A stretch of DNA of 64,000 bases from Gemmatimonadota bacterium (GTDB taxonomy: Bacteria > Gemmatimonadota > Gemmatimonadetes > Palauibacterales > KS3-K002). Position 1 is the first letter of the stretch, and each line of letters starts with the position of its first letter. The position numbers and the translations under genes are program-made. The notes beneath the pieces are model-generated. The model saw only the letters and a list, made by a program, of their open reading frames with translations. It had not been told where the DNA came from and did not search any database. The stretch is from the NCBI GenBank assembly GCA_039586495.1, contig JBDHKG010000020.1, positions 1,181 to 65,180 on the forward strand, in the 5' to 3' direction. Shown here piece by piece: positions 1-64,000 of this stretch.

Positions 1-2197
<2,197 letters not shown>

Positions 2198-2304
2198 TGT
2201 CGCAGCAAGGCTTGCTAGATGTCGATTGCGTGAAGCCGCAGGCTACCGCCTCGCCGCGCCGCTGGCAAGCTGTAGGGGTCGAAAAGGATACTCTCGAAAG
2301 TAAG

Positions 2305-2338
2305 GCCGGGACGCGTCTGTAACGAGACGCGCCCCGGC
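2305..2338 (-). terminator. Possible intrinsic terminator for the tricorn protease gene: 14-bp stem hairpin with one mismatch.
   Basis: Inverted repeat gccgggacgcgtctg / cgagacgcgccccggc, followed on the minus strand by cttactttcg (moderately U-rich). It lies 36 nt past the tricorn stop codon. Confidence 0.4.
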
Positions 2339-2373
2339 TTGGCTGACGTCTACAAGCGGCTGTGCGCGGCCGC

Positions 2374-5300
2374 TCAGTTGCGCGGGATCCGGCTCTCGTA
2401 CGAGGGTCGCCGGCCCCTGACCGGCGGGTTCTCTTCCAGCAGCCGCATCACTTCCTGGATCGCCCGCTCGAGCTGCGGGTCGCGACCTCTGGCCAGCTCG
2501 GTGGGATCCTCGGGCACCTCGATGTCGGGGTCGACACCGTAGCCCTCCGCGAACCACACGCCGTCCGTGCTGTACATGCGGAAGGTCGGCACCGTGACGA
2601 TGCCGCCGTCGATGAGGCGCGGCACGCCGCTCATACCGATGAGGCCGCCCCAGGTGCGGCTCCCGATGAGCGGCCCGACGCCGTATTCCCTGAAGTAGTA
2701 GGGGAAGGCGTCGCCGCCCGAGCCGCTCCAGCCGTTGATCAGCATGACCTTGGGCCCGAAGTGGGAGACGGGCGGCCACTGCCAGTCAGCGCCGCTGCGC
2801 ACCGCCCAGAAGGCCAGCGGTGGCCGGTGCAGCAGCTCCACAAAGCGGTCGGGGATCTGGCCGCCGCTGTTGAAGCGCTCGTCGATGATCAGCCCGTCCT
2901 TGTGGAACTGCGCGGCGAACTGGCGGACCAGCTCGGTCTGTCCGTCGATCCCCGTGCTGCGCACGTAGATGTAGCCGACACGCCCGTCGGTCGCCTCATC
3001 CACGCGCGCCCGGTTCGCCTCGATCCAGGCCAAGTGACGAAGCCGTGTCTCGCTGGGACGAAGTCGCTCGCCGCTGTGAAGCGTCTCGACCAGCACCTTT
3101 CGCGCGCCATCCGTGCTCGGCCGGCTGTTCACGGTGAGCTCGACCGTCTCGCCCGCCATCCCTTGGAACGCGGCCCAGGGGTCCTTCGACGTATCGAGCG
3201 GCACACCGTTCACCGCCAGCACGTAGTCCCCTTCCTTCACGTCCACGCCGGGCCGCGCGAGCGGCGAGCGGACCTCGCTGTCCCACGGCGCGCCGTCGAT
3301 GATCTTCTTGATCCGGTAGGCGCCGTTCTCCAGCGACCAATCCACGCCCAAGAGACCGACACGGCGTTGCTGCGCGGATTCGGTGTCACCGCCGCCCCGA
3401 TAGGTGTGCGATGCGCTCAGCTCCGCGATCAGCTCGCCCAGCACGTAGTTGACGTCCCAGCGGGTCACGGCGTCCTCGATCAGACGGCCGTACCGCTCGC
3501 GCATGGCGTTCCAATCGACGCCGTGCATGTTGGGATCGTAGAAGAAATCCCGTTCGAGACGCCACGCGTCCGTGAACAGCTGCCGCCACTCCGCCCGCGG
3601 GTCTATCGTTGCCTCCAGCTCGCTCGTGCGCAGCCGCTTCTCCAACTTCTGGTTCGGCTTCACCTCGACGATGAACCACCCTTGGCGCGCAACCAGCATC
3701 TTCTTGCCGTCGGCGGTCACGACGAAGCTCTCTGCATCCTCCACCACCGTCTTCTCTTCACGTTCCTTCAGATCCCAGTAGACGACCGGGCTCTCGTCGT
3801 CGCCCGAGCCCGTCCTCGGCAGCCGCCGATACAGCAGCTTGCCGGAGACAGCTTGCAGCTGGCTGTAGTTGCCCGCCTCCGGCGGCAGCACGACTAGGCG
3901 CTGCTCGAAGCTCTCCAGCTCGATCCCTACCGGCTGCTCGCCCTCTTCTCTCTCCTCCTTCTCTTCCTCCTCGCCCTCTCCCTCCGCAGCTTCCTCGTCG
4001 CTGCGCGGTGCCAGCGGCGACGGCACGTCGGAGCGCAGCGAGACGGCGACGATGTTGGTGGTGTTCGGGTAGATCCACGAGTTGTCCACGTCGCTGTACG
4101 ACGGCCGGAACGTGCGGTTCGAGAGGTGATGGAGCCTGCCTTCCCGCGTATCGTAGAGGAAGATCGCGTCCTGTCGGCTCTCGAGCCCGCGCGAATAGGC
4201 CAGCCAGCGGCTGTCCGGCGACCAGCTGACCCGGAAACCGTTGAGGTCACCATGAATCATCCACATGTCCCGGTCGATCTCGGTCGTGCGCCTGCGCTCC
4301 AGGTCGTGGACGTAGATCCGCTTCGCATGGTCGACGAACGCGAGCTTCTTGCTGTCCGGCGACCAGTAGGGCCGGTAGCGGTAACCGGCGCCGAGTGACG
4401 TCGGGCGCTGTTCTGTGCCCGAGCCGTCCGCTGGCCGGATCGTCAGCTCGTACTCGCCGGAACGGTCGCTCCAGTAGGCGATGTACACCCCGTCCGGCGA
4501 CCAGGTGGGGTAGCGCTCCGCCACACCCGAGCTGGCCGTCAGGTTGCGGATCGGGCCGTGCTCCGCCGGCACCGTGAACACGTCGCCGCGTGCCTCAAAG
4601 ACTGCCCGCGCACCCGTCGGCGAGACCCAGCCGGTTGTGTCTTGCGGGGCGACGTTTTCGGTACGCGGCTTCAGCGTCGCCAGGTCCGTCACCACATCGA
4701 CCTCGACCTCGTGATATCGCTCCGTCGCCAGGTCCAGCAGGTAGAGCCGCCCGCCCGCCTCGAAGACGATCTCCGAGGGCCCGATGGCCGGGAAGTGGAT
4801 GTCGAAGTCGCCTAAGTCCGTCACCTGGCGGAAGGCCTGGGAGTCCAGGTCATAGGCCCAGATGTTGTGCCGCTGGCTGGGACCGCGGTCCGAGAGGAGG
4901 TACAGCGTGCGGCCGTGCCACATGGGGTGGGACTCGTTGGCGTCGCTGGTCGTGATGTTGCGGGAAGAGTAGTCCTCGAGGTTGAAGAGCCAGATGTCGG
5001 GCGCCATGCCACCGCGATAGCGCTTCCAGGTGCGGAAGTCGCGGCTGATCGGTATGTAAGCCAGCCACTCTCCGTCGGGCGAGATTGCGCCGAACTCGCC
5101 GTAGGGAACTGGCAGCTTCTCGGGCAGGCCGCCGTCCTTCGCGGTCCGGAAGAACTGGTTGAAGCGCTGGCGGCCGCTCTCCATGGACGACGCATACAGG
5201 ATGCTGTTGCCGTCCGGGTACCAGTCGAGCACGCGATCGTCCATCGGATGATGGGTGATCCGCACCGGCCCGCCGCCCATCGTCGGGATCGTGTAGATGT

Positions 5301-5568
5301 CGGTGTTCCCGTCGTAGTTCCCGCTGAAGGCGATGGTCGAGCCGTCCGGCGAGAACCTGGGGAACGACTCCTCGCCGCGCGGCGAGCTGAGTCGCACGGC
5401 TGTGCCCCCGGTCTTGGGGACGACCCAGATATCGCCGGCATAGACGAAGGCGATGTGCGTCTGCGAGACGTCCGGCTGCCTGAGCATCCGGGCATCCACC
5501 TGTGCCTGGAGCGTTCCCGCGGACAGTGCCAGGAACGCTAGTATCCAGAGAAACCGAGTTTGGCGCAT
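2374..5568 (-). CDS. Tricorn protease homolog: N-terminal beta-propeller/TolB-like repeats, a PDZ domain and a C-terminal S41 peptidase domain, with a signal peptide.
   Basis: 1064 aa ORF. It contains many WD/TolB-like blades, and the C-terminal segment 'GYIYVRSTGIDGQ...NGWSGSGGDAFPYYF' is S41-like. The N-terminus MRQTRFLWILAFLALSAGTLQAQ is a signal peptide. An acidic poly-E insert sits at about 3915..3990. Confidence 0.88.
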   Translation of the reverse strand: MRQTRFLWILAFLALSAGTLQAQVDARMLRQPDVSQTHIAFVYAGDIWVVPKTGGTAVRLSSPRGEESFPRFSPDGSTIAFSGNYDGNTDIYTIPTMGGGPVRITHHPMDDRVLDWYPDGNSILYASSMESGRQRFNQFFRTAKDGGLPEKLPVPYGEFGAISPDGEWLAYIPISRDFRTWKRYRGGMAPDIWLFNLEDYSSRNITTSDANESHPMWHGRTLYLLSDRGPSQRHNIWAYDLDSQAFRQVTDLGDFDIHFPAIGPSEIVFEAGGRLYLLDLATERYHEVEVDVVTDLATLKPRTENVAPQDTTGWVSPTGARAVFEARGDVFTVPAEHGPIRNLTASSGVAERYPTWSPDGVYIAYWSDRSGEYELTIRPADGSGTEQRPTSLGAGYRYRPYWSPDSKKLAFVDHAKRIYVHDLERRRTTEIDRDMWMIHGDLNGFRVSWSPDSRWLAYSRGLESRQDAIFLYDTREGRLHHLSNRTFRPSYSDVDNSWIYPNTTNIVAVSLRSDVPSPLAPRSDEEAAEGEGEEEEKEEREEGEQPVGIELESFEQRLVVLPPEAGNYSQLQAVSGKLLYRRLPRTGSGDDESPVVYWDLKEREEKTVVEDAESFVVTADGKKMLVARQGWFIVEVKPNQKLEKRLRTSELEATIDPRAEWRQLFTDAWRLERDFFYDPNMHGVDWNAMRERYGRLIEDAVTRWDVNYVLGELIAELSASHTYRGGGDTESAQQRRVGLLGVDWSLENGAYRIKKIIDGAPWDSEVRSPLARPGVDVKEGDYVLAVNGVPLDTSKDPWAAFQGMAGETVELTVNSRPSTDGARKVLVETLHSGERLRPSETRLRHLAWIEANRARVDEATDGRVGYIYVRSTGIDGQTELVRQFAAQFHKDGLIIDERFNSGGQIPDRFVELLHRPPLAFWAVRSGADWQWPPVSHFGPKVMLINGWSGSGGDAFPYYFREYGVGPLIGSRTWGGLIGMSGVPRLIDGGIVTVPTFRMYSTDGVWFAEGYGVDPDIEVPEDPTELARGRDPQLERAIQEVMRLLEENPPVRGRRPSYESRIPRN

Positions 5569-5738
5569 CTCTGACCTCGCGATTCAGGTTTGAGTTGTAT
5601 GGCTTTGAGGGCGTGTGGAACCGTAATGTCTGTCTGTTAGACGTCGCAAGGACTGAAATGGCTGCCCGCCGGGCGCGTGGCTCATTCTGCCGCCGCCGGG
5701 CCGGTCACGCCGCGCCGCAGATCCGCCTCCGCGGCGCT

Positions 5739-6668
5739 TTAACCGAATGCTGCCCAACCTGGTCCTTTGAGGACATTACGGAGAACGCGCTCCGCCTGTT
5801 TCGGGCGGCCGCTGTAAGCGTGCCAGTTGGCGATCCCGTAACCCAGCGTGGCGTTCTCGATGGGATCGCCCGACCCCGACTCCGCCAGCAGCGCATCCGG
5901 CGTTAGCTCGCCTTTGTACATGAGCAGGAGCCGATGGTAGCTCGCGTTCTCGATGATGTCCATGTCCGCATGGATGGGCTCCAGCACGGCCGCCGCCTCC
6001 GCCTCGCGCCCCAGCCGCCTCAGCGTCATGTAGAGCCAGTGCGAGGTGGCGGCCAGCATGTCCGGGTTGTTCGAGACCTTCAGGCATTCCCGGTAGGCGC
6101 GCAGCGCATTCTCCAGGTCACCGTTCAGGTAGTGGGCGAGCCCCAGGTGGTACCAGATGTTGGAGTGCAGCGAGCTGGTCGGGATGTTGCGGGCGTTGGG
6201 CAGTCCATCCGGCTCGACCTCGTCCGCTGTCCCGGCGACGAGCTGTGCCGCCCGCTCCAGGTCGGCAATTGCGTGGTCGAACTCGCGCACCGTGATGTAG
6301 CGGTGTCCGCGGTGTCGGTACATCCGGGCGTCGTCCGGGTGCTTCTCGATCCCTTCGCTGTAGATGGCGATCGCCTCCCGGTAGTCGCCCAGGTAGGCGG
6401 TGCGCCGGCCCAGCCAGATGATCGCGTCAGCAGCGCTCGGATCGCGATCGTAGTCAGCGCGGGCCTCCGCCAGCTGCGCTTCCCGCTCGGCAAGTGCATC
6501 CGGGGGCAGCTCCGGCGGGTAGAGCGTGTCACCGAAGAGCGAGATCGCCTGGGCCCCGGGCGGTAGCTCCGCCGGGCCGCCCGTGCCGGGTCGCTCGCCT
6601 GTTTCGCCGCAGCCGACGAGCAGGACCGCTGCCGAAAGAGCGGCTGAGAGAACGGACGTCGTACGCAT
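5739..6668 (-). CDS. TPR-repeat lipoprotein.
   Basis: The ORF extends to 6743, but the internal ATG at 6668 gives MRTTSVLSAALSAAVLLVGC, a lipobox signal, with an AGGTGGAGGAG SD just upstream. The body is TPR-like ('YHLGLAHYLNGDLENALRAYRECLK'). Confidence 0.6.
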   Translation of the reverse strand: MRTTSVLSAALSAAVLLVGCGETGERPGTGGPAELPPGAQAISLFGDTLYPPELPPDALAEREAQLAEARADYDRDPSAADAIIWLGRRTAYLGDYREAIAIYSEGIEKHPDDARMYRHRGHRYITVREFDHAIADLERAAQLVAGTADEVEPDGLPNARNIPTSSLHSNIWYHLGLAHYLNGDLENALRAYRECLKVSNNPDMLAATSHWLYMTLRRLGREAEAAAVLEPIHADMDIIENASYHRLLLMYKGELTPDALLAESGSGDPIENATLGYGIANWHAYSGRPKQAERVLRNVLKGPGWAAFG

Positions 6669-6845
6669 ACTCCTCCACCTCGTTGCGGATTGCGCCGTGT
6701 ATGCTAAGCGCTGCAAATCGCCGCTGCCACTGGCCGTTGCCACTCTGTTGCCTCTCTTGGCGCTGGCCCTGCGAGGTGAGGCTGCTGCGCGAACCGGAGG
6801 GTTCCCGGGTCGTTCACTCAGCTGGGATGACTCGAGCGGAGAGAC

Positions 6846-7625
6846 TCAGGCTTTGCGCTGGCGTTTGGTCCGCCGCTGCCGGATTTCGGCGTGCTGGGCT
6901 CTGATGGCCTCCATCACCTTATCCACGATCGCCTGCGCCGTCTCGCGGGTGCGCGGCTTGTCCAGGAACTCCGAGTAGTCGAGCGGTGGCCCGTATCTTA
7001 TGTAGATTCGCTTCCCGATCCGCGGGATGATTCTGCCGATCGGTAGCACCTCCCGCATCCCGTCGATCGCTACCGGTATCACGCGCGGCCGCGTCGCCAG
7101 GATCAACAGGCCCGCCCCTGGCCTCCCGTCTTCCACGTCCCCGGTGCGGCTGCGGGTCCCCTCCGGGAAGAGGATGACCGTTCCCTGAGGCAGCACCTCG
7201 ATCATCTTGTGCAGCGCGTGCAGATCGCGGCGCCCTGGCCTGACCGGGATACAACGTGAGTGGCTGGAAAACCAGGCGATCAGCCGGTTCCTGAAGAAGT
7301 TCTCGCGCGCCGCTGGATGCCAGGCTACGAGGTACGGCTTGAACCACGACTTCGGGTAGTACGCCCCGATACCGATCGGCATGCTGTCGATCATCGACTG
7401 ATGGTTGGACAAGAGAAGCGTGTTCGGCTCCTCGCCGACGTACTTGCGCCCGCGCACCGTCGTCCGGTTCAGGAGGAAGAAGAAGAACGAGGCGAACGTG
7501 ACGGTGATGTTGACAACCAGGTAGCTCGTGAGGTGCCAGATGATGTTGGACAGCCAGCCGGGGCGTCCCCGGGCCTGTGACCCGACGAACCGGATGAACC
7601 GTTTGATTCCGCTGCGTGCTCCCAT
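6846..7625 (-). CDS. plsC: 1-acyl-sn-glycerol-3-phosphate acyltransferase (PlsC family).
   Basis: Carries the HxxxxD motif 'NHQSMIDS' and the 'FPEGTRS' acyltransferase motif, plus an N-terminal TM helix. Confidence 0.85.
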   Translation of the reverse strand: MGARSGIKRFIRFVGSQARGRPGWLSNIIWHLTSYLVVNITVTFASFFFFLLNRTTVRGRKYVGEEPNTLLLSNHQSMIDSMPIGIGAYYPKSWFKPYLVAWHPAARENFFRNRLIAWFSSHSRCIPVRPGRRDLHALHKMIEVLPQGTVILFPEGTRSRTGDVEDGRPGAGLLILATRPRVIPVAIDGMREVLPIGRIIPRIGKRIYIRYGPPLDYSEFLDKPRTRETAQAIVDKVMEAIRAQHAEIRQRRTKRQRKA

Positions 7626-7773
7626 CAGCGATGCTCCGGACCTAGGCTGTGCTGCGCACCAAGCTAAGCCGCGCGTGGGCGCACCGACAAGGACATACGG
7701 AGGGCGCTATGAAAGCGCCGGCTGAGTTCGCGAAGCACCTTCCGGGAAACCAGGCTGCGGATACATTGGGCGC

Positions 7774-8742
7774 ATGATCGCCGCTCCCTCTTCCGGCGCG
7801 CGGGGCCTCGTGCCCACGGGTTTGCGGTACATGCTCGCCAGCGCCTTCTTCTTCAGCCTCATGAGCCTGCAGGTGAAGGCAGCGGGCCGCGGCCTGCCCA
7901 GCCAGGAGATCGTGCTGGCGCGCGGGCTTGTGAGCCTGGTCCTCAGCTACTGGCTGGTCCGGCGTGCGGGCGTATGGCCGTGGGGCCGGCGCCGCTGGAT
8001 CCTCATCCTCCGGGGGCTCCTTGGCTTCGCGGCCATGAGCTGTTTCTACTTCGCCCTCACCCGGCTGCCCATCGCCGAGGCGACCGTTCTGCATTTCACC
8101 AACCCGCTGTGGACGGCGCTGTTCGCCGCGCTGCTCCTCGGTGAGCGACTCACTCGCCGGGTGCTCGGTCCCATCCTGGTGAGCTTCGCCGGTGTCATAC
8201 TGATCACGCGGCCCGCTTTCCTGTTCGGGGGCGCCGCAGCGGAGATCGATCCGCTGGGCCTGGGTGTGGTGCTGCTCGGCGCCATGTTCAGCGCCGGCGC
8301 CTACGTGGCGGTGCGCGAGGCGAGCAAGACCGAGCACCCGCTCGTGATCGTCTTCTACTTCCCCATGGTAGCCGTGCCGGCGACGCTGCCGTTCGCGTCG
8401 AGCTTCGTCTGGCCGCAGGGATGGGAGTGGCTCTTGTTGCTGGGCGTTGGCGTGAGCACGCAGATCGGCCAGGTCTATCTCACGCGCGGGCTCAGCCTCG
8501 AGCCGGCGGGCCGCGCGATGACCGTCGGCTACACGCAGATCGTGTTCGTGACGCTCTGGGGCATGGTCTTCTTCGCCGAGTACCTGGACCTGTGGAGCAC
8601 CGCGGGCTCGCTCCTGGTGATCGCCGGCACCCTCGCCGTCGCCGTGATCAGCCGGGCCGCGGTGCCCGGCGCGGCGCACACGGAGCGCGTCGAGCGCCCG
8701 GAAGGGCCGCGGGAGGGTATCGCGGGCAGGGTTGCTGACTAG
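7774..8742 (+). CDS. DMT superfamily (EamA-like) transporter.
   Basis: About 10 TM helices with two EamA-like halves. An alternative start at M20 (MLASAFFF) is possible. Confidence 0.8.
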   Translation: MIAAPSSGARGLVPTGLRYMLASAFFFSLMSLQVKAAGRGLPSQEIVLARGLVSLVLSYWLVRRAGVWPWGRRRWILILRGLLGFAAMSCFYFALTRLPIAEATVLHFTNPLWTALFAALLLGERLTRRVLGPILVSFAGVILITRPAFLFGGAAAEIDPLGLGVVLLGAMFSAGAYVAVREASKTEHPLVIVFYFPMVAVPATLPFASSFVWPQGWEWLLLLGVGVSTQIGQVYLTRGLSLEPAGRAMTVGYTQIVFVTLWGMVFFAEYLDLWSTAGSLLVIAGTLAVAVISRAAVPGAAHTERVERPEGPREGIAGRVAD

Positions 8743-8832
8743 GAGATCTGTGGCACAGGGCCGGCCCTCACTGGACCGGCCCCGACCACCTATACGCTGC
8801 AGGGGCAAGCTCCGACGCAGCCCTTATGTCAG

Positions 8833-9438
8833 CTACATCCTCCTGTTAGCCAGGACATCCCAGCCGGCACTGACTGTACCCCGCGAGCGCCCTCGTGGAT
8901 CGATGTCGTTGTAGTTCCAGACGATCCTCGCAAAGCTCAGCCGCACCTCCTCCATGACCGGCCCGGACGACTCGCTGCCCGTCATGGCAGTCGTGATCAT
9001 CACATCGGTGAGCCTGACGCTGCCGATCGGTGAGGTGCTGCCGGGAGCGTAGAACACGAGCTCGGCCTCCGGATAGTGCCTGCCCTCGGCGCAGGCGACG
9101 GCGAGCAGAGGACTCGACTTGTCGATGGACTTCGTGACCGCGACATCCTGGAACTGAGCTCGGCCGGCGGTTCGCGCTCCACCGGTCGGGACAGCGCCGG
9201 CGCTACTGGCCAGGCCGTAGTTGAAGCTCAAAACCTCGATCCAGTTCTCGTGACCGGCTCGCGTCGCCCCACCCTCGATGCCTTCGATCCGCAGGAAGGC
9301 GTTGGCGGCCGCCGCGAGTGGCGCTAGCGAGTCCGTCGCAGCGCTGCCGGTTCTGTCCGCCGACACAGCCGCGGTGAGAGTCAGGGCGCCGAGAGCGAGC
9401 GCGGCCGCGAGAAGCGTCATTGGCTGTCTGCGAAACAT
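8833..9438 (-). CDS. Hcp-family (T6SS tube protein-like) protein with an N-terminal signal-peptide-like extension.
   Basis: Matches Hcp1: 'AFLRIEGIEGG..HENWIEVLSFNYG' ~ 'MFIKIGDVKGES..HAEEIDVLAWSWG', and 'FQDVAVTKSIDKSSPLLAVACAEGRHYPEAELVF' ~ 'LSFTKYIDKSTPNLMMACSSGKHYPQAKLTI'. The N-terminus is MFRRQPMTLLAAALALGALTLTAAVSA. Confidence 0.7.
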   Translation of the reverse strand: MFRRQPMTLLAAALALGALTLTAAVSADRTGSAATDSLAPLAAAANAFLRIEGIEGGATRAGHENWIEVLSFNYGLASSAGAVPTGGARTAGRAQFQDVAVTKSIDKSSPLLAVACAEGRHYPEAELVFYAPGSTSPIGSVRLTDVMITTAMTGSESSGPVMEEVRLSFARIVWNYNDIDPRGRSRGTVSAGWDVLANRRM

Positions 9439-9565
9439 ACTCCCCTCCTTGGTTATGGAGACCAGCGTTGGCTCAGATGTTGTCAGTCAACCTGAGACGA
9501 GACCGAAGATCGCAACGCCGCTGAGCTGGAGCCCCAGAGTCGCGGGCATGACTTGCGCCTGCTCG

Positions 9566-9928
9566 TCAGAGGCGATCGAGCTCTTCCACCGTGCGCTCGC
9601 TCCGCACGTTCCCGGTGTTCAAGGTGGACTGGGGCTCCAACACCAGCACGTGGACTTCTTCCGGCGCGACGGGCAGATGCTCCACGCCGTGCGGGATGAT
9701 CACGAACTCGCCTTCGTCCAGCCAGATGTCGCGATCGCGCAGCTTCATCTGAAGCCTGCCCTTGACCACGAGGAAGAGTTCGTCCTCTTCGTCGTGGTGG
9801 TGCCAGACGAACTCGCCCTGCAGCTTGACCAGCTTGACGTGGAAGTCGTTGACTTCACCGACGATCTTCGGGCTCCACAGGTCGGGGAATAGCGACAATT
9901 TCTCCGTGATGTTGACCTTCTCCACCAT
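9566..9928 (-). CDS. Cupin-domain protein.
   Basis: 120 aa with a cupin_2-like core: 'HHHDEEDELFLVVKG...IIPHGVEH'. Confidence 0.8.
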   Translation of the reverse strand: MVEKVNITEKLSLFPDLWSPKIVGEVNDFHVKLVKLQGEFVWHHHDEEDELFLVVKGRLQMKLRDRDIWLDEGEFVIIPHGVEHLPVAPEEVHVLVLEPQSTLNTGNVRSERTVEELDRL

Positions 9929-9980
9929 CGCTCACCTTCCGCTCAGGTTATTTCCGGAGGTAGACGCTTTGCTCTCTCGA

Positions 9981-10913
9981 TCACTCGGCTACGCCGGCCG
10001 ACACCGCCACGGGAAGATCCGCGCGGCTGCTCCACTCCTGGAACGAGCCATCATAAACACTCGCATTGTAGCCCAGGTAGCGCGCGGCGAGGTACGCGAC
10101 GCTCGCCGCCTGCCCGATGAAGCAGTAGCTCACCACCTGGTCGCCCGGCCCCACGCCGGCGGCAGCGAACGCCTGGCTCAAGCTTTCCCGATCCTTGAAC
10201 TTCAGCGTCGGCTCGACCAGCGAGGTAAAGGGGAGGCTCTGAGCGCCGGGGATGTGGCCCACCCGCATGTCAGGGCGGCTGCGGGCGCCGGTGTAGTACT
10301 CCGCCGGCCGCGCATCCAGGAGGATGACGCCGGGGTCCTCACGGTGTTCGATCAGCCAATCGATTGTGGTGATGACATCCGCGCGCGGCTGCGGGGTGAA
10401 GTCTCCCGCGCTGAGCGCCGGCAGCTCGATCGTCACGGGCCGCCCCTCCGCCATCCAGGCCGCCAGGTTCCCAGCCATGACGGAAGTCCGCGAGCCGAGA
10501 CCCAGGTAGTCAAGGGTCAGGAATACGCGAGCCGCGGGCGCTACCCAGTCGCCCGTGAAGTATACCACGATGCGCGATTCGTCCGAGACGCCCAGAGCCT
10601 CGAACGTCCCCTCGAGCTGGGCGACGGGCGGCAGCTCCAGCCTGAGTTCCTGTTCCGGCGGCGTGGAGATCATCCCGAGGTCGAGGTAACGTGCGTCAGG
10701 AAGATGCCCGGCTTGATATCCTTCCGGGGGCCCGACGTGGATCAGCACCAGTTCGTCGTTTCCCAGGCGCTCGGCGACCCACTCGGTCGAGACGATCGGC
10801 TCCTGCCGTGGCTCCTCACTGGGCTGCTCAGCGCGCCGGCAACCGGTCAGCGTGACAGTGCCTGCGGCCAGTAAGGTAAGGGCGAATCGAAACGTGTGGT
10901 TGCGGCTGGACAT
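9981..10913 (-). CDS. Two-domain rhodanese-like sulfurtransferase lipoprotein (thiosulfate/3-mercaptopyruvate sulfurtransferase, SseA-like).
   Basis: Tandem rhodanese domains. The second carries the active-site Cys ('VVSYCFIGQAASVAYL...VYDGSFQEWS'). The internal start at 10913 gives MSSRNHTFRFALTLLAAGTVTLTGC, a lipobox signal, with GAGGAGGAG upstream. The ORF-track start at 11126 is probably too long. Confidence 0.8.
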   Translation of the reverse strand: MSSRNHTFRFALTLLAAGTVTLTGCRRAEQPSEEPRQEPIVSTEWVAERLGNDELVLIHVGPPEGYQAGHLPDARYLDLGMISTPPEQELRLELPPVAQLEGTFEALGVSDESRIVVYFTGDWVAPAARVFLTLDYLGLGSRTSVMAGNLAAWMAEGRPVTIELPALSAGDFTPQPRADVITTIDWLIEHREDPGVILLDARPAEYYTGARSRPDMRVGHIPGAQSLPFTSLVEPTLKFKDRESLSQAFAAAGVGPGDQVVSYCFIGQAASVAYLAARYLGYNASVYDGSFQEWSSRADLPVAVSAGVAE

Positions 10914-11152
10914 GAGTCGGGCTCCTCCTCGCTGTGCTGCATCAAGGACGTGTCGACTAAGGTGTGTCGGCTGACAAGCTAGGGCACGGCGTGGACCTCT
11001 CCAAGGGGTGGCGGGCAGCGACCGGCGACCGGTCACGCTGGCCTTCGCCCGTCTGGAGTGGCGTTCGTTGCTGCCGCGCGCCGGGCACGGCATATTGCCT
11101 GGGGCATACCCCCCGATCGCCCGCACTCCTCAAGGGTCGAGTTGACGGAACC

Positions 11153-12082
11153 ATGGACGAGGGCGGTTCCAGACTGCAGCTCTTACTGGCGGAGCTCAGG
11201 CGCCGTAAGGTCTTCCGCGTCGCCGTCGTCTACGCTGCTGTCGCCTTCGTCATCTGGCAGATCGCCGAGATCGCCGTCCCCGGCCTGAACCTCCCCTCCT
11301 GGGTGCTCACCCTGGTCATCCTGCTCACCGCACTCGGCTTCCCCATCGCCGTCGGCCTCGCCTGGGCGTTCGACATCACGCCGGAGGGTGTCAAACGCAC
11401 CGAGCCGGAGGGCACGGCGGTCGAGCGGTTGGCGGTGCCGACTGTCGAAGTCGCGGCGGAGCGGAAATCGATCGTCGTGCTGCCGTTCGACAACATGAGC
11501 CCCGATCCCGCAGATGCGTACCTCAGCGACGGCCTGACCGAGGAGATCATCACCGGCCTATCCTGCTGCGGCCCGCTGCGCGTGATCTCGCGCAACTCGG
11601 CCCGGGCCCTCAAGGGCACACAGAAGGACACCCGCACCATCGCGCGGGAGCTCGATGTCCAGTACGTGCTCGAAGGCAGCGTGCGCAAAGCGAAGCGGTG
11701 GCGCAAGCCGAGGCCGTCACGCCGCACTTGCCGCAAAGCGCTGTCGGCACGATGCCGGATGAAGAGACCTGGCTCGAGACACCACCGAGCCACTATATCG
11801 AGATCCAAATCTACTACGAGATGGGCCACAGCTATGACGACGCTCTCGAGGCCCTGGTCGAGACGCTGGTTCGGACAGGAACGAGCCCGGAGTCGGCGAC
11901 GGCCTATGAACGAAGATGGCAGGGCTTGGATTGGGACGGCCTCTGGGTCTTCGATCTCTCTGCGTCGGCTTCGCTTCCCTGTCACTGGTGCCAGGCCATC
12001 GCCTATCAGCCCGTTCTTCAGGACGCTGGAAGACGACCCAGAGTACGTCGAACTCTTGCACGTGATGGGCCTGAGGCCCTGA
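11153..12082 (+). pseudogene. Degraded head copy of the receptor/TPR paralog family. The N-terminal module and the C-terminal end motif are intact; the middle is scrambled or deleted.
   Basis: Starts MDEGGSRLQLLLAELRRRKVFRVAVVYAAVAFVIWQ. The N-terminal module runs to 'LEGSVRKA' (~11690), then the frame dissolves into basic low-complexity sequence. A second frame (11698..) is more protein-like. The in-frame tail 'FFRTLEDDPEYVELLHVMGLRP' matches the family C-terminus ('SDPRYQELLRRVGL'). Confidence 0.5.
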
Positions 12083-12094
12083 CCGGATGGTGGC

Positions 12095-13834
12095 ATGTCC
12101 TCCCTCCTCGAGCGTCTGAAGGAGCGCAAGCTTTTCCAGTGGGCTCTGGCCTACCTGGCCGGTGCATGGCTCATCCTGCAGCTCGTCGAGGTGCTGGGAC
12201 AGATCTTCCAGTGGTCGCTCGCCGTCCAGCAGGGCATCACGGTTCTGCTAGCCATCGGCTTCTTCCTTGCCCTGGTCCTTGCCTGGTACCACGGCGAGAA
12301 AGGGCGTCAGCGTGCCAGCGGGGCGGAGCTTCTGATGATCGCGGCGCTGTTGGCGATCGCGGCCATCTTGCTCACCATCGTGGGGCCGAAAGAAGAAGCG
12401 GCTACGACCTCCGAACCGATGCTGGCGGTCGAGGGCGAAAAGCCGGCCGTCGCGGTCCTCCCCTTCGAGAATATCAGTCCCAATCCCGAGGACGCCTACT
12501 TCGCCGACGGGATGCACGAACAGATCACCTCGCAGCTTTCCCAGGTATCGGCGATCCGGGTGATCTCGCGGACTTCGGTGATGCAGTACCGCGAGGAGAG
12601 AAAGCCGGTTCGTGATATCGCTGCGGAGTTGGGCGTCAACTACCTGCTGGAAGGCAGCGCGCGAAAGGCCGAGGATCGGGTTCGGCTCACGGTGCAGCTC
12701 ATCGATGCTGATCGCGACGAGCACGTCTGGGCAGAGGAGTACGACCGGGACCTGACAGCCGCACACCTGTTCGAGATACAGAGTGAGGTAGCCGAAAGAG
12801 TCGCATCTGCCCTGGAGGTCGAACTCACCACAACCGAGCGCGAGCGGATCGAGCGGCACCCCACCGAGAGCCTCGCCGCCTACGACCTCTATCTGCTCGG
12901 CCGCTACTACTGGAACCAGCTGGACGCTGAGGGACTGAGGCGCGCCGTCGAGTACTTTGAAGGTGCGATAGATCTCGATTCCGATTTCGCGCTGGCGTAC
13001 ACCGGTCTCGCCGACACTTACATGATTCAAACGCAAGGCTGGGGCCTCGCGCCGAGGGATGTCTTCCCGAAGGCGCGTGAGGCGGCCACACGGGCGCTGG
13101 AACTGGATCCGACGCTGGCGGAGGCTCACGCCTCGCTCGGACACGTTCGACTCTTCTACGACTGGAATTGGGAGGGTGCTGAAGCTGCGTTTAGGCGGGC
13201 GATCGAGCTCAATCCGAACTACGCGCCGGCACCGCATTGGTTGGCGATGTGTCTCATGGCTCGGGCTCATTTTGCAGAGGCGATCCAGGCGGTCCAGCAG
13301 GCTCTCGCGCTGGATCCCCAGTCACCCTACGTCAGAATGAACGTGGGCTACATCTTTTATGTGTCTCGGCAATACGACCGGGCGCTCGCGGAATACAGCG
13401 ATGCTTTGGAGGCCCACCCGAATGCTGTGATGCGCGCTGTGCGCGGCGGGGTTTATGTGCAGCAGGGAATGTTCGACGAGGGCATCTCGGACATCGAGCT
13501 GGCCAGTGAGATGCTGGAGGGGCGCAACCTGATCCCTGCGGCCTACCTGGGCTTTGCCTACGCGCGTGCCGGTAGAAGAAACGATGCCGAGCGGGTTCTC
13601 CGTGAGCTTCAGGAAATCTCAGCCGAACGGTTCGTGAATCCCGACTACCTCGCGATCGTCCTTATCGGTCTCGGCGAGAACGACCGGGCGATCGAGTGGC
13701 TGTATCGGGCCACCGAGGCGCGGACCGACTGGCCCGTCTTCTTCCCGGTCGATCCGGTGACCGACTCGATTCGGTCAGACCCGCGATACCAAGAGCTTCT
13801 TCGCAGGGTCGGCTTGTCGGAGCTCATCGAGTGA
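12095..13834 (+). CDS. Receptor-like membrane protein, paralog 2: N-terminal conserved helix, TM segment, TolB-N-like periplasmic module and TPR repeats.
   Basis: N-terminal motif 'LKERKLFQWALAYLAGAWLILQ'. The module 'VAVLPFENISPNPEDAYFADGMHEQITSQLSQVSAIRVISRTS...LEGSARKAEDRVRLTVQLIDA' resembles a TolB N-terminal domain and is followed by multiple TPRs. Confidence 0.8.
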   Translation: MSSLLERLKERKLFQWALAYLAGAWLILQLVEVLGQIFQWSLAVQQGITVLLAIGFFLALVLAWYHGEKGRQRASGAELLMIAALLAIAAILLTIVGPKEEAATTSEPMLAVEGEKPAVAVLPFENISPNPEDAYFADGMHEQITSQLSQVSAIRVISRTSVMQYREERKPVRDIAAELGVNYLLEGSARKAEDRVRLTVQLIDADRDEHVWAEEYDRDLTAAHLFEIQSEVAERVASALEVELTTTERERIERHPTESLAAYDLYLLGRYYWNQLDAEGLRRAVEYFEGAIDLDSDFALAYTGLADTYMIQTQGWGLAPRDVFPKAREAATRALELDPTLAEAHASLGHVRLFYDWNWEGAEAAFRRAIELNPNYAPAPHWLAMCLMARAHFAEAIQAVQQALALDPQSPYVRMNVGYIFYVSRQYDRALAEYSDALEAHPNAVMRAVRGGVYVQQGMFDEGISDIELASEMLEGRNLIPAAYLGFAYARAGRRNDAERVLRELQEISAERFVNPDYLAIVLIGLGENDRAIEWLYRATEARTDWPVFFPVDPVTDSIRSDPRYQELLRRVGLSELIE

Positions 13835-13881
13835 AGGCACAGGCTCGACTGGACACGCTCATTCTTCTGGAGGGACCGCTG

Positions 13882-14406
13882 ATGAAGCGCGCACCGATCG
13901 TAGCGACCATCGCACTCCTGCTCGCTGCAACCGCCGGGCAGGCTCAGGAAGCGAAGCCGGGCCCCGAGCACGAGAAGCTCGGGTTCTGGATCGGCGAGTG
14001 GCAGATCGAGGCGGAGGCGAAACCCAACCCCCTGTTCCCCGAAGGGCCGTACTACGGCGCGATGACCGCCGAGTGGTTCGAGGGTGGGTTCCACGTTCTC
14101 GTTCGCACTGATTGGACGGGAGCTCTGGGGCCTTACGCCGAGCTCAACATCCTGGGCTACGATCCGCTCGCCGAGGAATACTTCAACTATGCCGTCGATG
14201 GTCTGGGTAGCAACATGGTGTTCACCGGTCCGGCGGAAGACAACGTCTTCACCTACCTGGCCGAGTTCGAGGCCGAGGGGACGCACGTCGCTTTCAGGTG
14301 GACGGTCACCGACGTATCGCCCGGGGTGATCACCTGGACGAGTGAGCTGTCCATCGATGGCGGCCCGTGGATCTTGGCCGGCGAGGCGAAGGCTACGCGG
14401 CAGTGA
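13882..14406 (+). CDS. Secreted hypothetical protein (DUF1579-like), inserted within the paralog array.
   Basis: The internal ATG at 13882 gives MKRAPIVATIALLLAATAGQAQE, a signal peptide, with GGAGGG 7 nt upstream. The overlapping minus-strand ORF 13645..14424 is antisense junk. Confidence 0.6.
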   Translation: MKRAPIVATIALLLAATAGQAQEAKPGPEHEKLGFWIGEWQIEAEAKPNPLFPEGPYYGAMTAEWFEGGFHVLVRTDWTGALGPYAELNILGYDPLAEEYFNYAVDGLGSNMVFTGPAEDNVFTYLAEFEAEGTHVAFRWTVTDVSPGVITWTSELSIDGGPWILAGEAKATRQ

Positions 14407-14433
14407 GGCCGGGTATCCGACCATGATGACAGC

Positions 14434-16428
14434 ATGAGCCTCCGCGTGTTCTTGTCCGAGCTCAAACGCCGCCGCGTCTACCGCGTCGCCGTCGTCTACG
14501 CTGCGGTCGCTTTCGTCATCTGGCAGGCGGCGGACTTCGCTCTGCCGGCACTGAGACTCCCGGACTGGGTCCCCACACTGGTCGTCGTTCTCACTCTCAT
14601 CGGTTTCCCCATAGCTCTTGTTCTAGCGTGGGCGTTCGATATCACGCCGGACGGTCTGAAGCGTACGGAGCGGGTGAGCCATGCCGCGGCCGCGGGAACG
14701 AGCCGCCGCGGTGCTATCGCGGTCTTCGTCGCCGGAGCGCTGCTGGCCTTCGTTGCCGCCCTTGTCCTCCTGTACCCACGGCACGGTCCGATGCTCGATC
14801 GAGAGCGGGTCGTGGTCGCCGTCTTCGAGAATCAGACCGGAGATCCGTCCCTGGACCCGGTCGGCCGAATGGCGCAGGACTGGATCACCCAGGGCATCGC
14901 CCGCACCGGCCTGGTCAAGGTTGTCCCCACGTTAGAGGCCCTGCGGTCATTCCAGTACGTGGAAGCACAGGCGGGCGCGCTGAGCGCGGCGAGGGGAATC
15001 CGATCGTTTGCTGAGGAGACTGGAGCCGCGTTCGTGGTCTGGGGCAGCTACTACCGGCAGGGAGAGATCCTGCGATTCCAGGTCCAGGTATCCGACGCGA
15101 GCGGTCGCGCCGCGAGACTTGTCGCGGCCCTCGACCCCGTCGACGGCGCGGCCGAGGACCCCGTAGGTGCCCTGGAGGTACTGCGCCAGCGTGTCATGGG
15201 TGCGTTGGCCAGCTTCTTGGATTCGCGGTTGAGCGGTTTCGGCGACGAGTTCGCATCACCGCCCACCTACGAGGCATACCTCGCGTTTGTCCGATGTGTC
15301 GAGCTGTACGTTGCGGGAGAGATAGCGGGCTCCGTCGAGCATTGCCTCAGGGCTCATGCATCGGATACGACGTACGTGCTGCCCCTACTGCACGCGGCGG
15401 TTTCCTACTCCGTCCTCGGCCGGCCTACCCAGGCGGATTCTCTCCTTCGAATCGCGGCGCGTGCCCGAGATCGGCTGTCCCGAGGCGAGCGGCTCTGGCT
15501 GGACCATTGGCGGGCCTACGTGGACGGGGATCACGGGGAGGCGCTCCGCCTGGCTCGCGAGGGTGCCGATCTCATCGGTGGGCAGGCTTGGCACTACGCC
15601 GTCGGCGACGACGCGATATACGCCAACCGGCCGCAGGCGACGCTGGAGGCCTCTGCCCGCATCGATCCTGCGCGCGGCTGGGTCAGAGGTTGGGTGTACT
15701 ACTGGGACAACCTGACCAAGGCCTACCATATGCTCGGCGACCACGAGCGCGAATTGCAGCAAGCCAGACGTGGCCGCCGGCAATACCCGGAGTCCCAGCA
15801 GGCGCTCCAGTACGAGCTGCGAGCACTGGCCGCTCTCGGGCGAGTCGATCAGGTCCGCGCACTTCTGGAGGAGAGTCGTAGGCTGCCGGGGACCCCGTAC
15901 TGGTATGTGAGGCATTCCCGCGACGCCGCGTACGAGCTGCGCGTCCACGGCCATCGAGGAGCAGCCGACGAGATCATCCAGCGTGCGCTGGACTGGCTGC
16001 GCGCCCGTCCCCCTGAGGAGACAGCGACGACGGCTCACAGGGGTCATCTCGCGTTCACCCTGTACGGCGCCGAGCGTTGGCAGGAAGCTGGGGAGGTGTT
16101 CGATTCCCTGGCGGCCGAGTTTCCCGGGGATCTGGACTATACGACGGGGTACCCGGGCGTTGTCGCAGGGCGGCTGGGCGAGCGCGAGACGGCGCTGCGC
16201 TTTGACGGCGCGCTGGCGGCGCAGGACGCGCCCTTTCTGAACGGGGCGAATACCTACTGGCGGGCCCGCATCGCGGCGGTGCTCGGAGATCGAGAGCGGG
16301 CGGTTGAGCTGCTGCGTGCCGCGTATGCCGAGGGCTATAAACACGGCATACACGTCCACCGCGACATGGACTTCGAGTCCTTGTATGACTACGCGCCGTT
16401 CCTCGACCTGCTTCGGCCGAAGGGATAG
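14434..16428 (+). CDS. Receptor-like membrane/TPR protein, paralog 3.
   Basis: MSLRVFLSELKRRRVYRVAVVYAAVAFVIWQAADFALPALRLPDWVPTLVVVLTLIGFPIALVLAWAFDITPDG, then a second TM and a long TPR-like C-terminal region. Confidence 0.8.
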   Translation: MSLRVFLSELKRRRVYRVAVVYAAVAFVIWQAADFALPALRLPDWVPTLVVVLTLIGFPIALVLAWAFDITPDGLKRTERVSHAAAAGTSRRGAIAVFVAGALLAFVAALVLLYPRHGPMLDRERVVVAVFENQTGDPSLDPVGRMAQDWITQGIARTGLVKVVPTLEALRSFQYVEAQAGALSAARGIRSFAEETGAAFVVWGSYYRQGEILRFQVQVSDASGRAARLVAALDPVDGAAEDPVGALEVLRQRVMGALASFLDSRLSGFGDEFASPPTYEAYLAFVRCVELYVAGEIAGSVEHCLRAHASDTTYVLPLLHAAVSYSVLGRPTQADSLLRIAARARDRLSRGERLWLDHWRAYVDGDHGEALRLAREGADLIGGQAWHYAVGDDAIYANRPQATLEASARIDPARGWVRGWVYYWDNLTKAYHMLGDHERELQQARRGRRQYPESQQALQYELRALAALGRVDQVRALLEESRRLPGTPYWYVRHSRDAAYELRVHGHRGAADEIIQRALDWLRARPPEETATTAHRGHLAFTLYGAERWQEAGEVFDSLAAEFPGDLDYTTGYPGVVAGRLGERETALRFDGALAAQDAPFLNGANTYWRARIAAVLGDRERAVELLRAAYAEGYKHGIHVHRDMDFESLYDYAPFLDLLRPKG

Positions 16429-16434
16429 CCGGCT

Positions 16435-18240
16435 ATGAAAGAAGAGCGTTCGAGCTTCAGTGCGCTGCTCGCCGAGCTCAGACGCCGCCGCGTCTACCGG
16501 GTCGCCGTCGTCTATGCGGTTGTCGCCTTCGTCATCTGGCAGGCGGCGGAGATCGCCTTCCCGGCTCTGAACCTGCCGCCCTGGACGCTCACCTTCGTCG
16601 TCGTTCTGACCCTCCTGGGTTTCCCCATCGCGCTCGTACTCGCCTGGGCGTTCGATATCACACCGGAAGGTGTGAAGCGCACGGCACCGGGTGCGGGAGC
16701 GGCGCCGCTTTCGACTCGACGTGGTGGAGCTATCGTGGCGGCTGCGGGTCTTGCGGTCGTGGCGCTGGTCGTCGCGGCCGGCTGGCTCCTACTGCGGGAG
16801 GAAGGCGGTGCCTCCGCCGACAGGACGATGCTGGTGGTGCTGCCGCTCGAGAATCTGGGGGCTGCGGACGACGAGTACTTCGCTGACGGTGTATCCGAGG
16901 AGATACACTCCAAGCTCAGCGCCGTCAGTGCCCTCGGAGTCATCGGGCGAACAAGTGCCCGTCAGTACAAGAACACCGACAAGACGATCTCGGAGATTGG
17001 CGACGAACTCGGCGTCGATTTTATCGTGGATGGTGCGGTCCGCCTGCAACACCAGCAGGGCAGCCGCGTGGTTCGTGTCAACACCGAGCTGATCCGGGTG
17101 TTGGATGCGAGGAGCATCTGGTCGAACACTTACGAAGCCTTGCTGGAAGACATCTTCCGGGTGCAGACCGATATCGCGCTTCACGTCGCTGAGGCGCTGG
17201 AGGTCACACTCCTCCAGCCCGAGCGCAGGTCGTTGACGGCTCGACTGACCGAGAATCTTCAAGCCTACGACTACTACCTCTTAGGTCGCCAATACCTGGC
17301 TCAGTGGGAGCTGGGAGCCATCGAGCAAGCTATCCAGTACTTCCGACGCGCCGTTGAAGCGGATTCCAGCTACGCTCGGGGCTACGCGGGCCTGGCGTAC
17401 GCCTATGCCGTTCTGGGGGGCTTTGGGGGCGTTCATCCGAACGACTCTTGGCCCTATGCGAGGGTGGCAGCAGAAAAGGCTTTGGCGCTGGACGAGGGAT
17501 TGGCGGAGGCCCACACCGCAATGGCAGTCGAGGCGATGTCGCATCGCTACGAGTGGCGGGCGGCGAGGGAAGAGTTCGAGCGAGCCCTCGAGCTCAACCC
17601 GAGTTCCGTTGACGCTCTAGTGTGGTACGCGATGCTTGAGGGCGGGATATGGGGACAGTTCGATCGTGCCATGGAGCTCTTGGTGCGTGCCGAACGATTG
17701 GACCCGCGCTCTAGGGAGGTCAGCTACAACATCGGGTGGCCGCTGCTCTGGGCTGGACGGCAGGAGGAGGCCGTGGCAGCGTTCGAGAGCCTAGTGGCGT
17801 CGGAGCCGGAGTACTACGGGGGCCACGAGGGTCTCGCCATTGCTCTGATGGCACAGGGCAGGTACGAGGAAGCGCTCGCTGCAGCACAAACCACGATGGC
17901 TGTGGGCGATCCCAACTATGATCCGGCGATCGGTCTCCTCGGGTATCTCTTCGGCCGATTGGGACGGAGAGCCGACGCCTTGAAGCAGCTCGAGCGACTC
18001 GACGAGCTCGCCGCGCGTGGGAGATACGTGTCGCCCGTGAGCAGAGCGCACGTCTACGCTGGGCTCGACGAGCCTGACGAAGCGTTCGCGTGGCTGGAGA
18101 AGGGCTACGAAGAGCGAACGCACTGGCTCATCTGGTTGGGAAGGGAGCCGTACGATTGGGAGAACCTGGCGTCCGACCGGCGCTTCCAAAATCTGGTCCG
18201 TCGCATGAACTTCCCGCGTCCGATGGCCGAAGCGAGATGA
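16435..18240 (+). CDS. Receptor-like membrane/TPR protein, paralog 4.
   Basis: ELRRRRVYRVAVVYAVVAFVIWQAAEIAFPALNLPPW..., then a TolB-N-like module ('LVVLPLENLGAADDEYFADGVSEEIHSKLSAVSALGVIGRTS') and TPRs. The start is 7 nt after the previous stop. Confidence 0.8.
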   Translation: MKEERSSFSALLAELRRRRVYRVAVVYAVVAFVIWQAAEIAFPALNLPPWTLTFVVVLTLLGFPIALVLAWAFDITPEGVKRTAPGAGAAPLSTRRGGAIVAAAGLAVVALVVAAGWLLLREEGGASADRTMLVVLPLENLGAADDEYFADGVSEEIHSKLSAVSALGVIGRTSARQYKNTDKTISEIGDELGVDFIVDGAVRLQHQQGSRVVRVNTELIRVLDARSIWSNTYEALLEDIFRVQTDIALHVAEALEVTLLQPERRSLTARLTENLQAYDYYLLGRQYLAQWELGAIEQAIQYFRRAVEADSSYARGYAGLAYAYAVLGGFGGVHPNDSWPYARVAAEKALALDEGLAEAHTAMAVEAMSHRYEWRAAREEFERALELNPSSVDALVWYAMLEGGIWGQFDRAMELLVRAERLDPRSREVSYNIGWPLLWAGRQEEAVAAFESLVASEPEYYGGHEGLAIALMAQGRYEEALAAAQTTMAVGDPNYDPAIGLLGYLFGRLGRRADALKQLERLDELAARGRYVSPVSRAHVYAGLDEPDEAFAWLEKGYEERTHWLIWLGREPYDWENLASDRRFQNLVRRMNFPRPMAEAR

Positions 18241-18247
18241 GAGAGCG

Positions 18248-19988
18248 ATGAACGATCCGCCGTCTCGTCTGAACTCCTTCCTTAGCGAACTGAAACGCCG
18301 CCGCGTCTATCGCGTCGCCGTCGTCTATGTGGTCGTGGGTCTGGGTGTCCTTGGCGCCGCCGAGGTCATCCTGGACCCGCTCGGCCTGGAAGCCCTCCGG
18401 GCCTACATCGTTATCCTCGTGCTGCTCGGCTTCCCCATCGCCCTTGTCCTCGCGTGGGCATATGAGGTGAAGCCGGAAGAGCCAAGAGAGGCCGAGCCGA
18501 TCACCACAGCGATCATCGAAACCGCAGAGACCGAGCGTAAGAAATCCATCGTTGTCCTCCCATTCGACAACCTTAGTCCCGATCCCGGGGATGCCTACTT
18601 CAGTGACGGGTTGACGGAAGAGGTCATCACCAACCTATCGCACCTCCAGTCTTTGCGTGTGATCTCGAGAAACTCGGCGATGGCGCTCAAGGGCTCCCAG
18701 AAGGACACACGGACCATTGCTGAAGAGCTCGACGTTCAATACGTCCTTGAAGGGAGCGTGCGGAAGGCAGGGGATGATCTGCGCATTACGGCTCAGCTGA
18801 TCGATGCGGGGAGTGACGAGCATCTCTGGGCAGAGAAGTACGACGGACGGCTCGAAGATGTCTTCGAGATGCAGGAGAAAGTGTCTCGTTCCATTGTTGA
18901 CGCCCTCGCGCTCAGGCTGAGTCCGGCAGAGGAGCGCAGGCTGGCTGATCGTCCGATCAAGAACCTCACCGCCTTCGAGTGTTTGTTGAGAGCGAGAGCC
19001 GACATGTGGCTTCTGAGTAGCGAAGGCCTCGACCGTGCACTCGATTGGGCCGAGCGTGGTCTCAGCATCGTGGGTGACGATGCGGAGCTACTGGCCATGA
19101 AGGGCGTCATCCTCTTCCAGTACGTCAACACCCTGGCCGCGCCTCCGGAGACCTATTCGTCGCTCATGGGGCAGGCGCAGGCATGTGCAGACCGAGCGTT
19201 ATCTCTCAACCCTGAGTCAGGGTGGGTCCAATGGGTGCAGGCCGCGATCCGCCATCAGAGCGGTGATCCGGGGGGGATGATCCGGCACATGGACAGGGCG
19301 GTTGCCCTGGAACCGAGCCATGCGGACGCACTCATGTTACTTGGGTATCAGCTTGCTGCGGTGGGTCGGCATCTCGATCACGCACACCGGTTGTTGACCC
19401 GAGCCGCTGAGTTGGATCCGCTCACGCCGATGATCCAGGGAGCCCTCGGTGCGCTCAAGATGTTCGAAGGCGAGTTCTCGGAAGCCGCGAACTGTTTCAG
19501 CGATTGGCAGCAGGCGTTGGAGAAGGGGGAAAAGTCCCTTTCGGTTCTGGGTCGCCTGGATTCATGCGGCGAGCGGAAACCTCGACGAGGCCGTCCGGCT
19601 CGTGGATCAGATGGTGAGCGATTCCCCGGACCATATCCTCACGAAGGGAATGAAGTTCCTGAGACACGCCTGGCTCGGACAGCGGGCGGCGGCCGTGGAA
19701 GCACTGACGGACGAATGGGAGAAGGCGGCCCGCTGGGATGACTTCTATCCCCTCCTCATGGCGGACGGATATGCCCTTATCGGAGAACCAGAGCTTGCCC
19801 TCCGGTGGTTGGAGTACACGATCGACTATGGGATCAGGAATCCCGCGTTCCTCGGGAAGCATGAGCCATTCCTCGAGCCCCTTCGGTCCACCCAGCGGTT
19901 TGGAGAACTGATGGAAAAGGCGACCCGGCTGTCGGAGCCCCTCCCCGTACCTGCAGAGTCAATCCAACTGATGGGCGGCGGCCGATGA
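18248..19988 (+). CDS. Receptor-like membrane/TPR protein, paralog 5. It needs a +1 frameshift near 19520..19560 to reach its conserved C-terminus.
   Basis: N-terminus SELKRRRVYRVAVVYVVVGLGVLGAA plus the TolB-N-like module. ORF 18248..19741 ends in junk ('RKPRRGRPARGSDGERF...'). Frame 0 (19449..19988) encodes a plausible C-terminus ('WIHAASGNLDEAVRLVDQMVSDSPDHIL...RWLEYTIDYGIRNPAFLGKHEPFLEPLRSTQRFGELMEKA'). A homopolymer gggggaaaag sits at 19526..19534. Confidence 0.6.
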
Positions 19989-22351
19989 ATCTGCACGTGT
20001 TCTTCTCGGAACTGAAACGCCGCCGCGTCTACCGCGTCGCGGTTGTCTACGCCGCCGTCGCCTTCGTCATCTGGCAAGCGGCCGAGATCGCCTTCCCGGC
20101 GCTCAGCGTTCCGGATTGGGCGCTCACGCTGGTCGTCGTTCTCACACTCATCGGCTTCCCCATCGCCGTCGTCCTCGCCTGGGCCTTCGAGATCACGCCC
20201 GAAGGGGTGAAGCGCACCGCGCCGGCGAGTGGCGCGCCCGCGGAGGTGGTGCGTCCGTCGATTCGGAGGTTCCGGCTCGCAGCCGCGGCAGCGGTCGTCC
20301 TGGTCGTGATCGTCGCCGCGTGGTGGGCCTGGGCGCGGCGGCCCTCGCCGGTGTCAGATCTGTCCGCCAATCGCATCGCCGTCTTTCCCTTCGCGATTCG
20401 GGGTGAGGAAGATCTTCTGTACCTGCACGAGGGCATGGTCCACCTGCTGAGCAATGCGCTGGACGGCGCCGGTGAGCTCCGCACCGTTGATCCCCACGCG
20501 CTCCTGAGCGGTCTGTCGGTGCAAGAGGGGGACGCGCCCGATCCAGAGACGGCGGGCGCCGTCGCTGCTCGCTATGGCGCGGGTCTCTATGTGTTAGGAA
20601 GCGTGGTCGGCTCGGCGGAGCGGATGGAGATGACGGCGTCGCTGTACGATGCGACCAGAGGCGACAGAACCACCGCCGAGACCGTGCCCGGGCGTGAAAT
20701 GGACATCCATGATCTTGTGGACGAGCTCGCCCGCGGCCTGGTTGCGGAGCTGGCAGGTCGGCCGGGCGACCGGCTCGTGGGTCTCGCGGCGCGTACGACC
20801 CGGTCCGTTCCCGCTCTTAAAGCCTACTTGGAGGGTCAGGTTGCTCTGGGGCACGTTGACCTGAACGGAGCGATCGAGGCGTTCCGCGGCGGTGTCGAAT
20901 TGGACAGCGGTTTCGTTCTGGCCCGTTACAAACTGGCGGTCGTGACCGCCTGGGAAGGTAGCGGTCAGCAGGGGCGCATGCTGGCCGTTCGCGCCCTGCG
21001 CGACAGCGCAATGCTTCCTCCTCGCGAGCGCCGCCTGCTTGTGGGCCTGCACGCTTTTCTGACGGGTGACATACAGACTGCGGAAGAAGCGTACGGCGCC
21101 GTCTTGGGGGAGTACCCCGATGAGGTGGAAGCCAACTACATGTTGGGAGAGACCCTCTTTCACCTGAGCCCCTATCGCGGACGCTCGATGCAACGTGCTC
21201 GAGGTCCGTTAGAGCGTGCTCTGGTTGTGAATCCCGACGATGTCATCACTCTTCATCATCTGGCGGCACTCGCCATCAAGCGAGGCGATATGGTCGCGGC
21301 CGATTCACTGGTGCGCCACGCATTGGCAGCTGAGCCGGCCCCGTGGTTCGGCACCTCTCTACATGTGATGCGGGCCCTAACGAGCGACGATCACACCTTA
21401 CGCGTCGCGGCGGAAGGCGAGCTGGTATCAGTGGAGACGCTTGGGTTGTACGGGTCTGCAATGGTGGCCACTTCAGTCTTCCATCAACCGCGCGAGGGTC
21501 GCTGGGTCGTCGAGGCGCTGACAGCGTCGCACCGGCCCAGTCAGGTCCGGGCCGCAGGCCATGCCATGCTTGCCTACCTCGATGTGGCCAATGGTCGTTG
21601 GAACCAGGCCGAGCAGGAGCTGCTTGAGGTGGATCATCTGTACCCCATCGGCCCGAGCTACCGGGCCTACCTCGTCCTGCTCCCGCTGACCCCGTACGAC
21701 CAGGCTGAGCTGGAACGACGACTCGCTGAGGTGGCGGACTGGGATGCGGCGGGTACACCGCCCAGTTCGTTCGCCCAGTTGCTGCCGCCACACGAGGTGC
21801 AGCCGGCCATCCGTGTTTATCTACTGGGGATGTTGAATGCGCGGCTCGCTCGTGACTCGGCTGCGCTTGCTCACGCTGACCGCCTGCAGCAGGTGGAGTG
21901 GACGGTCGGCGGCAATATCTCGGCGACACTGGCACCGGGGATTCGCGCAGCCCTCGCGGCCGCCCACGGTGAGGTGGAGCAGGCACTGCGATTACTGGAA
22001 GCGGCGCCGTTCGAGGGGAATTATGAAGAGCTCGTATCGTCGCCCGTGCTCGCGATGGCCGCGGAGCGCTACTTGATGGCCGAGCTGCTCGTGGCCGTAG
22101 GTCGCAGCCGCGACGCGCTCGGCTGGTTCGCGTCGCTGGGTGGCTTGCAGCCCTACGAGATTGCCTACGTCGCGCCGGCGCATCTACGTCGCGCACAGAT
22201 CCACGAGCGCCTAGGTGAGCTGCAGCAGGCCGCGGAGCACTACGCCCGCTTCATCGAGCTCTGGCGGGACTGCGACCCTGAACTGCGGGCTCTTGTCGAG
22301 GAAGCCGAGCGCCGGCTGGAGGCGCTGGCCGAGTCGCCCGCCAGCCCCTAA
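19985..22351 (+). CDS. Receptor-like membrane/TPR protein, paralog 6, with a divergent ectodomain.
   Basis: MNLHVFFSELKRRRVYRVAVVYAAVAFVIWQAAEIAFPALSVPDWALTLVVVLTLIGFPIAVVLAWAFEITPEGVKRT. The start overlaps the previous stop (ATGA). Confidence 0.8.
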   Translation: MNLHVFFSELKRRRVYRVAVVYAAVAFVIWQAAEIAFPALSVPDWALTLVVVLTLIGFPIAVVLAWAFEITPEGVKRTAPASGAPAEVVRPSIRRFRLAAAAAVVLVVIVAAWWAWARRPSPVSDLSANRIAVFPFAIRGEEDLLYLHEGMVHLLSNALDGAGELRTVDPHALLSGLSVQEGDAPDPETAGAVAARYGAGLYVLGSVVGSAERMEMTASLYDATRGDRTTAETVPGREMDIHDLVDELARGLVAELAGRPGDRLVGLAARTTRSVPALKAYLEGQVALGHVDLNGAIEAFRGGVELDSGFVLARYKLAVVTAWEGSGQQGRMLAVRALRDSAMLPPRERRLLVGLHAFLTGDIQTAEEAYGAVLGEYPDEVEANYMLGETLFHLSPYRGRSMQRARGPLERALVVNPDDVITLHHLAALAIKRGDMVAADSLVRHALAAEPAPWFGTSLHVMRALTSDDHTLRVAAEGELVSVETLGLYGSAMVATSVFHQPREGRWVVEALTASHRPSQVRAAGHAMLAYLDVANGRWNQAEQELLEVDHLYPIGPSYRAYLVLLPLTPYDQAELERRLAEVADWDAAGTPPSSFAQLLPPHEVQPAIRVYLLGMLNARLARDSAALAHADRLQQVEWTVGGNISATLAPGIRAALAAAHGEVEQALRLLEAAPFEGNYEELVSSPVLAMAAERYLMAELLVAVGRSRDALGWFASLGGLQPYEIAYVAPAHLRRAQIHERLGELQQAAEHYARFIELWRDCDPELRALVEEAERRLEALAESPASP

Positions 22352-22401
22352 TTTGGATCTTCCCAACCACAGTTCCTGATTCTCAACGCTGGAGGGACAC
22401 C

Positions 22402-25400
22402 ATGCTCCGCCGCCTGATCTCCGGGGGTGCGGCCCTGCTGCTCTCCGCTGCCCTGGCCGCGCCGCTCCACGCACAGGTCGATCCCGAGCTGCTGGCCGGC
22501 ATGCGCGCCCGCTCCATCGGGCCCGCCGGGATGAGCGGCCGGATCGGCAGCGTCGACGCAGTCGTCTCGAACCCCAACATCATCTACGTGGGCACCGCGA
22601 CCGGCGGCGTCTGGAAATCGGTGAACGGGGGCGTAAGCTTCGAACCGATCTTCGACGACCAGCCGGTCCATGCCATCGGCGCCGTCCGGGTATTCCAGGC
22701 GAGCCCGGACATCGTTTGGGTGGGTACGGGGGAGGGTAACCCGCGGAACAGTGTGTCGGGCACGGGCTACGGGGTCTTCAAGTCGATGGACGCCGGTCGC
22801 AACTGGACGCACCTGGGTCTCGAGAACACCGAGCGCGTCCACCGGATCGCGCTGCACCCGTCGAACCCTGACATCGCTTACGTCGGCGCGATGGGCTCGA
22901 TGTGGAAGCCGAACCCGGAGCGCGGTGTGTTCAAGACCGAGGACGGTGGCCGGACCTGGCAGAAGATCCTCTATGTCGATGAGAACACGGGCGTCGGCGA
23001 CATGGAGATGGATCCGACGAACCCGAACAAGCTGATCGTGGCGATGTGGGAGTACCGGCGCTGGCCGTGGTTCTTCAAGTCGGGTGGGCCCGGTTCCGGT
23101 CTCTTCCTGACGGTGGACGGCGGCCGCAACTGGACGAAGCTGACGCCGGAGGACGGGCTGCCCGAGGGGGACGTGGGTCGCATCGGTCTGGCGATCGCGC
23201 CGTCGAATCCGAACATCGTCTATGCGCTGACCGAGGCAAGCGAGAACGCGCTGTACAAGTCGGAGGACGGCGGCTACACCTGGAGGAAGATCGACTCTGA
23301 GGGCACGATCGGGAACCGTCCCTTCTACTACTTCGACCTGCGGGTCGATCCCCAGGATCCGAACCGCGTCTACAGTCTCTATTCGCGTGTGGGCTTGTCG
23401 ACGGATGGGGGCAGGAGTTTCCAGGTGCTCGTCCGCGGCGGTGTCCATTCCGACCACCACGCGATGTGGATCAACCCGAACGATCCGTCACACATCATCG
23501 ATGGTAACGATGGCGGCGTGTACATCAGCCGCGATCACGGTCAGACCTGGCGGTTCGTCACGGACCTGCCGCTGGCCCAGTACTACCACATCAACGTGGA
23601 CATGGAGACGCCGTACAACGTGCTCGGCGGCCTGCAGGACAACGGGTCGTGGCGCGGGCCCAGCAGCGTCTGGGAGGACGGCGGGATACGCAATCACCAC
23701 TGGCAGCGGGTCGGCGGCGGCGATGGGTTCGCGACGCTGGCGCTCCCCAGCGACCCGAAGGTGGGCTACTCGATGAGCCAGGGGGGCAACCTGAGGCGCT
23801 GGAACGTTTACAGCGGCGAGTTCAAGGACATCCGGCCGGCACACCCGGATGGTGTCGAGTTGCGCTTCAACTGGAACGCGGCGATCGCCGTTGATCCCTT
23901 CGACCCGAACATCGTCTATTACGGCAGCCAGTTCGTCCACAAGTCGCCCGACATGGGCGAGACGTGGGAGGTCATCAGCCCGGACCTGACGACGAATAAC
24001 CCAGAGCGGCAGAAACAGCAGGAGAGCGGTGGCCTGACCTACGACGTCACCGGCGCCGAGAACTTCACGACGATCATGACGATCGCGCCCAGCCCGGTGG
24101 CGCAGGGCGTCATTTGGGTCGGCACCGATGACGGTCGTGTGCACGTGACCCGGGACGGCGGCGCGACATGGACGAGCGTGGAGCGAAACGTGCGTGGCGT
24201 GCCCGCCAACACCTGGGTACCGCACATCGAGCCATCGAAGTTCGACGCGGCGACGGCGTATGTGGTCTTCGACAACCATCGGCGCGGCGACTTCACGCCG
24301 TACGTCTACGTGACGCGCGATTACGGCCGGCGCTGGAGCAGCCTGGTGAGCGACGACATCTGGGGCTACGCGCTGGTGGTCGAGCAGGACCCGGTGAAGG
24401 AGGACCTGCTGTTCCTGGGGACGGAGTTCGGGCTGTACTCCAGTCTCAATGGTGGCCAGAGCTGGATGAAGTGGACGCACGGGTTCCCGACGGCGTCGGC
24501 GATGGCGCTGATCGTGCACCCGCGTGAGCACGACCTGGTGATCGGCACGCACGGGCGTTCGGTGTACATCATCGACGACATCCGTCCGTTGCGGACGATC
24601 TCGGCGGAGACAATGGCGCAGCCGATTTACCTGTTCGAGATCCCGGATGCCATCCAGTACCAGGAGAATCAATCTGCGGGTGAGGGTTCTCCGGGGCACG
24701 GCGCGTTCCGTGGCGAGAACCGGCCGTACGGTGCGCTGATCACTTTCTCCCTGAACATCGAGGGCCTGCCGCGCGCCAGCGCGCAGCAGCCTCAGCCGGG
24801 AGGGTCCGGGCAAGGGGGGCCGCAAAGGTTCGGGCAAGCGCGGCGCGGGCCGCAGGTGACGGTCGAGATCAGCGACTCGGACGGCGAGCTGATCCGCACC
24901 TTGCGGGCGCCGGCGCGGCTGGGTGTGAACCGGATTGCCTGGAACCTGCGGCGCGACGAGTTCAGGCGCCCGAGGGCCGCCGAAGAGCAGGAGGAGTTCT
25001 TCCGCTTCGGGCGCGGCGGGCCGGACGTGCTGCCCGGCAGCTACGGCGTGAAGATCAAGTACGGCGACCACGAGGCAACGGGTTCGGTGAACGTGCTGGC
25101 CGACCCGCGCTACGACATCACGCTGGCAGAGCGGGAGGAGAAGCTGGCGGCCATCATGTACGCCGGTGCCCTGCAGGAGGTGGTGGCCGACGCGGTCGAG
25201 CGCATCCGGGACACGCGTAGCGAGATCGACGATGTGCTCGAGCGGCTCAGGAGAGCCGAGGAAGAGAGCGGAGACGACGAGCTGCTGCGGGCAGGACGCA
25301 GCCTCAACACGGCGCTGACAGAACTGGAAAAGGAGTTCTGGTCGCCTCCGGGCAGCAGGGGCCAGCGCACTCCCCGGACGGACAACGTGCTCCGGCTGAT

Positions 25401-25614
25401 TGAGAGGGTGTCCAGCTCGCTCGAGTCGTCCTGGGACGCGCCGACGCAGGCCCAGGAGATCAACCTGCGGCAGGCGGAGGCGATGTTACAGGACGCTCTG
25501 GACGAGTTCAACCAAGTCTTCGCCGAGGACGTGGCCGAGTTCATCGACAAGGTGGAGGCAGTGGGGATCAGCTTCGTAAAGTCTACGGAGCCGCTAGCGA
25601 TGCCGCAGCGCTAG
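22402..25614 (+). CDS. Secreted BNR/Asp-box repeat protein (sortilin/VPS10-like, GH74-like beta-propellers), copy 1.
   Basis: 1070 aa. Signal peptide MLRRLISGGAALLLSAALAAPLHAQ. Repeated S-x-D-x-G-x-(T/S)-W motifs ('SMDAGRNWT', 'TEDGGRTWQ', 'TVDGGRNWT', 'SEDGGYTWR', 'TRDGGATWT'). Confidence 0.85.
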   Translation: MLRRLISGGAALLLSAALAAPLHAQVDPELLAGMRARSIGPAGMSGRIGSVDAVVSNPNIIYVGTATGGVWKSVNGGVSFEPIFDDQPVHAIGAVRVFQASPDIVWVGTGEGNPRNSVSGTGYGVFKSMDAGRNWTHLGLENTERVHRIALHPSNPDIAYVGAMGSMWKPNPERGVFKTEDGGRTWQKILYVDENTGVGDMEMDPTNPNKLIVAMWEYRRWPWFFKSGGPGSGLFLTVDGGRNWTKLTPEDGLPEGDVGRIGLAIAPSNPNIVYALTEASENALYKSEDGGYTWRKIDSEGTIGNRPFYYFDLRVDPQDPNRVYSLYSRVGLSTDGGRSFQVLVRGGVHSDHHAMWINPNDPSHIIDGNDGGVYISRDHGQTWRFVTDLPLAQYYHINVDMETPYNVLGGLQDNGSWRGPSSVWEDGGIRNHHWQRVGGGDGFATLALPSDPKVGYSMSQGGNLRRWNVYSGEFKDIRPAHPDGVELRFNWNAAIAVDPFDPNIVYYGSQFVHKSPDMGETWEVISPDLTTNNPERQKQQESGGLTYDVTGAENFTTIMTIAPSPVAQGVIWVGTDDGRVHVTRDGGATWTSVERNVRGVPANTWVPHIEPSKFDAATAYVVFDNHRRGDFTPYVYVTRDYGRRWSSLVSDDIWGYALVVEQDPVKEDLLFLGTEFGLYSSLNGGQSWMKWTHGFPTASAMALIVHPREHDLVIGTHGRSVYIIDDIRPLRTISAETMAQPIYLFEIPDAIQYQENQSAGEGSPGHGAFRGENRPYGALITFSLNIEGLPRASAQQPQPGGSGQGGPQRFGQARRGPQVTVEISDSDGELIRTLRAPARLGVNRIAWNLRRDEFRRPRAAEEQEEFFRFGRGGPDVLPGSYGVKIKYGDHEATGSVNVLADPRYDITLAEREEKLAAIMYAGALQEVVADAVERIRDTRSEIDDVLERLRRAEEESGDDELLRAGRSLNTALTELEKEFWSPPGSRGQRTPRTDNVLRLIERVSSSLESSWDAPTQAQEINLRQAEAMLQDALDEFNQVFAEDVAEFIDKVEAVGISFVKSTEPLAMPQR

Positions 25615-25640
25615 CTACCACGATCATCCGCACGCGAGGA

Positions 25641-25676
25641 GGGCGCCGGGGTCGCCGGCGCCCTCTGTGCTTCTGG
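25641..25676 (+). terminator. Candidate intrinsic terminator after BNR copy 1.
   Basis: 9-bp perfect stem gggcgccgg/ccggcgccc with loop ggtcg, followed by tctgtgcttctgg. Confidence 0.4.
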
Positions 25677-25752
25677 CCGCCCCGGCCGCTGACCCCTAAG
25701 TTGGAACCTGCCCAACCACCGAAACCCTGATCCAAAACTCGGGAGGCTGACC

Positions 25753-28700
25753 ATGCTTCGCCGCCTGATCTCTTCAGGTGCGGCCGCTCTGCTGATCGTT
25801 GCCCTGGCCGCGCCCCTTCACGCTCAGGTCGATCCCGAGCTGCTCGCCGGTATGCAGGCCCGCTCGATTGGGCCCGCCGGCATGAGTGGCCGGATCGCCG
25901 ACGTCGAGGCGGTCGTCTCGAACCCGGACATCGTTTACGTGGGCGCTGCCACCGGCGGCGTGTGGAAGTCGCTGAACGGTGGGCTGACCTTCGAGCCGAT
26001 CTTCGACGATCAGCCGGTCCACGCGATCGGCGACATCGCGATCTTCCAGGCCAGCCCCGACATCGTCTGGGTCGGTACGGGCGAAGGGAACCCCAGGAAC
26101 AGCGTGTCGGTGGGCAACGGCGTCTACAGGTCCCTCGACGGTGGCCGCAGCTGGACCCACCTGGGGCTAGACGAAACGGAGCGCATCCACCGCATCGCGC
26201 TCCACCCGTCTAACCCGGATGTCGCCTACGTGGGGGCGATCGGTAAGGAGTGGGGTGAGAGCCCGGAGCGCGGCCTGTTCAAGACGGAGGACGGCGGCGC
26301 AACCTGGCGGAAGATCCTCTACGTCAACGAGACCACCGGCGTCGGCGACATGGAGATGGACCCGACGAACCCCAACAAGCTGATCGTCGCCATGTGGGAC
26401 TATCGCCGCTGGCCCTGGTTCTTCCGCTCCGGCGGCCCGGGCTCGGGCCTGTACCTGACGGTGGACGGCGGCCGCAACTGGAAGAAGCTGACGCCGGAGG
26501 ACGGGCTGCCCGAGGGTGACCTCGGCCGCATCGGGCTGGCGATCGCGCCGTCGAACCCGAACATCGTCTACGCGCTGATCGAGGCGAAGGAGAACGCGCT
26601 CTACAAGTCGGAGGACGGCGGTTACACCTGGAGGAGGACGGGCGCGCGAGACAACATCGGGAGCCGGCCGTTCTACTACTTCGACCTGCGAGTCGATCCT
26701 CAGGATCCCAACCGGGTCTACAGCCTCTGGTCGCTGGTCAGCGTCTCGAACGACGGCGGCGCGAGCTTCGAGCTCTTGATGACGTGGGATGCGGCGCATC
26801 CCGATCACCATGCCATGTGGATCAGTCCGAACGATCCGACGCTGATCTACGAGGGCAATGACGGCGGCGTCTATGTCAGCCGCGATCGCGGAGAGACGTG
26901 GCGCTTCGTGAGCAACCTGCCGTTCGCCCAGTTCTACCACATCAACGTAACCATGGAGACCCCCTACAACGTGCTTGGCGGTCTGCAGGACAACGGGTCC
27001 TGGCGCGGCCCGAGCGTTGTCTGGGAGAACGGCGGGATCCGCAACCATCACTGGGAGGAGGTAGGCTTCGGCGACGGATTCGCGACGCTGGCCGATCCCA
27101 GTGACCCGATGATCGGCTACGCGATGAGTCAGGAAGGCTTCCTGACGCGTTGGGACCTGCGCACCGGCGAGCGCAAGGACATCCGGCCGGCGCATCCCGA
27201 GGGGATCGAGCTGCGCTTCAACTGGAACGCGGCCATCGCCATCGACCCCTTCGAGCCCAGCACCGTCTACTACGGCAGCAACTGGAACGCGGCCATCGCC
27301 ATCGACCCCTTCGAGCCCAGCACCGTCTACTACGGCAGCCAGTTCGTGCACAAATCCACCGACCGGGGCGACACGTGGGAGATCATCAGCCCGGACCTCA
27401 CCACCAATAATCCCGAGTGGCAGAAGCAGGCGGAGAGCGGCGGCCTGACCCTGGATGTGACGGGCGCCGAGAACTTCACCACGATCATCACGATTGCACC
27501 CAGCCCGGTGGAGCAAGCTGTGATCTGGGTGGGTACGGATGACGGCCGAGTGCAGGTGACCCGCGACGGCGGCGCGACCTGGGAGAGCGTGGAGCGGAAC
27601 ATCCGTGGCGTGCCGGCGAACACGTGGGTGCCGCATATCGAGCCGTCGAAGTTCGATGCGGCGACGGCGTTCGTGGTGTTCGACAACCATCGACGTTCGG
27701 ACTGGACGCCCTATGTCTATGTGACCCACGACTACGGGCGCAGGTGGCGGAGCCTGGCGACGGATGATCTCTGGGGCTACGCGCTGGTGATCGAGCAGGA
27801 TCCGGTGAAGGCGGACCTGCTGTTCCTGGGCACGGAGTTCGGGCTGTACGTGAGCGTGGACGGCGGGAGGGAGTGGCTGAAATGGACGCATGGCGTTCCG
27901 ACCGCCTCGGCGATGGCGCTGATCGTGCACCCGCGGGAGCACGATCTGGTGATCGGGACGCACGGGCGCGCGGCGTACATCCTCGATGACATCCGGCCGT
28001 TACGGTCGCTCACGGCGGAGACACTGGCCCAGCCGATCCACCTGTTCGACATCGCCGACGCGCAGCAGTACATGGTGAAGCAGACCGGCGCCTCGCGCTT
28101 CCCCGGCCACGCTGAGTTCCGCGGCGCGAACCGGCCGTACGGGGCGCTGATCACGTACTCGCTCCACATCGAGGGGTTGCCGCACCCCGACGAGGAGGTC
28201 GAGAGGCAGCGGAAGGCGGCCCAGCGCGAGGCCGGGGCGCCCGAGGAGGAAGCCGCCGGGGAGACCGCGGCGGCCGAGCGCGAGGGCCCGCCCGACCGCG
28301 GTCCCCAGGTCACCATCGAGATCAGCGACGCCGAGGGCGAGGTGATTCGCAGCTTCAAGGGCCCGGCGAAACTGGGGGTCAACCGTGTCGCCTGGGACCT
28401 GCGCCGCGACAGCTTCAGGCGGCCGCGCGGCGACGAGGAGATGTCCTTCTTCGAGCGCGGCGGCCCGGAGGTGCTACCCGGCATCTTCGGTGTACGCATC
28501 AAGTACGGCGAGCACGAGGCGACGGGCCCGGTCACCGTGCTGCCCGATCCGCGTTACGACATCCTGGGCGCCGATCGGGAGGCGAAGTTCGCCGGGATCA
28601 TGCACGCCGGCGCGCTCCGGGAGGTGGCGGCCGAGGCGATCGACCGCATCCAGGACACCCGCGCCGACATCGATGTCGTACTCGACAAGGCCAAGCAGGG

Positions 28701-29085
28701 TGAGGAGGGCGCGGAGAAATCGGCGGCGCGCTCCGAGGAAGAAAGCGCGAACAACGAGTTGATTGAGGCGGCCCGCGAGTTGAAGAAGACGCTCAAGGGG
28801 GTGGAGGAGCGGCTCTGGGTTCCGCCCGGCACCAAAGGCATTGTCGCCGAGACCGCGGTCTACTCGCGCATCGGGTACGTCTTGCGCGCCCTGAGCTCCT
28901 CGTGGGATGCGCCGACGCCGGCGCAGCAGACCTACACGCGTCAGGCGGAGGTGCGGCTCGAAGAGGTCCTTGCCGAGTTCAACCGTGTGTTCGCCGAGGA
29001 CGTGGCCGAGTTCCGGAACAAGGTCGAGGCGGCAGGGATCGAGTTCCTCGGGCCACAGGAGCCTCTGCAGATGCCGGAGCGCTAG
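25753..29085 (+). CDS. Secreted BNR/Asp-box repeat protein, copy 2 (tandem paralog of 22402..25614).
   Basis: 1110 aa, collinear with copy 1 over most of its length. It has an extra Glu/Ala-rich insert at about 28190..28290 and a 20-aa internal duplication. Confidence 0.85.
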   Translation: MLRRLISSGAAALLIVALAAPLHAQVDPELLAGMQARSIGPAGMSGRIADVEAVVSNPDIVYVGAATGGVWKSLNGGLTFEPIFDDQPVHAIGDIAIFQASPDIVWVGTGEGNPRNSVSVGNGVYRSLDGGRSWTHLGLDETERIHRIALHPSNPDVAYVGAIGKEWGESPERGLFKTEDGGATWRKILYVNETTGVGDMEMDPTNPNKLIVAMWDYRRWPWFFRSGGPGSGLYLTVDGGRNWKKLTPEDGLPEGDLGRIGLAIAPSNPNIVYALIEAKENALYKSEDGGYTWRRTGARDNIGSRPFYYFDLRVDPQDPNRVYSLWSLVSVSNDGGASFELLMTWDAAHPDHHAMWISPNDPTLIYEGNDGGVYVSRDRGETWRFVSNLPFAQFYHINVTMETPYNVLGGLQDNGSWRGPSVVWENGGIRNHHWEEVGFGDGFATLADPSDPMIGYAMSQEGFLTRWDLRTGERKDIRPAHPEGIELRFNWNAAIAIDPFEPSTVYYGSNWNAAIAIDPFEPSTVYYGSQFVHKSTDRGDTWEIISPDLTTNNPEWQKQAESGGLTLDVTGAENFTTIITIAPSPVEQAVIWVGTDDGRVQVTRDGGATWESVERNIRGVPANTWVPHIEPSKFDAATAFVVFDNHRRSDWTPYVYVTHDYGRRWRSLATDDLWGYALVIEQDPVKADLLFLGTEFGLYVSVDGGREWLKWTHGVPTASAMALIVHPREHDLVIGTHGRAAYILDDIRPLRSLTAETLAQPIHLFDIADAQQYMVKQTGASRFPGHAEFRGANRPYGALITYSLHIEGLPHPDEEVERQRKAAQREAGAPEEEAAGETAAAEREGPPDRGPQVTIEISDAEGEVIRSFKGPAKLGVNRVAWDLRRDSFRRPRGDEEMSFFERGGPEVLPGIFGVRIKYGEHEATGPVTVLPDPRYDILGADREAKFAGIMHAGALREVAAEAIDRIQDTRADIDVVLDKAKQGEEGAEKSAARSEEESANNELIEAARELKKTLKGVEERLWVPPGTKGIVAETAVYSRIGYVLRALSSSWDAPTPAQQTYTRQAEVRLEEVLAEFNRVFAEDVAEFRNKVEAAGIEFLGPQEPLQMPER
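27219..27339 (+). repeat. Perfect 60-bp tandem duplication (2 units) inside BNR copy 2. It is in-frame and duplicates NWNAAIAIDPFEPSTVYYGS.
   Basis: Unit 27220..27279 is identical to 27280..27339. Copy 1 has this motif once (FNWNAAIAVDPFDPNIVYYGSQFVHKS). Confidence 0.9.
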
Positions 29086-29121
29086 CTGCAGGCCTGAATC
29101 AGACTGGTACTTAGCCAACGA

Positions 29122-29161
29122 GCGAAGGGCGCCGCAGCGACGACGCCCTTCGCTTTGTCTT
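29122..29161 (+). terminator. Intrinsic terminator after BNR copy 2.
   Basis: 10-bp stem gcgaagggcg/cgcccttcgc with a 12-nt loop, followed by tttgtctt. Confidence 0.5.
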
Positions 29162-29201
29162 GGCTGGCATTCTGGGGATTGTTGGCTGGCTCCGCCCTTT
29201 G

Positions 29202-29705
29202 TCAGAGGCCCGGCCCGACGTTGAACAACACGCCGAGGCTCAGCACGAACTGTTCGCCGCCGTCCAACTCGAACCGCAGCTCGCCGAACGGGGTGACCGG
29301 GCCCGCGTTGTACTTGATGCCACCCAGCAGGTTGATGCCAACTTCAGTGTCAGACGCGTCCACGCCTTCAATGTCGACTGACGCGTGCGCGATGTTGATC
29401 CCGGTACCCGCGTAGGGCGTGAGCATCGGGACCTGCACCGGAATCCGGTAGACGATGTTCGCGTTCAGCTCCCAGTAGGTAACGTCGGCACCTCCCACCC
29501 CTTCGTCGGGGAAGAAGTAGTCGAACGTGCCGATGACCTCGAGCGGGACCTGCTCGAACGGTAGCCCGAGTACGACGCGGCCGCCGATACCGAAGTCGGC
29601 ATCGTCGCCCCAACTCAGCTGGCCGCCCAGGTCCACCTGGGCATAGGCCGCGCTCGGGACGGCGACGAGGGCCGCGAGACAGACGGCGACTAGCAGCCTT
29701 CTCAT
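29202..29705 (-). CDS. Outer-membrane beta-barrel protein (OmpW/OmpA-barrel-like).
   Basis: Internal start at 29705 gives MRRLLVAVCLAALVAVPSAAYAQ, with AGGAGG upstream. The sequence has alternating hydrophobic beta-strand patterns and ends '...VLFNVGPGL', an aromatic/hydrophobic C-terminus. Confidence 0.65.
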   Translation of the reverse strand: MRRLLVAVCLAALVAVPSAAYAQVDLGGQLSWGDDADFGIGGRVVLGLPFEQVPLEVIGTFDYFFPDEGVGGADVTYWELNANIVYRIPVQVPMLTPYAGTGINIAHASVDIEGVDASDTEVGINLLGGIKYNAGPVTPFGELRFELDGGEQFVLSLGVLFNVGPGL

Positions 29706-29995
29706 GGAAGCCTCCTGCGTTGAGGTGCGCTGGCTGCTCACCACGCAACCCGTCGCTCAGGTGAGTGGTGTGCGACGCCACGTTGCTAGCTGGTAACGGC
29801 TGTGGCAGGGGGTAGGGCAGACGCAGTGCGGACTGGCAGCAAGATGGCGGGTTGTGTGGCCACCCGTCAAGCGTGGCAGGGCGAGGAGGTGGGGGGCGGG
29901 TCTTGACGGGCGGCGGTGGAGCGGATATAGTTGGTACTGACAACTAGATGTGGACAACCAGCCCTGCCAGGAATCGCATCTTGAAGACGACCCGC

Positions 29996-30104
29996 GGTAT
30001 CATGTGGCTATCATGTGCTATCAGGTTGCTATCACGGTCCAGCGAACAGTCGTCACCTGCTATCACGCAACCGATCACGTGGGGATCAGGTAGCGATCAT
30101 CTAC
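29996..30104 (+). promoter_or_regulatory. Array of eight helically phased 'G(C/G)(T/G)ATCA(T/C/G)G' boxes upstream of arsM.
   Basis: ATCA cores sit at 29999, 30010, 30020, 30031, 30062, 30074, 30085 and 30096. Spacings are 11, 10, 11, 31, 12, 11 and 11 bp. The array ends 13 nt before the arsM ATG. Confidence 0.4.
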
Positions 30105-30116
30105 TGAGAGGAAGAC

Positions 30117-30971
30117 ATGAGCGAAAGCGATGAGATCCGTGAGGCGGTCCGCCGGCGCTATGCTGCCGCGGCGCGCCGAGCGCTGGAGGTCAAGCCGGCG
30201 AGCTGTTGTCCACCGAGTTGCTGTGGTGCGGAAGCTGGGGATACGACAGCTGACTCCGGGAGCGCGGAAAAAGGTGTGATCTCACGCGAACTCTACGCTG
30301 TCGGTGAAACGTCGCAGCTTCCGGAGGCCGCGGTGCTCGCCTCGCTCGGTTGCGGCAACCCCGCGGCCTTAGCGGAGCTGAGACCGGGCGAGGTCGTGCT
30401 CGACCTCGGTTCGGGCGGTGGCATCGATGTACTGCTTTCGGCGCGCCGCGTAGGGCCCACGGGCGTGGCGTACGGCGTGGACATGACCGACGAGATGCTG
30501 GACCTGGCGCGCCGTAACCAGAGGGAGGCCGGGGTCAGCAACGCCGAGTTCCTCAGAGGTACGATCGAGGATGTTCCGCTCCCTGACGAGAGCGTCGACG
30601 TGGTCATCTCCAACTGCGTGATCAACCTGTCCACGGACAAGGATCGAGTGCTACGGGAGGCGTTTCGGGTCCTGCGAGCTGGCGGCCGGTTTGCCGTTTC
30701 CGATGTGGTGTTTCAGGGGCGGATACCGGAGGAGATCCGCCGGAGCATCGAGGCCTGGAGCGGCTGCCTGGCCGGTGCGCTGCACGAGGACGAGTACCGG
30801 GCCAAGCTGGCCGCGACAGGATTCACTGACATCGAGGTGGAGATCACTCGCAGCTTCGAAGGTCAGGATTTGGAGGAGCTCGCCCGCGAGTTTGGCGTGA
30901 AAGTCGAAGAGAGCTGGCTGGCGGAAGGGCGTTTCTGCTCCGCCTTCATCCGGGCACGGCGTCCAAGCTGA
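30117..30971 (+). CDS. arsM: Arsenite S-adenosylmethionine methyltransferase (ArsM).
   Basis: Conserved Cys pairs ('SCCPPSCCG'), a SAM-binding motif 'VLDLGSGGGID' and a C-terminal Cys ('SGCLAG'). Confidence 0.85.
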   Translation: MSESDEIREAVRRRYAAAARRALEVKPASCCPPSCCGAEAGDTTADSGSAEKGVISRELYAVGETSQLPEAAVLASLGCGNPAALAELRPGEVVLDLGSGGGIDVLLSARRVGPTGVAYGVDMTDEMLDLARRNQREAGVSNAEFLRGTIEDVPLPDESVDVVISNCVINLSTDKDRVLREAFRVLRAGGRFAVSDVVFQGRIPEEIRRSIEAWSGCLAGALHEDEYRAKLAATGFTDIEVEITRSFEGQDLEELAREFGVKVEESWLAEGRFCSAFIRARRPS

Positions 30972-31076
30972 AGTGCGCCGGCGCGCCTTCGTCGTTGCGG
31001 ACGCAAAGGGCAGGCAGTAATCTGCTCGCGCCTGTGTAGCCGAATCTGCTGACATCGGCCTGTCGTAGGTTAGGGC

Positions 31077-33182
31077 ATGAGAGCACCGTCTGGAGTCCGC
31101 GTTCTGACGCTTGGCGCGCACCTGTTTGCGGCGCTTGTAGGGTTGCCCTTTGTCGCCGCGGAGGCCTCAGCGCAGGCACCTCAGGACACGGTCGCGCCTG
31201 ACACGGTCTTCCTCGTCGAGGAGATCACGGTCCGGATCGCCCGGCCTGTCGCCACGGCAGGTGGCGCCAGCGCGCTCACCGCCGCACTGGACTCGTTGAG
31301 GGTGAGGGCGTCGCCGACGCTGGAGGAGGTGCTGCGGCAGGTACCGCTTATCCAGATCCGCGAGAACTCGCGGGGCGAGGCACAGCCGCAGCTGCGGGGC
31401 ATGGAGTCGCGAAATGTGGCGGTGTTGGTGGACGACGTGCCGCTCACGCTGGGCTGGGACAACCGCACTGACCTATCGGTCATCCCGCTGACGGCGGCCC
31501 GTGAACTGACATTGGTGCGAGGCCTCTCCTCGGTGCTCCACGGGCCGAACGCGCTGGGCGGTGTGGTTATCGTCGCTCTGGGAGATGGATCTTCTATCCC
31601 GCGTGATCTCCCGCCGCTGCGACTCTCGGCGGGCGTGGATCACCTGGGTGGCAGCGCCCTGGCCTTGGGGCTGGCGACCGTGTTCCGCGGCGATGCCGGT
31701 GATCTGCTGCTGCGGGCCGGGGGCGGCTACCGAAAACGTTCGGCGACGCCGCTGCCGTCAGGTTCGGATGAGGATCAGCGTGATCTCTTCGAACGCTTCG
31801 AGCAGGTGCCGCCGTCGGACGTCGACGATGAGCGCCTGAACAGCGACTTCGAGCAAGCCAACGGCTACGTCATAGCGCGCTATCAGGACGAAGACGGTCC
31901 TTGGGCGTCGCTCTCCTCCTTCGGTTTCGTGGCGGAGCGAGGTGTGCCGCCGGAACTGCATATCCGGGGACCGCGTCTGTGGCGCTACCCGAGGACGGCG
32001 CGCTGGGTGGCAGCTCTGTCCGCTGGCACCGGCTGGTCGGGTACACCGCTGGGCGAGGGTGATCTGGAGGCGAGCCTGGGGCTCGACTTCGGCGAGACGG
32101 AGATTGACGAGTATTGGACTCCGGCCTACGACTCCATCTCCTCCGGCGAGTCGGGGGACGACCGGACGCTATCGCTCCGGTTGTTGGGCGACCATACGCT
32201 GGGCCCGGGGATCCTGCGCGGCGCCCTCACACTTGTGGAGACGCGCCATGTGGAGGTCATCGACGACGGTGATCCCCGCTCGTACAAGCAGCGTCTCTGG
32301 AGCCTGGGACTCGAGGTTGAGCAGCCGTTCAGCGGGGGCGGACGGGCGTCGCCGCGGGCCAGGGTGAGCGTGGGCGTGAGCGTGGACGGGTCCGACACAC
32401 CGGAGGTGCCGGCGGACATCACACCCCGTGATCGCATCTGGGACTGGGGCGCCCGGGCCGGCGGGACGGTGGCACTGGGGGCGGGAAACGTGTTGCTCAA
32501 CGCCGGGGTGAGTCGCCGCGTTCGCTTCCCAGCGCTGCGGGAGCTCTACTCGGGTGCCCTTGGCAAGTTCGAGCCCAATCACGACCTCGGTCCGGAGGTT
32601 CTCGCCGTTGCGGAGCTGGGCGTCACGGCCCAGGTTGGCAAGCTGGAGGCGCAAGCTGTCGCGTTCCACCAGCGGCTCACCGACGCGATCGTCCGGGTCA
32701 GCATCGGTGACGGCAGGCTGCAACGGCAGAACCGTGACAAGATCCTCAGCACGGGGCTCGAGCTGTTGGCAAGCCACGCGTGGCGTGGGCTGGCACTGGC
32801 CGCGGACTTGACGCTCAAGGACGTCAGCCTGGAGGATCCGACGGTTCCGCAAGAGCAAGAGGAGCCCGAGTATCAGCCGTGGATCGCGGGCAGCCTCGCG
32901 TTGGCTACGCCGCTAGCCTTCGGCGTCTGGGCAAGCGGCCGCGTGCGGCACGTGGGCCGTCGCTACTGCGTGCACCCGGACCAAGAGGAGCAGGAGCGAG
33001 TGGGCGCCGACAGCTGGTTGGATCTCGAGGTCGGCCGTGGCTTCAATCTGCGTGGCGCCTATCCCGGCCGGCGCCTGGAGCTTACCTTCAGCGCGGACAA
33101 CGTGACGGACACGGCAGCCTACGATCAGTGCGGGCTGCCGCAACCGGGCCGGCTGCTACGCTTGCAGGTGCGTATTTTCTAG
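31077..33182 (+). CDS. TonB-dependent outer-membrane receptor.
   Basis: Signal peptide, a plug domain ('NVAVLVDDVPLTLGWDNRTDLSVIPL', 'LTLVRGLSSVLHGPNALGGVVIV'), a long barrel and a C-terminal '...LQVRIF' with terminal Phe. Confidence 0.85.
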   Translation: MRAPSGVRVLTLGAHLFAALVGLPFVAAEASAQAPQDTVAPDTVFLVEEITVRIARPVATAGGASALTAALDSLRVRASPTLEEVLRQVPLIQIRENSRGEAQPQLRGMESRNVAVLVDDVPLTLGWDNRTDLSVIPLTAARELTLVRGLSSVLHGPNALGGVVIVALGDGSSIPRDLPPLRLSAGVDHLGGSALALGLATVFRGDAGDLLLRAGGGYRKRSATPLPSGSDEDQRDLFERFEQVPPSDVDDERLNSDFEQANGYVIARYQDEDGPWASLSSFGFVAERGVPPELHIRGPRLWRYPRTARWVAALSAGTGWSGTPLGEGDLEASLGLDFGETEIDEYWTPAYDSISSGESGDDRTLSLRLLGDHTLGPGILRGALTLVETRHVEVIDDGDPRSYKQRLWSLGLEVEQPFSGGGRASPRARVSVGVSVDGSDTPEVPADITPRDRIWDWGARAGGTVALGAGNVLLNAGVSRRVRFPALRELYSGALGKFEPNHDLGPEVLAVAELGVTAQVGKLEAQAVAFHQRLTDAIVRVSIGDGRLQRQNRDKILSTGLELLASHAWRGLALAADLTLKDVSLEDPTVPQEQEEPEYQPWIAGSLALATPLAFGVWASGRVRHVGRRYCVHPDQEEQERVGADSWLDLEVGRGFNLRGAYPGRRLELTFSADNVTDTAAYDQCGLPQPGRLLRLQVRIF

Positions 33183-33206
33183 AAGGAACCGGAAGAGGCG
33201 CCGATC

Positions 33207-33617
33207 GTGAGTACGCAGCGGCAGAAGACCCTCCCATTCATCGTCGTGCTTGTGGCGATCGCTGTCCTGGCGCTCGGTATCGTTCTGCCTACAAGCGGTG
33301 CGCTGGAGCCGATGGAGGGGTTCGTACGCCGCTGGTTCTTCGCGGTCTTCTGCACGCTCTATGCGCTGGCCCAGGCGCGGGTCTATCGGATGCGCCGACG
33401 TCAGCAAGCGCGTGTGGCGAGCGACATGCCCGTCTTTTCGTTCGGCTTCTTCACCCTGCTCTGGTTCGTACTCGCCGTCGCCGCGGTCATCTACGGGATA
33501 GTCGGCCCTGGAGGGCGGTGGGAGACCGCCGCCTGGGTGACGGTCGGGCTCGTCGTCTCCATCCAGCTTGTCATCCTGGGCAGGCTGCAGCGCCGGACCG
33601 AGACCGAGCGAGGCTAG
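33207..33617 (+). CDS. Small integral membrane protein (hypothetical).
   Basis: GTG start. Four predicted TM helices. No recognisable family. Confidence 0.45.
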   Translation: MSTQRQKTLPFIVVLVAIAVLALGIVLPTSGALEPMEGFVRRWFFAVFCTLYALAQARVYRMRRRQQARVASDMPVFSFGFFTLLWFVLAVAAVIYGIVGPGGRWETAAWVTVGLVVSIQLVILGRLQRRTETERG

Positions 33618-33771
33618 AGGCCGGCCCTCTCTGCCGTTATCGCTGTGGCCCTGCCGTCCCCTCGAGGTTGTCCCCACATTCGGTGCCTCACATCTTGCGG
33701 ACTGTTGGCCGGTGGCCTGTGACGTGGAGTGAACGGCTCAGGACATGTAACAGACGAGCGGGAGGTGCACT

Positions 33772-34623
33772 ATGCGATGCTCAAGCCGATTTGCGCTCAC
33801 CTGCCTGGCGGGCCTGGCTGTCTGGATCGGCTGTCAGCCGGCGCAGCGTGAACCCGGCGATACGCTTGCGGCTCTCTTCTCGGGTGAGGAAGCTGAGTGG
33901 ATCGACATGAGCTACGCGTATGATGAGAGCACGATCTTCTGGCCGACGGCCCAGTCCTTCGAGCTGGAAGTCGTCTCGGCGGGCGTGACCGAGCGCGGCT
34001 ACTTCTACGCGTCCAACAACTTCTGCATGGCCGAGCACGGCGGCACGCACTTCGACGCGCCGATCCACTTCGCCGAAGGCGGGCAGACGGCGGAGCAGGT
34101 TCCGATCGAGCGGCTGATCGGCCCGGCGGTGGTGATCGATGTGAGCGCGGCGGCCGAGGCCGATCCTGACTATCAGATCGGCGTGAGCGACTTCGAGGCC
34201 TGGGAGGCGGAGCACGGGCGCATCCCTGAGGGCGCGATCGTGCTGCTGAACACCGGCTGGGGTGAGCGCTGGCCGGATCGTGGCCGCGTTCTCGGGACCA
34301 CGCTCACCGGTCCAGAGGCGGTCCCGGAGCTGCACTTCCCGGGCCTGCACCCGGACGCCGCCCGCTGGCTGGTGGAGAACCGGCAGATCGACGCGATCGG
34401 GCTCGACACGCCGAGCATCGACTACGGTCAGTCGACGCTGTTCGAGACCCATCGGGTCCTCTACGCCGCCAGCCTCCCGGCGCTGGAAAACGTAGCGCTG
34501 CTGGACAGGCTGCCGGCGACTGGCGCCTACGTGATCGCGTTGCCGATGAAGATCCGGCGCGGCAGCGGCGGCCCGACCCGCCTCGTGGGTGTGATTCCAC
34601 GTGCGGCGAGTGCAGGGGGTTGA
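33772..34623 (+). CDS. Cyclase-family protein (kynurenine formamidase-like, PF04199), lipoprotein.
   Basis: Signal with lipobox (LAVWIGC). Metal-binding motifs 'EHGGTHFDAPIHF' and 'IDAIGLDTPSIDYG'. Confidence 0.8.
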   Translation: MRCSSRFALTCLAGLAVWIGCQPAQREPGDTLAALFSGEEAEWIDMSYAYDESTIFWPTAQSFELEVVSAGVTERGYFYASNNFCMAEHGGTHFDAPIHFAEGGQTAEQVPIERLIGPAVVIDVSAAAEADPDYQIGVSDFEAWEAEHGRIPEGAIVLLNTGWGERWPDRGRVLGTTLTGPEAVPELHFPGLHPDAARWLVENRQIDAIGLDTPSIDYGQSTLFETHRVLYAASLPALENVALLDRLPATGAYVIALPMKIRRGSGGPTRLVGVIPRAASAGG

Positions 34624-34651
34624 GCGCGTAGGTGCGCGGTAGCCAACGCGT

Positions 34652-34679
34652 AAACAGAAAGGGCCGGCCGCGCCGGCCC
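34652..34679 (-). terminator. Bidirectional intrinsic terminator between convergent genes. It is a better fit for the minus-strand blaR-like gene.
   Basis: Perfect 8-bp stem gggccggc/gccggccc with loop cgc. On the minus strand it is followed by tttctgttta. Confidence 0.5.
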
Positions 34680-34723
34680 CTGTTGCACAGCCACTGACTC
34701 GAGTCGGGGATCACCGCCGCTTG

Positions 34724-36016
34724 CTAAGACTTGGGCTTAACGGCGAAGGTGATCGGGATCGCCATCCAGACCGGCACGACTTCCTCACGGTTACGGGCGG
34801 GTATGAACTCCCACTCGCGGGCCACCACCAGCCCCGCCGCGTCCAGCGCCTCGTTCCCAGAGCTCTCCTTCAGTTTCACGTTGGCGACGTTGCCGTCGCT
34901 ATCGATGAAAACCCAGACGACCATGGTGCCGCCGATGCCGGCACCTTTGAGGTCCTCCGGGTAGTGCCGCTCGACTGCGCGCTTCGCCTCCTCGAGGTCC
35001 TTGAACTCAGGCCTTGCCGTGTACGGCGTGAACACCGGCTCGGCGCCGATCTCTTGGGCAACGCTCTCCGCCGGCGGCAGGTCAACACCGCTCTCCGTCG
35101 ACTCCTGCGGCGCGCGCAGCTGACAGGCCGCGGCGAGCAGCGTGCCCGCAATCAGGGATGCGGCTATCGCACTCTCGACGCGCCGATGTGGTCTCCTGGC
35201 AGTCATGTTCCGAACTCTCCTTTCCAGAAACGTCTTGTGCTCCGCAAACGCCGTCGGAAGCGTCGCGAGCCCCGAGCCGTGGCGGGCTACCTCTAGCAGG
35301 AGCGTGCCATACAGCTGCGGCTGCGCACCCTTGAGCAGCACCCGCCCGTCACAGTCCAACTCCACCGCCAGACGCAGGCGGCGAAACTGCCACCACAGCG
35401 GAAGGTTCCACGGCATGAGGACAAGCGCCGCCAACGCGAAGCCGAGTAAACGATGATCTCCTGCGCGCACGTGCTCCTCCTCGTGCGTCAGCACTAATCG
35501 CCTAAGTCCCTCCTCCAGCTCCAGTGCCCAGCGGGGGATCACGATCCGGCCGCGGACTAGCCCCAGTACCGCCGGACCCAGCTGTCGTGAGATGAAGACC
35601 GTGCTGCCCGCGAGCACCTCCGCGGACCAGTCTCGGCTCTCGCTCCGGAGGCACCTGTAGGAGCGGAGGTAGAAGAGCAGCAAGGTGAGGGAGGCGAGCA
35701 GCCAGAGGGCAATGAGCACAGAGTCGATCTGCGCCAACAGCGGCCGCGTGGTCGGCCCCGCGCTCAAAGGCCCAGCAGCGACGGTAAGACCTTCCACGGC
35801 CGCCTGGAGCGCGGGTGGCAGCGACTCTCGCGAGAACCTTTGCCACCCAGGGAGGACATACGTGGAGAGGGGCAGGGCAAGAGACCCGATCATAGCGCCC
35901 AGCCAGACCCAGCGGACGGGCCGGCCGTAGAGGCGAAACGCGTGCTCAAACGCCAGGGCCGCACCCGCGAGCAGGAGGCCGACGACAAGGCAGTAAGCGA
36001 TCCAGGCCGCGATCAT
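34724..36016 (-). CDS. BlaR1-like M56 metallopeptidase signal transducer with a C-terminal TonB-C domain.
   Basis: HExxH site 'LTHEEEHVRAGDH' within an M56 TM region. The C-terminus 'GTMVVWVFIDSDGNVANVKLKESSGNEALDAAGLVVAREWEFIPARNREEVVPVWMAIPITF' is TonB C-terminal-like. It overlaps the upstream blaI by 4 nt. Confidence 0.8.
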   Translation of the reverse strand: MIAAWIAYCLVVGLLLAGAALAFEHAFRLYGRPVRWVWLGAMIGSLALPLSTYVLPGWQRFSRESLPPALQAAVEGLTVAAGPLSAGPTTRPLLAQIDSVLIALWLLASLTLLLFYLRSYRCLRSESRDWSAEVLAGSTVFISRQLGPAVLGLVRGRIVIPRWALELEEGLRRLVLTHEEEHVRAGDHRLLGFALAALVLMPWNLPLWWQFRRLRLAVELDCDGRVLLKGAQPQLYGTLLLEVARHGSGLATLPTAFAEHKTFLERRVRNMTARRPHRRVESAIAASLIAGTLLAAACQLRAPQESTESGVDLPPAESVAQEIGAEPVFTPYTARPEFKDLEEAKRAVERHYPEDLKGAGIGGTMVVWVFIDSDGNVANVKLKESSGNEALDAAGLVVAREWEFIPARNREEVVPVWMAIPITFAVKPKS

Positions 36017-36390
36017 GCTTCGCCCTCCTCTCCCAGCCGCTGGTTCAGAAGCTCACGCAGGCGGCGCAGTTCCGCCTCCGAGATGGCTTCTTCGGCGACG
36101 AGCTGGGTCAGTAACGCCTCCGGCGACCCGCTGAAGATCTTGCTGACCACGTGCCGCAGAGCGGTGGCGCGGGCCTCGTCACGGCCCACCAGCGGGAAGT
36201 AGCGGTGAGCGCGACCCTCTGGCTCGCGGCGCACGTGGCCCTTGGCCTCGAGGGTGCGCAGGATGGTGAGGACCGTGGTGTAAGCCAGGTCCGGCTCAAG
36301 GCGTTCCTGCACCTGCCGCACCGTGGCCGAGCCCAGGCCCCAGAGCACGGCCATAATGTCGAGCTCGCGATCGGTGAACGAGACGGACAT
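36013..36390 (-). CDS. BlaI/MecI/CopY-family transcriptional repressor.
   Basis: 125 aa. 'LDIMAVLWGLGSATVRQVQERL...YTTVLTILRTLEAKGHVRRE...RYFPLV' is a penicillinase-repressor wHTH. Confidence 0.85.
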   Translation of the reverse strand: MSVSFTDRELDIMAVLWGLGSATVRQVQERLEPDLAYTTVLTILRTLEAKGHVRREPEGRAHRYFPLVGRDEARATALRHVVSKIFSGSPEALLTQLVAEEAISEAELRRLRELLNQRLGEEGEA

Positions 36391-36409
36391 GTTGCCCCCC
36401 TGGCTATTT

Positions 36410-36471
36410 ACTATGCTTATAGTAGATGATAGGGCAGGGGGGCCGCTTTGTCAACTATTCATGTAGTAGAT
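36410..36471 (-). promoter_or_regulatory. blaI promoter (TTGACA-17-TATCAT on the minus strand) overlapped by two 18-bp operator-like boxes.
   Basis: Minus-strand -35 is TTGACA (plus coordinates 36449..36454). The 17-nt spacer precedes the -10 TATCAT (36426..36431). Box 1 ACTATGCTTATAGTAGAT (36410..36427) overlaps the -10. Box 2 ACTATTCATGTAGTAGAT (36454..36471) overlaps the -35. Fourteen of 18 positions are identical between the boxes, and each has dyad character (ACTAT..TAGTA). The region is flanked by CCCCCCTG...CAGGGGGG. Confidence 0.55.
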
Positions 36472-36491
36472 AAACAGGGCCGGGACACGCC

Positions 36492-37736
36492 CTACTCGTA
36501 GCGCAGCGCCTCCACCGGATCGACCTTCGCCGCCCGGCGCGCCGGTAGGATGCCGGCGGCTAGGCCGATCGCGATGAGCACACCGGCGCAGACGAGGGCG
36601 ATGGGCAGGGAGAGCTTGGGGTTGGCGATGTAGACCATGGCGCCGTCGTCGGCGGGCAGGCTGTCCACCCCGAGGATCACAGCGATCGAGAAGACGAGCC
36701 CGATGGTGCCGCCGATCAGCGTGAGCGCTACCGACTCGAAGATGAACTGGCCCATGATGTGGCGCCTGCGCGCGCCGATCGACCGCTTGATGCCGATCTC
36801 CTTCGTCCGCTCCTTCACGACCACGTACATGATGTTGGCGACGCCGACGCCGGCGACCAGCAGCGTGAACAGGCCCACCAGGCCGAGGAAGATCTCGATC
36901 CCATAGCCGATGGCGTTCACCTCTTTCTGGTCCTCGATGAAGTCCCACATGGGGAGGGCGCGCTCGTCTTCCGGGTCGAACTTGTACTTGGCCCCCAGCA
37001 CCCGGAACAGCTCCCCTCTAACGGACTCGGCGCGCATAACGTCCCGCGGCCTGAGCAGCAGGTGGCTCACGTAGCGCTGGCCGTAGATGTTCCTGAAGGT
37101 TGAGGCGGGGATGATCGCCCGGTCGGCGTCGGGCCCATTGTTCATGCTGTCCTGGAACTTCTTCTGCATGACGCCGATGACCGTGAACGGCAGGCCGTCC
37201 AACCTCACGGTCCTGCCCACGGGGTCTTCCTCACCGAACAGCTCCTCGGCGATCTCGTTGCCCAGGAACAGAACGCGCCGTCGCTCGTCCAGGTCGCGCT
37301 GGTTGATGAAGCGGCTGCCTGCGCGCGGGAACATCCGCCGCATCTCCTCGAAGGCGGGGTGGACGCCCTCCATGAAAGTAGTCGTTTTGTTGTCGCCAGC
37401 CTCCAGGGTGGTGCCCCAGCGGCCGTAAGAAGGGCTGACGAGGTCGATCTCGGGGATGGCGCGGCTGATGAGATCGAGGTCGTCTTCGATCAAGCGGACC
37501 TGGCGGCCCTTCGGCAGGCCCTCGTAGGGCATGCTGGTCACGCCGCCGTAGACCATGAAGATGCGCTCGCCCGCGTTGACTAGACCGCGGAGGATGGCGA
37601 GGCGGAGACCTTCGCCGAAGCCGAGGAGCAGGACGACCGCGATCGTGCCCCAGGTGATCGCGAACATGGTGAGCAAGACGCGGGTCTTCTGCGCCTTCAG
37701 GTCACCGATGAACTCGCCGAGTAGTATTCTCCACAT
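36492..37736 (-). CDS. ABC-transporter permease, FtsX/MacB-like, permease-only with no ATPase domain.
   Basis: 414 aa. N-terminal TM, a large periplasmic domain and three C-terminal TMs ('GVANIMYVVVKERTKEIGIKRSIGARRRHIMGQFIFES'). Confidence 0.85.
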   Translation of the reverse strand: MWRILLGEFIGDLKAQKTRVLLTMFAITWGTIAVVLLLGFGEGLRLAILRGLVNAGERIFMVYGGVTSMPYEGLPKGRQVRLIEDDLDLISRAIPEIDLVSPSYGRWGTTLEAGDNKTTTFMEGVHPAFEEMRRMFPRAGSRFINQRDLDERRRVLFLGNEIAEELFGEEDPVGRTVRLDGLPFTVIGVMQKKFQDSMNNGPDADRAIIPASTFRNIYGQRYVSHLLLRPRDVMRAESVRGELFRVLGAKYKFDPEDERALPMWDFIEDQKEVNAIGYGIEIFLGLVGLFTLLVAGVGVANIMYVVVKERTKEIGIKRSIGARRRHIMGQFIFESVALTLIGGTIGLVFSIAVILGVDSLPADDGAMVYIANPKLSLPIALVCAGVLIAIGLAAGILPARRAAKVDPVEALRYE

Positions 37737-37739
37737 GGC

Positions 37740-38972
37740 TCAGTACCGCAGGCACTCCACGGGGTCCAGGTTCGCCGCCTTGCGGGCGGGGAAGTATCCG
37801 GCGAGAAGCGCGACCCCGGTCAGCAGGACGATCGTGACGGTCGCGACGACCGGCGAGAGCGTGGGCCGACCGACGAACTCCTGCATCGGCAGGTTGGCTC
37901 CGAGTCTGATGATCGCCAGGGAGATGACGAAGCCGAGGGCGGCGCCGCTGCCGACGACGACGAAGGCTTGGCCGAGGAACTGGAGCAGGATGTCGCGCTT
38001 GCGGGCGCCGACGGAGCGTCGGATGCCGATCTCACGGGTGCGTTCCTTGACGACGATGTACATGATGTTGGCCACGCCGATACCGCCGACGGTCAGCGTG
38101 AAGGCGCCGACGATCCCGAGAAAGATGTTCATGCCGAGGAAGATGGCGTTGGCCATCTGATCGTATTCATGGGTGTCCCACTCCATCAGGGCATCGTCGT
38201 CGCTCGGGTCGTAGCGGTACTTGCGGCCCAGCACCTCGTTGATGCGCCGCTCCACGCCCCGGGTCACCTCGGGGGTGCTGGTGCGGTAGACGATGTTGGC
38301 CAGGTAGCGCTGGCCGAAGATCGCCCTGTGCGTGCTTGCCGGGATGAAGACGCGGTCGCGGTCGCGCGAGTTGTAGGAGGAATTCTGCTGCTTCTCCTTG
38401 AGCACGCCGATGACGGTGAACGGCACGTCGCCGACGAACACCTGCTTACCGACCGGGTTCTCGTCCTCGAATAGGAGATTGGTCAGCTCGTTGCCTAGGA
38501 AGGCCACGCGGCGCCGCTCGTCCATGTCCGCCTGGTTGATGAAGCGGCCGCCCCAGTCGGGGATCACGTTGCGCATGTCGCCGAAGACCGGGTAGACGCC
38601 GGTCACGTTGGGCCGCGCGCTGTTCCGCCCGCGCCGCACCGCAACGCCCCAGCGGCTGTATTCCGGGCTGATCTGGAGGATGTCGGGGATCTCGCGCTGC
38701 AGCAGACGGACATCCTCCTCTTGCAGCCGGATGAAGCGCCCTTCCGGGAAGCCCTCGTAGGTCTTGGTCGTTCGGTTGCCGAAGACGATGACGATCCGCT
38801 CGCCGATACCGTGCATCCGCTTGCGGGTCTGCCTCTCCAGACCGACGCCGAAGGCCAGCAGCACGACCACGGCGACGGTGCCCCAGGTGATCCCCATGAT
38901 GGTGAGCACCGTGCGCAGCCGCTGCGTGCGGATGTCGTTGAAGAAGTCCGTGAAGCTGCCGAAGATCCGCAT
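37740..38972 (-). CDS. ABC-transporter permease, FtsX/MacB-like, permease-only, paralog of 36492..37736.
   Basis: 410 aa with the same architecture ('GVANIMYIVVKERTREIGIRRSVGARKRDILLQFLGQA'). Confidence 0.85.
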   Translation of the reverse strand: MRIFGSFTDFFNDIRTQRLRTVLTIMGITWGTVAVVVLLAFGVGLERQTRKRMHGIGERIVIVFGNRTTKTYEGFPEGRFIRLQEEDVRLLQREIPDILQISPEYSRWGVAVRRGRNSARPNVTGVYPVFGDMRNVIPDWGGRFINQADMDERRRVAFLGNELTNLLFEDENPVGKQVFVGDVPFTVIGVLKEKQQNSSYNSRDRDRVFIPASTHRAIFGQRYLANIVYRTSTPEVTRGVERRINEVLGRKYRYDPSDDDALMEWDTHEYDQMANAIFLGMNIFLGIVGAFTLTVGGIGVANIMYIVVKERTREIGIRRSVGARKRDILLQFLGQAFVVVGSGAALGFVISLAIIRLGANLPMQEFVGRPTLSPVVATVTIVLLTGVALLAGYFPARKAANLDPVECLRY

Positions 38973-38980
38973 GGCTTGGC

Positions 38981-40072
38981 CTACTCGATCTCGCGCGGCG
39001 GCGGCTCGACCACCTTCTCGCCCTCTTCCAGGCCGGAGATGACCTCGACGTTGATGGCATCGCTGAGCCCGGTCTCGATGACACGCTCCTCCTGGGTCCC
39101 GTCATCCAGCAGCACGGTCACGCGGGCAGTGTCACTTGAGATTCTGATGAGCCGTTCTGGGATCATCAGGGCATCGTCGCGCCGGTCGATGATGACGTCG
39201 GCCTGGGCTGAGTAGCCTGCCCGCAGGACCACGTCGTCCGTGGGATCGAGGGTGATCTCGACGGGGAAAACCGTGGCGTTGTCCTGGGTTCGTGCCTTGA
39301 GCGAGATCTTGTAGAGCGTGCCGGTCACGCTGGCGTTCGGTAGCGCGCCGATCTTGATCTCTACCGGCATCCCCTCACGCAGGCGTCCCACATCGATCTC
39401 GTCCACGCTGCCGCGGAAGATCAGCGAGCTCATCTCCGCCATCGTGATGAGCACTGTCCCCTCCTGGTACGGGTTGAGCGGCACGACCGGGTCTCCGATC
39501 TCGACGTTCTTCTCCAGGATGAATCCGTCGATGGGCGACTTGATGATGGCGTCGATGTTCTGGTCGGCCATGCGGACACGGCCTTCCTCGAGCAGTGCCA
39601 GCCGTTCCTCCGCCAGCTTCAAGTTGAGTTCCGCTTCGTCGTAGGCGCGCTCCGCGGTCTCGTACTGGTCCTGAGAGATGAGGCCCTGGTCCATCAGGCT
39701 GCGCTGGCGAGCCAGCTCGCGGCGCTGGTTCTCGAGCTCGAGTTGGCGCAGCTCGAGCTGGCGCCGCGTCTCCACCAGTTCGAGAGGCGTCGGCGTCGGC
39801 TTGATCTCCAGCAGCGGGGCGCCGGCCCGGACGAACTCGCCGACTTCGGCGAACTCCTGGCTCACCACGCCGGAGATCTTCGACTTGACGCTGATCTCCA
39901 CCTCGGGCTCGATCTGGCCGACGGCGAGCGCCTTGTCGACGATCTCGCCGCGCTCGACCTCGACGGTCCTGACATCGTTGCCGTTCGAGCCGCCGTTGCG
40001 GACGGCGGCGACCGCTCCAACGCCGACCACGGCGGCGGCGACGCCGAGGACGACCTTAGTCCGTCGCTTCAT
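38981..40072 (-). CDS. Periplasmic adaptor / membrane-fusion protein (HlyD/MacA family).
   Basis: N-terminal TM, a coiled-coil region ('LELRQLELENQRRELARQRSLMDQGLISQDQYETAERAYDEAELNLKLAEERLALLEE'), and beta-barrel/lipoyl segments. Confidence 0.85.
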   Translation of the reverse strand: MKRRTKVVLGVAAAVVGVGAVAAVRNGGSNGNDVRTVEVERGEIVDKALAVGQIEPEVEISVKSKISGVVSQEFAEVGEFVRAGAPLLEIKPTPTPLELVETRRQLELRQLELENQRRELARQRSLMDQGLISQDQYETAERAYDEAELNLKLAEERLALLEEGRVRMADQNIDAIIKSPIDGFILEKNVEIGDPVVPLNPYQEGTVLITMAEMSSLIFRGSVDEIDVGRLREGMPVEIKIGALPNASVTGTLYKISLKARTQDNATVFPVEITLDPTDDVVLRAGYSAQADVIIDRRDDALMIPERLIRISSDTARVTVLLDDGTQEERVIETGLSDAINVEVISGLEEGEKVVEPPPREIE

Positions 40073-40270
40073 CCTGACTGCTCCGTAGAGAAAAGCTGGT
40101 GTGTCTGCTGTCTGTGGGATTCAGGCCAGAACGCGGCTGCCTGTCCCACCTGCCCGGCCCCTTCCCGGGCCCTCCAACCCTTCGGGGCGCGAGAATGGGG
40201 CCTTACATGCGACACTACGGAGGTGGGCCGGCGGGAGGTTTCAGCCTGGCCGCCGGCCGCCGGGACCCGC

Positions 40271-42352
40271 CTACTCGAAGACCTGGCGGGATTCCAGGTG
40301 CGCCTCGATCTCCTCACGGGTCCGCCAGACCGGGCGCAGCTCCTTGCGGGCCACGAGCTCGAGCTGGTCCATGAGGTGCGGCGAGCTGGGCTGGCTGGCG
40401 TTGCCGTAGCCGAGCACCGCCATGGCCTTCACGGGGTCGGAGAACTCGATGGCCGCGACGTAGCTGTCGCCGCCGAAGGCCTGGAAGTGCGCGTCCTCGG
40501 TGGGTTGATACCAGGCGGCTCGGAAGATGCCCAGGTTGTCCCGGCCGCCGTTCCCCGGGAGGTCCAGCCCGCCTCCGCGCAGCCGGTGCACGTCACCATA
40601 AGGCACGTCGAGGGCGCCGTAGGCGGAATCGACTCGCACCGCGGCGGCCTCCAGGGCTGCTGCTGCGGCGGCGGGGTCCGCCAGACCGTCGGGCGTTTCG
40701 AGGGGAGACTCGGGGCTCCAGGCCACCGCGAAGGCTCTGGCGCCGAAGCGGCCCATCAGCCCCTCCAGGAAAGCGATGAAGAGGACGGCGCCGCGACTCT
40801 CCGCGTCGGTCTTCCGGTCCCACCTCTCCAGCACGTCAGCGGCTTGGCGGGCGAGCGCGCCGCCGTGCTCCCGTGTGGCCGCGATCACGTCATCCAGGAT
40901 ACGGTCGGCCAACTCCACACGCGTGGAGTGCTTGTAGGCGACCAGCTCGTCGAACGTGATGGATTCGTCTTCCGACAGCATCCGCGCTGAGCGCTGCGCG
41001 CGGAAGTGCATGAAGCGGGGCGCCATGTAGTCGGGGTAGTCTTCGGGATCGAGCGCGCGGGGGAATGTGGTCGTCCAGGGCGGGTCGTTGGCGTTCTGGA
41101 GCCAGCCGCTCTCCGGGTCGAGCACGCGGGGCAAGTCCTCGTAAGGGTGCGTCTCCGTCCAAAGGGTCGCCGATGTATCACCGGGCGCAACCAACCTCCA
41201 GTCCCATGGCCCGGCCGGCCTCACCGGCGTCAAGCCGCCGAAGAGGTGCATGATGTGGCCGTCGCGGTCGGCGTACATCACGGTGAACATGGCGAGCTGC
41301 ATGCGCTTGAGCGCCGCCTCGAACTCGCCCAGGTTCGCGGCTTGGGCCATCTCCCACCACTGCTCCAACAACCCAGGACGATCGAGGCCCACCATGCGAA
41401 GGGCCAGCGCGGAACCACCGTTCTCGAAGACCACCGGGCCGTGGACGGAACGTTTGACCTGGAGAGGCTCCTCACGGAGCACGCTGTCCGGCCCCTTGAC
41501 CCGCAGGGTGTACTCTTCGGTCTCGAAAGGCTGCACGCCGCCGTCCCAACCGTAGCCGTCCTCCGTGAGGGTGAGCTCATAGAGGTCAGCGCCGTCGAAG
41601 GTGTTGACGGTATGGGTCCAGCCGAGATAGTCGTTGAAGGCGATGGCGAGCGTGGGAATCCCCACCAGGGTCGTGCCGTAGACGTCGATACCCGGGCCGA
41701 CGAGCTGAGCCTCGTAGAACAGAAACAGGTCAGACCAGGGCAGGTGTGGGTTCGCCAGCAGCATGGCGTTGCCGCTGGCCGAGCGGGAGCGTGCAATGGC
41801 CCAGGCGTTGGAGCCGGCGGCCTGCCATGCTCGCGCGATGTGGGCGACCGCGTCCTGGCTGAAGACGAAGGTGAAGAGAACTGCGCGCTGGAAGTGGGCC
41901 AGCACGTCGGTGGCATCCACCGGCAGGACGACCTCGACTTCGTCGTTGATCTCGTCGCTGTGCTCGGCGGCGTACGCGTTGAAGCCTTCCGCGAAGGCAT
42001 CGAGGTTCCGGCGGAATGCGGGTTTCTGGGCCTCGTACCAGCTTCGGGCACGCTCGGGCAGGCCCACGGTGACGAGCCAGCGATCCGAGCCCAGGTAGTC
42101 CTCGCCCCAGTACTCCGCGGCCCGGGCGCGGGCCTGTCCGTACAGCCTGAGGATGAGATCGCCGTGGCTCTGCGCCTGGGCCCAGCCGAAGCCGTAGAAC
42201 AGCTCCTCCTGGCTCCTCCCATAGATGTGCGGGACGCCCCAGGTGTCCCAGAGGATCTCCGTACGCTCCGGCCCGGAGGGCCGGCAGGCGCCCGCCACTA
42301 GAGCGGCAGCAGTCAGTGCTACGGCAAGAGAGCGCCGATTTCTCGAGATCAT
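40271..42352 (-). CDS. Penicillin acylase / Ntn-hydrolase family (penicillin amidase or AHL acylase-like), lipoprotein.
   Basis: The internal start at 42352 gives MISRNRRSLAVALTAAALVAGAC, with GGGAGG upstream. The beta-subunit N-terminal nucleophile context is 'GSNAWAIA'. Confidence 0.85.
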   Translation of the reverse strand: MISRNRRSLAVALTAAALVAGACRPSGPERTEILWDTWGVPHIYGRSQEELFYGFGWAQAQSHGDLILRLYGQARARAAEYWGEDYLGSDRWLVTVGLPERARSWYEAQKPAFRRNLDAFAEGFNAYAAEHSDEINDEVEVVLPVDATDVLAHFQRAVLFTFVFSQDAVAHIARAWQAAGSNAWAIARSRSASGNAMLLANPHLPWSDLFLFYEAQLVGPGIDVYGTTLVGIPTLAIAFNDYLGWTHTVNTFDGADLYELTLTEDGYGWDGGVQPFETEEYTLRVKGPDSVLREEPLQVKRSVHGPVVFENGGSALALRMVGLDRPGLLEQWWEMAQAANLGEFEAALKRMQLAMFTVMYADRDGHIMHLFGGLTPVRPAGPWDWRLVAPGDTSATLWTETHPYEDLPRVLDPESGWLQNANDPPWTTTFPRALDPEDYPDYMAPRFMHFRAQRSARMLSEDESITFDELVAYKHSTRVELADRILDDVIAATREHGGALARQAADVLERWDRKTDAESRGAVLFIAFLEGLMGRFGARAFAVAWSPESPLETPDGLADPAAAAAALEAAAVRVDSAYGALDVPYGDVHRLRGGGLDLPGNGGRDNLGIFRAAWYQPTEDAHFQAFGGDSYVAAIEFSDPVKAMAVLGYGNASQPSSPHLMDQLELVARKELRPVWRTREEIEAHLESRQVFE

Positions 42353-42368
42353 GTTCGCCTCCCGGCGT

Positions 42369-43160
42369 TCAGAGGAGCCCGCGGACATAGCCGCCGTCGA
42401 TCTGGACCGTCGCGCCCGTGATGTAGGCGGCCCGCTCCGAGGCGAGAAAGGCCACCAGGTCGCCGAGCTCCTTGGGGTCGCCCATGCGCCCGGCGGGGAT
42501 GGCGGTCACCAGCTGGGCCGTGATGTCCGTGACGCTCTTTCGCGACTCGGCGGCCCGCTGTTCCAGAAGTTCCGTCACCCGATCGGTCGCCATATAGCCT
42601 GGACAGACCACGTTCACCGTGATCCCCTCCGCGGCGAATTCCTCAGCGATCGTCTTGGCGTAGCCGACGACGCCGGGCCGGGCCGTGTTGGAGAGGATCA
42701 AGCCGGGGATCGGCGACTTCACCGAGACCGAAGTGAGGCAGATGATGCGGCCCCAACGATTCTTGCGCATGTGCGAGATCGCTGCCTGGGCGAGGCGGAT
42801 GGTGCTCAGCAGGTTCAGCTCCAGCGCTTCGGCCCAGGCCTCGGGCGGCGTGTTGATGCTGGTCGTGGCCGGCGGCCCGCCCGCGTTGCAGACCAGGATG
42901 TCGAGCCGCCCGAACTGCTTGATCGTCGCCTCGACGAAGTCACGCGGTCCGTCTTCGGTGGCGAGGTCGGTGGGGTGGGCGAAGATCTCCTGGCCGGAGG
43001 CGCGATGTAGGGCCACACCGGCGTGCTCGAGCCGCTCCTCGTCGCGGGCGCAGATCGCGACACGGGCGCCTTCCCGAGCCAAAGCCCAGGCGATAGCCTT
43101 ACCGAGCCCGCTGCTCGCGCCGCCGACCGCTGCGACTCTTCCCTCGAGTCCCAAGTCCAT
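42369..43160 (-). CDS. SDR-family oxidoreductase.
   Basis: Internal start at 43160 (MDLGLEGRVAAVGGASSGLGKAIA) carries the Rossmann TGxxxGxG-like motif, and an 'NAG' motif is present. The ORF-track start at 43232 looks too long. Confidence 0.8.
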   Translation of the reverse strand: MDLGLEGRVAAVGGASSGLGKAIAWALAREGARVAICARDEERLEHAGVALHRASGQEIFAHPTDLATEDGPRDFVEATIKQFGRLDILVCNAGGPPATTSINTPPEAWAEALELNLLSTIRLAQAAISHMRKNRWGRIICLTSVSVKSPIPGLILSNTARPGVVGYAKTIAEEFAAEGITVNVVCPGYMATDRVTELLEQRAAESRKSVTDITAQLVTAIPAGRMGDPKELGDLVAFLASERAAYITGATVQIDGGYVRGLL

Positions 43161-43397
43161 GACGCTGCTCCATGCTTGTTGCTTCTGTGTAGGGCTAGCT
43201 GCCGAACCTAAGGGAGCCACCGCGCCGCGCAAGCCAGACGTACGCGCCGGGTGGGGGCCGGTGGCGCTCCATTGACAGTCGTCCAGCGCGACCTGAGTCT
43301 ATCTCGGGATCCGGGGCGGCGCTGCGGAGCGCTGCGCGGGCCGAGCCACGTGAAAGCCTCAACGATTCGCCTCTTCAATCGTGACGGAGGTCAGCCG

Positions 43398-44920
43398 ATG
43401 AAGCTCGCCGACGGGCTGTTCGCATTGGGCGCTGTGCTGGGCACCGCGCTGTTTCTGGCGTACTACGACGCCGCCTTCCCGGCCGCGGCCATCGATCTCC
43501 AGATGTCGCGTGGCGAGATCCGGCACCGGGCCGATGACTACGTGCGCGAGCTGGGGATTGACCCCGATACCTTCGAGTCGGCTCTCACCTTCGAGGCCGA
43601 CGGTGGGGCCGCGGTGTTCCTCCAGCGCGTGCTGGGGCTGAGGGAGACCAGCCGTTTCGCCCGTGAGGAGCTTGCCCTCTGGAACTGGCGTGCCCGCTGG
43701 TTCCGCTCCGGCGAGATCGAGGAGTTGATCCTGCGGCTGACTCCGGATGGCCGGCCACTCCGCTTCCTGTACAAAATTCCCGAGGCCGCGGCGGGTGACT
43801 CGATCAGCCAGGATTCGGCGCTGGCCATCGCGGGTTCGTTCGTGACGGACGAGCTGGGCATCGACCTGACCGAGTGGCGGCTGGAGGACCAGTCCAGCGA
43901 GGCGCGCGAGAACCGGCTCGATCACTCGTTCACCTGGGAGCTGGTCGGCTCGGAGATCGAGTGGCGGCCTGACGACCCGGAGGCGGGCACGGCGAGCCGG
44001 CGCCTCTCGGTGGAGGTCTTCGGATCGGACGTCGGTTACTTCAGTCAGTTCCTGAAGGTGCCGGAGAAGTTCGAGCGCGAGCAGGTGAAAGAGACCTCGG
44101 GCGGCATGTTGCTGACGCTCGTGAGTTTCGCGCTGATGGCCGCTCTGGTGATCGCGGCACTGGTGGTGGCGATCGTTCGCTACAAGCAGGAGCAGATCCG
44201 CTGGCGTCCGGGCCTGGTGCTGGGGGGCGTCGTGGGCGCTGCCATCCTGATCAGCGGCCTGCTCAGCTACCCGCTGCTCAAGTCCGCGTACCGCACGGAG
44301 TGGCCGTTCAACACTTACATCCTCGCGGCGTTGATCGCAGGGCTCATCGGTGCTGCTCTGTACGGCCTGGCCGTTTGGGTCAGCGCGGCGGCCGGGGAAT
44401 CGCTCTCGCTCGAGAGTTTTCCGGACGCGCTGAAGGCGTTGAGGGACTGGGTGGCGCGCCGCTGGTTCACGCGGGCCGCGGCTGTGGAGACGATTCGCGG
44501 CTACGCGGTCGGCCTCGCCTTCCTCGGTTATGTCACCGCGTTCTATCTCGTCGGCAGGCGCTATCTCGGAGTCTGGCTGCCGGCCGAGAGCCCGCACTCA
44601 CGTTCCTGGCGCTCCTCATCCCGGCGGTCGTCTGGGCGCTGGGCCACTCGGGCTACGCCGTCTACCCCGTGTACGTACGCGGTATCGAGCTGACGATCGC
44701 CGGCGTGGTCTTCGGCTGGGTCTTCATCCGCTACGGCCTGGTCGCGATGCTCGTCGCCCACTACGCGATCGACGCGATACTGCTGGCCATGCCGCTGCTG
44801 CGGGCCTCGGGCGGATCGTACCTGGGCTACGGGGTGGCCGCGCTGGTGTGCGCGGCGCTGCCGCTGGCCGTGCCGCTGGTGGTGGTCTTGCGTCGAGCGG
44901 AGCGACCGCCTGCGACCTAG
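43398..44920 (+). CDS. CPBP-family (CAAX-protease/Abi-like) intramembrane metalloprotease with a large N-terminal domain. The frame is broken near 44580..44600.
   Basis: Start MKLADGLFALGAVLG with GGAGG 7 nt upstream. The frame-0 ORF decays after 'YLVGRRYLGVWLPAE'. Frame 2 continues with 'LTFLALLIPAVVWALGHSGYAVYPVYVRGIELTIAGVVFGWVFIRYGLVAMLVAHYAIDAILL', a CPBP core. Confidence 0.55.
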
Positions 44921-44977
44921 AGGTCGCGGGTTCTGTGATAGAAGGGCCGCTGAGCTGAAGAGAGTTGGCTGGCTGCC

Positions 44978-45355
44978 CTAAACTCCGGCGCAGCGCGTGA
45001 ACAAGGGTGAGCTGTGGTCACGAGTCTGTAGCAGATCGTGCAGCATCTCGTGCTTGACCCCGCCCTCGAACAGCAAATAGCCGGAATCCACGTAGATGGT
45101 ATGCGGTGGCCACCAGGCCCCCACGTGCTCGGTTCCTGCCTCCCTGTTGATCAGACGATCGGCTTCGTACCAGCTCACCCGCTCGAACGCTGCACGGACG
45201 TCAGCGCAGGCTTCTACCTCGGCCCACCAGGAGCGATAGATGCCAGGAGGATCGAGCGGGCGGGGGTTGACGGGCTCGAACGCTACTTCGGAGCAAGAGC
45301 CGAGGAGCACCGGCAGAAGGCAAAGCGGTCCTAACAGCTGCCTGGGGGAGGGCAT
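44978..45355 (-). CDS. Small lipoprotein (hypothetical).
   Basis: Internal ATG at 45355 gives MPSPRQLLGPLCLLPVLLGSC, a lipobox signal. The longer ORF (GTG at 45604) has an implausible Pro-rich N-terminus. Confidence 0.4.
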   Translation of the reverse strand: MPSPRQLLGPLCLLPVLLGSCSEVAFEPVNPRPLDPPGIYRSWWAEVEACADVRAAFERVSWYEADRLINREAGTEHVGAWWPPHTIYVDSGYLLFEGGVKHEMLHDLLQTRDHSSPLFTRCAGV

Positions 45356-45591
45356 AACTGCATCCAGCCAGGGTGATTCTGTCACACTGCGCGGCCTAGG
45401 CTGCGCTAGGAACAAGTTAAGTGTGGCGTCAGTGCGTGCCAAGCCTGACGGCGGCGCGTACTGGGGTGCGGCGGATTGGTCGAAGGAGCTCTTTCCGTCA
45501 CGACCCGTGGGGTCGCTGTGGACACGACCGCTCGGTGGTGCGGCGCGCGGGGGTGGCGGGTGAGGGGTAACTCCGTCCCATCTTGTAGAGG

Positions 45592-45978
45592 ATGGAAGCT
45601 CCACGCGTGCTCATAGTCTCGCCGGACCAGTGGCCCCGGGCGCTGCTGCGGGCGGAGCTGCTGGAGGCCGGATACGATGCGATCGGGGCGCGCACGCTGT
45701 CCGCGTCGCTACGCTACCCCGCCACGCAGCCGGGCCGAGGGCCCGTGAGACTGATTATCGTGGATCAGTGTGTCGTGGAGCGTGAGGCGTCGGAGGTTCG
45801 TGCGCGGCTCGCAGCGAAGCACACCGGGAGTCGGTGGTTTCTTCTTGCACACTCGAGCGGTGTGCTTCCGGCGGGAGACTGGTATGCTGTGCTGCGGCGG
45901 CCGCTGAGCATCGGCCAGGTCGTGGAAGCCGTTAAGCGCGTTCTCCCGATCCCCTACGGTTCCAGCGAATCGGATTGA
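45592..45978 (+). CDS. Possible atypical or pseudo receiver (CheY-like) domain protein.
   Basis: Beta-alpha pattern 'RVLIVSPDQ...', 'VRLIIVDQC', '...FLLAHSSG'. The acidic pocket is incomplete (SPD instead of DD; no conserved Lys). Confidence 0.35.
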   Translation: MEAPRVLIVSPDQWPRALLRAELLEAGYDAIGARTLSASLRYPATQPGRGPVRLIIVDQCVVEREASEVRARLAAKHTGSRWFLLAHSSGVLPAGDWYAVLRRPLSIGQVVEAVKRVLPIPYGSSESD

Positions 45979-47525
45979 GCCGGCGCCGCCCTCGTATCCA
46001 GCGCCTCGGTCGCGGCTGGGGCGTCGGATGTCACCTCAGGGACCTCGCACTCCTGGTTCGCCAAGTAGTCGTACGCTTCCGTCACAGTCTCCCACGCTCT
46101 TGCCCGACCATAGTTCCAGGTTCGCCAAGAGGTCCCTGCCGGCGGCGCCCAACGTTTCAGGATCCGAGCGGCGACCATACAGCGATCGTGGGGGCTCAAT
46201 CCGGGAAGCGCCGACACTACAATCGGGACGGCGTCGGCGCTCAGCGACGTGGCGTACAGCGCGTCGAACTCCTGACCCGTCAGCGCTCGATCGGTGTTCG
46301 TCTTCGCGATCAGTGCGTCCGGGTTCATGATGTTGAGCATCCCAATCAAACAGAATCCCGCGAGCGTGGCACCGGTCACGAAGGGCTGTCTCCAGCCACG
46401 GAGGACGGTGATCGCGAACCAGATCAACACGACGCCGAGCCAGGTCATGAAAGCAGTCGTGTAGAGGCGAAGCTCGGTGAGCCCGTACGCGCCTACGTAC
46501 AGCTGCATGCGCGTTACGGCGGACGTCATGATGACGAAGAGCAGCAGGAGCTGTAGCGCCGCCAGGATTCGAAAGGCGCGCAGGCTCCGGCGATCGGCCT
46601 TCGCCAGCACCCAATCCGCCACGAGCAGCAACGGCAACACGAGCGCGGCGACGGCCACGAGCTCGAAGAACCCGCGGCGCGCGTACTCGGCGTACGTGAG
46701 ACCGACCGTCTGCTCGACCAGCGAAGCGTCACCGAACAGATAGCGGATCTGCACCACCACGAAGACGAGGAAGAGAAAATCGATCAGAGCCAAAGGCACC
46801 GCGATCTCGACGATACCGAGGCCGGGTCGCTCCGGCGCTGCGGCCTCCGTGAAACCGGGCTTGCTGAACCTGAGGATCAGCAGCAGGAAGCCGCACACGG
46901 TCCAGGCGAAGAAGGCTATGAGTGCCGCGTGCGATAGAAGGTTGGCGAGGTCGATGTTCAGGGCGCGCGTCACCAACTGATCGAACACGGCATCGGCTGC
47001 CATCAACAGGCCGCCGAACACGAAGAGCAGCGGAAAAGCGATGAGCAGACCGAGAGCGGCGGAGCGGGCGTGCCGCCAACGCGTGCGGCTCGCCGAACTG
47101 GTCCACGTGATGTCGCTGCGCGCCAACGCCGCGGCACCTACCGCTGCCGCGGTGCCGGAGTTCAGGAGTCCGCGTACGTAGTCCAAGAACCCCCAGCTGC
47201 TAACGGACGTGCCCTCGAGACTGCGGCTCCAGATTGAGATCGCCAGCATCATCGCGAAGGCATCGAAAAACTTCACGGCAGGAGAATCGCGCCAGGCGAA
47301 GCCCGCTGAGAAGATGAGCGCCAGGAATGCGGGCCAGAGCATACCCGGGTTCCATTCGATGCGGTGGCGTGTCGAAAGGATCAGCACGCACACCAACACC
47401 GCCGCCGTCCATACCGGCACGTTGATTCCCCAGGGCAACCCCCGGAGCAGCGCATCGCCCAACACGCCGAGCAGGATCCCGGCGGCCGCTACCTGGAGTG
47501 CGAGCTTAGACTTCGTATCCATCAT
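45954..47525 (-). CDS. Polytopic integral membrane protein (hypothetical; DUF4153/DUF4173-like).
   Basis: 523 aa with at least 12 predicted TM helices. No catalytic motifs recognised. Confidence 0.55.
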   Translation of the reverse strand: MMDTKSKLALQVAAAGILLGVLGDALLRGLPWGINVPVWTAAVLVCVLILSTRHRIEWNPGMLWPAFLALIFSAGFAWRDSPAVKFFDAFAMMLAISIWSRSLEGTSVSSWGFLDYVRGLLNSGTAAAVGAAALARSDITWTSSASRTRWRHARSAALGLLIAFPLLFVFGGLLMAADAVFDQLVTRALNIDLANLLSHAALIAFFAWTVCGFLLLILRFSKPGFTEAAAPERPGLGIVEIAVPLALIDFLFLVFVVVQIRYLFGDASLVEQTVGLTYAEYARRGFFELVAVAALVLPLLLVADWVLAKADRRSLRAFRILAALQLLLLFVIMTSAVTRMQLYVGAYGLTELRLYTTAFMTWLGVVLIWFAITVLRGWRQPFVTGATLAGFCLIGMLNIMNPDALIAKTNTDRALTGQEFDALYATSLSADAVPIVVSALPGLSPHDRCMVAARILKRWAPPAGTSWRTWNYGRARAWETVTEAYDYLANQECEVPEVTSDAPAATEALDTRAAPAQSDSLEP

Positions 47526-47534
47526 TCGCTTCCT

Positions 47535-47903
47535 CTATTCACCGCGCATCACGCGGATGAGATCCTCCATGTCATCCAGATAGCACTCGAGGGCTCGGCG
47601 GCCCGTCTCGGTCAGTCGGTACTCCGTCTTGGGCACCCTTCCTTCGAACGACTTCGTGCAGGCGACGTAACCCGCCTCCTCGAGTTTCCGTGCGTGCACG
47701 CTGAGGTTGCCGTCCGTGATTTCGAGGAGACCTTTCAGATCGCTGAAGGTCAGCGACTCGTTCACGGCGAGTGCGCTCATGATGCCGAGTCGGACCCGCT
47801 GATGGATGAGGCGATCGAGCTCCGGCGTGGCGCTGCTTGAGGCTCGCCCGGGCGGACGACCCGCTGGACTTCCCACGTCTGACGAACCCCGTCGCCTGTT
47901 CAT
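47535..47903 (-). CDS. Winged-helix (HTH_34-type) transcriptional regulator.
   Basis: 'LDRLIHQRVRLGIMSALAVNESLTFSDLKGLLEITDGNLSVHARKLEEAGYVACTKSFEGRVPKTEYRLTETGRRALECYL'. The start is uncertain: the ORF extends to 47975 and would then overlap the upstream gene. Candidate starts are M25 (47903) and M16 (47930). Confidence 0.65.
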   Translation of the reverse strand: MNRRRGSSDVGSPAGRPPGRASSSATPELDRLIHQRVRLGIMSALAVNESLTFSDLKGLLEITDGNLSVHARKLEEAGYVACTKSFEGRVPKTEYRLTETGRRALECYLDDMEDLIRVMRGE

Positions 47904-47919
47904 CGTCGAGGAGCCGCCG

Positions 47920-48531
47920 CTAGCCACCATACCTGCGGGCGATGATGGCGCCGAAGACGACATTGATCCCGCCAAAACCAGCCGCCATGAACGCGTTGCC
48001 CCATGCCGCTGGGGCGAGAAAAGCCCCGAGGCCCACCAGCATGAAGCAGACCCCCATGATCGGGACGGCTCTCACGGAGAACGCGCCGCCCGTCGTGACG
48101 CCCGTGCCATATAACAACAGCCAGGTGCCCGGCATGGCGTCGAAGAGGCGCGCCGAATAGAGGACCGCCGTGAGCACAGCGCCAGCGACCAGGGGAGGGC
48201 AGAGGCCGAAGACGAAGCGTGCGCCGGCGCCGCGCAGCAGCGGCGCCTTGACGGCTCTGGCTTTGAGAGCCATTGCGACGGCCCCGATGGCGATCGCCAG
48301 GGCAGCCTCGGCGAGCCAGGTGAGGAGCCAGGCGCTGGGGGTCATCTGGCGCGCGGCCAGTGCGGCGGCGGCGAACGCGGTCAGGCCGATGGCCAGGGTG
48401 CCCCACCCGGGGACGGCGGTGAAGGAGCTGGCGCGCGCCATGGTGTCGCGAATGAAGCGGAGGTCATCGAGGGCGCGGGACCGGGTGGGGGAGTGGCCGT
48501 TGCACTGGGGTTGAGAGCGTTCGTTGTTCAT
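47920..48531 (-). CDS. Integral membrane protein (hypothetical), probable partner of the wHTH regulator.
   Basis: 203 aa with five or six TM helices. No recognisable motifs. Confidence 0.5.
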
Positions 48532-48597
48532 GAGGGCTCAAAATAGGGGGTGGGGTTGGTGTTGTCAAGTACTTTGCATTGTAAAGGAGATAGGGGG

Positions 48598-48626
48598 TTG
48601 CGCACTCACGGTCTTCGGTTTATATT
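48598..48626 (+). promoter_or_regulatory. Candidate sigma70-type promoter (TTGCGC-17-TATATT) upstream of dnaE2.
   Basis: -35 TTGCGC at 48598..48603, a 17-nt spacer, then -10 TATATT at 48621..48626, in an AT-richer island. A palindrome AAGTACTT (48567..48574) and the CTTT-N7-AAAG dyad lie just upstream. Confidence 0.35.
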
Positions 48627-48638
48627 CGGTATCCCAGG

Positions 48639-48713
48639 GCGGAGGGGTGACCCACTCCCCCTACCTGCGAAGTGCCCCTCCGCTCTGGACCCACCTTGCG
48701 GTGGGCTTTTTTG
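48639..48713 (+). terminator. Leader or small-RNA-like structure: a 9-bp hairpin plus a canonical intrinsic terminator 39 nt upstream of the dnaE2 ATG.
   Basis: Hairpin 1 is gcggagggg (48639..48647) paired with cccctccgc (48675..48683). The terminator has stem cccacc (48690..48695), loop ttgc and stem ggtggg (48700..48705), then cttttttg (48706..48713). Confidence 0.55.
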
Positions 48714-48751
48714 TCGCCAGGGCTTACGGGCTTTATTCGGGACACTGGTTT

Positions 48752-51700
48752 ATGCCCTCATACGCCGAGCTCCACTGTCACTCCGCCTTCTCCCTCCTCG
48801 ACGGCGCCTCCACGCCGGAAGTCCTGGTTCGACGGGCGGTGGAGCTCGGCATCCGCGCCCTGGCGCTCACCGACCACGACGACCTGGGCGGCGCGGTGCG
48901 CTTCAGCCGGGCGGCCCGGGAGGCGGGATTGGAGGCGATCGTGGGGGCTGAGCTCACGATCGTGCCGCCGGAGGACGCTGCCGGTCCTCCCAACCATCTC
49001 ACGCTGCTGGCGCGGACCGCCGAGGGCTACGCGAACCTCTCGGAGCTGGTGACGCGGGGACGGTCGGGCACGGCGGGAACCCTCGCTTCATGTCGCGCGA
49101 CACGGGTTGGGATGTGTGACGGGCCACCGCGCTCCAAATGTCCGCTCGCGGCTCCCGCCGTGCCCTCCCTGTCGCGGAAAGGAGCCCGCCCCGAATCAAC
49201 TTCGAGAGTCCCCATCACGAACAGCTGGGCGCCGGACAGGGGGCGCCCACGGGTGACCTGGGAGGACCTGGCGGAGCTGGGATCCGGGCTCTTCGCCCTC
49301 ACGGGCTGTCCGCAAGGCGAGCTGGCCCGGCGGGTGCGGGCGGGCGATGGGAAGGGGACGCGGGAGCTGCTCGATTTCCTGCGGAGCGCCTTCCACGGCT
49401 ACTTGGCCGTGGAAGTCTGGGATCATGCGTTGCCGGAGGAACGGGCGCTGGCGGATCGCTTGCTGGAGCTGGCGGACCGCCAGGGGCTGCCGGCGGTGGC
49501 GACCAACGATGTGCACTATGCGCTGCCGTCGGGCCGAATCGTCCACGATCTGCTCACCTGCCTGCGCCATCAGGTGACGCTGGATGAGGCGGGCAGGCGG
49601 CTGCGCCCCAACGGCGAGTGGCATCTGAAGCCGTCCTCGGTGGTGTGGCGGCGCTGGCGCCAGCGGCCCGACGTGGTGGAGAACACCCACGGCGTCGCCG
49701 CCGAGTGTTCTTTCCGCTTGGCGGACCTCTCGCCGGCGATGCCGGGGTTCCAGGTGCCGCCCGGCGTGACGACGCAGGAGTATCTGGAGCGGTTGGTCTG
49801 GCGGGGTGCGCTGGAGCGCTACGGTGGGGCAGGGCAGGTGCGGAACGGCGATCCGATCTGCATTTCCGCTCCTGTGGAGGAGGGAGGAGTCGGGGAGATC
49901 GTCTCGCTCCACCGCTCGCAGCCTCCTGCGCCGCCCCCGGATCTCCAGCGCGGCCGCACGGTTGAGCGCGAGCCGCCGACCACCCCACCGGCCCTTGCAA
50001 AGGAAGTACTGCGGCCTGGCCGAGGCACGTCCAGGCACTTGAGCGAGGCGGGTCAAATCTGGAACAGTGACTCGAGTGGCGTGGTCGTTCCGACTAGGGA
50101 TGGGGCGCCGGATGGGTCGTCGAGCGTAACTCGCGAGCGGTGGAGCGAGATGATCCCACCGGCGCCCCGTCTAAACGGCGGCTCGGGTCTCAGGCAGCGA
50201 GTGCGTCGCCAGATCCGCCACGAACTCGAGGTGATCAAGCGCTTGGACCTGGCCGGGTACTTCCTCACCGTCTGGGACATCGTCCGCTTCGCCCGGCGCC
50301 AAGGGATCCTGTTGCAGGGACGCGGCTCGGCCGCCAACTCCTGCGTCTGCTACTGCCTGGGGATCACGGCGGTGGATCCCATCAAGTTCGAGCTGTTGTT
50401 CGAGCGCTTCCTCTCGGAGGAGCGGGGCGGCGCGCCCGACATCGATCTCGACATCGAGCACGAGCAGCGCGAGGAGGTGCTCCAGTACGTCTACCGCAAG
50501 TACGGCCGCGAGCGGGCGGCGATGGTCTGCGAGACGATCACCTATCGCGGCCGCTCCGCGGTGCGCGATGCCGCCCGCGTGCTCGGCTTTTCCACCGATG
50601 TGGCCGATCGACTGGCGGCGGAAGTGGAGCGCTGCGAAGCGGTAGAGGCGGCCGATGTGCTGGAGAACGGCGGACTGGCCGCCTGCGGGCTCGATCCGCG
50701 GGACCGTCGTGTCGCGGCGCTGGTCCACGTGGTGCGCGGGCTCGACCAACTACCGCGTCACCGCTCCATCCATGTAGGCGGCTTCGTCCTCACCGCGAGC
50801 CCACTCTCCCTGGTCGTCCCCATCGAGCCGGCGGCGATGCCGGAGCGCACCGTCATCCAGTGGGACAAGGACGACCTCGACTTCGTGGGCCTCATCAAGA
50901 TCGATCTGTTGGGCCTGGGGATGCTTACCTGCCTGGCGAAGGCGATCCGCTACATCCGCGAGACGCGCGGTGTGGCCATCGACCTGGCCCAGCTGCCGGC
51001 GGGCGACCCCGAGGTCTACCGGATGATCCAGCAGGCGGACACGGTAGGCGTCTTCCAGATCGAGAGCCGGGCGCAGATGAACTCGCTGCCGCGCTTGAAA
51101 CCCGGGGATTTCTACGATCTGGTCGTCCAGGTGGCGCTCATCCGGCCGGGCCCCATCCAGGGCGAGATGGTGCACCCCTATGTGCGGCGGCGGCGCGGCG
51201 AGGAGCCGGTGACGTATCTGCATCCGGATCTTGAGCCGATCCTCAAGCGGACGCTGGGCGTGCCGCTCTTCCAGGAGCAGGGGATGAAGGTCGCGGTGGC
51301 GATGGCGAACTTCACGCCGGGCCAGGCGGACGCATTGCGCCGGGCGATGGGGTTCAAGCGCTCGAGGGAGGCGATGGCGCTGATCGAGCCGGCGCTACGG
51401 GCGGGGATGACGGCGCGCGGGATCACCACAGACGTGCAGGATCAGATCGTCAAGCAGCTCACCGCCTTCGCCAACTACGGTTTTCCGGAGAGCCATGCGG
51501 CGTCATTCGCGCTCCTGGTCTACGCCTCGGCGTATCTCAAGCGCTACTACGCGCCCGAGTTCTACTGCGCGCTGCTCAACGCGCAACCGATGGGGTTCTA
51601 CGCGCCGGGGACGCTCGTTCATGATGCACGTCGCCACGGGGTCGAGATGCGGCCCGTCGATCTCGCGTACTCGAGCTGGGACTGCACGCTCGAACCCGGC

Positions 51701-52699
51701 ATCGAGGAAGACGGGGTGCGGCAGGGTCGTCTCGCTTCATGTCGCGCGGCACCGTGCCGATGTCGAAGGACCGGCGGGGGCGCTCCAAATGTCCGCTCAA
51801 CGACACCTGCCGCACCCCTGGACTCCGGGGACACGGCAGGAGATCCTCGAGCGGCCTTGTCACCACGAAAGGGAGGGCACGGCACCGACCCACGAGCGGA
51901 CATTTGGAGCGCCCCGGCCCGTCTCGTACACGTGCCCGAGTCGCGCGACATGAAGCGAGGGGTCGGTGCCGTGCCCGACCGGCCGGCTCTGCGGATCGGA
52001 CTGCGCTATGTGCGCGGGCTGGGCTCGAAGGCGGAGGAGAAGCTCAAGGCGGCATGGGAGGCCGGGGGACGTTTCCGGTCGGTGGAGGATGTGGTGCGGC
52101 GGTCGGGCCTCGGCCTCCCCTCCCTCAAGACGCTGGCGGAGGCCGGCGCCTTCCGGACGCTCTGGGGGCCGGGCCGGCGCTCCGCCCTCTGGGAGATGCT
52201 GGCGAAGCTCGCCCAGCGGCCACTGGCGCCGGTGGATTCGGCGCCTCATCCGTACCCGCACCCGAAACTGAAGGAGATGACCCGGGTCGAGTTCATCGCC
52301 GCCGATTACCTGACCACCGGACTCTGCACCCACGGGCATCCCATGGAGCACCTGCGGGCAACACTGCGCGCTCACGGTGTGGTCTCGGCCGAGGAGCTCA
52401 AGCGGGTCCGCAGCGGTCAGCGAGTGAAGGTGGCTGGCGTGGTGATCTGCCGGCAGCGGCCGGGCACCGCCAAAGGCGTGTGCTTCATCACTCTGGAGGA
52501 TGAGACCGGGTTCTCCAACTTCGTGGTCTACGCCGACCTGTTTCAGCGCTACCGCCGCACCATCGTCCGCTCACCGGTGCTCTTGATCGAGGGGATCGCC
52601 CAGCACGAGCAGGACGTGATCAACGTGCAGGCACGGCGGATCACCGCGATCGAGCCGACCGCGGGCGCCGACGTCATCGAGAGCCACGACTTTCACTGA
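48752..52699 (+). CDS. dnaE2: Error-prone DNA polymerase III alpha-subunit homolog (DnaE2/ImuC type), lengthened by three in-frame palindromic-element insertions.
   Basis: Starts MPSYAELHCHSAFSLLDGAS, the PHP domain. The polymerase core includes 'GFVLTASPL...IDLLGLGMLT...GVFQIESRAQM', and the OB-fold tail is 'VKVAGVVICRQRPGTAKGVCFITLEDETG'. The ORF-track start at 48524 is probably too long. Confidence 0.85.
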   Translation: MPSYAELHCHSAFSLLDGASTPEVLVRRAVELGIRALALTDHDDLGGAVRFSRAAREAGLEAIVGAELTIVPPEDAAGPPNHLTLLARTAEGYANLSELVTRGRSGTAGTLASCRATRVGMCDGPPRSKCPLAAPAVPSLSRKGARPESTSRVPITNSWAPDRGRPRVTWEDLAELGSGLFALTGCPQGELARRVRAGDGKGTRELLDFLRSAFHGYLAVEVWDHALPEERALADRLLELADRQGLPAVATNDVHYALPSGRIVHDLLTCLRHQVTLDEAGRRLRPNGEWHLKPSSVVWRRWRQRPDVVENTHGVAAECSFRLADLSPAMPGFQVPPGVTTQEYLERLVWRGALERYGGAGQVRNGDPICISAPVEEGGVGEIVSLHRSQPPAPPPDLQRGRTVEREPPTTPPALAKEVLRPGRGTSRHLSEAGQIWNSDSSGVVVPTRDGAPDGSSSVTRERWSEMIPPAPRLNGGSGLRQRVRRQIRHELEVIKRLDLAGYFLTVWDIVRFARRQGILLQGRGSAANSCVCYCLGITAVDPIKFELLFERFLSEERGGAPDIDLDIEHEQREEVLQYVYRKYGRERAAMVCETITYRGRSAVRDAARVLGFSTDVADRLAAEVERCEAVEAADVLENGGLAACGLDPRDRRVAALVHVVRGLDQLPRHRSIHVGGFVLTASPLSLVVPIEPAAMPERTVIQWDKDDLDFVGLIKIDLLGLGMLTCLAKAIRYIRETRGVAIDLAQLPAGDPEVYRMIQQADTVGVFQIESRAQMNSLPRLKPGDFYDLVVQVALIRPGPIQGEMVHPYVRRRRGEEPVTYLHPDLEPILKRTLGVPLFQEQGMKVAVAMANFTPGQADALRRAMGFKRSREAMALIEPALRAGMTARGITTDVQDQIVKQLTAFANYGFPESHAASFALLVYASAYLKRYYAPEFYCALLNAQPMGFYAPGTLVHDARRHGVEMRPVDLAYSSWDCTLEPGIEEDGVRQGRLASCRAAPCRCRRTGGGAPNVRSTTPAAPLDSGDTAGDPRAALSPRKGGHGTDPRADIWSAPARLVHVPESRDMKRGVGAVPDRPALRIGLRYVRGLGSKAEEKLKAAWEAGGRFRSVEDVVRRSGLGLPSLKTLAEAGAFRTLWGPGRRSALWEMLAKLAQRPLAPVDSAPHPYPHPKLKEMTRVEFIAADYLTTGLCTHGHPMEHLRATLRAHGVVSAEELKRVRSGQRVKVAGVVICRQRPGTAKGVCFITLEDETGFSNFVVYADLFQRYRRTIVRSPVLLIEGIAQHEQDVINVQARRITAIEPTAGADVIESHDFH
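49082..49180 (-). repeat. Truncated copy of palindromic MITE-like element family 1, inverted relative to the 51731 copy, inside dnaE2 and in-frame.
   Basis: The 18-bp terminus ctcgcttcatgtcgcgcg (49082..49099) is identical to 51731..51748. The inner box gcgctccaaatgtccgctc (49129..49147) is identical to the inner repeat of the full copy. ccgtgccctccc (49158..49169) is the reverse complement of gggagggcacgg in the full copy. The second half is missing. Confidence 0.7.
49897..50153 (+). mobile_element. Palindromic MITE-like element family 2 (~257 bp) inside dnaE2, in-frame.
   Basis: The terminal inverted repeats atcgtctcgctccaccgctcgc (49897..49918) and gcgagcggtggagcgagatgat (50132..50153) match at 21 of 22 positions. 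The element encodes a low-complexity ~90-aa Pro/Gly/Ser-rich insert ('...SLHRSQPPAPPPDLQRGRTVEREPPTTPPALAKE...') absent from typical DnaE2. Confidence 0.6.
51731..51959 (+). mobile_element. Full-length palindromic MITE-like element family 1 (229 bp, nested inverted repeats) inside dnaE2, in-frame.
   Basis: The outer TIRs are ctcgcttcatgtcgcgcg (51731..51748) and cgcgcgacatgaagcgag (51942..51959), an 18/18 match. The inner inverted repeats are ggggcgctccaaatgtccgctc (51778..51799) and gagcggacatttggagcgcccc (51894..51915), a 22/22 match. The central part has a further cctgccg...cggcagg dyad. The element encodes '...LASCRAAPCRCRRTGGGAPNVRSTTPAAPLDSGDTAGDPRAALSPRKGGHGTDPRADIWSAPARLVHVPESRDMKRG...' between the conserved DnaE2 segments 'SSWDCTLEPG' and 'PALRIGLRYVRGLG'. 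Confidence 0.75.
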
Positions 52700-52882
52700 C
52701 GCGAGCCTCTAGTGATTCGCTTTTGAGGACGACAGGAGCTGTGCTCTGCCTCCAAACGGTCAAAGGCTAACGGGGCTCTCAAGAGGTTGGCAGCGAAAGC
52801 CATCGCGAAGCATATTGTAGGGTCAACGCGGTTTAAATCCAACTGATTCTTCCATTCGAGTCGTTCGAGCCCACGTGCCGCT

Positions 52883-53437
52883 ATGACCAATGGCCTGACC
52901 AAAACTGCCTTGTTGGGGTCCCTGCTCGGCATCATTGGCGTACCGGGCACCGCTCTCGGTACGCAGCTCCCGGGCGGCGCGGATTCCGTCAAGGTTCGGG
53001 CGCTGGCGACGCCCGCCAACCCTCAAGCGGGGGATCAGGTGTCCGTTGCGGTCGCCCTGGAGCACGCCGCGGGGTTCCATTCCTGGCCGCATGAACCGGT
53101 CGTTCCGCCGGAGCTCCGGGGGGTGATGCCCATCGCCACGACGATCGAGGTGTTGTCGCTCCCGGAAGGGGCCGTCGTCGAGGAGATCCAGTGGCCAGCG
53201 CCCGTCCCGGTGATCGTGCGCTACACCCGGGGACCGGTGCTTCTGCTCGCCTATACTGACACGGCCGTCGCGCAGCTGCGCCTCAGGCTGGAGTCGGACC
53301 AGCCAGCCGAGGGAACGAGCGTCGCGCTCAGAGTGCGCTATCAGGCCTGCGACGAACGGGTATGCTATCCACCGAAGACGGTGGGCCTTGTAGTGCCTCT
53401 GTGGCACGGCCCGGCCCGCGACGATAGCCGGAGCTAA
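52883..53437 (+). CDS. Periplasmic DsbD N-terminal (alpha) domain-like protein, standalone.
   Basis: Signal peptide. The C-terminal motif 'YQACDERVCYPPKT' matches the DsbD-alpha active-site pattern (QGCADAGFCYPP). Confidence 0.65.
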   Translation: MTNGLTKTALLGSLLGIIGVPGTALGTQLPGGADSVKVRALATPANPQAGDQVSVAVALEHAAGFHSWPHEPVVPPELRGVMPIATTIEVLSLPEGAVVEEIQWPAPVPVIVRYTRGPVLLLAYTDTAVAQLRLRLESDQPAEGTSVALRVRYQACDERVCYPPKTVGLVVPLWHGPARDDSRS

Positions 53438-53658
53438 CCGGCGGCCAGGGCCGGCGACGCGCCCACCGAGGTCGACGAGGCGGCGTATTCAGCTGGCGAT
53501 GGAGTGCGGGCCGCGAGCCCACGTCCAGCCAAGAGCAGAAGCGCTAGAAGGGCGAGAAACGGTGAGCGGACAGCGCTGTGGGCTCGGGCCGTGTTGAGGG
53601 CCGGTCGCGCAGGCCGGCCCTCAAAGGTGAAGATGGATGCGGGTCGTTCTAGCCGAGC

Positions 53659-54279
53659 TTAGCAGGGCCCGTCGGTACCCGTCCCCGCGCCGTCGATCAT
53701 GCACCAGACCGCGTTGTTCTGGGCGGTGGTCCCGAAGGGCACGTCGAACTCACCGTCGTCCACGGTGATAGTGTCCGACCCGGCCCCACCTTGGTCGAGC
53801 GCGTTGAACTGGAAGCTGCCGCGCAGCCGACCTGCGCCGACCTCCGCGATCGTGACGCTGCCCGACACGATCTCGAAGTAGTAGTCGTAGTCGGTGAAGT
53901 CGTCGGTGCTCACCCCGAAGAAGATCCTGCCGTGGCAGTCCGCATTCGGCTCGCAAGGTGTGAATTCCCCGGTCTGCAGTGAGGCGAGCTGAAGGACGAA
54001 CAGGTCGCCACGCGGGTCCTCGGTCGTGCGGAAGCTGGCGATGACCACACCGTCCAGGGAATCGGGCTCCGCCATGATCGCCCAGCTACCGAATTCCGGC
54101 CGGCCAGCGGTATCGACGGCCGGCGTGCCGGTGGCCTCATAGGAGCCGGAGGTGACGCCGCTGAAGCTGAAGTTCAGGTCGCTCGGTGTCTCGATTCCGG
54201 TGGAGTCCTCATCACACGCGACGAGCAACGCCGCGAGGGCGAAGAGCCCGACGACCGCGAGAGAAGATAGTGCCTTCAT
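53659..54279 (-). CDS. Lipoprotein (hypothetical).
   Basis: MKALSSLAVVGLFALAALLVAC lipobox. Beta-rich, with conserved Cys pairs. Confidence 0.5.
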   Translation of the reverse strand: MKALSSLAVVGLFALAALLVACDEDSTGIETPSDLNFSFSGVTSGSYEATGTPAVDTAGRPEFGSWAIMAEPDSLDGVVIASFRTTEDPRGDLFVLQLASLQTGEFTPCEPNADCHGRIFFGVSTDDFTDYDYYFEIVSGSVTIAEVGAGRLRGSFQFNALDQGGAGSDTITVDDGEFDVPFGTTAQNNAVWCMIDGAGTGTDGPC

Positions 54280-54563
54280 GAGTCATCCTCCCATATGGTG
54301 GGTGACGTGTCGTGAGGAGGGCGGCTTGCTTGTGCGACTTGAGGGGCAAGAGGTGTGCCCGGACGAGACCGGGAACGCCAGCGAGCTAAGTCGATTCGCG
54401 GCAACGAATTCCAGCCGGGGACGGACCGGAGGCGGCTCGCCCGGGATTCAGCTTCCTGACGGTCTCAGTCAGGAGTCTGAAGTCGGACCCGGGAGCGAGG
54501 GCAGGAGCGAGCTGCCAGGTGGCCACTGTCGCGCCGCGAGGCTTCCGTGCATCTTGGAGCCTG

Positions 54564-55007
54564 ATGAGAGCTCGAACGCTGGCGCTTGCCTGCGCCTTGG
54601 TGCTGCTGCTCACGGGGTGCGAAGATGAGGAGGCCAGCGGCATTGTCGTCGGGCCGCTGGCCGGGCCGCGCGTCGCCGAGTCGGTCCTCGCGCTCGCCGT
54701 GGTCGACGGGGTACCGGTAGGGATCACGACCATCTTCGAGCAGGGCGAGGTCGTGAACCTGTGGGTCCACTGGGAGGCACTTCAACCGCCTCACGTGGCG
54801 GAGGCGGTCTGGTTCGACGCGTTCGCTGACGACGTGGATGCGACGACACTGGAGATCAGGGGCCGCGCAGCAGAGCAGGTTACGGTCTTCAGCCTCCAGC
54901 TCACCAGCTTTTCGCAGACGGGCCGCTGGGGTGTCGAGCTTTACCTGGACGGGGAGTTCCAGCGGAGCCACGCGTTCCACGTAGTGGAGGTTGTGCCCGG
55001 CGAGTAG
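54564..55007 (+). CDS. Lipoprotein (hypothetical).
   Basis: Internal ATG at 54564 gives MRARTLALACALVLLLTGC, a lipobox. The ORF-track start is a GTG at 54519. Confidence 0.45.
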   Translation: MRARTLALACALVLLLTGCEDEEASGIVVGPLAGPRVAESVLALAVVDGVPVGITTIFEQGEVVNLWVHWEALQPPHVAEAVWFDAFADDVDATTLEIRGRAAEQVTVFSLQLTSFSQTGRWGVELYLDGEFQRSHAFHVVEVVPGE

Positions 55008-55201
55008 CTGAGGTATGAGCTGGGCGGAGTGGCGTGAAACTTCCTGGGTGCCGCGATGTGGGCGGCGCCCGCTTCCTTAGGGCCCGGCAAAGTCATAACT
55101 TGTGGGCTTTCGTGTGGCACGGCCCAATGGTGCTCAGGCTCGCAGCGTTCGAGACCTGAGGCTGTCATCGCGCACATCCAGACTCAAACTTCGGACGGCT
55201 G

Positions 55202-56464
55202 ATGGGTATCCGAGAGCGCTACGCGCGTGAAGCGTTGATCTTCCTGCTTTGGTGCATCGCGCCATCCGTGGGATACGCCCAGGCCCAGGAAGGTACGTGT
55301 GTGAGCTGTCATTCCGGGCTGAGCGGTAACCTGGCCGAGCCTGTAGAGGAGTATGCGGCAAGCGTGCACGCAGCCAGGGGCTTCGGGTGCGTCTCTTGCC
55401 ACGGCGGCGACGCTCAGGAATTCAGTATGGCGGCGATGGACCCGAGCAGGGGGTATGTCGGCGTCCCGGAGCGCCAGCAGATTCCGACCCTGTGTGGCCG
55501 CTGCCACTCCGACGCGCAGTTCATGAGGCAGTACAATCCAGCGCTGCGTGTGGACCAGGTGGCCGAATACCTCACTTCGGTGCACGGCCAGCAGTTGATG
55601 CGGTCGAATGATGAGAGGGTCGCGACCTGCGTGAGCTGTCACCCTGCGCACGCGATCAAGCCGCCCTCGGACCCGACCTCCAGCGTCAACACGCTGAACG
55701 TGGCTCAGCTGTGCGGATCGTGCCACAGCGACCCGGACTACATGCAGCCGTACATGATCCCGACGGACCAGGAAGAGAGGTATCGGCAGAGCATCCACTG
55801 GCAGATGCTTTCTGTGGAGGGCGATCTCTCGGCGCCGACCTGCAATGACTGTCACGGCAACCACGGCGCGGCCCCGCCCGGGATCTCCTGGGTAGGTAAC
55901 GTCTGCGGTCAATGCCACACGGTGATGTCGGGTCTGTTCCAGGAGAGCCAGCACGCGCGTGTGCTCGCGATGCTGGGCTCTCCAGGCTGCGCCACCTGCC
56001 ACAGGAACCACGACATCCACGAGGCCGGGGACGAGTTGCTCGGTCTAGGGGAAGGTGCTGCCTGCGGGATGTGCCACGCGGAAGTGGATGCGGGCGGCGC
56101 CGTCGCGTCCGAGATGCGAAGCCTGATCGATTCGCTGCACAGGGAATTCGCGAAGGCCGACTCGGTTCTCGCGCGGGCCGAGCACGCGGGGATGGAGGTC
56201 AGCGAGGCTCAATTCGATCTTAACGCTGCCACGACCGCCTTGATCAGCGCGAGGGCGGCGGTGCACGGGTTCTCTGTTGACGCGGTGCGGCAAGAGGTCG
56301 CGGCCGGACTGGAGGTGACATCGCGGGCCTACGAGCGTGGCCAGAAGGCACTCGCCGATCTCCAATTCCGGCGCGTGGGTCTGGCGGTCTCGGTAACTAT
56401 CATTCTGCTGCTGATCGTCGGGCTCGTGCTCAAGATTCGACAGATCGAGCGAAAGACAGCGTAG
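55202..56464 (+). CDS. Nonaheme c-type cytochrome with a C-terminal membrane anchor; first gene of the bc-type complex operon.
   Basis: Nine CxxCH motifs (CVSCH, CVSCH, CGRCH, CVSCH, CGSCH, CNDCH, CGQCH, CATCH, CGMCH). C-terminal TM helix 'VGLAVSVTIILLLIVGLVL'. Confidence 0.85.
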   Translation: MGIRERYAREALIFLLWCIAPSVGYAQAQEGTCVSCHSGLSGNLAEPVEEYAASVHAARGFGCVSCHGGDAQEFSMAAMDPSRGYVGVPERQQIPTLCGRCHSDAQFMRQYNPALRVDQVAEYLTSVHGQQLMRSNDERVATCVSCHPAHAIKPPSDPTSSVNTLNVAQLCGSCHSDPDYMQPYMIPTDQEERYRQSIHWQMLSVEGDLSAPTCNDCHGNHGAAPPGISWVGNVCGQCHTVMSGLFQESQHARVLAMLGSPGCATCHRNHDIHEAGDELLGLGEGAACGMCHAEVDAGGAVASEMRSLIDSLHREFAKADSVLARAEHAGMEVSEAQFDLNAATTALISARAAVHGFSVDAVRQEVAAGLEVTSRAYERGQKALADLQFRRVGLAVSVTIILLLIVGLVLKIRQIERKTA

Positions 56465-56502
56465 CTGGTTTGGTGCGGGGCCAGCTTCCAGGGAGGAACG
56501 CG

Positions 56503-56958
56503 ATGGCTGAAAAGGTGGGAGCTGCCGGCCAGAGCCGGCGAGGCTTCGTCAACTGGATTCTAGGTACGGGCGTGGGAGGACTGCTGCTCGCCGTCCTCTA
56601 TCCGCTCAGCCGTTACCTGATTCCACCGGAGGTGGAGGAATCGACGGCCGGGACGGTCACGCTCGCGATCAAGCCGGAGGAGATTGCCGCGAACACCGGT
56701 CACATCTTCAAGTTCGGAAGCCAACCGGGGATTCTGATCCGGACACCGTCAGGTGAGCTGCGCGCGTTCTCGGCGACGTGCACACACCTGGCCTGCATCG
56801 TCCAGTACCGGAGTGATCTCGGGCGCATCTGGTGCGCCTGCCATAACGGACATTTCGACCTCAGCGGCCGGAACATCGAGGGGCCACCCCCGCGGCCGCT
56901 TGAGAGCTTTGCGGTGAACGTACGTGGGGAGCAGATCGTGGTGAGCAGGGACGTCTGA
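56503..56958 (+). CDS. Rieske [2Fe-2S] subunit of the cytochrome bc-type complex, with a Tat signal.
   Basis: Twin-arginine '[11 protein letters not shown]'. Box I 'CTHLAC' and box II 'CACH' are present. GGGAGG lies 6 nt upstream of the ATG at 56503. Confidence 0.85.
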
Positions 56959-56960
56959 CG

Positions 56961-58058
56961 ATGGGAACCCTCAAGCAGAAGTTCAGCGGTCTCTGGGGCT
57001 GGCTCGACGAGCGATTGGGGCTCGCCGATGTCGAGACGCTCGCCAAGAAAAAGGAGGTGCCGATCCACCGGCACACGGTCTGGTACTACCTGGGCGGGAT
57101 GACGCTCTTCCTCTTCCTGATACAGGTCGCCACTGGGATCTTGCTTCTCTTCTACTATCGCCCGAGCGCCGAGCACGCTTACGAGTCGGTGCAGTTCCTG
57201 ATGGCGGAGGTCGAGTTCGGTTGGCTGGTTCGCTCGATTCATTCGTGGGCGGCTAATCTGATGATCTTCACGGCCTTCCTGCACCTTTTCAGCGTCCTGC
57301 TCCTGAAAGCGTACCGCAGGCCCCGCGAGGTCACCTGGCTGTCTGGCGTGCTCTTGCTGGGGCTTGCCATGGGCTTCGGCTTCACCGGGTACCTGCTGCC
57401 CTGGAACGAGCTGGCGTACTTCGCGACGAGGGTCGGCACCCAGATCGTCGACGCGGTTCCGCTTGTCGGCCGGTTCGCCGGCCGAGTGCTCCGCGGCGGC
57501 GACGATGTCACGGGCGCGACCCTCACGCGCTTCTACGCCATCCACGTGGCTGTCCTGCCAATGGTGACGACTTTCCTGCTGGTCCTGCATCTGTTCATGG
57601 TCCAGAAACACGGGATGAGCGTGCCTCCGGATATGGAGCGCCAGGGCGGTGCGAAGGGCGCCATGCCGTTCTTCCCCCACTTCCTGCTCCGCGATCTGGT
57701 GGGCTGGCTTTCGGCGCTGGCGATCCTCGCTGCGCTAGCCGCCTATTTCCCGGCGGAGCTCGGCGAGAAGGCGGACCCCTTCGCGTCCGCGCCGGCAGGC
57801 ATCAAGCCGGAGTGGTACTTCATGTTCATGTTCCAGACGCTGAAGTACCTGCCGGCTCATATCCTCTGGATGGAGGGGGAGGCTGTCGGCATTGTCGCTT
57901 TCATGCTGGCCGGTCTGCTGCTGCTCATCATCCCCTTCCTGGACCGTCGCTCGGCGCGTGGCGAGCCGAGCCGGCTGTTCACGTGGATCGGCATCGTAAT
58001 TATCGTCTACATCATCATCCTGACCTATCTCGGCTACACGGCGAATCCTGCGGCCTAG
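56961..58058 (+). CDS. Cytochrome b subunit (fused b6 and subunit-IV type).
   Basis: Heme-ligating His in helices B and D ('[19 protein letters not shown]', '[23 protein letters not shown]'), a PEWY-region analog, and 8 TM helices. Confidence 0.88.
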
Positions 58059-58126
58059 CAGCGGTGAGGACTCGAAGCCGCCGGCCCGCTTGTCTGCTGT
58101 TGTACCAGGCAGCGCGACAGGGTCGG

Positions 58127-60112
58127 CTATCCCCCGCTCAGCGCAGGGATCTCGTGGCAGAGGACACAGTCCGCCGGAGCGTTGTGCTCGACCTTGTCGA
58201 CGTGACACACGGTACAGACCTGCCGGCTCCACTCAGTGATGTTGGCGACGCGCTCTCCGTGGCAGGGGGCGCAGCCACTGTGTGCGGCAGGCGGATGGAT
58301 CTGCATGACTCCGCCGCGGTGGCATGATAGGCAGGAGTTGTCTGGCTGGTGATGGCGATCGTGGCAACTCTCACAGCGTACGCCGCTGGCGCTCATCGCG
58401 GGCGCCTCATGGCACTGCGAGCAGCCCAAGCCCGCCTCGAGGTGCGTCTGGTGTGGGAAATCGCCGGTCTCGGTCGCCATCGCTGTCTGAGGGGCGCCGC
58501 CCGGGCCCGCGTGACACGCGGCACAGTTGAGCGGGTCGATCACGCGATGATGGCAGTTGTCGCAGCTTGATCTTCCGCGCAGGGTGATCCCGCCGTGCTC
58601 TTCCAAAGGCGTGTGGCACTCGGAACAGCCCAGTGCGGCTCGCTGAACGTGGGGGCCGTGGCTGAACGCTTGGCCCGCAAAGGCGCCCTCTTGCCCACCG
58701 ATACCGAGGTGGCACTGCAGGCAGGTGTTCTCGGCTAGCGCTGGCCCGAGGTCTAGGTCAGGGACGGAGTAGGTCAGTCGGCCGACCTCGACGGCCTGCC
58801 TGGCGAGTCCAAGGGAGGCGCGCAGCAGGTCGTCGGCGTAGCCGATGTTGTGGGCGCCCTTCCCGCGTTCCACGAGACCCACGTTCTCCTCGGCGAGCCT
58901 GAGAAGGCTATCGGCTCTGGCCCGGGTGCGCAGCGGCGCGCTGCCCAGTGTCTGCCGGGCCGCCCTGATGACGGAAGCGACCTCGCTCCGGCGTCGCTCG
59001 ATCTCCCTTTGCCAGTTGGGGAGAATGTTCGCGTAGCGGATGCCGTGGCAGGACATGCAGGTCGCTTCGCCAGCGCGCCGGACCTCCTCGTGGCCGGGAA
59101 CCTCCGCTGGCAGGCCGTGGCAGCTCTGGCAGAGCACGCGGGCCAGATACATGGAGCTGGGCCTGTTATCGGTGCCGTGCCCGCCCATGCCCGCATACAT
59201 GAGCCTCTGCTCGTTGTGGGCGCGCTGATGGCATGCCTGACAGTCGAGCTCGAACGTGGCGGCGAGGGACAGCACCCGATGCTGCATGGGCGTGTGGCAC
59301 TGCGTGCACTCGACCTTGTTCTCGGAGATGTGGAGTCGGTGAACGAGCGTGGTGTTCTCGAACTGACCCAGCCGTTCGGGCTCGTTATGGCAAATGAAGC
59401 AGCGATCCCGGTCCGCGGCACCCGAGCCGCTGATCACGTTCTCGTGGCACCCGGTACAGGAGATGAGGTTCCTCACGTACTCTCGGTGGTCGACCACGAA
59501 GCCTGCGGGCGAGGTGAAGCGTGGCGGTGAGGCGTGGCAGCCGGTGCAACCCGCGATGGGTTGACCCGCGGGCCGATCCTTGAAGTGACACAGGTAGCAG
59601 GTCTCTGCCGTGACCGTCACATGGGCGCCCTGCACGATCTGGGAGTGGCAGCTCGTGCAGCGCAGATTCTTGCCGCGCCGGAGCTCGCCCAGGTGGTGGG
59701 TGTGATCGAAGCGGACGCCCTCAAAATTCACCTCCCCTTCAAGCGCCCGCTCCGAGTGACAACCCGAGCGCAGACAGGCTGCATCCTCGATCTCCGCCCA
59801 CGGTCTGATCCCGTAGGTGCCGGTGATGTACTTGACGACCTGGTTGGCTGCCTGGAGCTTCCCCATCGCCTCCGCCCTGATCCCGGGCGCGTAGTGACAG
59901 TCGATGCATTTCACGCTGTTGTGAGACGAGCTTGCCCAGGAATCGTAATAGGGCCGCATGATGTGGCAGTTGGTGCAGAAGCTGGGCTGACCGCTGTACT
60001 CGATGAACCCTACTGTCCCGATCGCAGCCAGTATCACCAGCAGGATGCCCACCTGGATGGCGATCTTCAGAGGGTCGGAAAAGCGGTCCAGAAAACCCAT
60101 GAGAGGCGCCAT
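58127..60112 (-). CDS. Large multiheme c-type cytochrome (~21 CxxCH plus one CX4CH) with a NapC/NirT-like N-terminal TM anchor; last gene of the minus-strand bc-type operon.
   Basis: 661 aa. N-terminal TM 'IAIQVGILLVILAAIGTVGF' then 'CTNCH...CIDCH'. CxxCH motifs recur throughout, and 'CLRSGCH' is a CX4CH variant. Confidence 0.85.
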   Translation of the reverse strand: MAPLMGFLDRFSDPLKIAIQVGILLVILAAIGTVGFIEYSGQPSFCTNCHIMRPYYDSWASSSHNSVKCIDCHYAPGIRAEAMGKLQAANQVVKYITGTYGIRPWAEIEDAACLRSGCHSERALEGEVNFEGVRFDHTHHLGELRRGKNLRCTSCHSQIVQGAHVTVTAETCYLCHFKDRPAGQPIAGCTGCHASPPRFTSPAGFVVDHREYVRNLISCTGCHENVISGSGAADRDRCFICHNEPERLGQFENTTLVHRLHISENKVECTQCHTPMQHRVLSLAATFELDCQACHQRAHNEQRLMYAGMGGHGTDNRPSSMYLARVLCQSCHGLPAEVPGHEEVRRAGEATCMSCHGIRYANILPNWQREIERRRSEVASVIRAARQTLGSAPLRTRARADSLLRLAEENVGLVERGKGAHNIGYADDLLRASLGLARQAVEVGRLTYSVPDLDLGPALAENTCLQCHLGIGGQEGAFAGQAFSHGPHVQRAALGCSECHTPLEEHGGITLRGRSSCDNCHHRVIDPLNCAACHAGPGGAPQTAMATETGDFPHQTHLEAGLGCSQCHEAPAMSASGVRCESCHDRHHQPDNSCLSCHRGGVMQIHPPAAHSGCAPCHGERVANITEWSRQVCTVCHVDKVEHNAPADCVLCHEIPALSGG

Positions 60113-60118
60113 CCTCTG

Positions 60119-61381
60119 TCAGCTTTCTCCTTTCAACAGTACCCGCAGTTTGAACCAGGAGAGGATGATGGCGGAAAGCGCCAGGAACCAGATGAGAATG
60201 AGGATAAGCCTGTGTTCCCAGCGCTGCTCGGCGCTCACCTCCGCGGCTGCCCGCACATCCCGCGAGATCGAGGCCACCTGCCGACTCAGATCCTCGAGCG
60301 TTTCGAGTCCTAGGCTGTGTTGAGTCTGAGCCATCTGCATGTACGAGGTCAGCGCACTCTGGTAGCGAAACTCTACGTCCGAGACCTGCTGGCCGGCACG
60401 GGTGAGTTCTAGGATCGCCTCTTCGGCACTTCGCAGATCCTCGCTGGCACGTGTCACCTGTTCTTGGATCTCTACCCCGGCAAGAGCGGCGGGTTCTTCG
60501 GTGTCGTGGCAGTTCAGGCAGGTGGCCGCGACCCTTTCAGGATGCACTCGTTCGGTGCCGTGGTTGGAGTGGCAGGCGGTGCAGCCGGGCAGGACCCCGG
60601 CGCGGGCCGCGGCACCATGCGGTCCCGCGTCGAACGCGCGGCGAACCAGGACGTGGCATTGACCGCACACGTTCCCGATTTGGCTGACTGCCGGTGGTAG
60701 CGCCGCATGGGAACCGTGGCAGCCTACGCAGGTCGGTGCCGCGAAATTCTCTTTCTCGTAGAGCGCTACACCGTGGGTGCTTGCCCGGTGCGTCGTGACC
60801 TGGTCCGTGGTCAGGCCATACTTCGCCATCAACGCCGCCTGCTCGTGGCAGCGTGCGCAGGTGGCTGCGATGTTGGTGGGGTAGACGTTGCTGCGTGCGT
60901 CGTTGGGCGGCAGGATCATGTGCGCGTCGTGGCAGTCGGTGCAGGTAGGCGCATCGAAGTCCCGTTGCTCCAGCAATAGCCTGCCGTGCCGACTGGTGCG
61001 GTACTCGGCGAGCTGGCCCGCCGGCAAGCCGTACTGGCGCATCCGATCGGGGTCGGAGTGGCACGACGCGCACAGCTGCACCGTACGAATCTTGTCGGGC
61101 GACCCGATGTAGTTTGCGCCGGTGTGGGCGGTGGCGCGCTCGAACGCCCTCGGGTCCCCACCGTGGCAGTCGTGACAGCGGATGCCACGCTCGGAGTGCG
61201 CGCCGAGCAGGAACGCTCTCCGCTTGTCGGTGTGGCAGACAACACAGCTGTACTCAGGGTCGATGTCGAATTCGCGCTGCTGAGAAGGCACCGGCGAAGC
61301 CGTCGCTGTCTCAGCGTCGACGGACGCCGCCGCCAGAGCCAGCAGGGTGCTGGAAGTCAGTATCCACGGGCCCGCTCTCAC
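60119..61381 (-). CDS. Nonaheme c-type cytochrome, paralog of 55202..56464, with a C-terminal TM anchor.
   Basis: Nine CxxCH motifs. Segments collinear with the plus-strand paralog include 'CASCHSDPDRMRQYGL' ~ 'CGRCHSDAQFMRQYNP' and 'IGNVCGQCH' ~ 'VGNVCGQCH'. Confidence 0.85.
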   Translation of the reverse strand: MRAGPWILTSSTLLALAAASVDAETATASPVPSQQREFDIDPEYSCVVCHTDKRRAFLLGAHSERGIRCHDCHGGDPRAFERATAHTGANYIGSPDKIRTVQLCASCHSDPDRMRQYGLPAGQLAEYRTSRHGRLLLEQRDFDAPTCTDCHDAHMILPPNDARSNVYPTNIAATCARCHEQAALMAKYGLTTDQVTTHRASTHGVALYEKENFAAPTCVGCHGSHAALPPAVSQIGNVCGQCHVLVRRAFDAGPHGAAARAGVLPGCTACHSNHGTERVHPERVAATCLNCHDTEEPAALAGVEIQEQVTRASEDLRSAEEAILELTRAGQQVSDVEFRYQSALTSYMQMAQTQHSLGLETLEDLSRQVASISRDVRAAAEVSAEQRWEHRLILILIWFLALSAIILSWFKLRVLLKGES

Positions 61382-62640
61382 TGCTGGTCCTCCCTGTCGC
61401 CAGGGTTCTGGGAGCGTGAGTCACGCTCCGGTGTCTCTGCTTCGAGTTCTCGCGGAACGAACCGCTCGACCACGCCTTCAGATCGTAGGTGCGTGCCGGG
61501 CGGCAGCGACTCGAGCTGACGACCGGCCACCCAAGCGACGAGGAAGCCGGCGAAGAACACCAACCCGAGCGCCAGCGCGAGGGGCCTCTTACGCAGCCGC
61601 CGCTCAGGTCGGCGATCGAACAGGGGAAGCAACGCCAGGCTGATCCCCAACAATGTGAAGAGCGAGAAGCCCCACACACCGAGGTAGCGTATCAGAGCCA
61701 ACGCGACGTCCACGACGATCCATGAGGAAACGAGTTCCTCCGGGAGCTGGAACGGGTCGGCGGGGTCCCCCACCGCTCGCGGGTAGAGGGCTGCCAGGCT
61801 GAACGTTACGGCCAGGACCAGGATCCCGACGATGAACGAGCGCAAGAGATGATTCGGGAAAAACCGCGTCCCTTCGCCGGCGCTCGCTGTCGCTTCGGGA
61901 GGCGGGGCGATCCCGTGCCTTCGCACCAAATTGAAGTGGAACAGGAGCAGCGCGAAGGCTACCCAGGGAAGCAGGATCACGTGGAGGGCGAAGAAGCGGC
62001 TTAGGGTCGCGCCCGACACGATCACGTCGCCCTGCAGAACCGAAGCTGCGAGACTGAGCAGCGGCGCGCGCGACATGGTGCCCAGCACCTCCGTGACCGT
62101 CCAGTAAGCCCACTGATCCCAGGCCAGCAAGTAGCCGGTGGTACCGAAAGCCAGTACAACCAGCAGCAGGAGCACGCCTACCACCCAGTTCGTCTCGCGC
62201 GGCGGCTTGTAGGTCGCGTGAAAGAAGACGCGGGCCATATGGGCCAGTATCGCGAGCACGATGAGGTTTGCCGACCAGACGTGGAGGTTGCGGACCAGCC
62301 AGCCCATCGGAACCTCGGTAACGATGTACTGGATACTCGGGTAGGCTTCTTGCACCGAAGGCCGGTAGTAGAAGGACAGCAGCACACCGGTAACCACCAG
62401 GACGATGAAAAGCAGGTACGTGATGCCGCCGAGCGCATGGCGCCAGCCGACGTGACCCGCTAAGCGGTAGCCGAGCGCTTTGCGCAGTGCCTGATCGATT
62501 GGCAGGCTTCGGTCGATGCGGCCGTACAGCAGCCCCAGGAACCGCGCTACCCCGAGCAGCCCGGGATCGGTACTGGCCTTGAGGTCGGCCCAGAACTGGG
62601 CCAACCATCTGGCTCTTGGCTTCCGTTCTGAATCGTTCAC
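61378..62640 (-). CDS. Cytochrome b subunit, paralog of 56961..58058.
   Basis: '...SIQYIVTEVPMGWLVRNLHVWSANLIVLAILAHMARVFF...' is collinear with the plus-strand cytochrome b. 4-nt overlaps with both neighbouring genes. Confidence 0.85.
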   Translation of the reverse strand: MNDSERKPRARWLAQFWADLKASTDPGLLGVARFLGLLYGRIDRSLPIDQALRKALGYRLAGHVGWRHALGGITYLLFIVLVVTGVLLSFYYRPSVQEAYPSIQYIVTEVPMGWLVRNLHVWSANLIVLAILAHMARVFFHATYKPPRETNWVVGVLLLLVVLAFGTTGYLLAWDQWAYWTVTEVLGTMSRAPLLSLAASVLQGDVIVSGATLSRFFALHVILLPWVAFALLLFHFNLVRRHGIAPPPEATASAGEGTRFFPNHLLRSFIVGILVLAVTFSLAALYPRAVGDPADPFQLPEELVSSWIVVDVALALIRYLGVWGFSLFTLLGISLALLPLFDRRPERRLRKRPLALALGLVFFAGFLVAWVAGRQLESLPPGTHLRSEGVVERFVPRELEAETPERDSRSQNPGDREDQQ

Positions 62641-63098
62641 CTTTCTCCTTCCGAAACGTAGACGACACCGTCCCTGACAGACACGGAGTAGCGTCGAAGC
62701 GCCTGCATGGACAGGCCTGCAACTACATCTCCTCGCAGGTCATAGACCGTGTACCGGCACGGCGAATAGACTCGCGAGGACTCGGGGTCCCAGCGCAGGA
62801 TGCAGCCGTCGAACGGCGAGACCCCCTGCAGCGCGAAGTAGCGGAGAGAATCGGGCCGGATGACAAGAATGGTCTTCTCACCCCAGTTCCGCACCCGGCT
62901 GGACCCGACAGGGAAATCGGCCTCCCGGGCCACGCGAATCACCGGCTGAAGCTCAGGGATCTCGAGATGCTCGGAGGGGGCGACATAGAACGTGGTCGCT
63001 ATCGCCAGCAGCACGATCATCACGAGGATGACGCCGCCCAGGAGAAGTTCGGTGAAGCCGAATCGCGAAGTCCTCAGCTGTTTCTCCATTGCTTGCAT
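62637..63098 (-). CDS. Rieske-fold paralog lacking all four Fe-S ligands (pseudo-Rieske) but keeping the disulfide Cys pair. It has a degenerate Tat motif.
   Basis: Aligns with 56503..56958: 'SRFGFTELLLG' ~ '[11 protein letters not shown]' (RR to RF). Box I 'CTHLAC' becomes 'SPFDGC' and box II 'CACH' becomes 'SPCR'. Confidence 0.55.
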   Translation of the reverse strand: MQAMEKQLRTSRFGFTELLLGGVILVMIVLLAIATTFYVAPSEHLEIPELQPVIRVAREADFPVGSSRVRNWGEKTILVIRPDSLRYFALQGVSPFDGCILRWDPESSRVYSPCRYTVYDLRGDVVAGLSMQALRRYSVSVRDGVVYVSEGER

Positions 63099-63263
63099 AC
63101 GGTTGACGCGAAGCCGCGCAAACGGGTTCTCCGCAGGATCACCCGCAGCATCGGGAAGCGAGCTGAAACTACCACGCTTCCCCGAAATTGCGCCACCGGT
63201 TGAGGCGGCAAGCCGGTGAGCGTCAAGTCGCTTATCGTTCTGCCGACTTGCCCGGAGTCAGAC

Positions 63264-64000
63264 TTCCAGCCCGAGCCGCGTTTTCATCTGCTCAACCAGC
63301 CATTCCGCCTCAGATTTGTCTCGTATCGAGCTTCCCGCGTGCAGCCGCACCCCGTCGCGACGCACGAGCCGGATGTCATAGTACACCGTGTTGCCGGAGT
63401 GCATCCCGATCTTCAGCACGATGTCTTCGATGTCGTGAACTGGGATCTTGCGGGTGGGACCGAGGCCCAGGAGCCCACGGCAGATCTCGATGCCCCCCGA
63501 CGTGAGGGTGACGCGGGTGGTGCCGAGCCAGACTCTGATCAGCGCGTAGGCTAGCAGCAGGTCGAACGCGCCGAAGACGACAGGGAAGACGATCGGCGCG
63601 CCGAGTCGCGGGAGCGCGCGCGGGCGCGAAGAAGATCTCGGTGCGCCGCAGGCCGGAGGTGACGTAGATGCGGGAGTCGGGTGGTTGACGGTATTCGGCA
63701 GTGTATTCGGCTAGCGGCTCTTCCTCCTCGGGCGGCAAGGGGATCTCACTTGCCGGCGTCCGGAACACCGGGACCTCGAAGCCCGCGTGGTAGTCGACGC
63801 CCGGCACGGAGGCGCGAGCCTCGAGGCGCCAGAGGATCTCGCTACTGGGGTCACTCGCGTCGGTTTCCCTCGCGTTGAGGGGCAGCCGGAACGAGACGGG
63901 GATCGCTGTCGCGGTTCGCCCGACGTGCCCCGTCTCGGTGACCTGGCGTTCCTCCTGCCAGAGAATTCGCTCTCTCGTCGAGCTCTCCCCGCCGGAGCGG
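63264..64000 (-). CDS. Hypothetical membrane-anchored protein, partial: the N-terminus is beyond the window end. A frameshift is possible near 63600.
   Basis: The minus-strand frame from the window end reads '...ILWRLEARASVPGVDYHAGFEVPVFRTPASEIPLPPEEEEPLAEYTAEYRQPPDSRIYVTSGLRRTEIFFAPARA'. A +1 frame continues with 'LPRLGAPIVFPVVFGAFDLLLAYALIRVWLG...HDIEDIVLKIGMHSGNTVYYDIRLVRRDGVRLHAGSSIRDKSEAEWLVEQMKTRLGLEV*', ending near 63264. The switch sits at a cgcgcccgcgcgcgctccc run. Confidence 0.3.

What the first reader, a model, noticed from the sequence alone, without database searches (positions are those of the whole stretch)
51731..51959. A 229-bp nested palindromic MITE-like element sits in-frame inside the dnaE2 coding sequence
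The element has perfect 18-bp terminal inverted repeats (ctcgcttcatgtcgcgcg / cgcgcgacatgaagcgag) and a perfect 22-bp inner inverted repeat (ggggcgctccaaatgtccgctc / gagcggacatttggagcgcccc).

It lies between two conserved DnaE2 segments, 'SSWDCTLEPG' and 'ALRIGLRYVRGLG'. The 1391-codon frame stays open through it, adding about 75 residues of low-complexity peptide. This resembles Rickettsia palindromic elements that insert in-frame into protein genes, and seeing it in an SOS-mutagenesis polymerase is unusual. It may be an undescribed mobile palindromic element family in this lineage.
Basis: seen in the sequence. Interest (0 to 1): 0.85.

Follow-up and report, generated by a model that had tools for sequence, protein, structure and literature searches.

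The report
Hairpin repeats inside error-prone polymerase genes
The palindrome is real: it is two inverted copies of a ~110-base hairpin repeat that is scattered through Gemmatimonadota genomes, is read through in-frame in the error-prone DNA polymerase gene dnaE2, and has dnaE2 and its partner imuB as its only recurrent protein-coding hosts.

Summary
They lie inside a ~110-nt hairpin unit whose closing stem varies between copies by compensatory changes.

The feature, E1 (~51711-51982), is a convergent pair of such units. The same gene holds a solo unit (E2, 49059-49170) and a 276-nt divergent relative (E3, ~49873-50172).

- Distant DnaE2 proteins read straight through all three sites, and E3 is missing from a ~97%-identical relative. 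These are insertions, not a domain or an assembly artefact.
- The family occurs in at least 226 loci, almost all from Gemmatimonadota.
- Of 369 detected units, 85 lie in dnaE2 and 4 in imuB. No other gene family recurs as a host.
- 56 of 57 site instances stay in-frame and stop-free, so the inserts are translated.
- No target-site duplication, transposase or Rfam family was found.
- Some orthologous units are far more conserved than silent sites of the host gene.

Verdict: a new REP/MITE/RPE-like hairpin repeat family with an unexplained, reproducible link to mutasome genes.

The parts
48752..52699 (+). dnaE2 (error-prone DNA polymerase), 1315 aa from the likely ATG; host gene of all three insertions
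   Evidence: NF004225 error-prone DNA polymerase, 1253.6 bits in 3 stretches; Pfam PHP, DNA_pol3_alpha, finger, HHH_6 and OB domains. The MPSYAELHCHS start is shared with homologs.
51711..51982 (.).
   Evidence: nhmmer hits 51711-51817 (+) and 51871-51982 (-), E = 8e-20 and 1.9e-23; nested inverted repeats I1, I2, I3, I5.
51711..51817 (+). E1 left unit: stem arms 51713-51725 / 51806-51818; m1 51731-51747; m2 51780-51798
   Evidence: 13-nt perfect stem (I5); motif positions; DNA fold -32.3 kcal/mol, z = -3.45.
51818..51870 (.). Spacer between the two E1 units
   Evidence: Read from the sequence. In L096 an additional unit is nested here.
51871..51982 (-). E1 right unit: stem arms 51875-51891 / 51960-51976; m2 51894-51912; m1 51943-51959
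   Evidence: 17-nt perfect stem (I3); DNA fold -37.2 kcal/mol, z = -4.51. Its core is inverted between the same arms in L096.
49059..49170 (+). E2: solo hairpin unit; stem arms 49066-49081 / 49150-49165; m1 49082-49098; m2 49129-49147
   Evidence: nhmmer E = 1.3e-24; 80% identical to the E1 right unit. Absent or excised in L054, L013, P0003 and P0004, with a remnant in L103.
49873..50172 (.). E3: divergent relative. A pair of short-core hairpins with variant motif CTCGCTCCACCGCTCGC (49903 +, 50133 -) and 34-nt inverted repeats at 49886-49919 / 50133-50166
   Evidence: I1, I4. It is a 276-nt (92-codon) insertion absent from L096 and from P0001-P0004. The right hairpin folds at z = -3.9; the left one does not fold significantly.

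Best explanation
The feature is a composite of two inverted copies of a ~110-nt hairpin-forming repeat unit. The unit belongs to a previously undescribed, non-coding repeat family that is dispersed in Gemmatimonadota genomes.

Each unit has three parts: a 13-17-bp closing stem whose sequence is free to change as long as it stays complementary; an asymmetric core with two near-invariant motifs (m1, m2) that form an irregular helix with internal loops; and a variable apical region.

Shown:
- The units are insertions into three naturally variable surface loops of DnaE2.
- They are gained, lost, nested, partly duplicated and flipped between closely related genomes.
- The reading frame is almost always preserved, so they are translated as extra loop peptides in an otherwise intact polymerase.

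Inferred:
- The units spread and rearrange through folded single-stranded or cruciform DNA, in the manner of REP/REPIN elements or other hairpin-recognised sites.
- A trans-acting protein that reads the invariant internal-loop motifs is involved. It has not been identified.
- The lack of target-site duplications, insertion into the loops of other units, excision between stem arms and inversion of the core between its arms all fit this.
- The concentration in dnaE2 and imuB reflects insertion preference, selective retention in these two genes, or both.
For: An alignment of 125 units shows 14 stem pairs with compensatory double changes. 90.5% of cells pair versus 79.8% in shuffles, 322 double-change cells versus 92 (0/500 shuffles), and slid controls fall to 34-57%.

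Insertion, not domain: outgroup DnaE2 proteins lack all three segments. E3 is absent from the ~97%-identical L096 and from P0001-P0004. Site lengths vary 38-97, 42-185 and 80-239 aa among orthologs.

Dynamics: the core of the E1 right unit is inverted between identical arms in L096. P0003/P0004 show an excision footprint within the arms. L003 shows nested 'onion' arrays. Convergent pairs recur. There is no copy-specific target-site duplication (LCS 3.85 versus 3.80 permuted).

Translation: 56 of 57 site instances are in-frame and stop-free, with lengths of 63-681 nt. The sites map to variable regions of solved Pol III alpha.

Host bias: only dnaE2 carries units in the 64-kb window. 85 of 369 units lie in dnaE2 and 4 in imuB, with no other recurrent genic host.
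Against: No mobilising enzyme, parent insertion sequence or target-site duplication was found for the main family, so mobility is inferred from distribution and presence/absence, not from mechanism.

Some orthologous units are much more conserved than silent sites (83-95% versus 59-72%). That is unexpected for passively carried selfish DNA and hints at a host-level function or gene conversion.

The share of units in dnaE2 may therefore be inflated if intergenic copies decay faster.

Whether the hairpin acts as DNA or RNA is unresolved: G-U and A-C mismatches both occur in the stem.
Confidence: 0.78

Rival explanations
1. The units in dnaE2 and imuB are kept by the host as functional structured modules. 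They would act as long hairpins in the mRNA or DNA, with a conserved protein-binding internal loop, that throttle or co-regulate expression of the mutagenic polymerase complex. Mobility would be secondary. This partly overlaps with the best explanation.
For: The only recurrent genic hosts are the two mutasome genes. Several orthologous units are 83-95% identical where fourfold sites are 59-72%. m1 and m2 are invariant although they are read in different frames and orientations, so the constraint is on nucleotides. Very stable folds lie inside the coding sequence.
Against: Copy number, orientation and even presence differ among close relatives, and some DnaE2 orthologs have nearly empty sites (P0019, P0021, P0013). 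Most copies (about 76%) are intergenic. There are no expression data, and no orientation bias of the kind expected for an RNA element.
Confidence: 0.25
2. The units are made or spread by the mutasome itself. Error-prone snap-back or template-switch synthesis would create inverted-repeat arms and copy hairpin cores, acting preferentially near the genes that encode it.
For: Arms are always complementary but differ in sequence. Layers are nested, the core flips, and there are no target-site duplications. Enrichment is restricted to dnaE2 and imuB.
Against: This is pure inference. No known DnaE2 activity of this kind is established, no mechanism for cis preference is known, and the units are also common at intergenic sites.
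Confidence: 0.07
3. The segment is a lineage-specific protein domain or loop of DnaE2 rather than inserted DNA.
For: The frame is open and the segment lies between conserved blocks.
Against: Outgroups lack it. The same DNA occurs at hundreds of non-coding sites. Units are read in several frames and both orientations, giving unrelated peptides. E3 is polymorphic between near-identical genomes.
Confidence: 0.01
4. The insert is an intein, an intron or another element that is removed, so it never appears in the mature protein.
For: Polymerase genes are classic hosts of inteins. The hairpin brings the two ends of the insert together.
Against: The inserts are 40-100 aa of variable, frame-dependent sequence without intein blocks. 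No Rfam intron or ribozyme matched. Near-perfect frame and stop-codon preservation (56/57) would not be needed if the RNA were spliced.
Confidence: 0.03
5. The palindromes are assembly artefacts, or dnaE2 is a decaying pseudogene.
For: Palindromes can arise in assemblies. Several insertions in one gene could suggest decay.
Against: The same units at the same sites appear in 34 independent dnaE2 loci from different projects, including complete MAG chromosomes. ORFs are intact (1221-1369 aa), the PDIDID catalytic motif is present, and aligned blocks are 86% identical in amino acids between window and L022.
Confidence: 0.01

Closest known systems
Rickettsia palindromic elements (RPEs)
   Same: Both are ~100-150-bp hairpin-forming repeats inserted in-frame into protein-coding genes. 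Both are translated as extra surface peptides compatible with the host fold, and both also occur between genes. (PMC10969869 summarising Ogata et al. 2000/2002; here.)
   Different: RPEs sit in many unrelated genes, whereas here only dnaE2 and imuB recur. RPEs are described as encoding a conserved peptide, whereas here units are read in several frames and orientations and the conservation is at nucleotide level. The phylum is different, and no sequence relationship was tested.
REP elements and REPIN doublets mobilised by RAYT (HUH Y1) transposases
   Same: Both are mostly extragenic hairpins. Both form convergent inverted pairs, lack target-site duplications, evolve stems by compensatory change, and sometimes persist at orthologous positions (own knowledge of REP/REPIN; here).
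   Different: The units are about 110 nt rather than 20-40 nt. They have a large asymmetric conserved core. There is no GTAG/CGTC tag (compare PMC3733652), and no RAYT-like gene was found next to units. They also insert inside genes.
Bacterial MITEs such as Correia/NEMIS, ERIC, BOX and Coxiella QMITE1, and IS630-derived MITEs
   Same: All are small, non-coding and multi-copy, carry inverted repeats, and occasionally form intragenic in-frame fusions (PMC10969869, PMC5896051). The 189-bp subfamily found here has sharp CTAG...CTAG ends in unrelated flanks. That fits TA duplication at CTAG as in IS630 (own knowledge).
   Different: In the main family the most conserved parts are internal and the ends are variable, the opposite of a transposase-bound TIR. 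No target-site duplication and no parent IS were found.
Integron attC sites (a 'works like' comparison only)
   Same: Both are recombination-type sites defined by a folded hairpin with variable stems, a conserved unpaired central region and a variable terminal structure (own knowledge).
   Different: There are no RYYYAAC/GTTRRRY core sites and no integrase or cassette context. Here the internal motifs are strictly conserved in sequence.

Membership tests
MITE | Small (under ~500 bp), non-coding, many dispersed copies | tested here: met
   Units are ~110 nt and composites 190-480 nt. 369 units were found in 226 loci from at least 21 MAGs plus metagenomes.
MITE | Terminal inverted repeats | tested here: met
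   Stem arms of 13-17 bp close each unit, convergent pairs give long inverted repeats, and the 189-bp subfamily has 19-nt TIRs.
MITE | Target-site duplication flanking each copy | tested here: not met
   The longest shared flank string is 3.85 within a copy versus 3.80 permuted. The test is inconclusive only for the 189-bp subfamily, where TA within CTAG occurs at both ends.
MITE | Cognate autonomous IS or transposase with matching ends | tested here: inconclusive
   No recurrent transposase-like ORF family occurs in the 119 loci. Whole genomes could not be searched.
MITE | Presence/absence polymorphism at orthologous sites | tested here: met
   E3 is absent from L096 and P0001-P0004. E2 is absent or excised in L054, L013 and P0003/4.
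Rickettsia palindromic elements | Palindromic repeat inserted in-frame and retained in intact ORFs | tested here: met
   56 of 57 site instances are in-frame and open.
Rickettsia palindromic elements | Insertion into many unrelated genes | tested here: not met
   Only dnaE2 (85 units) and imuB (4 units) recur as hosts.
Rickettsia palindromic elements | Sequence homology to RPE families; Rickettsiales host | not tested
   No RPE sequences were available for comparison. The host here is Gemmatimonadota.
REP / REPIN-RAYT | Short (20-40 nt) imperfect palindrome with a GTAG or CGTC tag | tested here: not met
   Units are ~110 nt. Arms start with GGTCGGG and end with CCCTCCC, with no tag.
REP / REPIN-RAYT | Inverted doublets as the repeated arrangement | tested here: met
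   Convergent pairs occur in window E1, L024, L039, L040, L055, L072, L101 and L108, and at the E1/E3 sites of many dnaE2 genes.
REP / REPIN-RAYT | Single-copy RAYT gene flanked by the repeats | tested here: inconclusive
   None was seen among the fetched loci. Genomes were not searched exhaustively.
Intein | At least ~130 aa with conserved splicing blocks and nucleophiles at both junctions | tested here: not met
   Inserts are 40-100 aa. The peptides depend on frame and orientation (LASCRA, SLHVAR, RDMKRG, ADIWSA and others), and the junctions are not conserved.
Known structured RNA family (Rfam 15) | Match to a curated covariance model | tested here: not met
   No relevant hit at E <= 1 over 48400-52800, and none at gathering score in four loci.

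The most novel reading that the evidence does not exclude
The hairpin units are functionally tied to the ImuA-ImuB-DnaE2 mutasome rather than being passengers. One possibility is that they are conserved nucleic-acid modules that control expression of the error-prone polymerase genes. The other is that they are products or substrates of mutasome-driven snap-back or template-switch synthesis. Either would be a previously unknown link between a palindromic repeat family and SOS mutagenesis.
Probability: 0.2. Interest if true: 0.9.

Novelty: new variant of a known kind. Interest (0 to 1): 0.72.

Why it matters
In-frame palindromic insertions are a textbook curiosity of Rickettsia. This is a second, independent case in a distant, free-living phylum. 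It has an architecture not described for bacterial repeats: an invariant asymmetric core inside a freely covarying stem.

The host bias is reproducible. About a quarter of detected copies lie in the two genes of the damage-inducible mutagenesis machinery, at three fixed loops, and are kept in-frame in dozens of species.

If the bias reflects targeting or function, it links repeat-element biology to the control or activity of error-prone polymerases. It would also give a tractable system (three loops, natural filled and empty alleles) for testing how polymerases tolerate large loop insertions.

If the bias is only tolerance, the case is still a clean example of how selection on a host gene traps and shapes selfish DNA.

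Tried and rejected
- Rfam search of the gene, the leader and four other loci found no family.
- L070's four motif hits at 61-nt spacing looked like a possible CRISPR-like array. They are tandem copies of a half-unit with no variable spacers.
- A set of loci sharing the flank CATGACCACTGTG looked like a master or orthologous copy. It is in fact a 189-bp subfamily with its own TIRs in unrelated flanks.
- The target-site duplication test was negative.
- An all-against-all ORF clustering looking for a neighbouring transposase or RAYT found only dnaE2, its neighbours and large paralogous families.
- Viral contigs gave 0 hits for m2 and 2 chance-level hits for m1, so there is no link to phages.
- The promoter-proximal palindrome of dnaE2 was looked for upstream of imuA-imuB and not found.
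- Most long ORFs spanning intergenic units turned out to be spurious GC-rich frames.
Full report
**1. Observation.**

One is 18 nt (51731-51748 / 51942-51959). The other is 22 nt (51777-51798 / 51894-51915) and extends to 30 nt at 93%. Neither is expected by chance in the window: 0.31 and 0.00 matches in shuffles.

The segment lies in an open frame that matches the error-prone polymerase model NF004225 at 1253.6 bits. The match comes in three separate stretches. The region folds at -176.9 kcal/mol as RNA, z = -7.95.

Two corrections follow from the wider analysis. First, the repeat extends to about 51711-51982. Second, the ORF over-calls the N-terminus: the start shared with homologs is the ATG at 48752, giving 1315 aa.

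**2. Anatomy.**

A second copy of both motifs lies at 49082-49147 in the same gene. A third inverted-repeat pair with similar ends lies at 49886-50166.

Aligning the arms showed that each 'arm' is a self-contained unit with its own closing stem, and that the stem differs between copies by compensatory changes.
- m1: CTCGCTTCATGTCGCGC
- m2: GCGCTCCAAATGTCCGCTC

E1 is therefore a convergent pair of units: left 51711-51817 (+), right 51871-51982 (-). E2 is a solo unit at 49059-49170. E3 (~49873-50172) is a pair of shorter hairpins with a variant motif.

**3. A family.**

All but two chance hits come from Gemmatimonadota MAGs. It also occurs in 107 metagenome contigs.

An alignment of 125 units gives this consensus architecture: GGTCGGG, variable 5' arm, m1, about 30 variable nt, m2, complementary 3' arm, CCCTCCC.

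RNAalifold and a controlled pair count support the outer helix:
- 14 pairs have double compensatory changes.
- 90.5% of cells pair, against 79.8% in shuffles.
- 322 cells have double changes, against 92 in shuffles (0 of 500 shuffles reach this).
- Pairing drops to 34-57% when the partners are slid.

m1 and m2 are essentially invariant. They can form an irregular 9-bp helix with internal loops, but covariation cannot test this because the positions never vary. No Rfam family matches.

**4. Insertion, not domain or artefact.**

More distant DnaE2 proteins (P0036, P0045, P0065, P0109) read straight through all three sites:
- E1: WDCTLEDGALRVGLRYV
- E3: RYGDRLTARHREQLRHEL
- E2: LVTAARSGDRGAPAVTW

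Among 17 Gemmatimonadota dnaE2 loci the three sites vary from 38-97, 42-185 and 80-239 aa. They hold units in either orientation, in several frames and in different numbers.

L096 (CP070823.1) is ~97% identical to the window across dnaE2 coding blocks (BLAST segments 89-98%). Against the window it shows three differences:
- It lacks E3 cleanly (276 nt, 92 codons).
- Its E1 is restructured: the left unit is internally deleted and an extra unit is nested in the spacer.
- The 68-nt core of its right unit is inverted between identical stem arms.

The four closest homologs all lack E3, so E3 is a recent gain at a loop that carries main-family units in other lineages. P0003 and P0004 show E2 excised within its arms. 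L103 keeps only a 5' arm plus the start of m1.

The same insertions appear in independent assemblies, including complete MAG chromosomes. That excludes an assembly artefact.

**5. Translation.**

Across 34 dnaE2 loci, 56 of 57 site instances are in-frame and stop-free, although anchor-to-anchor lengths range from 63 to 681 nt. Chance would give about one third in-frame.

The conserved motifs are open in five of six frames.

By homology to Taq Pol III alpha (2hpi), E3 falls in a linker where the Taq enzyme has about 50 extra residues, and E1 falls in a turn just before the helix-hairpin-helix region.

The polymerase otherwise looks functional: full-length ORFs, the PDIDID motif, and 86% amino-acid identity between window and L022 in aligned blocks.

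**6. How the units behave.**

- There is no copy-specific target-site duplication. The (T)CGCG seen on both sides is consensus. It is largely explained by nesting: about a third of units lie inside another unit, giving 'onion' arrays with 42-nt 5' modules (arm + m1) and 43-nt 3' modules in mirror order.
- Half-units also form tandem arrays (L070, L119).
- A 189-bp subfamily has sharp CTAGTGTTCGGCCACAGTG.../...CACTGTGGCCGAACACTAG ends in unrelated flanks. This is compatible with TA duplication at CTAG as in IS630 (own knowledge).
- No transposase-like family recurs near units, and the motifs are not found in viral contigs beyond chance.

Taken together, hairpin excision, core inversion, nesting in hairpin loops and the absence of duplications point to processes acting on folded DNA. 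The enzyme is unknown.

**7. The host bias.**

In the 64-kb window a profile search finds units only in dnaE2.

| Collection | dnaE2 loci | Units in dnaE2 |
|---|---|---|
| Genome set | 17 of 119 | 48 of 206 |
| Metagenome set (independent) | 17 of 107 | 37 of 167 |

A second recurrent host is a Y-family-fold protein (IMS and IMS_C above Pfam thresholds). It sits next to a RecA-fold gene whose best specific match is ImuA, so it is imuB of an imuA-imuB cassette. It carries an in-frame unit in four loci.

Of 369 units overall:
- 85 are in dnaE2.
- 4 are in imuB.
- 224 have no long spanning ORF.
- 56 have a spanning open frame, but none of those frames looks like a real or recurrent protein.

dnaE2 and imuB together are roughly 0.15% of a genome (estimated from the gene and chromosome lengths).

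**8. Constraint.**

Units at the same site and orientation in different species fall into two classes.
- Some are 83-95% identical where fourfold-degenerate sites of the same gene pair are only 59-72% identical. Examples: E2 window-L022, 93 versus 68; E1 window-L077, 93 versus 64; E3 L077-L010, 95 versus 72.
- Others share little beyond m1 and m2.

There is thus both turnover and, for some copies, conservation beyond neutral expectation. Because units are read in different frames and orientations, the constraint is on nucleotides, not peptides.

**9. Interpretation.**

The best-supported reading is a new hairpin repeat family of the REP/REPIN, MITE or RPE kind, inserted in tolerant loops of DnaE2 and translated.

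Strict MITE membership fails on target-site duplication and lacks a parent element. REP membership fails on size and tag. RPE-like behaviour holds for in-frame insertion but not for host range.

The exclusive association with the two mutasome genes and the excess conservation are not explained by passive carriage. Three causes remain open: insertion preference, selective retention as a regulatory hairpin, or a mechanistic link to error-prone synthesis.

The MITE review read here (PMC10969869) and a survey of Pol III alpha homologs (PMC3919608) describe nothing equivalent.

**10. Side observation.**

About 155 nt directly upstream of the dnaE2 start (48596-48751) are conserved in 13 loci more strongly than the coding sequence. 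The region contains a 13-bp stem whose substitutions are compatible only with sense-strand RNA pairing. It also contains an intrinsic-terminator-like hairpin with a T-run at 48690-48715. There is no Rfam match. This looks like an undescribed attenuator-type leader and deserves its own follow-up.

Noticed in passing
window 48596-48751 (+): A ~155-nt leader directly upstream of the dnaE2 ATG is conserved in 13 dnaE2 loci more strongly than the coding sequence. It has a 13-bp stem (CCCAGGGCGGAGGGG / CCCCTCCGCTCTGG) with G.U<->A-U and C-G<->U.G changes that fit only sense-strand RNA. It is followed by a terminator-like hairpin at 48690-48705 plus T6, and has no Rfam match. It is a candidate attenuator or riboswitch-like leader.
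   Followed up: partly
window 48562-48590: The palindromic motif TGTCAAGTACTTTG-N5-(C/T)AAAG is found upstream of every dnaE2 examined. On the opposite strand it supplies a TTGACA -35 for the divergent membrane-protein gene 47920..48531. It is not found upstream of imuA-imuB. It may be an operator.
   Followed up: partly
L096 ~6433-6741: The close relative has about 300 extra nt between that motif and the leader, containing an 18-nt palindrome (6495-6531). This is another indel next to dnaE2 between near-identical genomes.
   Followed up: no
L014, L027, L044, L064, L097, L104, L110 (e.g. L014 1647-1836): A 189-bp subfamily carries the same core inside longer arms, with sharp CTAGTGTTCGGCCACAGTG / CACTGTGGCCGAACACTAG ends in unrelated flanks. 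This fits TA duplication at CTAG.
   Followed up: partly
L070 5327-5527; L119 1121-1619; L003 628-874: Half-units form tandem arrays (61-nt period x4 in L070; 153-nt period x3 in L119). In L003 they form nested 'onion' layers with 42/43-nt modules.
   Followed up: partly
protein P0076 (DnaE2, 59% identical): A different repeat (peptides GTGAQGH...PRAPVPP) sits at the same E1 loop and near the N-terminus in another lineage. That suggests this loop attracts other repeat families as well.
   Followed up: no
proteins P0116, P0120: These more distant DnaE2-like proteins carry a ~250-aa insertion in the palm/thumb region. It is conserved between the two and looks like real protein sequence.
   Followed up: no
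L201 2384-5323 (-): This locus has an imuA-like (RecA-fold) gene and imuB with a four-helix-bundle (23S rRNA intervening-sequence-type) ORF between them at 4178..4570. dnaE2 is not adjacent, as in the window.
   Followed up: partly
window 48524-48751: The 1391-codon ORF over-calls the N-terminus by 76 codons. The apparent conservation of that 'extension' between genomes is due to the conserved leader DNA.
   Followed up: yes
L030, L057 (unit starts a few nt after a stop codon...LIEKYQLE*): Some intergenic units lie at what look like orthologous positions right after the stop codon of the same conserved gene in different MAGs. This resembles REP-like 3'-end elements.
   Followed up: no

Follow-up and report, generated by a model that had tools for sequence, protein, structure and literature searches.

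Two convergent Rieske/cytochrome b operons in a Gemmatimonadota bacterium: an intact complex and an ancient paralog without Rieske ligands or Qo motif

Introduction

When two operons for Rieske/cytochrome b proteins and multiheme c-type cytochromes lie tail to tail on one chromosome, do both encode quinol-oxidising bc-type complexes, or has one of them taken up a different kind of electron transfer? This question is raised by a 64,000-nucleotide stretch of DNA from an uncultured Gemmatimonadota bacterium (the window), which carries operon A (55202–58058, plus strand) and operon B (63098–58127, minus strand). An earlier note, made from the sequence alone, had described the two as paralogous bc-type complexes suggestive of specialised periplasmic or extracellular electron transfer. 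Here, we compare the seven proteins with profile and structure libraries, with their orthologs, and with related loci.

Results

All seven open reading frames are present and unfragmented (Table 1), in the order A1-A2-A3 and B1-B2-B3-B4, and the convergent arrangement proposed earlier is borne out by the facing stop codons of A3 and B4; we found no terminator-like site in the spacer between them. The tight 4-nt gene overlaps described in the earlier note exist at B1/B2 and B2/B3 only, the remaining junctions being gaps of 2–6 nt. Several starts are ambiguous: A2 has 151 residues if translation begins at the ATG at 56503, B1 has 150 if it begins at the ATG at 63089, and the gene caller applied to a near-identical contig (L084) gives 151, 150, 408 and 657 residues for A2, B1, B2 and B4, respectively. 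The proposed paralogy also holds, with homologous pairs formed by the nonaheme cytochromes A1/B3 (31% identity, E = 9e-65), the cytochromes b A3/B2 (38%, E = 2e-58) and the Rieske-fold proteins A2/B1 (22%, E = 6e-10).

Table 1 Features of the two operons and the adjacent lipoprotein gene (window coordinates).
Feature	Coordinates	Strand	Length and remarks
Predicted lipoprotein, lipobox LLTGC	54519..55007	+	162 aa
A1, nonaheme c-type cytochrome	55202..56464	+	420 aa
A2, Rieske 2Fe-2S subunit, Tat-exported	56470..56958	+	162 aa from TTG start
A3, cytochrome b, fused b6 + subunit IV type	56961..58058	+	365 aa
Spacer A3/B4	58059..58126		68 bp, convergent stop codons
B4, 22-heme cytochrome	58127..60112	-	661 aa
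B3, nonaheme c-type cytochrome	60119..61381	-	420 aa
B2, cytochrome b'	61378..62640	-	420 aa
B1, membrane-anchored pseudo-Rieske (Rieske fold without cluster ligands)	62637..63098	-	153 aa

The heme counts of 9, 9 and about 22 given in the earlier note were likewise confirmed. In operon A, the first gene product carries nine CXXCH motifs, as do 15/15 orthologs, and matches Cytochrome_C7, c3_2 and Paired_CXXCH in Pfam; its signal peptide and a C-terminal hydrophobic segment at residues 392–410, read as a transmembrane (TM) anchor, make A1 the predicted topological equivalent of cytochrome c1/f in complex A. A2 matches the Rieske domain PF00355 (E = 2e-12) together with the PetC TM anchor in Pfam, and b6f PetC in NCBIfam (E = 3e-19). 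Its Rieske boxes (CTHLAC and CACH) are unbroken, the disulfide cysteines are present, and the Tat motif, SRRGF in A2, recurs in 19/20 orthologs. Since the Ser and Tyr residues responsible for a raised midpoint potential are missing from box II (CACHNGHF), A2 is probably a low-potential, menaquinol-type Rieske protein. A3 matches the cytochrome b families PF00033 (E = 1e-53) and PF00032 (E = 6e-13), has orthologs elsewhere in Gemmatimonadota at 76–83% identity, and retains the four heme histidines and the Qo motif KPEWYF, both invariant in 22/22 orthologs. By every sequence feature, operon A thus encodes a complete quinol-oxidising Rieske/cytochrome b complex. Its predicted activity is oxidation of quinol at Qo, with electrons passing to the Tat-exported 2Fe-2S Rieske protein and the two b hemes, and the membrane-anchored A1 would be the point of exit.

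The Rieske-fold protein of operon B is altered at its catalytic core. The only Pfam match of B1 is PF13806 (Rieske_2, 29 bits), and the whole protein contains two cysteines and one histidine, all four 2Fe-2S ligands being missing, so that on this composition B1 is incapable of binding a Rieske cluster. The replacement extends to 113/113 protein clusters of the family, in which the ligand columns read S/x/S/x while the disulfide cysteines are essentially invariant. The Rieske fold and a TM anchor of its own are retained. In place of the Tat twin arginine, B1 has SRF, and any RR occurs in 32/104 family members, versus 19/20 for A2.

A parallel loss was found in the cytochrome b. B2 matches PF00033 (E = 8e-45) and PF00032 in Pfam and cytochrome b6 in the PDB (E = 2e-51), and B2, 75/75 orthologs and the L081 lineage, which is deeply divergent, all have the four histidines of the two b-heme sites; the Qo position of PEWY, however, reads SSWI in B2 (family consensus s-t-W-v), and PEWY is gone from the same 75/75 orthologs and from L081. 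After the lost motif stands a family-specific W-x3-D-V motif with a new conserved Asp, and conservation remains high at the P-side cd-loop motif PWDQWAYWT; on these grounds a modified P-side quinone site may persist. Of 150 representatives from the library, the full-length ones that have no PxW[YF]-type motif at all were those of the B2 clade, which was monophyletic in 60/60 neighbour-joining bootstraps; in the library of 1.84 billion proteins, the nearest full-length representatives outside this clade retain such a motif or a closely related one. The earlier note had considered that the cytochromes b might be fragments or pseudogenes; the conserved heme histidines of A3 and B2 and a dN/dS of 0.17 for B2 speak against this. 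With a dN/dS of 0.15 for B1, these values indicate that operon B is under purifying selection.

B3 has nine CXXCH motifs, as do 63/63 orthologs, a signal peptide and a C-terminal TM anchor; its AF2 model (pLDDT 86) consists of a heme domain followed by three long helices, the last ending in the TM helix. B4 carries 21 CXXCH motifs and one CX4CH (CLRSGCH), or 22 hemes, and the 21 CXXCH are found in 50/55 orthologs. From the N-terminus, it comprises a TM helix (residues 19–37), an NrfH/NapC-type quinol-dehydrogenase head, c7/c3-like modules and an ActA-like pentaheme region. The head matches PF03264 (NapC/NirT) in Pfam, TIGR03153 (NrfH, E = 1.5e-14) and the NrfH chain 2j7a_C in the PDB (E = 1e-8), the last alignment spanning hemes 1–2 and, more weakly, hemes 3–4. 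Of the Met-ligated heme 1, Lys82 and Asp89, which make up the NrfH-type quinol site, the alignment with 2j7a_C shows the CXXCHxM methionine (CHIM in B4; motif present in 54/55 orthologs) and Lys82 kept, and Asp89 replaced by Gln; because of this replacement, quinol oxidation by B4 is not assured. Residues 482–607 resemble the c7-like multiheme chains 8k9e_A, 6f0k_A and 6lod_A, which are the ActA pentaheme subunit of alternative complex III.

Operon B is conserved in at least 88 species, with B1 identity to the window protein down to 49%, and B1-B2-B3-B4 synteny is seen in nearly all of the 80 loci from these species that are long enough to show it. The 113 clusters that have lost the B1 ligands and the 75 orthologs that have lost the B2 motif all come from Gemmatimonadota. 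The earlier statement that the locus is not a simple inverted duplication is upheld on phylogenetic grounds: A and B were sister groups in 0/60 neighbour-joining bootstraps, and B3, B4 and B1 are each nearer to operons of other phyla than to their A counterparts (for B3, identity is 35% with the L083 nonaheme cytochrome, which comes from an operon with an intact Rieske protein, and 31% with A1). L083 and L086 share the gene order Rieske, cytochrome b, 9-heme cytochrome, NrfH-like polyheme cytochrome, and these four genes also occur in L082, where the polyheme gene leads; in all three, the CxH/CxCH boxes are unbroken and PEWY or PPWY is present. The polyheme proteins of L083 and L086 share CLRSGCH and are 42% identical to B4. 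As these closest relatives from other phyla have both the Rieske ligands and the Qo motif, the ancestral state was a canonical one, and B is an old paralog whose bifurcating Qo site was lost, not a copy of A. In the intact operons of ancestral type, an NrfH-like polyheme cytochrome already accompanies the bc module.

The surroundings of operon B vary among relatives. In 23/80 loci, B has an A operon within 10 kb, in several orientations, and in the window the two directly adjoin; the fetched flanks of the other 57 hold none, and in those genomes it could sit elsewhere. In eight relatives, about 3 kb occupy the position of the A3/B4 spacer; in the one examined (L002), this DNA codes for a cytochrome with 8 hemes, a 4Fe-4S protein resembling NrfC and a membrane protein resembling NrfD, genes absent from the whole window. 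Islands of relatives carry NrfCD modules and also CbcL-like proteins, in which an FdnI-type b domain is fused to a multiheme c domain; these fusions adjoin the B operon, and collinear alignment of the c domain with A1 and B3 gives about 30% identity. The related non-Gemmatimonadota island L086 also encodes a T9SS-sorted multiheme cytochrome. These islands agree with the general notion of a specialised electron transfer in the periplasm or outside the cell. The part of that notion which leaned on a nearby DsbD-alpha gene is not supported: the gene is real (PF11412), but it lies beside the operons in this population only, and in 0/80 related loci. The 162-aa lipoprotein, which has no Pfam or NCBIfam match, is encoded upstream of A1 in the window; its orthologs (54–61% identity) lie directly upstream of B1, in divergent orientation, in seven loci (L002, L004, L006, L007, L008, L011 and L013). 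An accessory role is possible, as the gene accompanies the cluster in the nearest relatives.

Discussion

With neither Rieske ligands nor PEWY, operon B is unable to run a canonical Q cycle, and so does not work like any described bc complex; we found no published description of such a complex. The view of B as a second bc-type complex in the functional sense consequently has to be given up, its Rieske-fold protein also being mostly without a Tat motif. Neither the loss of the B1 cluster ligands nor that of the B2 Qo motif had figured in the earlier note. The best explanation, to which we assign a probability of roughly 0.6, is that the locus holds two ancient paralogous Rieske/cytochrome b modules, A intact and B a non-bifurcating menaquinone conduit. 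B would then resemble CbcL in linking the menaquinone pool with periplasmic or extracellular partners through its multiheme cytochromes, in a direction that sequence does not decide. Electrons could take either of two routes: the two b hemes may form a transmembrane wire that links a quinone site on the N-side to the nonaheme cytochrome, in the manner of CbcL/FdnI-type proteins, or quinol may be oxidised at the NrfH-type head of B4; under both, B1 would be retained as a structural adaptor. A more specific version, which we advance tentatively and would not put at even odds, is that a bifurcating Q-cycle enzyme evolved into a cluster-free transmembrane conduit in which the Rieske fold is only structural and electrons pass directly between hemes bL/bH and the nonaheme/22-heme chain. 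In that case, Gemmatimonadota would possess a link, not recognised before, that joins the menaquinone pool to redox partners in the periplasm or outside the cell. Several points weigh against the conduit model: that heme bL lies within tunnelling distance of a c heme is one of its assumptions, the physical association of B4 with B1–B3 is putative, the conserved cd-loop and new Asp of B2 leave room for a modified P-side quinone site, Asp89 of NrfH is Gln in B4, and two quinone-interacting modules were already combined in the intact operons of ancestral type.

Other explanations have to be weighed against this. The loss of both Rieske cluster and PEWY, the catalytic features that define a bc complex, might mean that B is what remains of a duplicated bc complex in decay, without any function by itself, leaving only A to matter, and the island of the window lineage has indeed also shed the c8-NrfC-NrfD genes of its relatives. 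Decay, however, is hard to reconcile with intact reading frames throughout, with the low dN/dS of B1 and B2, with b-heme histidines (75/75), 9 and 21+1 heme motifs and disulfide cysteines kept across at least 88 species, or with the same state in the L081 lineage; conservation already largely refutes this reading, and we regard it as highly improbable. Nor do we think it probable that complex B still runs a Q cycle with a Rieske head borrowed in trans, for example from A2. The proximity of the A operon in 23/80 loci would suit such borrowing, as would conservation of the B2 cd-loop region, which normally faces the Rieske head, but B1, with its own anchor and full Rieske fold, presumably fills the Rieske position, the loss of PEWY from every B2 argues for changed Qo chemistry, and in 57/80 loci the fetched flank offers no A operon to borrow from.

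The remaining two alternatives concern the path and the sense of electron flow. B4 alone might be a quinol dehydrogenase of the NrfH/CymA kind that feeds its own 22 hemes, with B1–B3 serving for scaffolding or docking and no flux through the b hemes. NapC/NirT-family proteins are self-sufficient quinol dehydrogenases (10.1101/2025.04.14.648717), and the B4 head retains the Met-ligated heme-1 motif and Lys82; yet a pure scaffold would not be expected to keep its b-heme ligands, or the nine heme motifs of B3, invariant, and with the Asp89 replacement added we consider this account unlikely. Electrons might instead run inward, from a low-potential extracellular or periplasmic donor through B4/B3 and bL/bH to menaquinone at the N-side, building membrane potential as an FdnI-like half of a redox loop. 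Long multiheme chains, b hemes kept while the P-side quinol-oxidation machinery was removed, and the origin of relatives in sediments, soils and other redox-stratified habitats (judged from the titles of MAG records) are compatible with this. Nothing in the sequence sets a direction, however, and the window has no gene nearby for an enzyme that would oxidise a donor; we consider inward flow unlikely as well.

Among known systems, both operons invite comparison with the cytochrome b6f and menaquinol-type Rieske/cytochrome b complexes (PetC-PetB-PetD, the "green clade"). Here b6 and subunit IV are fused, the heme-ci cysteine is absent, a nonaheme cytochrome replaces cytochrome f or c1, and operon B is without Rieske cluster and PEWY. 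The B4 N-terminus resembles NrfH/NapC/CymA in its TM helix, four NrfH-equivalent heme motifs, heme-1 CXXCHxM and Lys82. It differs from NrfH in having 22 hemes rather than 4, in the CX4CH heme inserted between NrfH hemes 2 and 3, in Gln for Asp89, and in being encoded with a cytochrome b module, not with a terminal reductase.

Anammox bacteria likewise have several differentiated Rieske/b complexes per organism, and in Kuste4569-4574 and Kustd1480-1485 a b6f-like core has a hexa- or octaheme cytochrome c in place of cytochrome f (PMC12954380). In the published model, long helices of the multiheme subunit wrap round the complex (PMC12954380), to which the long C-terminal helices in the B3 model may be comparable. 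The anammox Rieske proteins have 2Fe-2S clusters with canonical ligands at about +300 mV (PMC12954380), and anammox complexes include NAD(P) oxidoreductase subunits, none of which is encoded here. In Geobacter sulfurreducens, ExtMNOPQ(S) comprises the Rieske protein ExtO, cytochrome b ExtP, membrane protein ExtQ, 10-heme ExtN and 12-heme ExtM (PMC5877670), so that in both organisms a Rieske/cytochrome b core is encoded with large multiheme cytochromes. Taking ExtP/ExtQ membership as a score above the equivalog cut-off of NCBIfam NF040969/NF040970, A3 (221.8 bits) and B2 (209.5 bits) both fall below the 290-bit cut-off of the ExtP model. Furthermore, the Ext genes are split (ExtP + ExtQ), ExtO is described as a true Rieske FeS protein, the Ext cluster is without an NrfH-headed polyheme protein, and its porin and rhodanese are absent here.

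The functional analogy that we propose for B is with CbcL-type inner-membrane cytochromes, in which an FdnI/HydC-type diheme b domain is joined to a multiheme c domain and the b hemes communicate with the latter directly, without an FeS cluster. CbcL of Geobacter belongs to the inner-membrane quinone:cytochrome c oxidoreductases (10.1101/2025.04.14.648717). B2 belongs to the bc/b6 family (PF00033), not to FdnI/Ni_hydr_CYTB, its match to the latter being below threshold (21.8 bits against a cut-off of 30.1); B also consists of separate subunits, retains a Rieske-fold protein, and has true CbcL-like fusions only in the islands of its relatives. By this analogy, operon B may work like CbcL while belonging to a different family.

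Gene organization of the two operons

We identified seven intact ORFs in two convergent groups at 55202-63098, with heme numbers obtained by motif counting and family assignments by Pfam (table below). The earlier note had described two convergent operons of these gene types, with nonaheme cytochromes and a cytochrome of about 22 hemes, and both the layout and the heme counts were borne out. The tight 4-nt overlaps it reported were present only at the B1/B2 and B2/B3 junctions; the remaining junctions are gaps of 2-6 nt, and the convergent ends are separated by 68 bp. No signal from a promoter and terminator scan of 54-64 kb rose above the shuffled expectation, the 68 bp between A3 and B4 held no terminator, and the regions upstream of A1 and B1 had no common k-mer of 8 or longer, no palindrome and no shared motif.

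Features of operons A and B and of their surroundings, in the window and in related loci (L handles)
Feature	Sequence	Positions	Strand	Length	Content
A1	window	55202-56464	+	420 aa	9 CXXCH
A2	window	56470-56958	+	162 aa	Rieske
A3	window	56961-58058	+	365 aa	cytochrome b
B1	window	62637-63098	-	153 aa	Rieske-like
B2	window	61378-62640	-	420 aa	cytochrome b
B3	window	60119-61381	-	420 aa	9 CXXCH
B4	window	58127-60112	-	661 aa	21 CXXCH + one CX4CH
DnaE2-like ORF	window	48524-52699	+	1391 aa	
DsbD_N gene	window	52883-53437			
Predicted lipoprotein	window	54519-55007	+		lipobox LLTGC
Membrane protein gene	window	63240-64000	-	~414 aa	no Pfam match
Membrane protein gene	L084	6762-8006		~414 aa	no Pfam match
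Nonaheme cytochrome	L081	10621-12315			C-terminal extension
Gene set between B4 and A3	L002	15115-18089			8-heme, NrfC-like, NrfD-like
7-heme cytochrome	L086	13315-15468			T9SS type A sorting domain
CbcL-like fusion	L021	15181-17220		679 aa	FdnI-type diheme b domain
CbcL-like fusion	L021	17377-20277		966 aa	FdnI-type diheme b domain
Conserved protein	L042	11103-12629		508 aa	

The window has a GC content of 64-70%, and its other genes are of housekeeping type (tricorn protease, TPR proteins, Sortilin/BNR proteins, a TonB receptor, a MacB-type transporter, penicillin amidase and DnaE2); beyond operons A and B, it holds no other multiheme cytochrome, NrfCD or CbcL-like gene. The window matched contig L084 from JGI metagenome 3300009034 (99.97% identity over 12.2 kb) and the Gemmatimonadota MAG CP070823.1 (94% over 2.5 kb). 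The "chromosome" record of the latter (L001) carries runs of 100 N about every 3.3 kb in the fetched stretch, indicating concatenated short contigs, so synteny past ~3 kb is unreliable there. The DsbD_N gene, which had been linked to the operons as a standalone DsbD-alpha gene, is real but syntenic with them in no related locus, and we therefore rejected this link. The small predicted lipoprotein upstream of A1, which has no family match, has an ortholog divergently upstream of B1 in seven close relatives, and may be an accessory component of the system.

Two further genes are unusual. In the membrane protein gene upstream of B1 the reading frame changes at about 63.55 kb: in one frame the translation turns Arg/Pro-rich and reaches a stop, and another gives a protein-like C-terminus (...EAEWLVEQMKTRLGLEV*) ending 160 nt before B1. 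Since the window and L084 have this change in common, it is either a real frameshift/pseudogene or a shared assembly error. The other gene, the DnaE2-like ORF, is exceptionally long. It contains low-complexity insertions rich in Arg, Pro and Gly, and its odd N-terminus begins with TTG; the L084 gene caller kept only a 249-aa C-terminal piece.

Operon A

With a signal peptide and a single hydrophobic helix at the C-terminus, A1 and B3 both show the topology of cytochrome c1/f. In A2 the Rieske boxes read CTHLAC and CACH, the twin-arginine motif is SRRGF and the TM anchor is of PetC type, and in A3 the four heme histidines and KPEWYF are both invariant (22 orthologs). A3 orthologs across Gemmatimonadota are 76-83% identical, the level expected of a core respiratory enzyme. 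Hydrogen bonds from a Ser and a Tyr raise the potential of Rieske proteins (PMC12954380); both residues are missing from box II of A2 (CACHNGHF), which points to a low-potential, menaquinol-type Rieske protein. The presence of heme ci was also considered and rejected, as the required Cys was absent from all cytochromes b compared (A3, B2 and relatives). Judged by these motifs, operon A encodes a canonical Rieske/cytochrome b complex with a multiheme c subunit, a kind already known: Geobacter Ext and anammox complexes have the same combination.

Cofactor-ligand loss in operon B

The claim of two bc-type complexes held for A and, in the functional sense, was not supported for B. B1 contains only two Cys and one His, and in its alignment with A2 the four cluster ligands are replaced (C to S, H to F, C to S, H to R), while both cysteines of the Rieske disulfide are retained with their 15-residue spacing unchanged. 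When 5.8 billion proteins were searched with B1, 113 clusters of 47-94% identity were returned, and all those bearing an organism name were Gemmatimonadota. Across the 113 clusters, the first and third ligand columns are Ser (100 and 113, respectively) and the second and fourth are variable; the disulfide cysteines are kept in 113/114 and 114/114. Ligand loss is a trait of the family rather than a local defect. The nearest NCBIfam family is PetC. The Tat motif has decayed, with any RR found in 32 of 104 B1 proteins versus 19 of 20 A2-family proteins, which fits a protein that would no longer need cytoplasmic cofactor insertion.

B2 keeps the four heme histidines in 75/75 orthologs and has SSWI at the PEWY position (family consensus s-t-W-v), followed by a family-specific W-x3-D-V motif. 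Conservation of its cd-loop, PWDQWAYWT, and the gain of a conserved Asp mean that a modified P-side quinone site may persist. An exhaustive HMMER search against 1.84 billion representative proteins placed B2 in a clade of a handful of representatives, all without PEWY, after which scores fell from 360 to 230 bits; nearly all other full-length neighbours among the best 150 keep a P[E/D/A/P]W[Y/F]-type motif, with a few closer variants such as PEWP and PEWN. Another lineage in the representative library (P0128, P0137, P0198 and P0199) has PPWY or PLWF in place of PEWY and Arg in place of the second heme-ligand His (pattern HRHH).

Relative to the 94%-identical relative, dN/dS was 0.15 for B1 and 0.17 for B2, values that indicate purifying selection on operon B, a lineage of at least 88 species that has lost the cluster and PEWY. 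Our literature search found no cluster-less Rieske protein or PEWY-less cytochrome b in a bc-type operon (the bc-evolution review of Dibrova et al. 2013 may mention one), and no description of Gemmatimonadota multiheme bc complexes. The pairing of a conserved cofactor-less pseudo-Rieske protein with a PEWY-less cytochrome b thus appears to be new. Current B1 annotations read "Rieske (2Fe-2S) protein" or "nitrite reductase/ring-hydroxylating ferredoxin subunit"; these and the B2 name overstate what the sequences are capable of.

Heme numbers in the cytochromes of operon B are fixed, with 9 in 63/63 B3 and 21 CXXCH in 50/55 B4 proteins. A PDB sequence search with B3 gave nothing significant, and its predicted model (pLDDT 86) had no informative structural neighbour. 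In its C-terminal part, B4 is similar to ActA, the pentaheme subunit of alternative complex III. Its N-terminus aligns with Desulfovibrio NrfH (2j7a_C, E 1e-8), with Lys82 kept, Asp89 replaced by Gln, and the extra CX4CH heme placed after NrfH heme 2 and before heme 3. B4 and 54 of 55 orthologs have CXXCHxM, the motif that supplies the Met ligand of heme 1 at the quinol site (10.1101/2025.04.14.648717).

Origin of operon B

Each gene of operon A proved to have a homolog in operon B, as had been stated for the nonaheme cytochromes and cytochromes b: A1/B3 share 31% identity (E 9e-65), A3/B2 38% (E 2e-58) and A2/B1 22% (E 6e-10). In neighbour-joining bootstraps B2 and A3 each formed their own clade (60/60 for both), and the two were sister groups in 0/60. 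Together with synteny, this led us to reject B as a recent duplicate. The closest PEWY- or PPWY-keeping cytochromes b belong to three operons in other bacteria (table below).

Related operons with an intact Rieske protein
Locus	Source	Rieske boxes	Qo motif	c cytochrome	NrfH-like polyheme cytochrome
L082	Ca. Wallbacteria	CPHLGC/CPCH	PEWY	11 hemes	15 hemes
L083	metagenome	CTHLSC/CPCH	PEWY	9 hemes	17 CXXCH + CLRSGCH, 42% identity to B4
L086	52% GC	CTHLKC/CPCH	PPWY, split b6/subunit IV	9 hemes	17 CXXCH + CLRSGCH, 42% identity to B4

The cytochromes b of B2, L083 and L086 have in common an N-terminal extension and a short ef-F loop, features not found in A3, and the nonaheme cytochrome of L083 resembles B3 more (35%) than A1 does (31%). 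The L086 island, with its intact Rieske, additionally encodes c8-NrfC-NrfD, and its 7-heme cytochrome carries a type A T9SS sorting domain (TIGR04183, E 9e-12), indicating a cell-surface multiheme cytochrome in an FCB-group bacterium. In the deep lineage L081, 46% identical to B2, the pseudo-Rieske and PEWY-less cytochrome b are already there. With the three relatives intact and L081 altered, the B-type architecture is old and normally equipped with a working Qo site, and the cluster and PEWY appear to have been lost together in the Gemmatimonadota lineage. The L081 nonaheme cytochrome extends past its TM helix; it has a Pfam TerB hit, likely located in this extension.

Distribution and neighbouring genes

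Scanning one genome per GTDB species with an 8-sequence B1 alignment revealed a B1 homolog in 88 species. The 80 loci kept were all MAG records (77 titled Gemmatimonadota or a sub-lineage, 3 only "uncultured bacterium"), and no isolate carrying operon B was among them. Almost all loci of sufficient length had the order B1-B2-B3-B4. An A operon lay within 10 kb of B in 23 loci, in convergent downstream, tandem downstream, tandem upstream or divergent upstream position; the neighbourhood is kept, the arrangement is not.

Between B4 and A3, the relative L002 carries an 8-heme cytochrome, a Tat-type 4Fe-4S NrfC-like protein and an NrfD-like membrane protein, a set resembling Geobacter Cbc4 (CbcSTU) in composition, and at this site L007, L010-L014 and L016 have a gap of ~3 kb. 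In the window lineage the genes were lost or moved, which left the 68-bp spacer. Also absent from the window are a ~537-aa lipoprotein-like multiheme cytochrome upstream of B1 (38 loci) and a separate b561-like protein (22 loci). In L021, one of the Gemmatimonadaceae-type relatives, two CbcL-like fusions, each joining a multiheme c domain to an FdnI-type diheme b domain, lie directly downstream of B4, with similar genes in L022, L023, L049 and others. Near the B operon, a conserved 508-aa family (17 loci) has no match in Pfam, NCBIfam or PDB; an outer-membrane barrel that might complete a porin-cytochrome conduit was suspected, but gained no support from these searches.

Proposed role of complex B

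The usual view of Rieske/cytochrome b complexes is that they require a 2Fe-2S cluster and a Qo site with PEWY. As read from its genes, complex B has neither the first electron acceptor of the bifurcating Qo reaction, the cluster, nor its ef-loop motif, and retains both b hemes and 31 c hemes. The observation in the earlier note was confirmed, and its interpretation was supported only in part. We propose that B connects menaquinone with periplasmic or extracellular partners, in either direction and without bifurcation. The b hemes would carry electrons across the membrane to or from a quinone site on the N side, and/or the NrfH-type head of B4 would provide a P-side quinol site, with B1 as a structural adaptor.

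A lineage of at least 88 species dropped both 2Fe-2S and PEWY and kept the b hemes and the Rieske fold. With same-order relatives that have an intact Qo site, it offers a natural comparison for the role of the cytochrome b scaffold without bifurcation, and it flags a conserved multiheme respiratory island in Gemmatimonadota, which are common in soils and sediments. In relatives, the c domain of the CbcL-like fusions aligns collinearly, at ~30%, with the nonaheme domains of A1 and B3. These fusions join the c domain to a b-type cytochrome domain in a polypeptide without an FeS protein and are the best available precedent for the mechanism proposed for B.

What the first reader, a model, noticed from the sequence alone, without database searches (positions are those of the whole stretch)
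58127..60112. About 22-heme cytochrome with a NapC/NirT-like anchor terminating the second bc-type operon, including a CX4CH site
Very high heme density (21 CxxCH plus 'CLRSGCH') in 661 aa, with an N-terminal membrane anchor that starts a tetraheme-like 'CTNCH...CIDCH' module.

Proteins like this act as wires or conduits. Coupling one to a bc-type module is reminiscent of extracellular electron-transfer or hydroxylamine/nitrite-linked systems.
Basis: partly seen in the sequence, partly recalled or inferred. Interest (0 to 1): 0.5.

Follow-up and report, generated by a model that had tools for sequence, protein, structure and literature searches.

The report
22-heme cytochrome on degenerate bc operon
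A membrane-anchored protein with 22 heme sites is the last gene of a respiratory operon, conserved across Gemmatimonadota, whose bc-type partner has lost its iron-sulfur cluster ligands and its quinol-site motif, so it probably moves electrons in an undescribed way.

Summary
ORF 58127-60112 (-) encodes 661 aa with 21 CxxCH and one CX4CH. All 44 cysteines lie in heme motifs, and there is one N-terminal membrane helix.

The protein is a three-part fusion:
- an NrfH/NapC-type four-heme quinol-dehydrogenase module, with CxxCHxM at heme 1 and the CX4CH at heme 3;
- a module homologous to the NrfA-like half of the nonaheme cytochrome OcwA, including its three-helix bundle;
- a ten-heme c7/ActA-like tail.

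No curated family covers the whole protein.

It belongs to a large uncharacterised family. The five distant relatives whose contigs were long enough to judge all lie in or beside Rieske/cytochrome b operons. In Gemmatimonadota MAGs the order Rieske-like, cytochrome b, nonaheme c, 22-heme c is essentially invariant.

In this phylum the partners are degenerate:
- the Rieske-fold protein lacks all four cluster ligands and its twin-arginine signal;
- cytochrome b keeps both heme pairs but has lost PEWY.

A canonical bc operon lies convergent next to it.

The most likely function is the periplasmic heme wire, and probably the quinol site, of a new bc-derived membrane complex. The direction of electron flow and the end partner are unknown. 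I found no hydroxylamine, nitrite or anammox genes and no outer-membrane conduit in the 64 kb window.

The parts
58127..60112 (-). Gene for the 22-heme cytochrome c. It encodes 661 aa, or 657 aa if translation starts at the ATG at 60100.
   Evidence: ORF. Motif count. It is 100% identical to P0001, which was called from the second ATG.
59999..60070 (-). N-terminal transmembrane helix (aa ~15-38). Arg10 and Lys16 precede it, which fits N-terminus in, heme domain out.
   Evidence: Hydropathy. AF2 helix 2-40. Orientation is inferred from the positive-inside rule.
59633..60073 (-). NrfH/NapC/NirT-type four-heme module (aa 14-160). Heme sites are at C46, C69, C113 (CX4CH) and C152.
59957..59977 (-). 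Heme site 1, CTNCHIM (CxxCHxM). Met52 aligns with Met49 of NrfH. Lys85 aligns with NrfH Lys82, and Gln91 with NrfH Asp89.
   Evidence: Alignment. M52 is invariant, and K85 and Q91 are at least 90% conserved, in alignments A2/A3. The roles of Lys82 and Asp89 are as cited in PMC4683180.
59756..59776 (-). CX4CH heme site (CLRSGCH, aa 113-119), the third site of the NrfH-like module.
   Evidence: C113, C118 and H119 are invariant in 100 diverse family members.
58778..59467 (-). OcwA/NrfA-like module (aa ~216-445). Heme sites 8-12 (C238, C269, C291, C328, C352), Met321, His299 and the three-helix bundle at aa 363-444, which carries the invariant H421-N422.
58130..58765 (-). C-terminal ten-heme tail (aa 450-661) built of c7/c3/ActA-like units. 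It is found in this form in the Gemmatimonadota proteins.
   Evidence: Pfam Cytochrome_C7. ActA chains 8k9e_A, 6f0k_A and 6lod_A match aa 482-607. Other family members have different C-termini.
60119..61381 (-). Nonaheme cytochrome c (420 aa). Signal-peptide-like N-terminus and a C-terminal membrane anchor. It takes the position of cytochrome c1/f.
   Evidence: Nine CxxCH and a helix at aa ~388. Present upstream of the 22-heme gene in 73/73 related loci.
61378..62640 (-). Cytochrome b (420 aa, b6 and subunit IV fused). The four heme-ligand histidines are kept. PEWY is replaced by SSWI.
   Evidence: Pfam. Alignment. 0/120 homologs have P[ED]W[YF], and 120/120 keep H120, H134, H220 and H235.
62637..63098 (-). 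Rieske-fold membrane protein (153 aa) with none of the four 2Fe-2S ligands. The disulfide cysteine pair is kept. The twin-arginine motif is lost.
   Evidence: Alignments. 0/113 homologs have CxH..C or CxCH. AF2 pLDDT 88.7, and the best fold match is the Chlorobaculum bc-complex Rieske protein 8hn2_A. An RR motif is found in 1/113 homologs, against 19/21 of the canonical paralog.
55202..58058 (+). Convergent canonical bc-type operon: nonaheme c (55202-56464), Rieske protein with CTHLAC/CACH and an RR signal (56470-56958), and cytochrome b with PEWY (56961-58058).
   Evidence: It lies next to the degenerate operon in several related genomes.

Best explanation
Shown by sequence and homology:
- The gene encodes an inner-membrane-anchored, periplasm-facing cytochrome c with 22 covalent heme sites.
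- It is a fusion of three parts. Part (i) is an NrfH/NapC-type module with one membrane helix and four hemes. Heme 1 has the CxxCHxM signature of the quinol-site heme of NrfH, and the NrfH Lys82 equivalent is conserved.
- Part (ii) is a stretch of three further hemes followed by a five-heme module homologous to the NrfA-like half of OcwA, ending in a three-helix bundle.
- Part (iii) is a ten-heme c7/ActA-like tail.
- Parts (i) and (ii) form a 12-heme core shared by a large uncharacterised family.
- The gene is the last of a translationally coupled operon. The other three genes encode a Rieske-fold protein without cluster ligands, a cytochrome b that keeps both b hemes but has no PEWY motif, and a C-terminally anchored nonaheme cytochrome c.

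Inferred:
- The four proteins form one membrane complex derived from a Rieske/cytochrome b complex.
- The canonical Qo site and its Rieske cluster cannot work in this complex. Exchange with the quinone pool on the periplasmic side therefore most likely takes place at heme 1 of the NrfH-type module.
- The mainly bis-histidine heme chain then carries electrons through the periplasm to or from partners encoded elsewhere.
- The two b hemes provide a transmembrane branch to a cytoplasmic-side quinone site.
- The direction of flow and the end acceptor or donor are not known.
For: Heme motifs and their conservation:
- Motif count and position.

NrfH-type module:
- Pfam above its cut-off.
- PDB sequence and fold matches.
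- M52 is invariant, and K85 is at least 90% conserved, across 100 diverse relatives.

OcwA/NrfA-like module:
- Profile E 6e-24, with five aligned heme motifs, Met321 and the H421-N422 bundle motif.

Electron-transfer character:
- 23 non-motif histidines are conserved at 95% or more in 119 orthologs. That is enough for bis-His ligation of nearly all hemes. There is no CxxCK.

One operon:
- 4-nt overlaps between genes.
- Gene order kept in 73/73, 65/67 and 65/65 related loci.
- The five distant relatives with informative contigs, at 35-43% identity, are also in or beside Rieske/cytochrome b operons.

Degenerate Qo branch:
- Rieske ligands absent in 69/69 and 113/113 homologs, on a confirmed Rieske fold.
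- Twin-arginine signal lost in 112/113.
- PEWY absent in 120/120, while all four b-heme histidines are kept in 120/120.

A separate intact bc operon lies alongside.
Against: - There are no experimental data for any member of the family.
- Distant relatives keep intact Rieske boxes and PEWY/PDWY together with the NrfH-like protein. The NrfH-type site is therefore not simply a substitute for Qo, and it may be only an anchor.
- NrfH Asp89 is replaced by a conserved Gln.
- The NCBIfam NrfH model scores far below its cut-off, 54 against 134 bits.
- The window holds no further multiheme ORF, and I found no terminal reductase or outer-membrane conduit in the parts I annotated.
- The AF2 model has no hemes, so heme-to-heme geometry, the length of the chain and subunit contacts are untested.
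- His299 aligns with the distal His-His motif of the open-coordination heme 5 of OcwA. One heme may therefore be a substrate site and not a relay.
Confidence: 0.55

Rival explanations
1. Acceptor-only wire. Quinol is oxidised by the cytochrome b subunit at a remodelled site. Electrons pass through the nonaheme subunit into the 22-heme protein. The NrfH-like part of that protein serves only as a membrane anchor and heme relay.
For: Distant relatives combine the same family with intact Rieske boxes and PEWY/PDWY. There the bc core can do the quinol chemistry itself. Asp89 of NrfH is not kept. The gene order places the nonaheme gene between cytochrome b and the 22-heme gene.
Against: In this lineage the Rieske cluster ligands and PEWY are gone in every homolog. 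No known quinol-oxidising site therefore remains in the b subunit on the periplasmic side. The invariant CxxCHxM and the conserved Lys across the whole family are hard to explain for a mere anchor.
Confidence: 0.2
2. Membrane-bound reductase. The core is in effect an NrfH-NrfA-type pair fused into one chain. Heme 8 (C238) would be an open-coordination site, as heme 5 is in OcwA, and would reduce a soluble periplasmic substrate such as nitrite, hydroxylamine, a chelated metal or a shuttle.
Against: There is no CxxCK. The protein has a single His where OcwA has His-His. The NrfA Arg/Tyr/His residues were not tested. There are enough conserved histidines for every heme to be six-coordinate. I found no nitrogen- or sulfur-cycle genes nearby. 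OcwA's own nitrite turnover is very low.
Confidence: 0.15
3. Inward electron uptake. The heme chain collects electrons from a periplasmic or extracellular donor and passes them through the nonaheme subunit and the two b hemes to a cytoplasmic-side quinone site. This would be a redox half-loop, like formate dehydrogenase-N, that builds membrane potential.
For: Both b hemes are kept while the periplasmic quinol site is lost. In one relative a NiFe hydrogenase cluster lies directly upstream. Other relatives carry extra multiheme genes, a b561-like gene and a ~500 aa protein with a signal-peptide-like N-terminus and no Pfam match, which could be a barrel protein, downstream.
Against: This does not explain the conserved NrfH-type quinol signature. 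No donor-oxidising enzyme was found in this window. The quinone site on the cytoplasmic side was not examined.
Confidence: 0.1

Closest known systems
NrfH / NapC / NirT / CymA tetraheme quinol dehydrogenases (PDB 2j7a chain C)
   Same: One N-terminal membrane helix and four heme sites in about 150 aa. CxxCHxM at heme 1. The Lys82 equivalent is present. Sequence and fold matches.
   Different: It is only the first quarter of the protein. The third site is CX4CH. Asp89 is Gln. There is no NrfA or other reductase gene next to it. The NCBIfam equivalog scores are far below cut-off.
OcwA of Thermincola potens (PDB 6i5b) and the NrfA / octaheme nitrite reductase / MccA / HAO group
   Different: OcwA is a soluble cell-surface nonaheme protein of a Gram-positive bacterium. 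Its N-terminal half is c554-like. Here the N-terminal half is NrfH-like and membrane-anchored, and ten more hemes follow the bundle. There is no CxxCK.
Geobacter ext (Cbc6) cluster: ExtM 12-heme, ExtN 10-heme, ExtO Rieske, ExtP cytochrome b, ExtQ (PMC2825233, PMC5877670)
   Same: A Rieske/cytochrome b core is encoded together with two large multiheme cytochromes, one of about 420 aa and one of about 600 aa. Both cytochromes b here score best to the ExtP and b6 models.
   Different: The ExtM and ExtN models do not match the 22-heme protein. The gene order differs. ExtO is annotated as a genuine Rieske Fe-S protein. The rhodanese, porin and selenoprotein genes of that cluster were not found here.
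Rieske/cytochrome b complexes with multiheme subunits in anammox bacteria and Methanoperedens (PMC12954380, PMC4683180)
   Same: These are non-canonical bc complexes in organisms that carry several such complexes. Multiheme c subunits replace cytochrome c1/f. The Kuenenia Rieske protein kuste4569 is the second-best fold match of the Rieske-like protein here.
   Different: Those complexes keep their Rieske clusters. I found no HAO-like, NAD(P)-linked or nitrate reductase genes here.
ActA, the pentaheme subunit of alternative complex III (PDB 8k9e, 6f0k, 6lod, 6btm)
   Same: aa 482-607 align with ActA (E 8e-6). Some relatives have a small multiheme, 4Fe-4S and NrfD trio directly downstream, which resembles the ActA-B-C core.
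   Different: The similarity is partial and of the c7 type. No ActB-F genes were found in this window.

Membership tests
NapC/NirT/NrfH quinol dehydrogenase family | Single N-terminal membrane helix followed by four c-heme sites in about 150 residues | tested here: met
   Helix at aa 15-38. Sites at C46, C69, C113 and C152. PF03264 covers aa 17-159 at 39.5 bits against a cut-off of 24.1. The third site is CX4CH, not CxxCH.
NapC/NirT/NrfH quinol dehydrogenase family | Heme 1 CxxCHxM (Met ligand) and the Lys82 / Asp89 quinol-site residues of NrfH | tested here: inconclusive
   Met52 and Lys85 align and are conserved. Asp89 is replaced by a conserved Gln91.
NapC/NirT/NrfH quinol dehydrogenase family | Curated equivalog score (NrfH, NapC, TorC models) and an adjacent partner reductase gene | tested here: not met
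   NrfH scores 54.3 against 134.2 bits. The napC_nirT model scores 20 against 310 bits. No nrfA, nap or tor gene was found nearby.
NrfA / octaheme / OcwA multiheme cytochrome group | NrfA-type five-heme core followed by a three-helix bundle | tested here: met
NrfA / octaheme / OcwA multiheme cytochrome group | Catalytic open-coordination heme (CxxCK in NrfA; the His-His pocket in OcwA) | tested here: inconclusive
   There is no CxxCK. The invariant His299 aligns with the OcwA His-His motif but is a single His. Coordination cannot be read from sequence.
Rieske/cytochrome b (bc1/b6f-type) complex (the operon) | Cytochrome b with two bis-His b hemes | tested here: met
   H120, H134, H220 and H235 are kept in 120/120 homologs, with b6-type spacing. 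PF00033 scores 153 bits.
Rieske/cytochrome b (bc1/b6f-type) complex (the operon) | Rieske subunit with CxH...CxxH 2Fe-2S ligands | tested here: not met
   The boxes read S-P-x-D-G-C and S-P-C-x-Y/H. 0/69 and 0/113 homologs have the ligands. The fold is Rieske.
Rieske/cytochrome b (bc1/b6f-type) complex (the operon) | Qo-site PEWY motif in cytochrome b | tested here: not met
   The motif is SSWI here, and 0/120 homologs have P[ED]W[YF]. The neighbouring paralog has PEWY.
Geobacter ExtM / ExtN cytochromes | Match to NCBIfam NF040943 (ExtM) or NF040967 (ExtN) | tested here: not met
   The 22-heme protein gives no hit at E <= 0.01. Relatives give only hits of 22 bits or less.
MtrA/DmsE and OmcA/MtrC decaheme families | Curated model scores | tested here: not met
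   The DmsE family model scores 32 against 192 bits. PF22113 scores 24.7 against 30 bits.
Alternative complex III, ActA | Pentaheme ActA encoded with ActB-F | tested here: not met
   Only a partial c7-type similarity, aa 482-607. No act genes were found in the window.
Anammox kuste45xx bc-linked cytochromes | Sequence similarity to the hexaheme/octaheme subunits, and an HAO-like neighbour | not tested
   No kuste sequences were at hand. The window has no multiheme ORF other than the three in these two operons.

The most novel reading that the evidence does not exclude
A phylum-wide, bc-derived respiratory complex has moved quinol chemistry off the Qo/Rieske site and onto an NrfH-type heme. It keeps the two b hemes as a transmembrane wire and keeps a cluster-free Rieske protein as a structural subunit. 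The 22-heme chain would be long enough to reach across the periplasm. This would be a third way of building a 'complex III', beside bc1/b6f and alternative complex III.
Probability: 0.2. Interest if true: 0.85.

Novelty: new variant of a known kind. Interest (0 to 1): 0.6.

Why it matters
Rieske/cytochrome b complexes are defined by the bifurcated oxidation of quinol at the Qo site. That reaction needs the Rieske cluster.

Here is a conserved lineage of such operons under evident selection. Homologs of the Rieske-like protein and of cytochrome b were found in over a hundred protein clusters each, at 49-94% and 62-94% identity. Yet the cluster ligands, the Tat signal and PEWY are all gone, and the b hemes stay.

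The operon always ends in a fusion of an NrfH-type quinol module with an OcwA/NrfA-type module and a heme tail. If the complex is active, it shows how a bc complex can be rewired into a different kind of quinone-to-multiheme machine.

It would also give Gemmatimonadota an unrecognised respiratory route. These bacteria are common in soils and sediments and are little studied physiologically.

A practical point follows. Public annotation calls the degenerate subunit 'Rieske (2Fe-2S) protein' and calls the 22-heme protein 'NapC/NirT family' or 'cytochrome c3 family'. Both names hide what is there.

Tried and rejected
- NCBIfam and Pfam gave no family for the whole protein. The ExtM and ExtN models do not match.
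- The single-sequence PDB search missed OcwA. Only the family profile found it.
- Foldseek against the PDB found only NrfH for the whole model.
- The afdb50 fold library was not available.
The Rieske-like model therefore used database homologs.
- The promoter and terminator scan of 57800-64000 was uninformative. It gave 0 promoter-like sites and one weak terminator-like site, below the shuffle expectation.
- Eight literature searches found no description of this family or of a cluster-free Rieske subunit in a bc operon.
- The contig for the 29-heme relative P0153 was too short to show context.
- Cluster look-ups gave almost no names. One 12-heme member comes from Candidatus Tectomicrobia.
- I rejected a pseudogene or decaying operon. 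Motifs, gene order and reading frames are conserved in about 70 species-level genomes.
- I rejected a direct hydroxylamine, nitrite or anammox link for lack of any such gene.
- I could not measure the length of the heme chain, because model coordinates are not exposed.
Full report
**1.

The minus-strand ORF 58127..60112 encodes 661 aa. It has 21 CxxCH motifs and one CX4CH (CLRSGCH, aa 113-119). There is no CX3CH and no CxxCK. All 44 cysteines lie inside these 22 motifs. One hydrophobic helix lies at aa ~15-38.

Shuffling the same residues gives on average 0.19 CxxCH, with a maximum of 3 in 2000 trials. Of the 120 closest database homologs, 116 have exactly the same 21 + 1 motifs and 44 Cys.

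Gene callers on the source metagenome contigs start the protein four residues later, at the ATG at 60100, which gives 657 aa. That does not affect anything else.

The gene is the last of four tightly packed minus-strand genes: 62637-63098, 61378-62640, 60119-61381 and 58127-60112. The first two junctions overlap by 4 nt and the last has a 6 nt gap.

**2. What the protein is made of**

*The NrfH-type module, aa 1-160*
- Pfam places the NapC/NirT N-terminal family on aa 17-159, at 39.5 bits against a cut-off of 24.1.
- The NCBIfam NrfH model matches aa 20-159 but far below its cut-off, 54 against 134 bits.
- The NrfH chain of the Desulfovibrio NrfHA structure is the best single-sequence PDB match (2j7a_C, aa 14-109).
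- It is also the only confident Foldseek match of the AlphaFold model (probability 1.00, TM 0.53 on the target).
- In the sequence alignment, Met52 of CTNCHIM falls on Met49 of NrfH, Lys85 on Lys82 and Gln91 on Asp89.
- Lys82 and Asp89 are the residues cited as conserved quinol-site residues of NrfH in PMC4683180. That Met49 ligates heme 1 in NrfH is established knowledge.
- The CX4CH is the third of the four heme sites of this module.

*The OcwA/NrfA-like module, aa ~216-445*
- A profile built from 36 diverse family members matches the nonaheme cytochrome OcwA of Thermincola potens (6i5b_A) with E 6e-24. The match runs over profile positions 216-442 and OcwA residues 262-499.
- Five heme motifs align with heme sites 8-12 of the protein here (C238, C269, C291, C328, C352).
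- A conserved Met (Met321) and the 'G-x-H-N' motif of the helix bundle (H421-N422 here) also align.
- The AlphaFold model has mean pLDDT 81 and pTM 0.59. It shows a three-helix bundle at aa 363-444 with pLDDT about 97.
- According to the OcwA paper, hemes 5-9 of OcwA superimpose on the NrfA heme core. Heme 5 has an open distal site under a His-His motif, heme 9 is His-Met, and the protein ends in a three-helix bundle (PMC6703420).
- The invariant His299 here aligns with that His-His motif.

*The C-terminal tail, aa 450-661*
- This part holds ten heme sites. Its matches are of the c7/c3 type. The ActA subunit of alternative complex III matches aa 482-607 (E 8e-6).

*Ligands*
- Across 119 orthologs, 23 non-motif histidines are conserved at 95% or more, together with Met52, Met83, Met321 and Met573.
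- That is enough for nearly every heme to be six-coordinate, as expected for an electron relay.

**3. The family**

A search of 1.84 billion representative proteins finds 2566 clusters at E <= 1e-3 and 398 at E <= 1e-30.

Members share the N-terminal 'FCxxCHxMxPYY..W' signature and a 12-heme core of 11 CxxCH plus the CX4CH in about 450 aa. Beyond the core, the totals run to about 17-18, 21-22 or 27-31 hemes.

In alignments of 36 and 100 members, all core heme motifs are invariant, as are M52, H64, H137, H140, H164, H258, H261, H278, H299, H421 and N422.

No Pfam or NCBIfam model covers the family. Sources name it only 'NapC/NirT family cytochrome c', 'cytochrome c3 family protein' or 'nitrate/TMAO reductase-like tetraheme cytochrome c subunit'.

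**4. The link to bc-type genes is conserved**

A scan of one genome per GTDB species found at least 594 stretches that encode a relative. The 80 best are full-length orthologs at 54-75% identity. All come from Gemmatimonadota MAGs except one contig binned as Akkermansiaceae.

Among these 80 loci, wherever enough upstream DNA is present:
- the nonaheme gene precedes the 22-heme gene in 73/73;
- cytochrome b is present in 65/67;
- the Rieske-like gene is present in 65/65.

Six more distant relatives, at 35-43% identity, were looked up. The five with informative contigs all lie in or beside Rieske/cytochrome b operons, next to a cytochrome of about 415-500 aa with 8-9 CxxCH. They are a TARA ocean contig, a Tectomicrobia MAG, and three others of unknown taxon. 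The sixth contig was too short to show context.

It is not met.

**5. The bc-type partner in this lineage is degenerate**

I think it is the most interesting point.

*The Rieske-like protein*
- The 153-aa first gene product has a membrane helix and a domain that AlphaFold folds with pLDDT 88.7.
- Its best structural matches are the Rieske proteins of the Chlorobaculum bc complex (8hn2_A, E 2e-8, TM 0.78), Kuenenia kuste4569 and spinach b6f.
- Where its canonical paralog next door reads CTHLAC and CACH, it reads SPFDGC and SPCRY. Both cluster cysteines and both histidines are gone. The two cysteines left are the ones that form the disulfide in canonical Rieske proteins, by established knowledge.
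- None of 69 locus-derived homologs and none of 113 database homologs has either box.
- The twin-arginine export motif is present in 19/21 homologs of the canonical paralog and in 1/113 of these. That is what one expects once no cofactor has to be inserted before export.

*Cytochrome b*
- The 420-aa cytochrome b keeps all four b-heme histidines in 120/120 homologs, with b6-type spacing.
- The Qo-site PEWY is replaced by S-(S/T)-W-(I/V) in 120/120 homologs.

*Ancestral state and the paralog*
- The distant operons keep the Rieske boxes and PEWY/PDWY (three of four checked by pattern). Their nonaheme genes are closer to the nonaheme of this operon than to that of the canonical one.
- The intact state therefore looks ancestral, and the loss looks derived within Gemmatimonadota.
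- An intact paralogous operon lies convergent at 55202-58058. It encodes a nonaheme c, a Rieske protein with ligands and an RR signal, and a cytochrome b with PEWY. It is next to the degenerate operon in several relatives.

**6. How it most likely works**

The steps in sections 2 to 5 are shown by sequence and homology. What follows is inference.

- The canonical periplasmic quinol site needs PEWY and the Rieske cluster, so it cannot operate.
- The only recognisable quinone-interacting element left on that side is the NrfH-type heme 1 of the 22-heme protein. Its Met and Lys signatures are conserved across the whole family.
- I therefore take the four products to form one membrane complex. Quinol or quinone is handled at the NrfH-type site, the mostly bis-His chain of 22 hemes relays electrons in the periplasm, and the b hemes give a transmembrane branch.
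- My confidence is about 0.55 for this general picture and much lower for any detail.

Points against:
- Distant relatives carry the NrfH-like protein together with an apparently functional bc core. The NrfH-type site may therefore be only an anchor (rival 1).
- His299 aligns with the distal motif of the open heme of OcwA, so heme 8 may be a substrate site (rival 2).
- Keeping the b hemes without a Qo site also fits inward electron flow to a cytoplasmic-side quinone site (rival 3).

Context that bears on the end partner:
- This window has no multiheme ORF other than the two nonahemes. I saw no outer-membrane conduit and no nitrogen- or sulfur-cycle enzyme in the parts I annotated.
- In 28 of 64 related loci another multiheme gene follows directly. 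In some of these it comes with a b561-like membrane cytochrome, a ~500 aa protein with a signal-peptide-like N-terminus and no Pfam match, and a further multiheme cytochrome.
- In two loci the 22-heme gene is followed by a small multiheme, 4Fe-4S and NrfD trio.
- In one locus a NiFe hydrogenase cluster lies upstream.

Extracellular or periplasm-spanning transfer is thus plausible in relatives, but it is not shown here.

**7. Comparison with what is known**

- The closest architectures are the Geobacter ext/Cbc6 cluster and the multiheme-bearing Rieske/cytochrome b complexes of anammox bacteria and Methanoperedens. The ext cluster has 12-heme ExtM, 10-heme ExtN, Rieske ExtO, cytochrome b ExtP and ExtQ (PMC2825233; PMC5877670). 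The Methanoperedens complex is described in PMC4683180. The anammox paper PMC12954380 was seen only as a title and abstract.
- The ExtM and ExtN models do not match the 22-heme protein, and those complexes keep their Rieske clusters.
- The protein passes the fold and Pfam tests for the NapC/NirT family. It fails the equivalog scores and has no partner reductase gene.
- It shares a homologous module with OcwA/NrfA but has no CxxCK.
- The operon fails two defining features of a Rieske/cytochrome b complex.
- Eight full-text searches found no description of this family or of a cluster-free Rieske subunit in a bc operon. The library does not cover most subscription journals.

**8. Verdict**

I classify the finding as a new variant of a known kind: a multiheme-linked, bc-derived quinone complex. 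It has two unreported features:
- an NrfH-OcwA-c7 fusion with 22 hemes;
- a conserved partner module that has lost the Rieske cluster, the Tat signal and PEWY.

Interest is 0.6.

Noticed in passing
window 49077-49189, 49886-50166, 51714-51976: Several imperfect palindromic repeats (arms of 30-78 nt, 79-93% complementary) lie inside the long DnaE2-like ORF at 48524-52699. That ORF is 1391 aa, which is unusually long. Gene callers on the source contig call only a 249-aa C-terminal fragment there. This suggests small repeat elements inserted in the coding region.
   Followed up: partly
window 63376-64000 (minus strand, runs off the end): The gene upstream of the operon encodes a membrane protein with no Pfam match. 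It is 414 aa on the source contig and 474 aa in a related complete genome. The C-terminal 90 aa or so of the copy here differ completely from the relative and are Arg/Pro/His-rich, as after a frameshift or an assembly error.
   Followed up: partly
L004 11962-17055, L003 11994-17048 and similar loci: Many related Gemmatimonadota carry extra genes directly after the 22-heme gene. These are a ~430 aa multiheme cytochrome, a 283-aa b561-like membrane cytochrome, a ~500 aa protein with a signal-peptide-like N-terminus and no Pfam match that could be a barrel protein, and a ~480 aa multiheme cytochrome with an MtrC/MtrF-type domain hit. The set could be a porin-cytochrome-like extension. It is absent from this window.
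   Followed up: partly
L001 12302-15105; L093 7722-10442: In two genomes a small multiheme cytochrome, a 4Fe-4S protein and an NrfD-type membrane protein follow the 22-heme gene. This adds a second quinone-interacting module to the same cluster.
   Followed up: no
L002 1-5745: A NiFe hydrogenase gene set with maturation genes lies directly upstream, on the opposite strand, of the degenerate bc-type operon in one 1.1 Mb Gemmatimonadales contig.
   Followed up: no
window 62637-63098 and its database homologs (P0278, P0285, P0290): Public records name the cluster-free protein 'Rieske (2Fe-2S) protein' or 'nitrite reductase/ring-hydroxylating ferredoxin subunit', although none of 113 homologs has the cluster ligands. 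This is an annotation error that propagates.
   Followed up: yes
L072 (CAXMRU010000218.1): One contig with the complete four-gene operon, 58% identical, is binned as Akkermansiaceae. The other 79 best loci are all Gemmatimonadota, so this is probably a binning error and not a transfer.
   Followed up: no
L085 2508-3644, L086 3566-4702: In a marine relative a citrate synthase gene sits between the two halves of the split cytochrome b gene, inside the Rieske / cytochrome b / multiheme operon.
   Followed up: no
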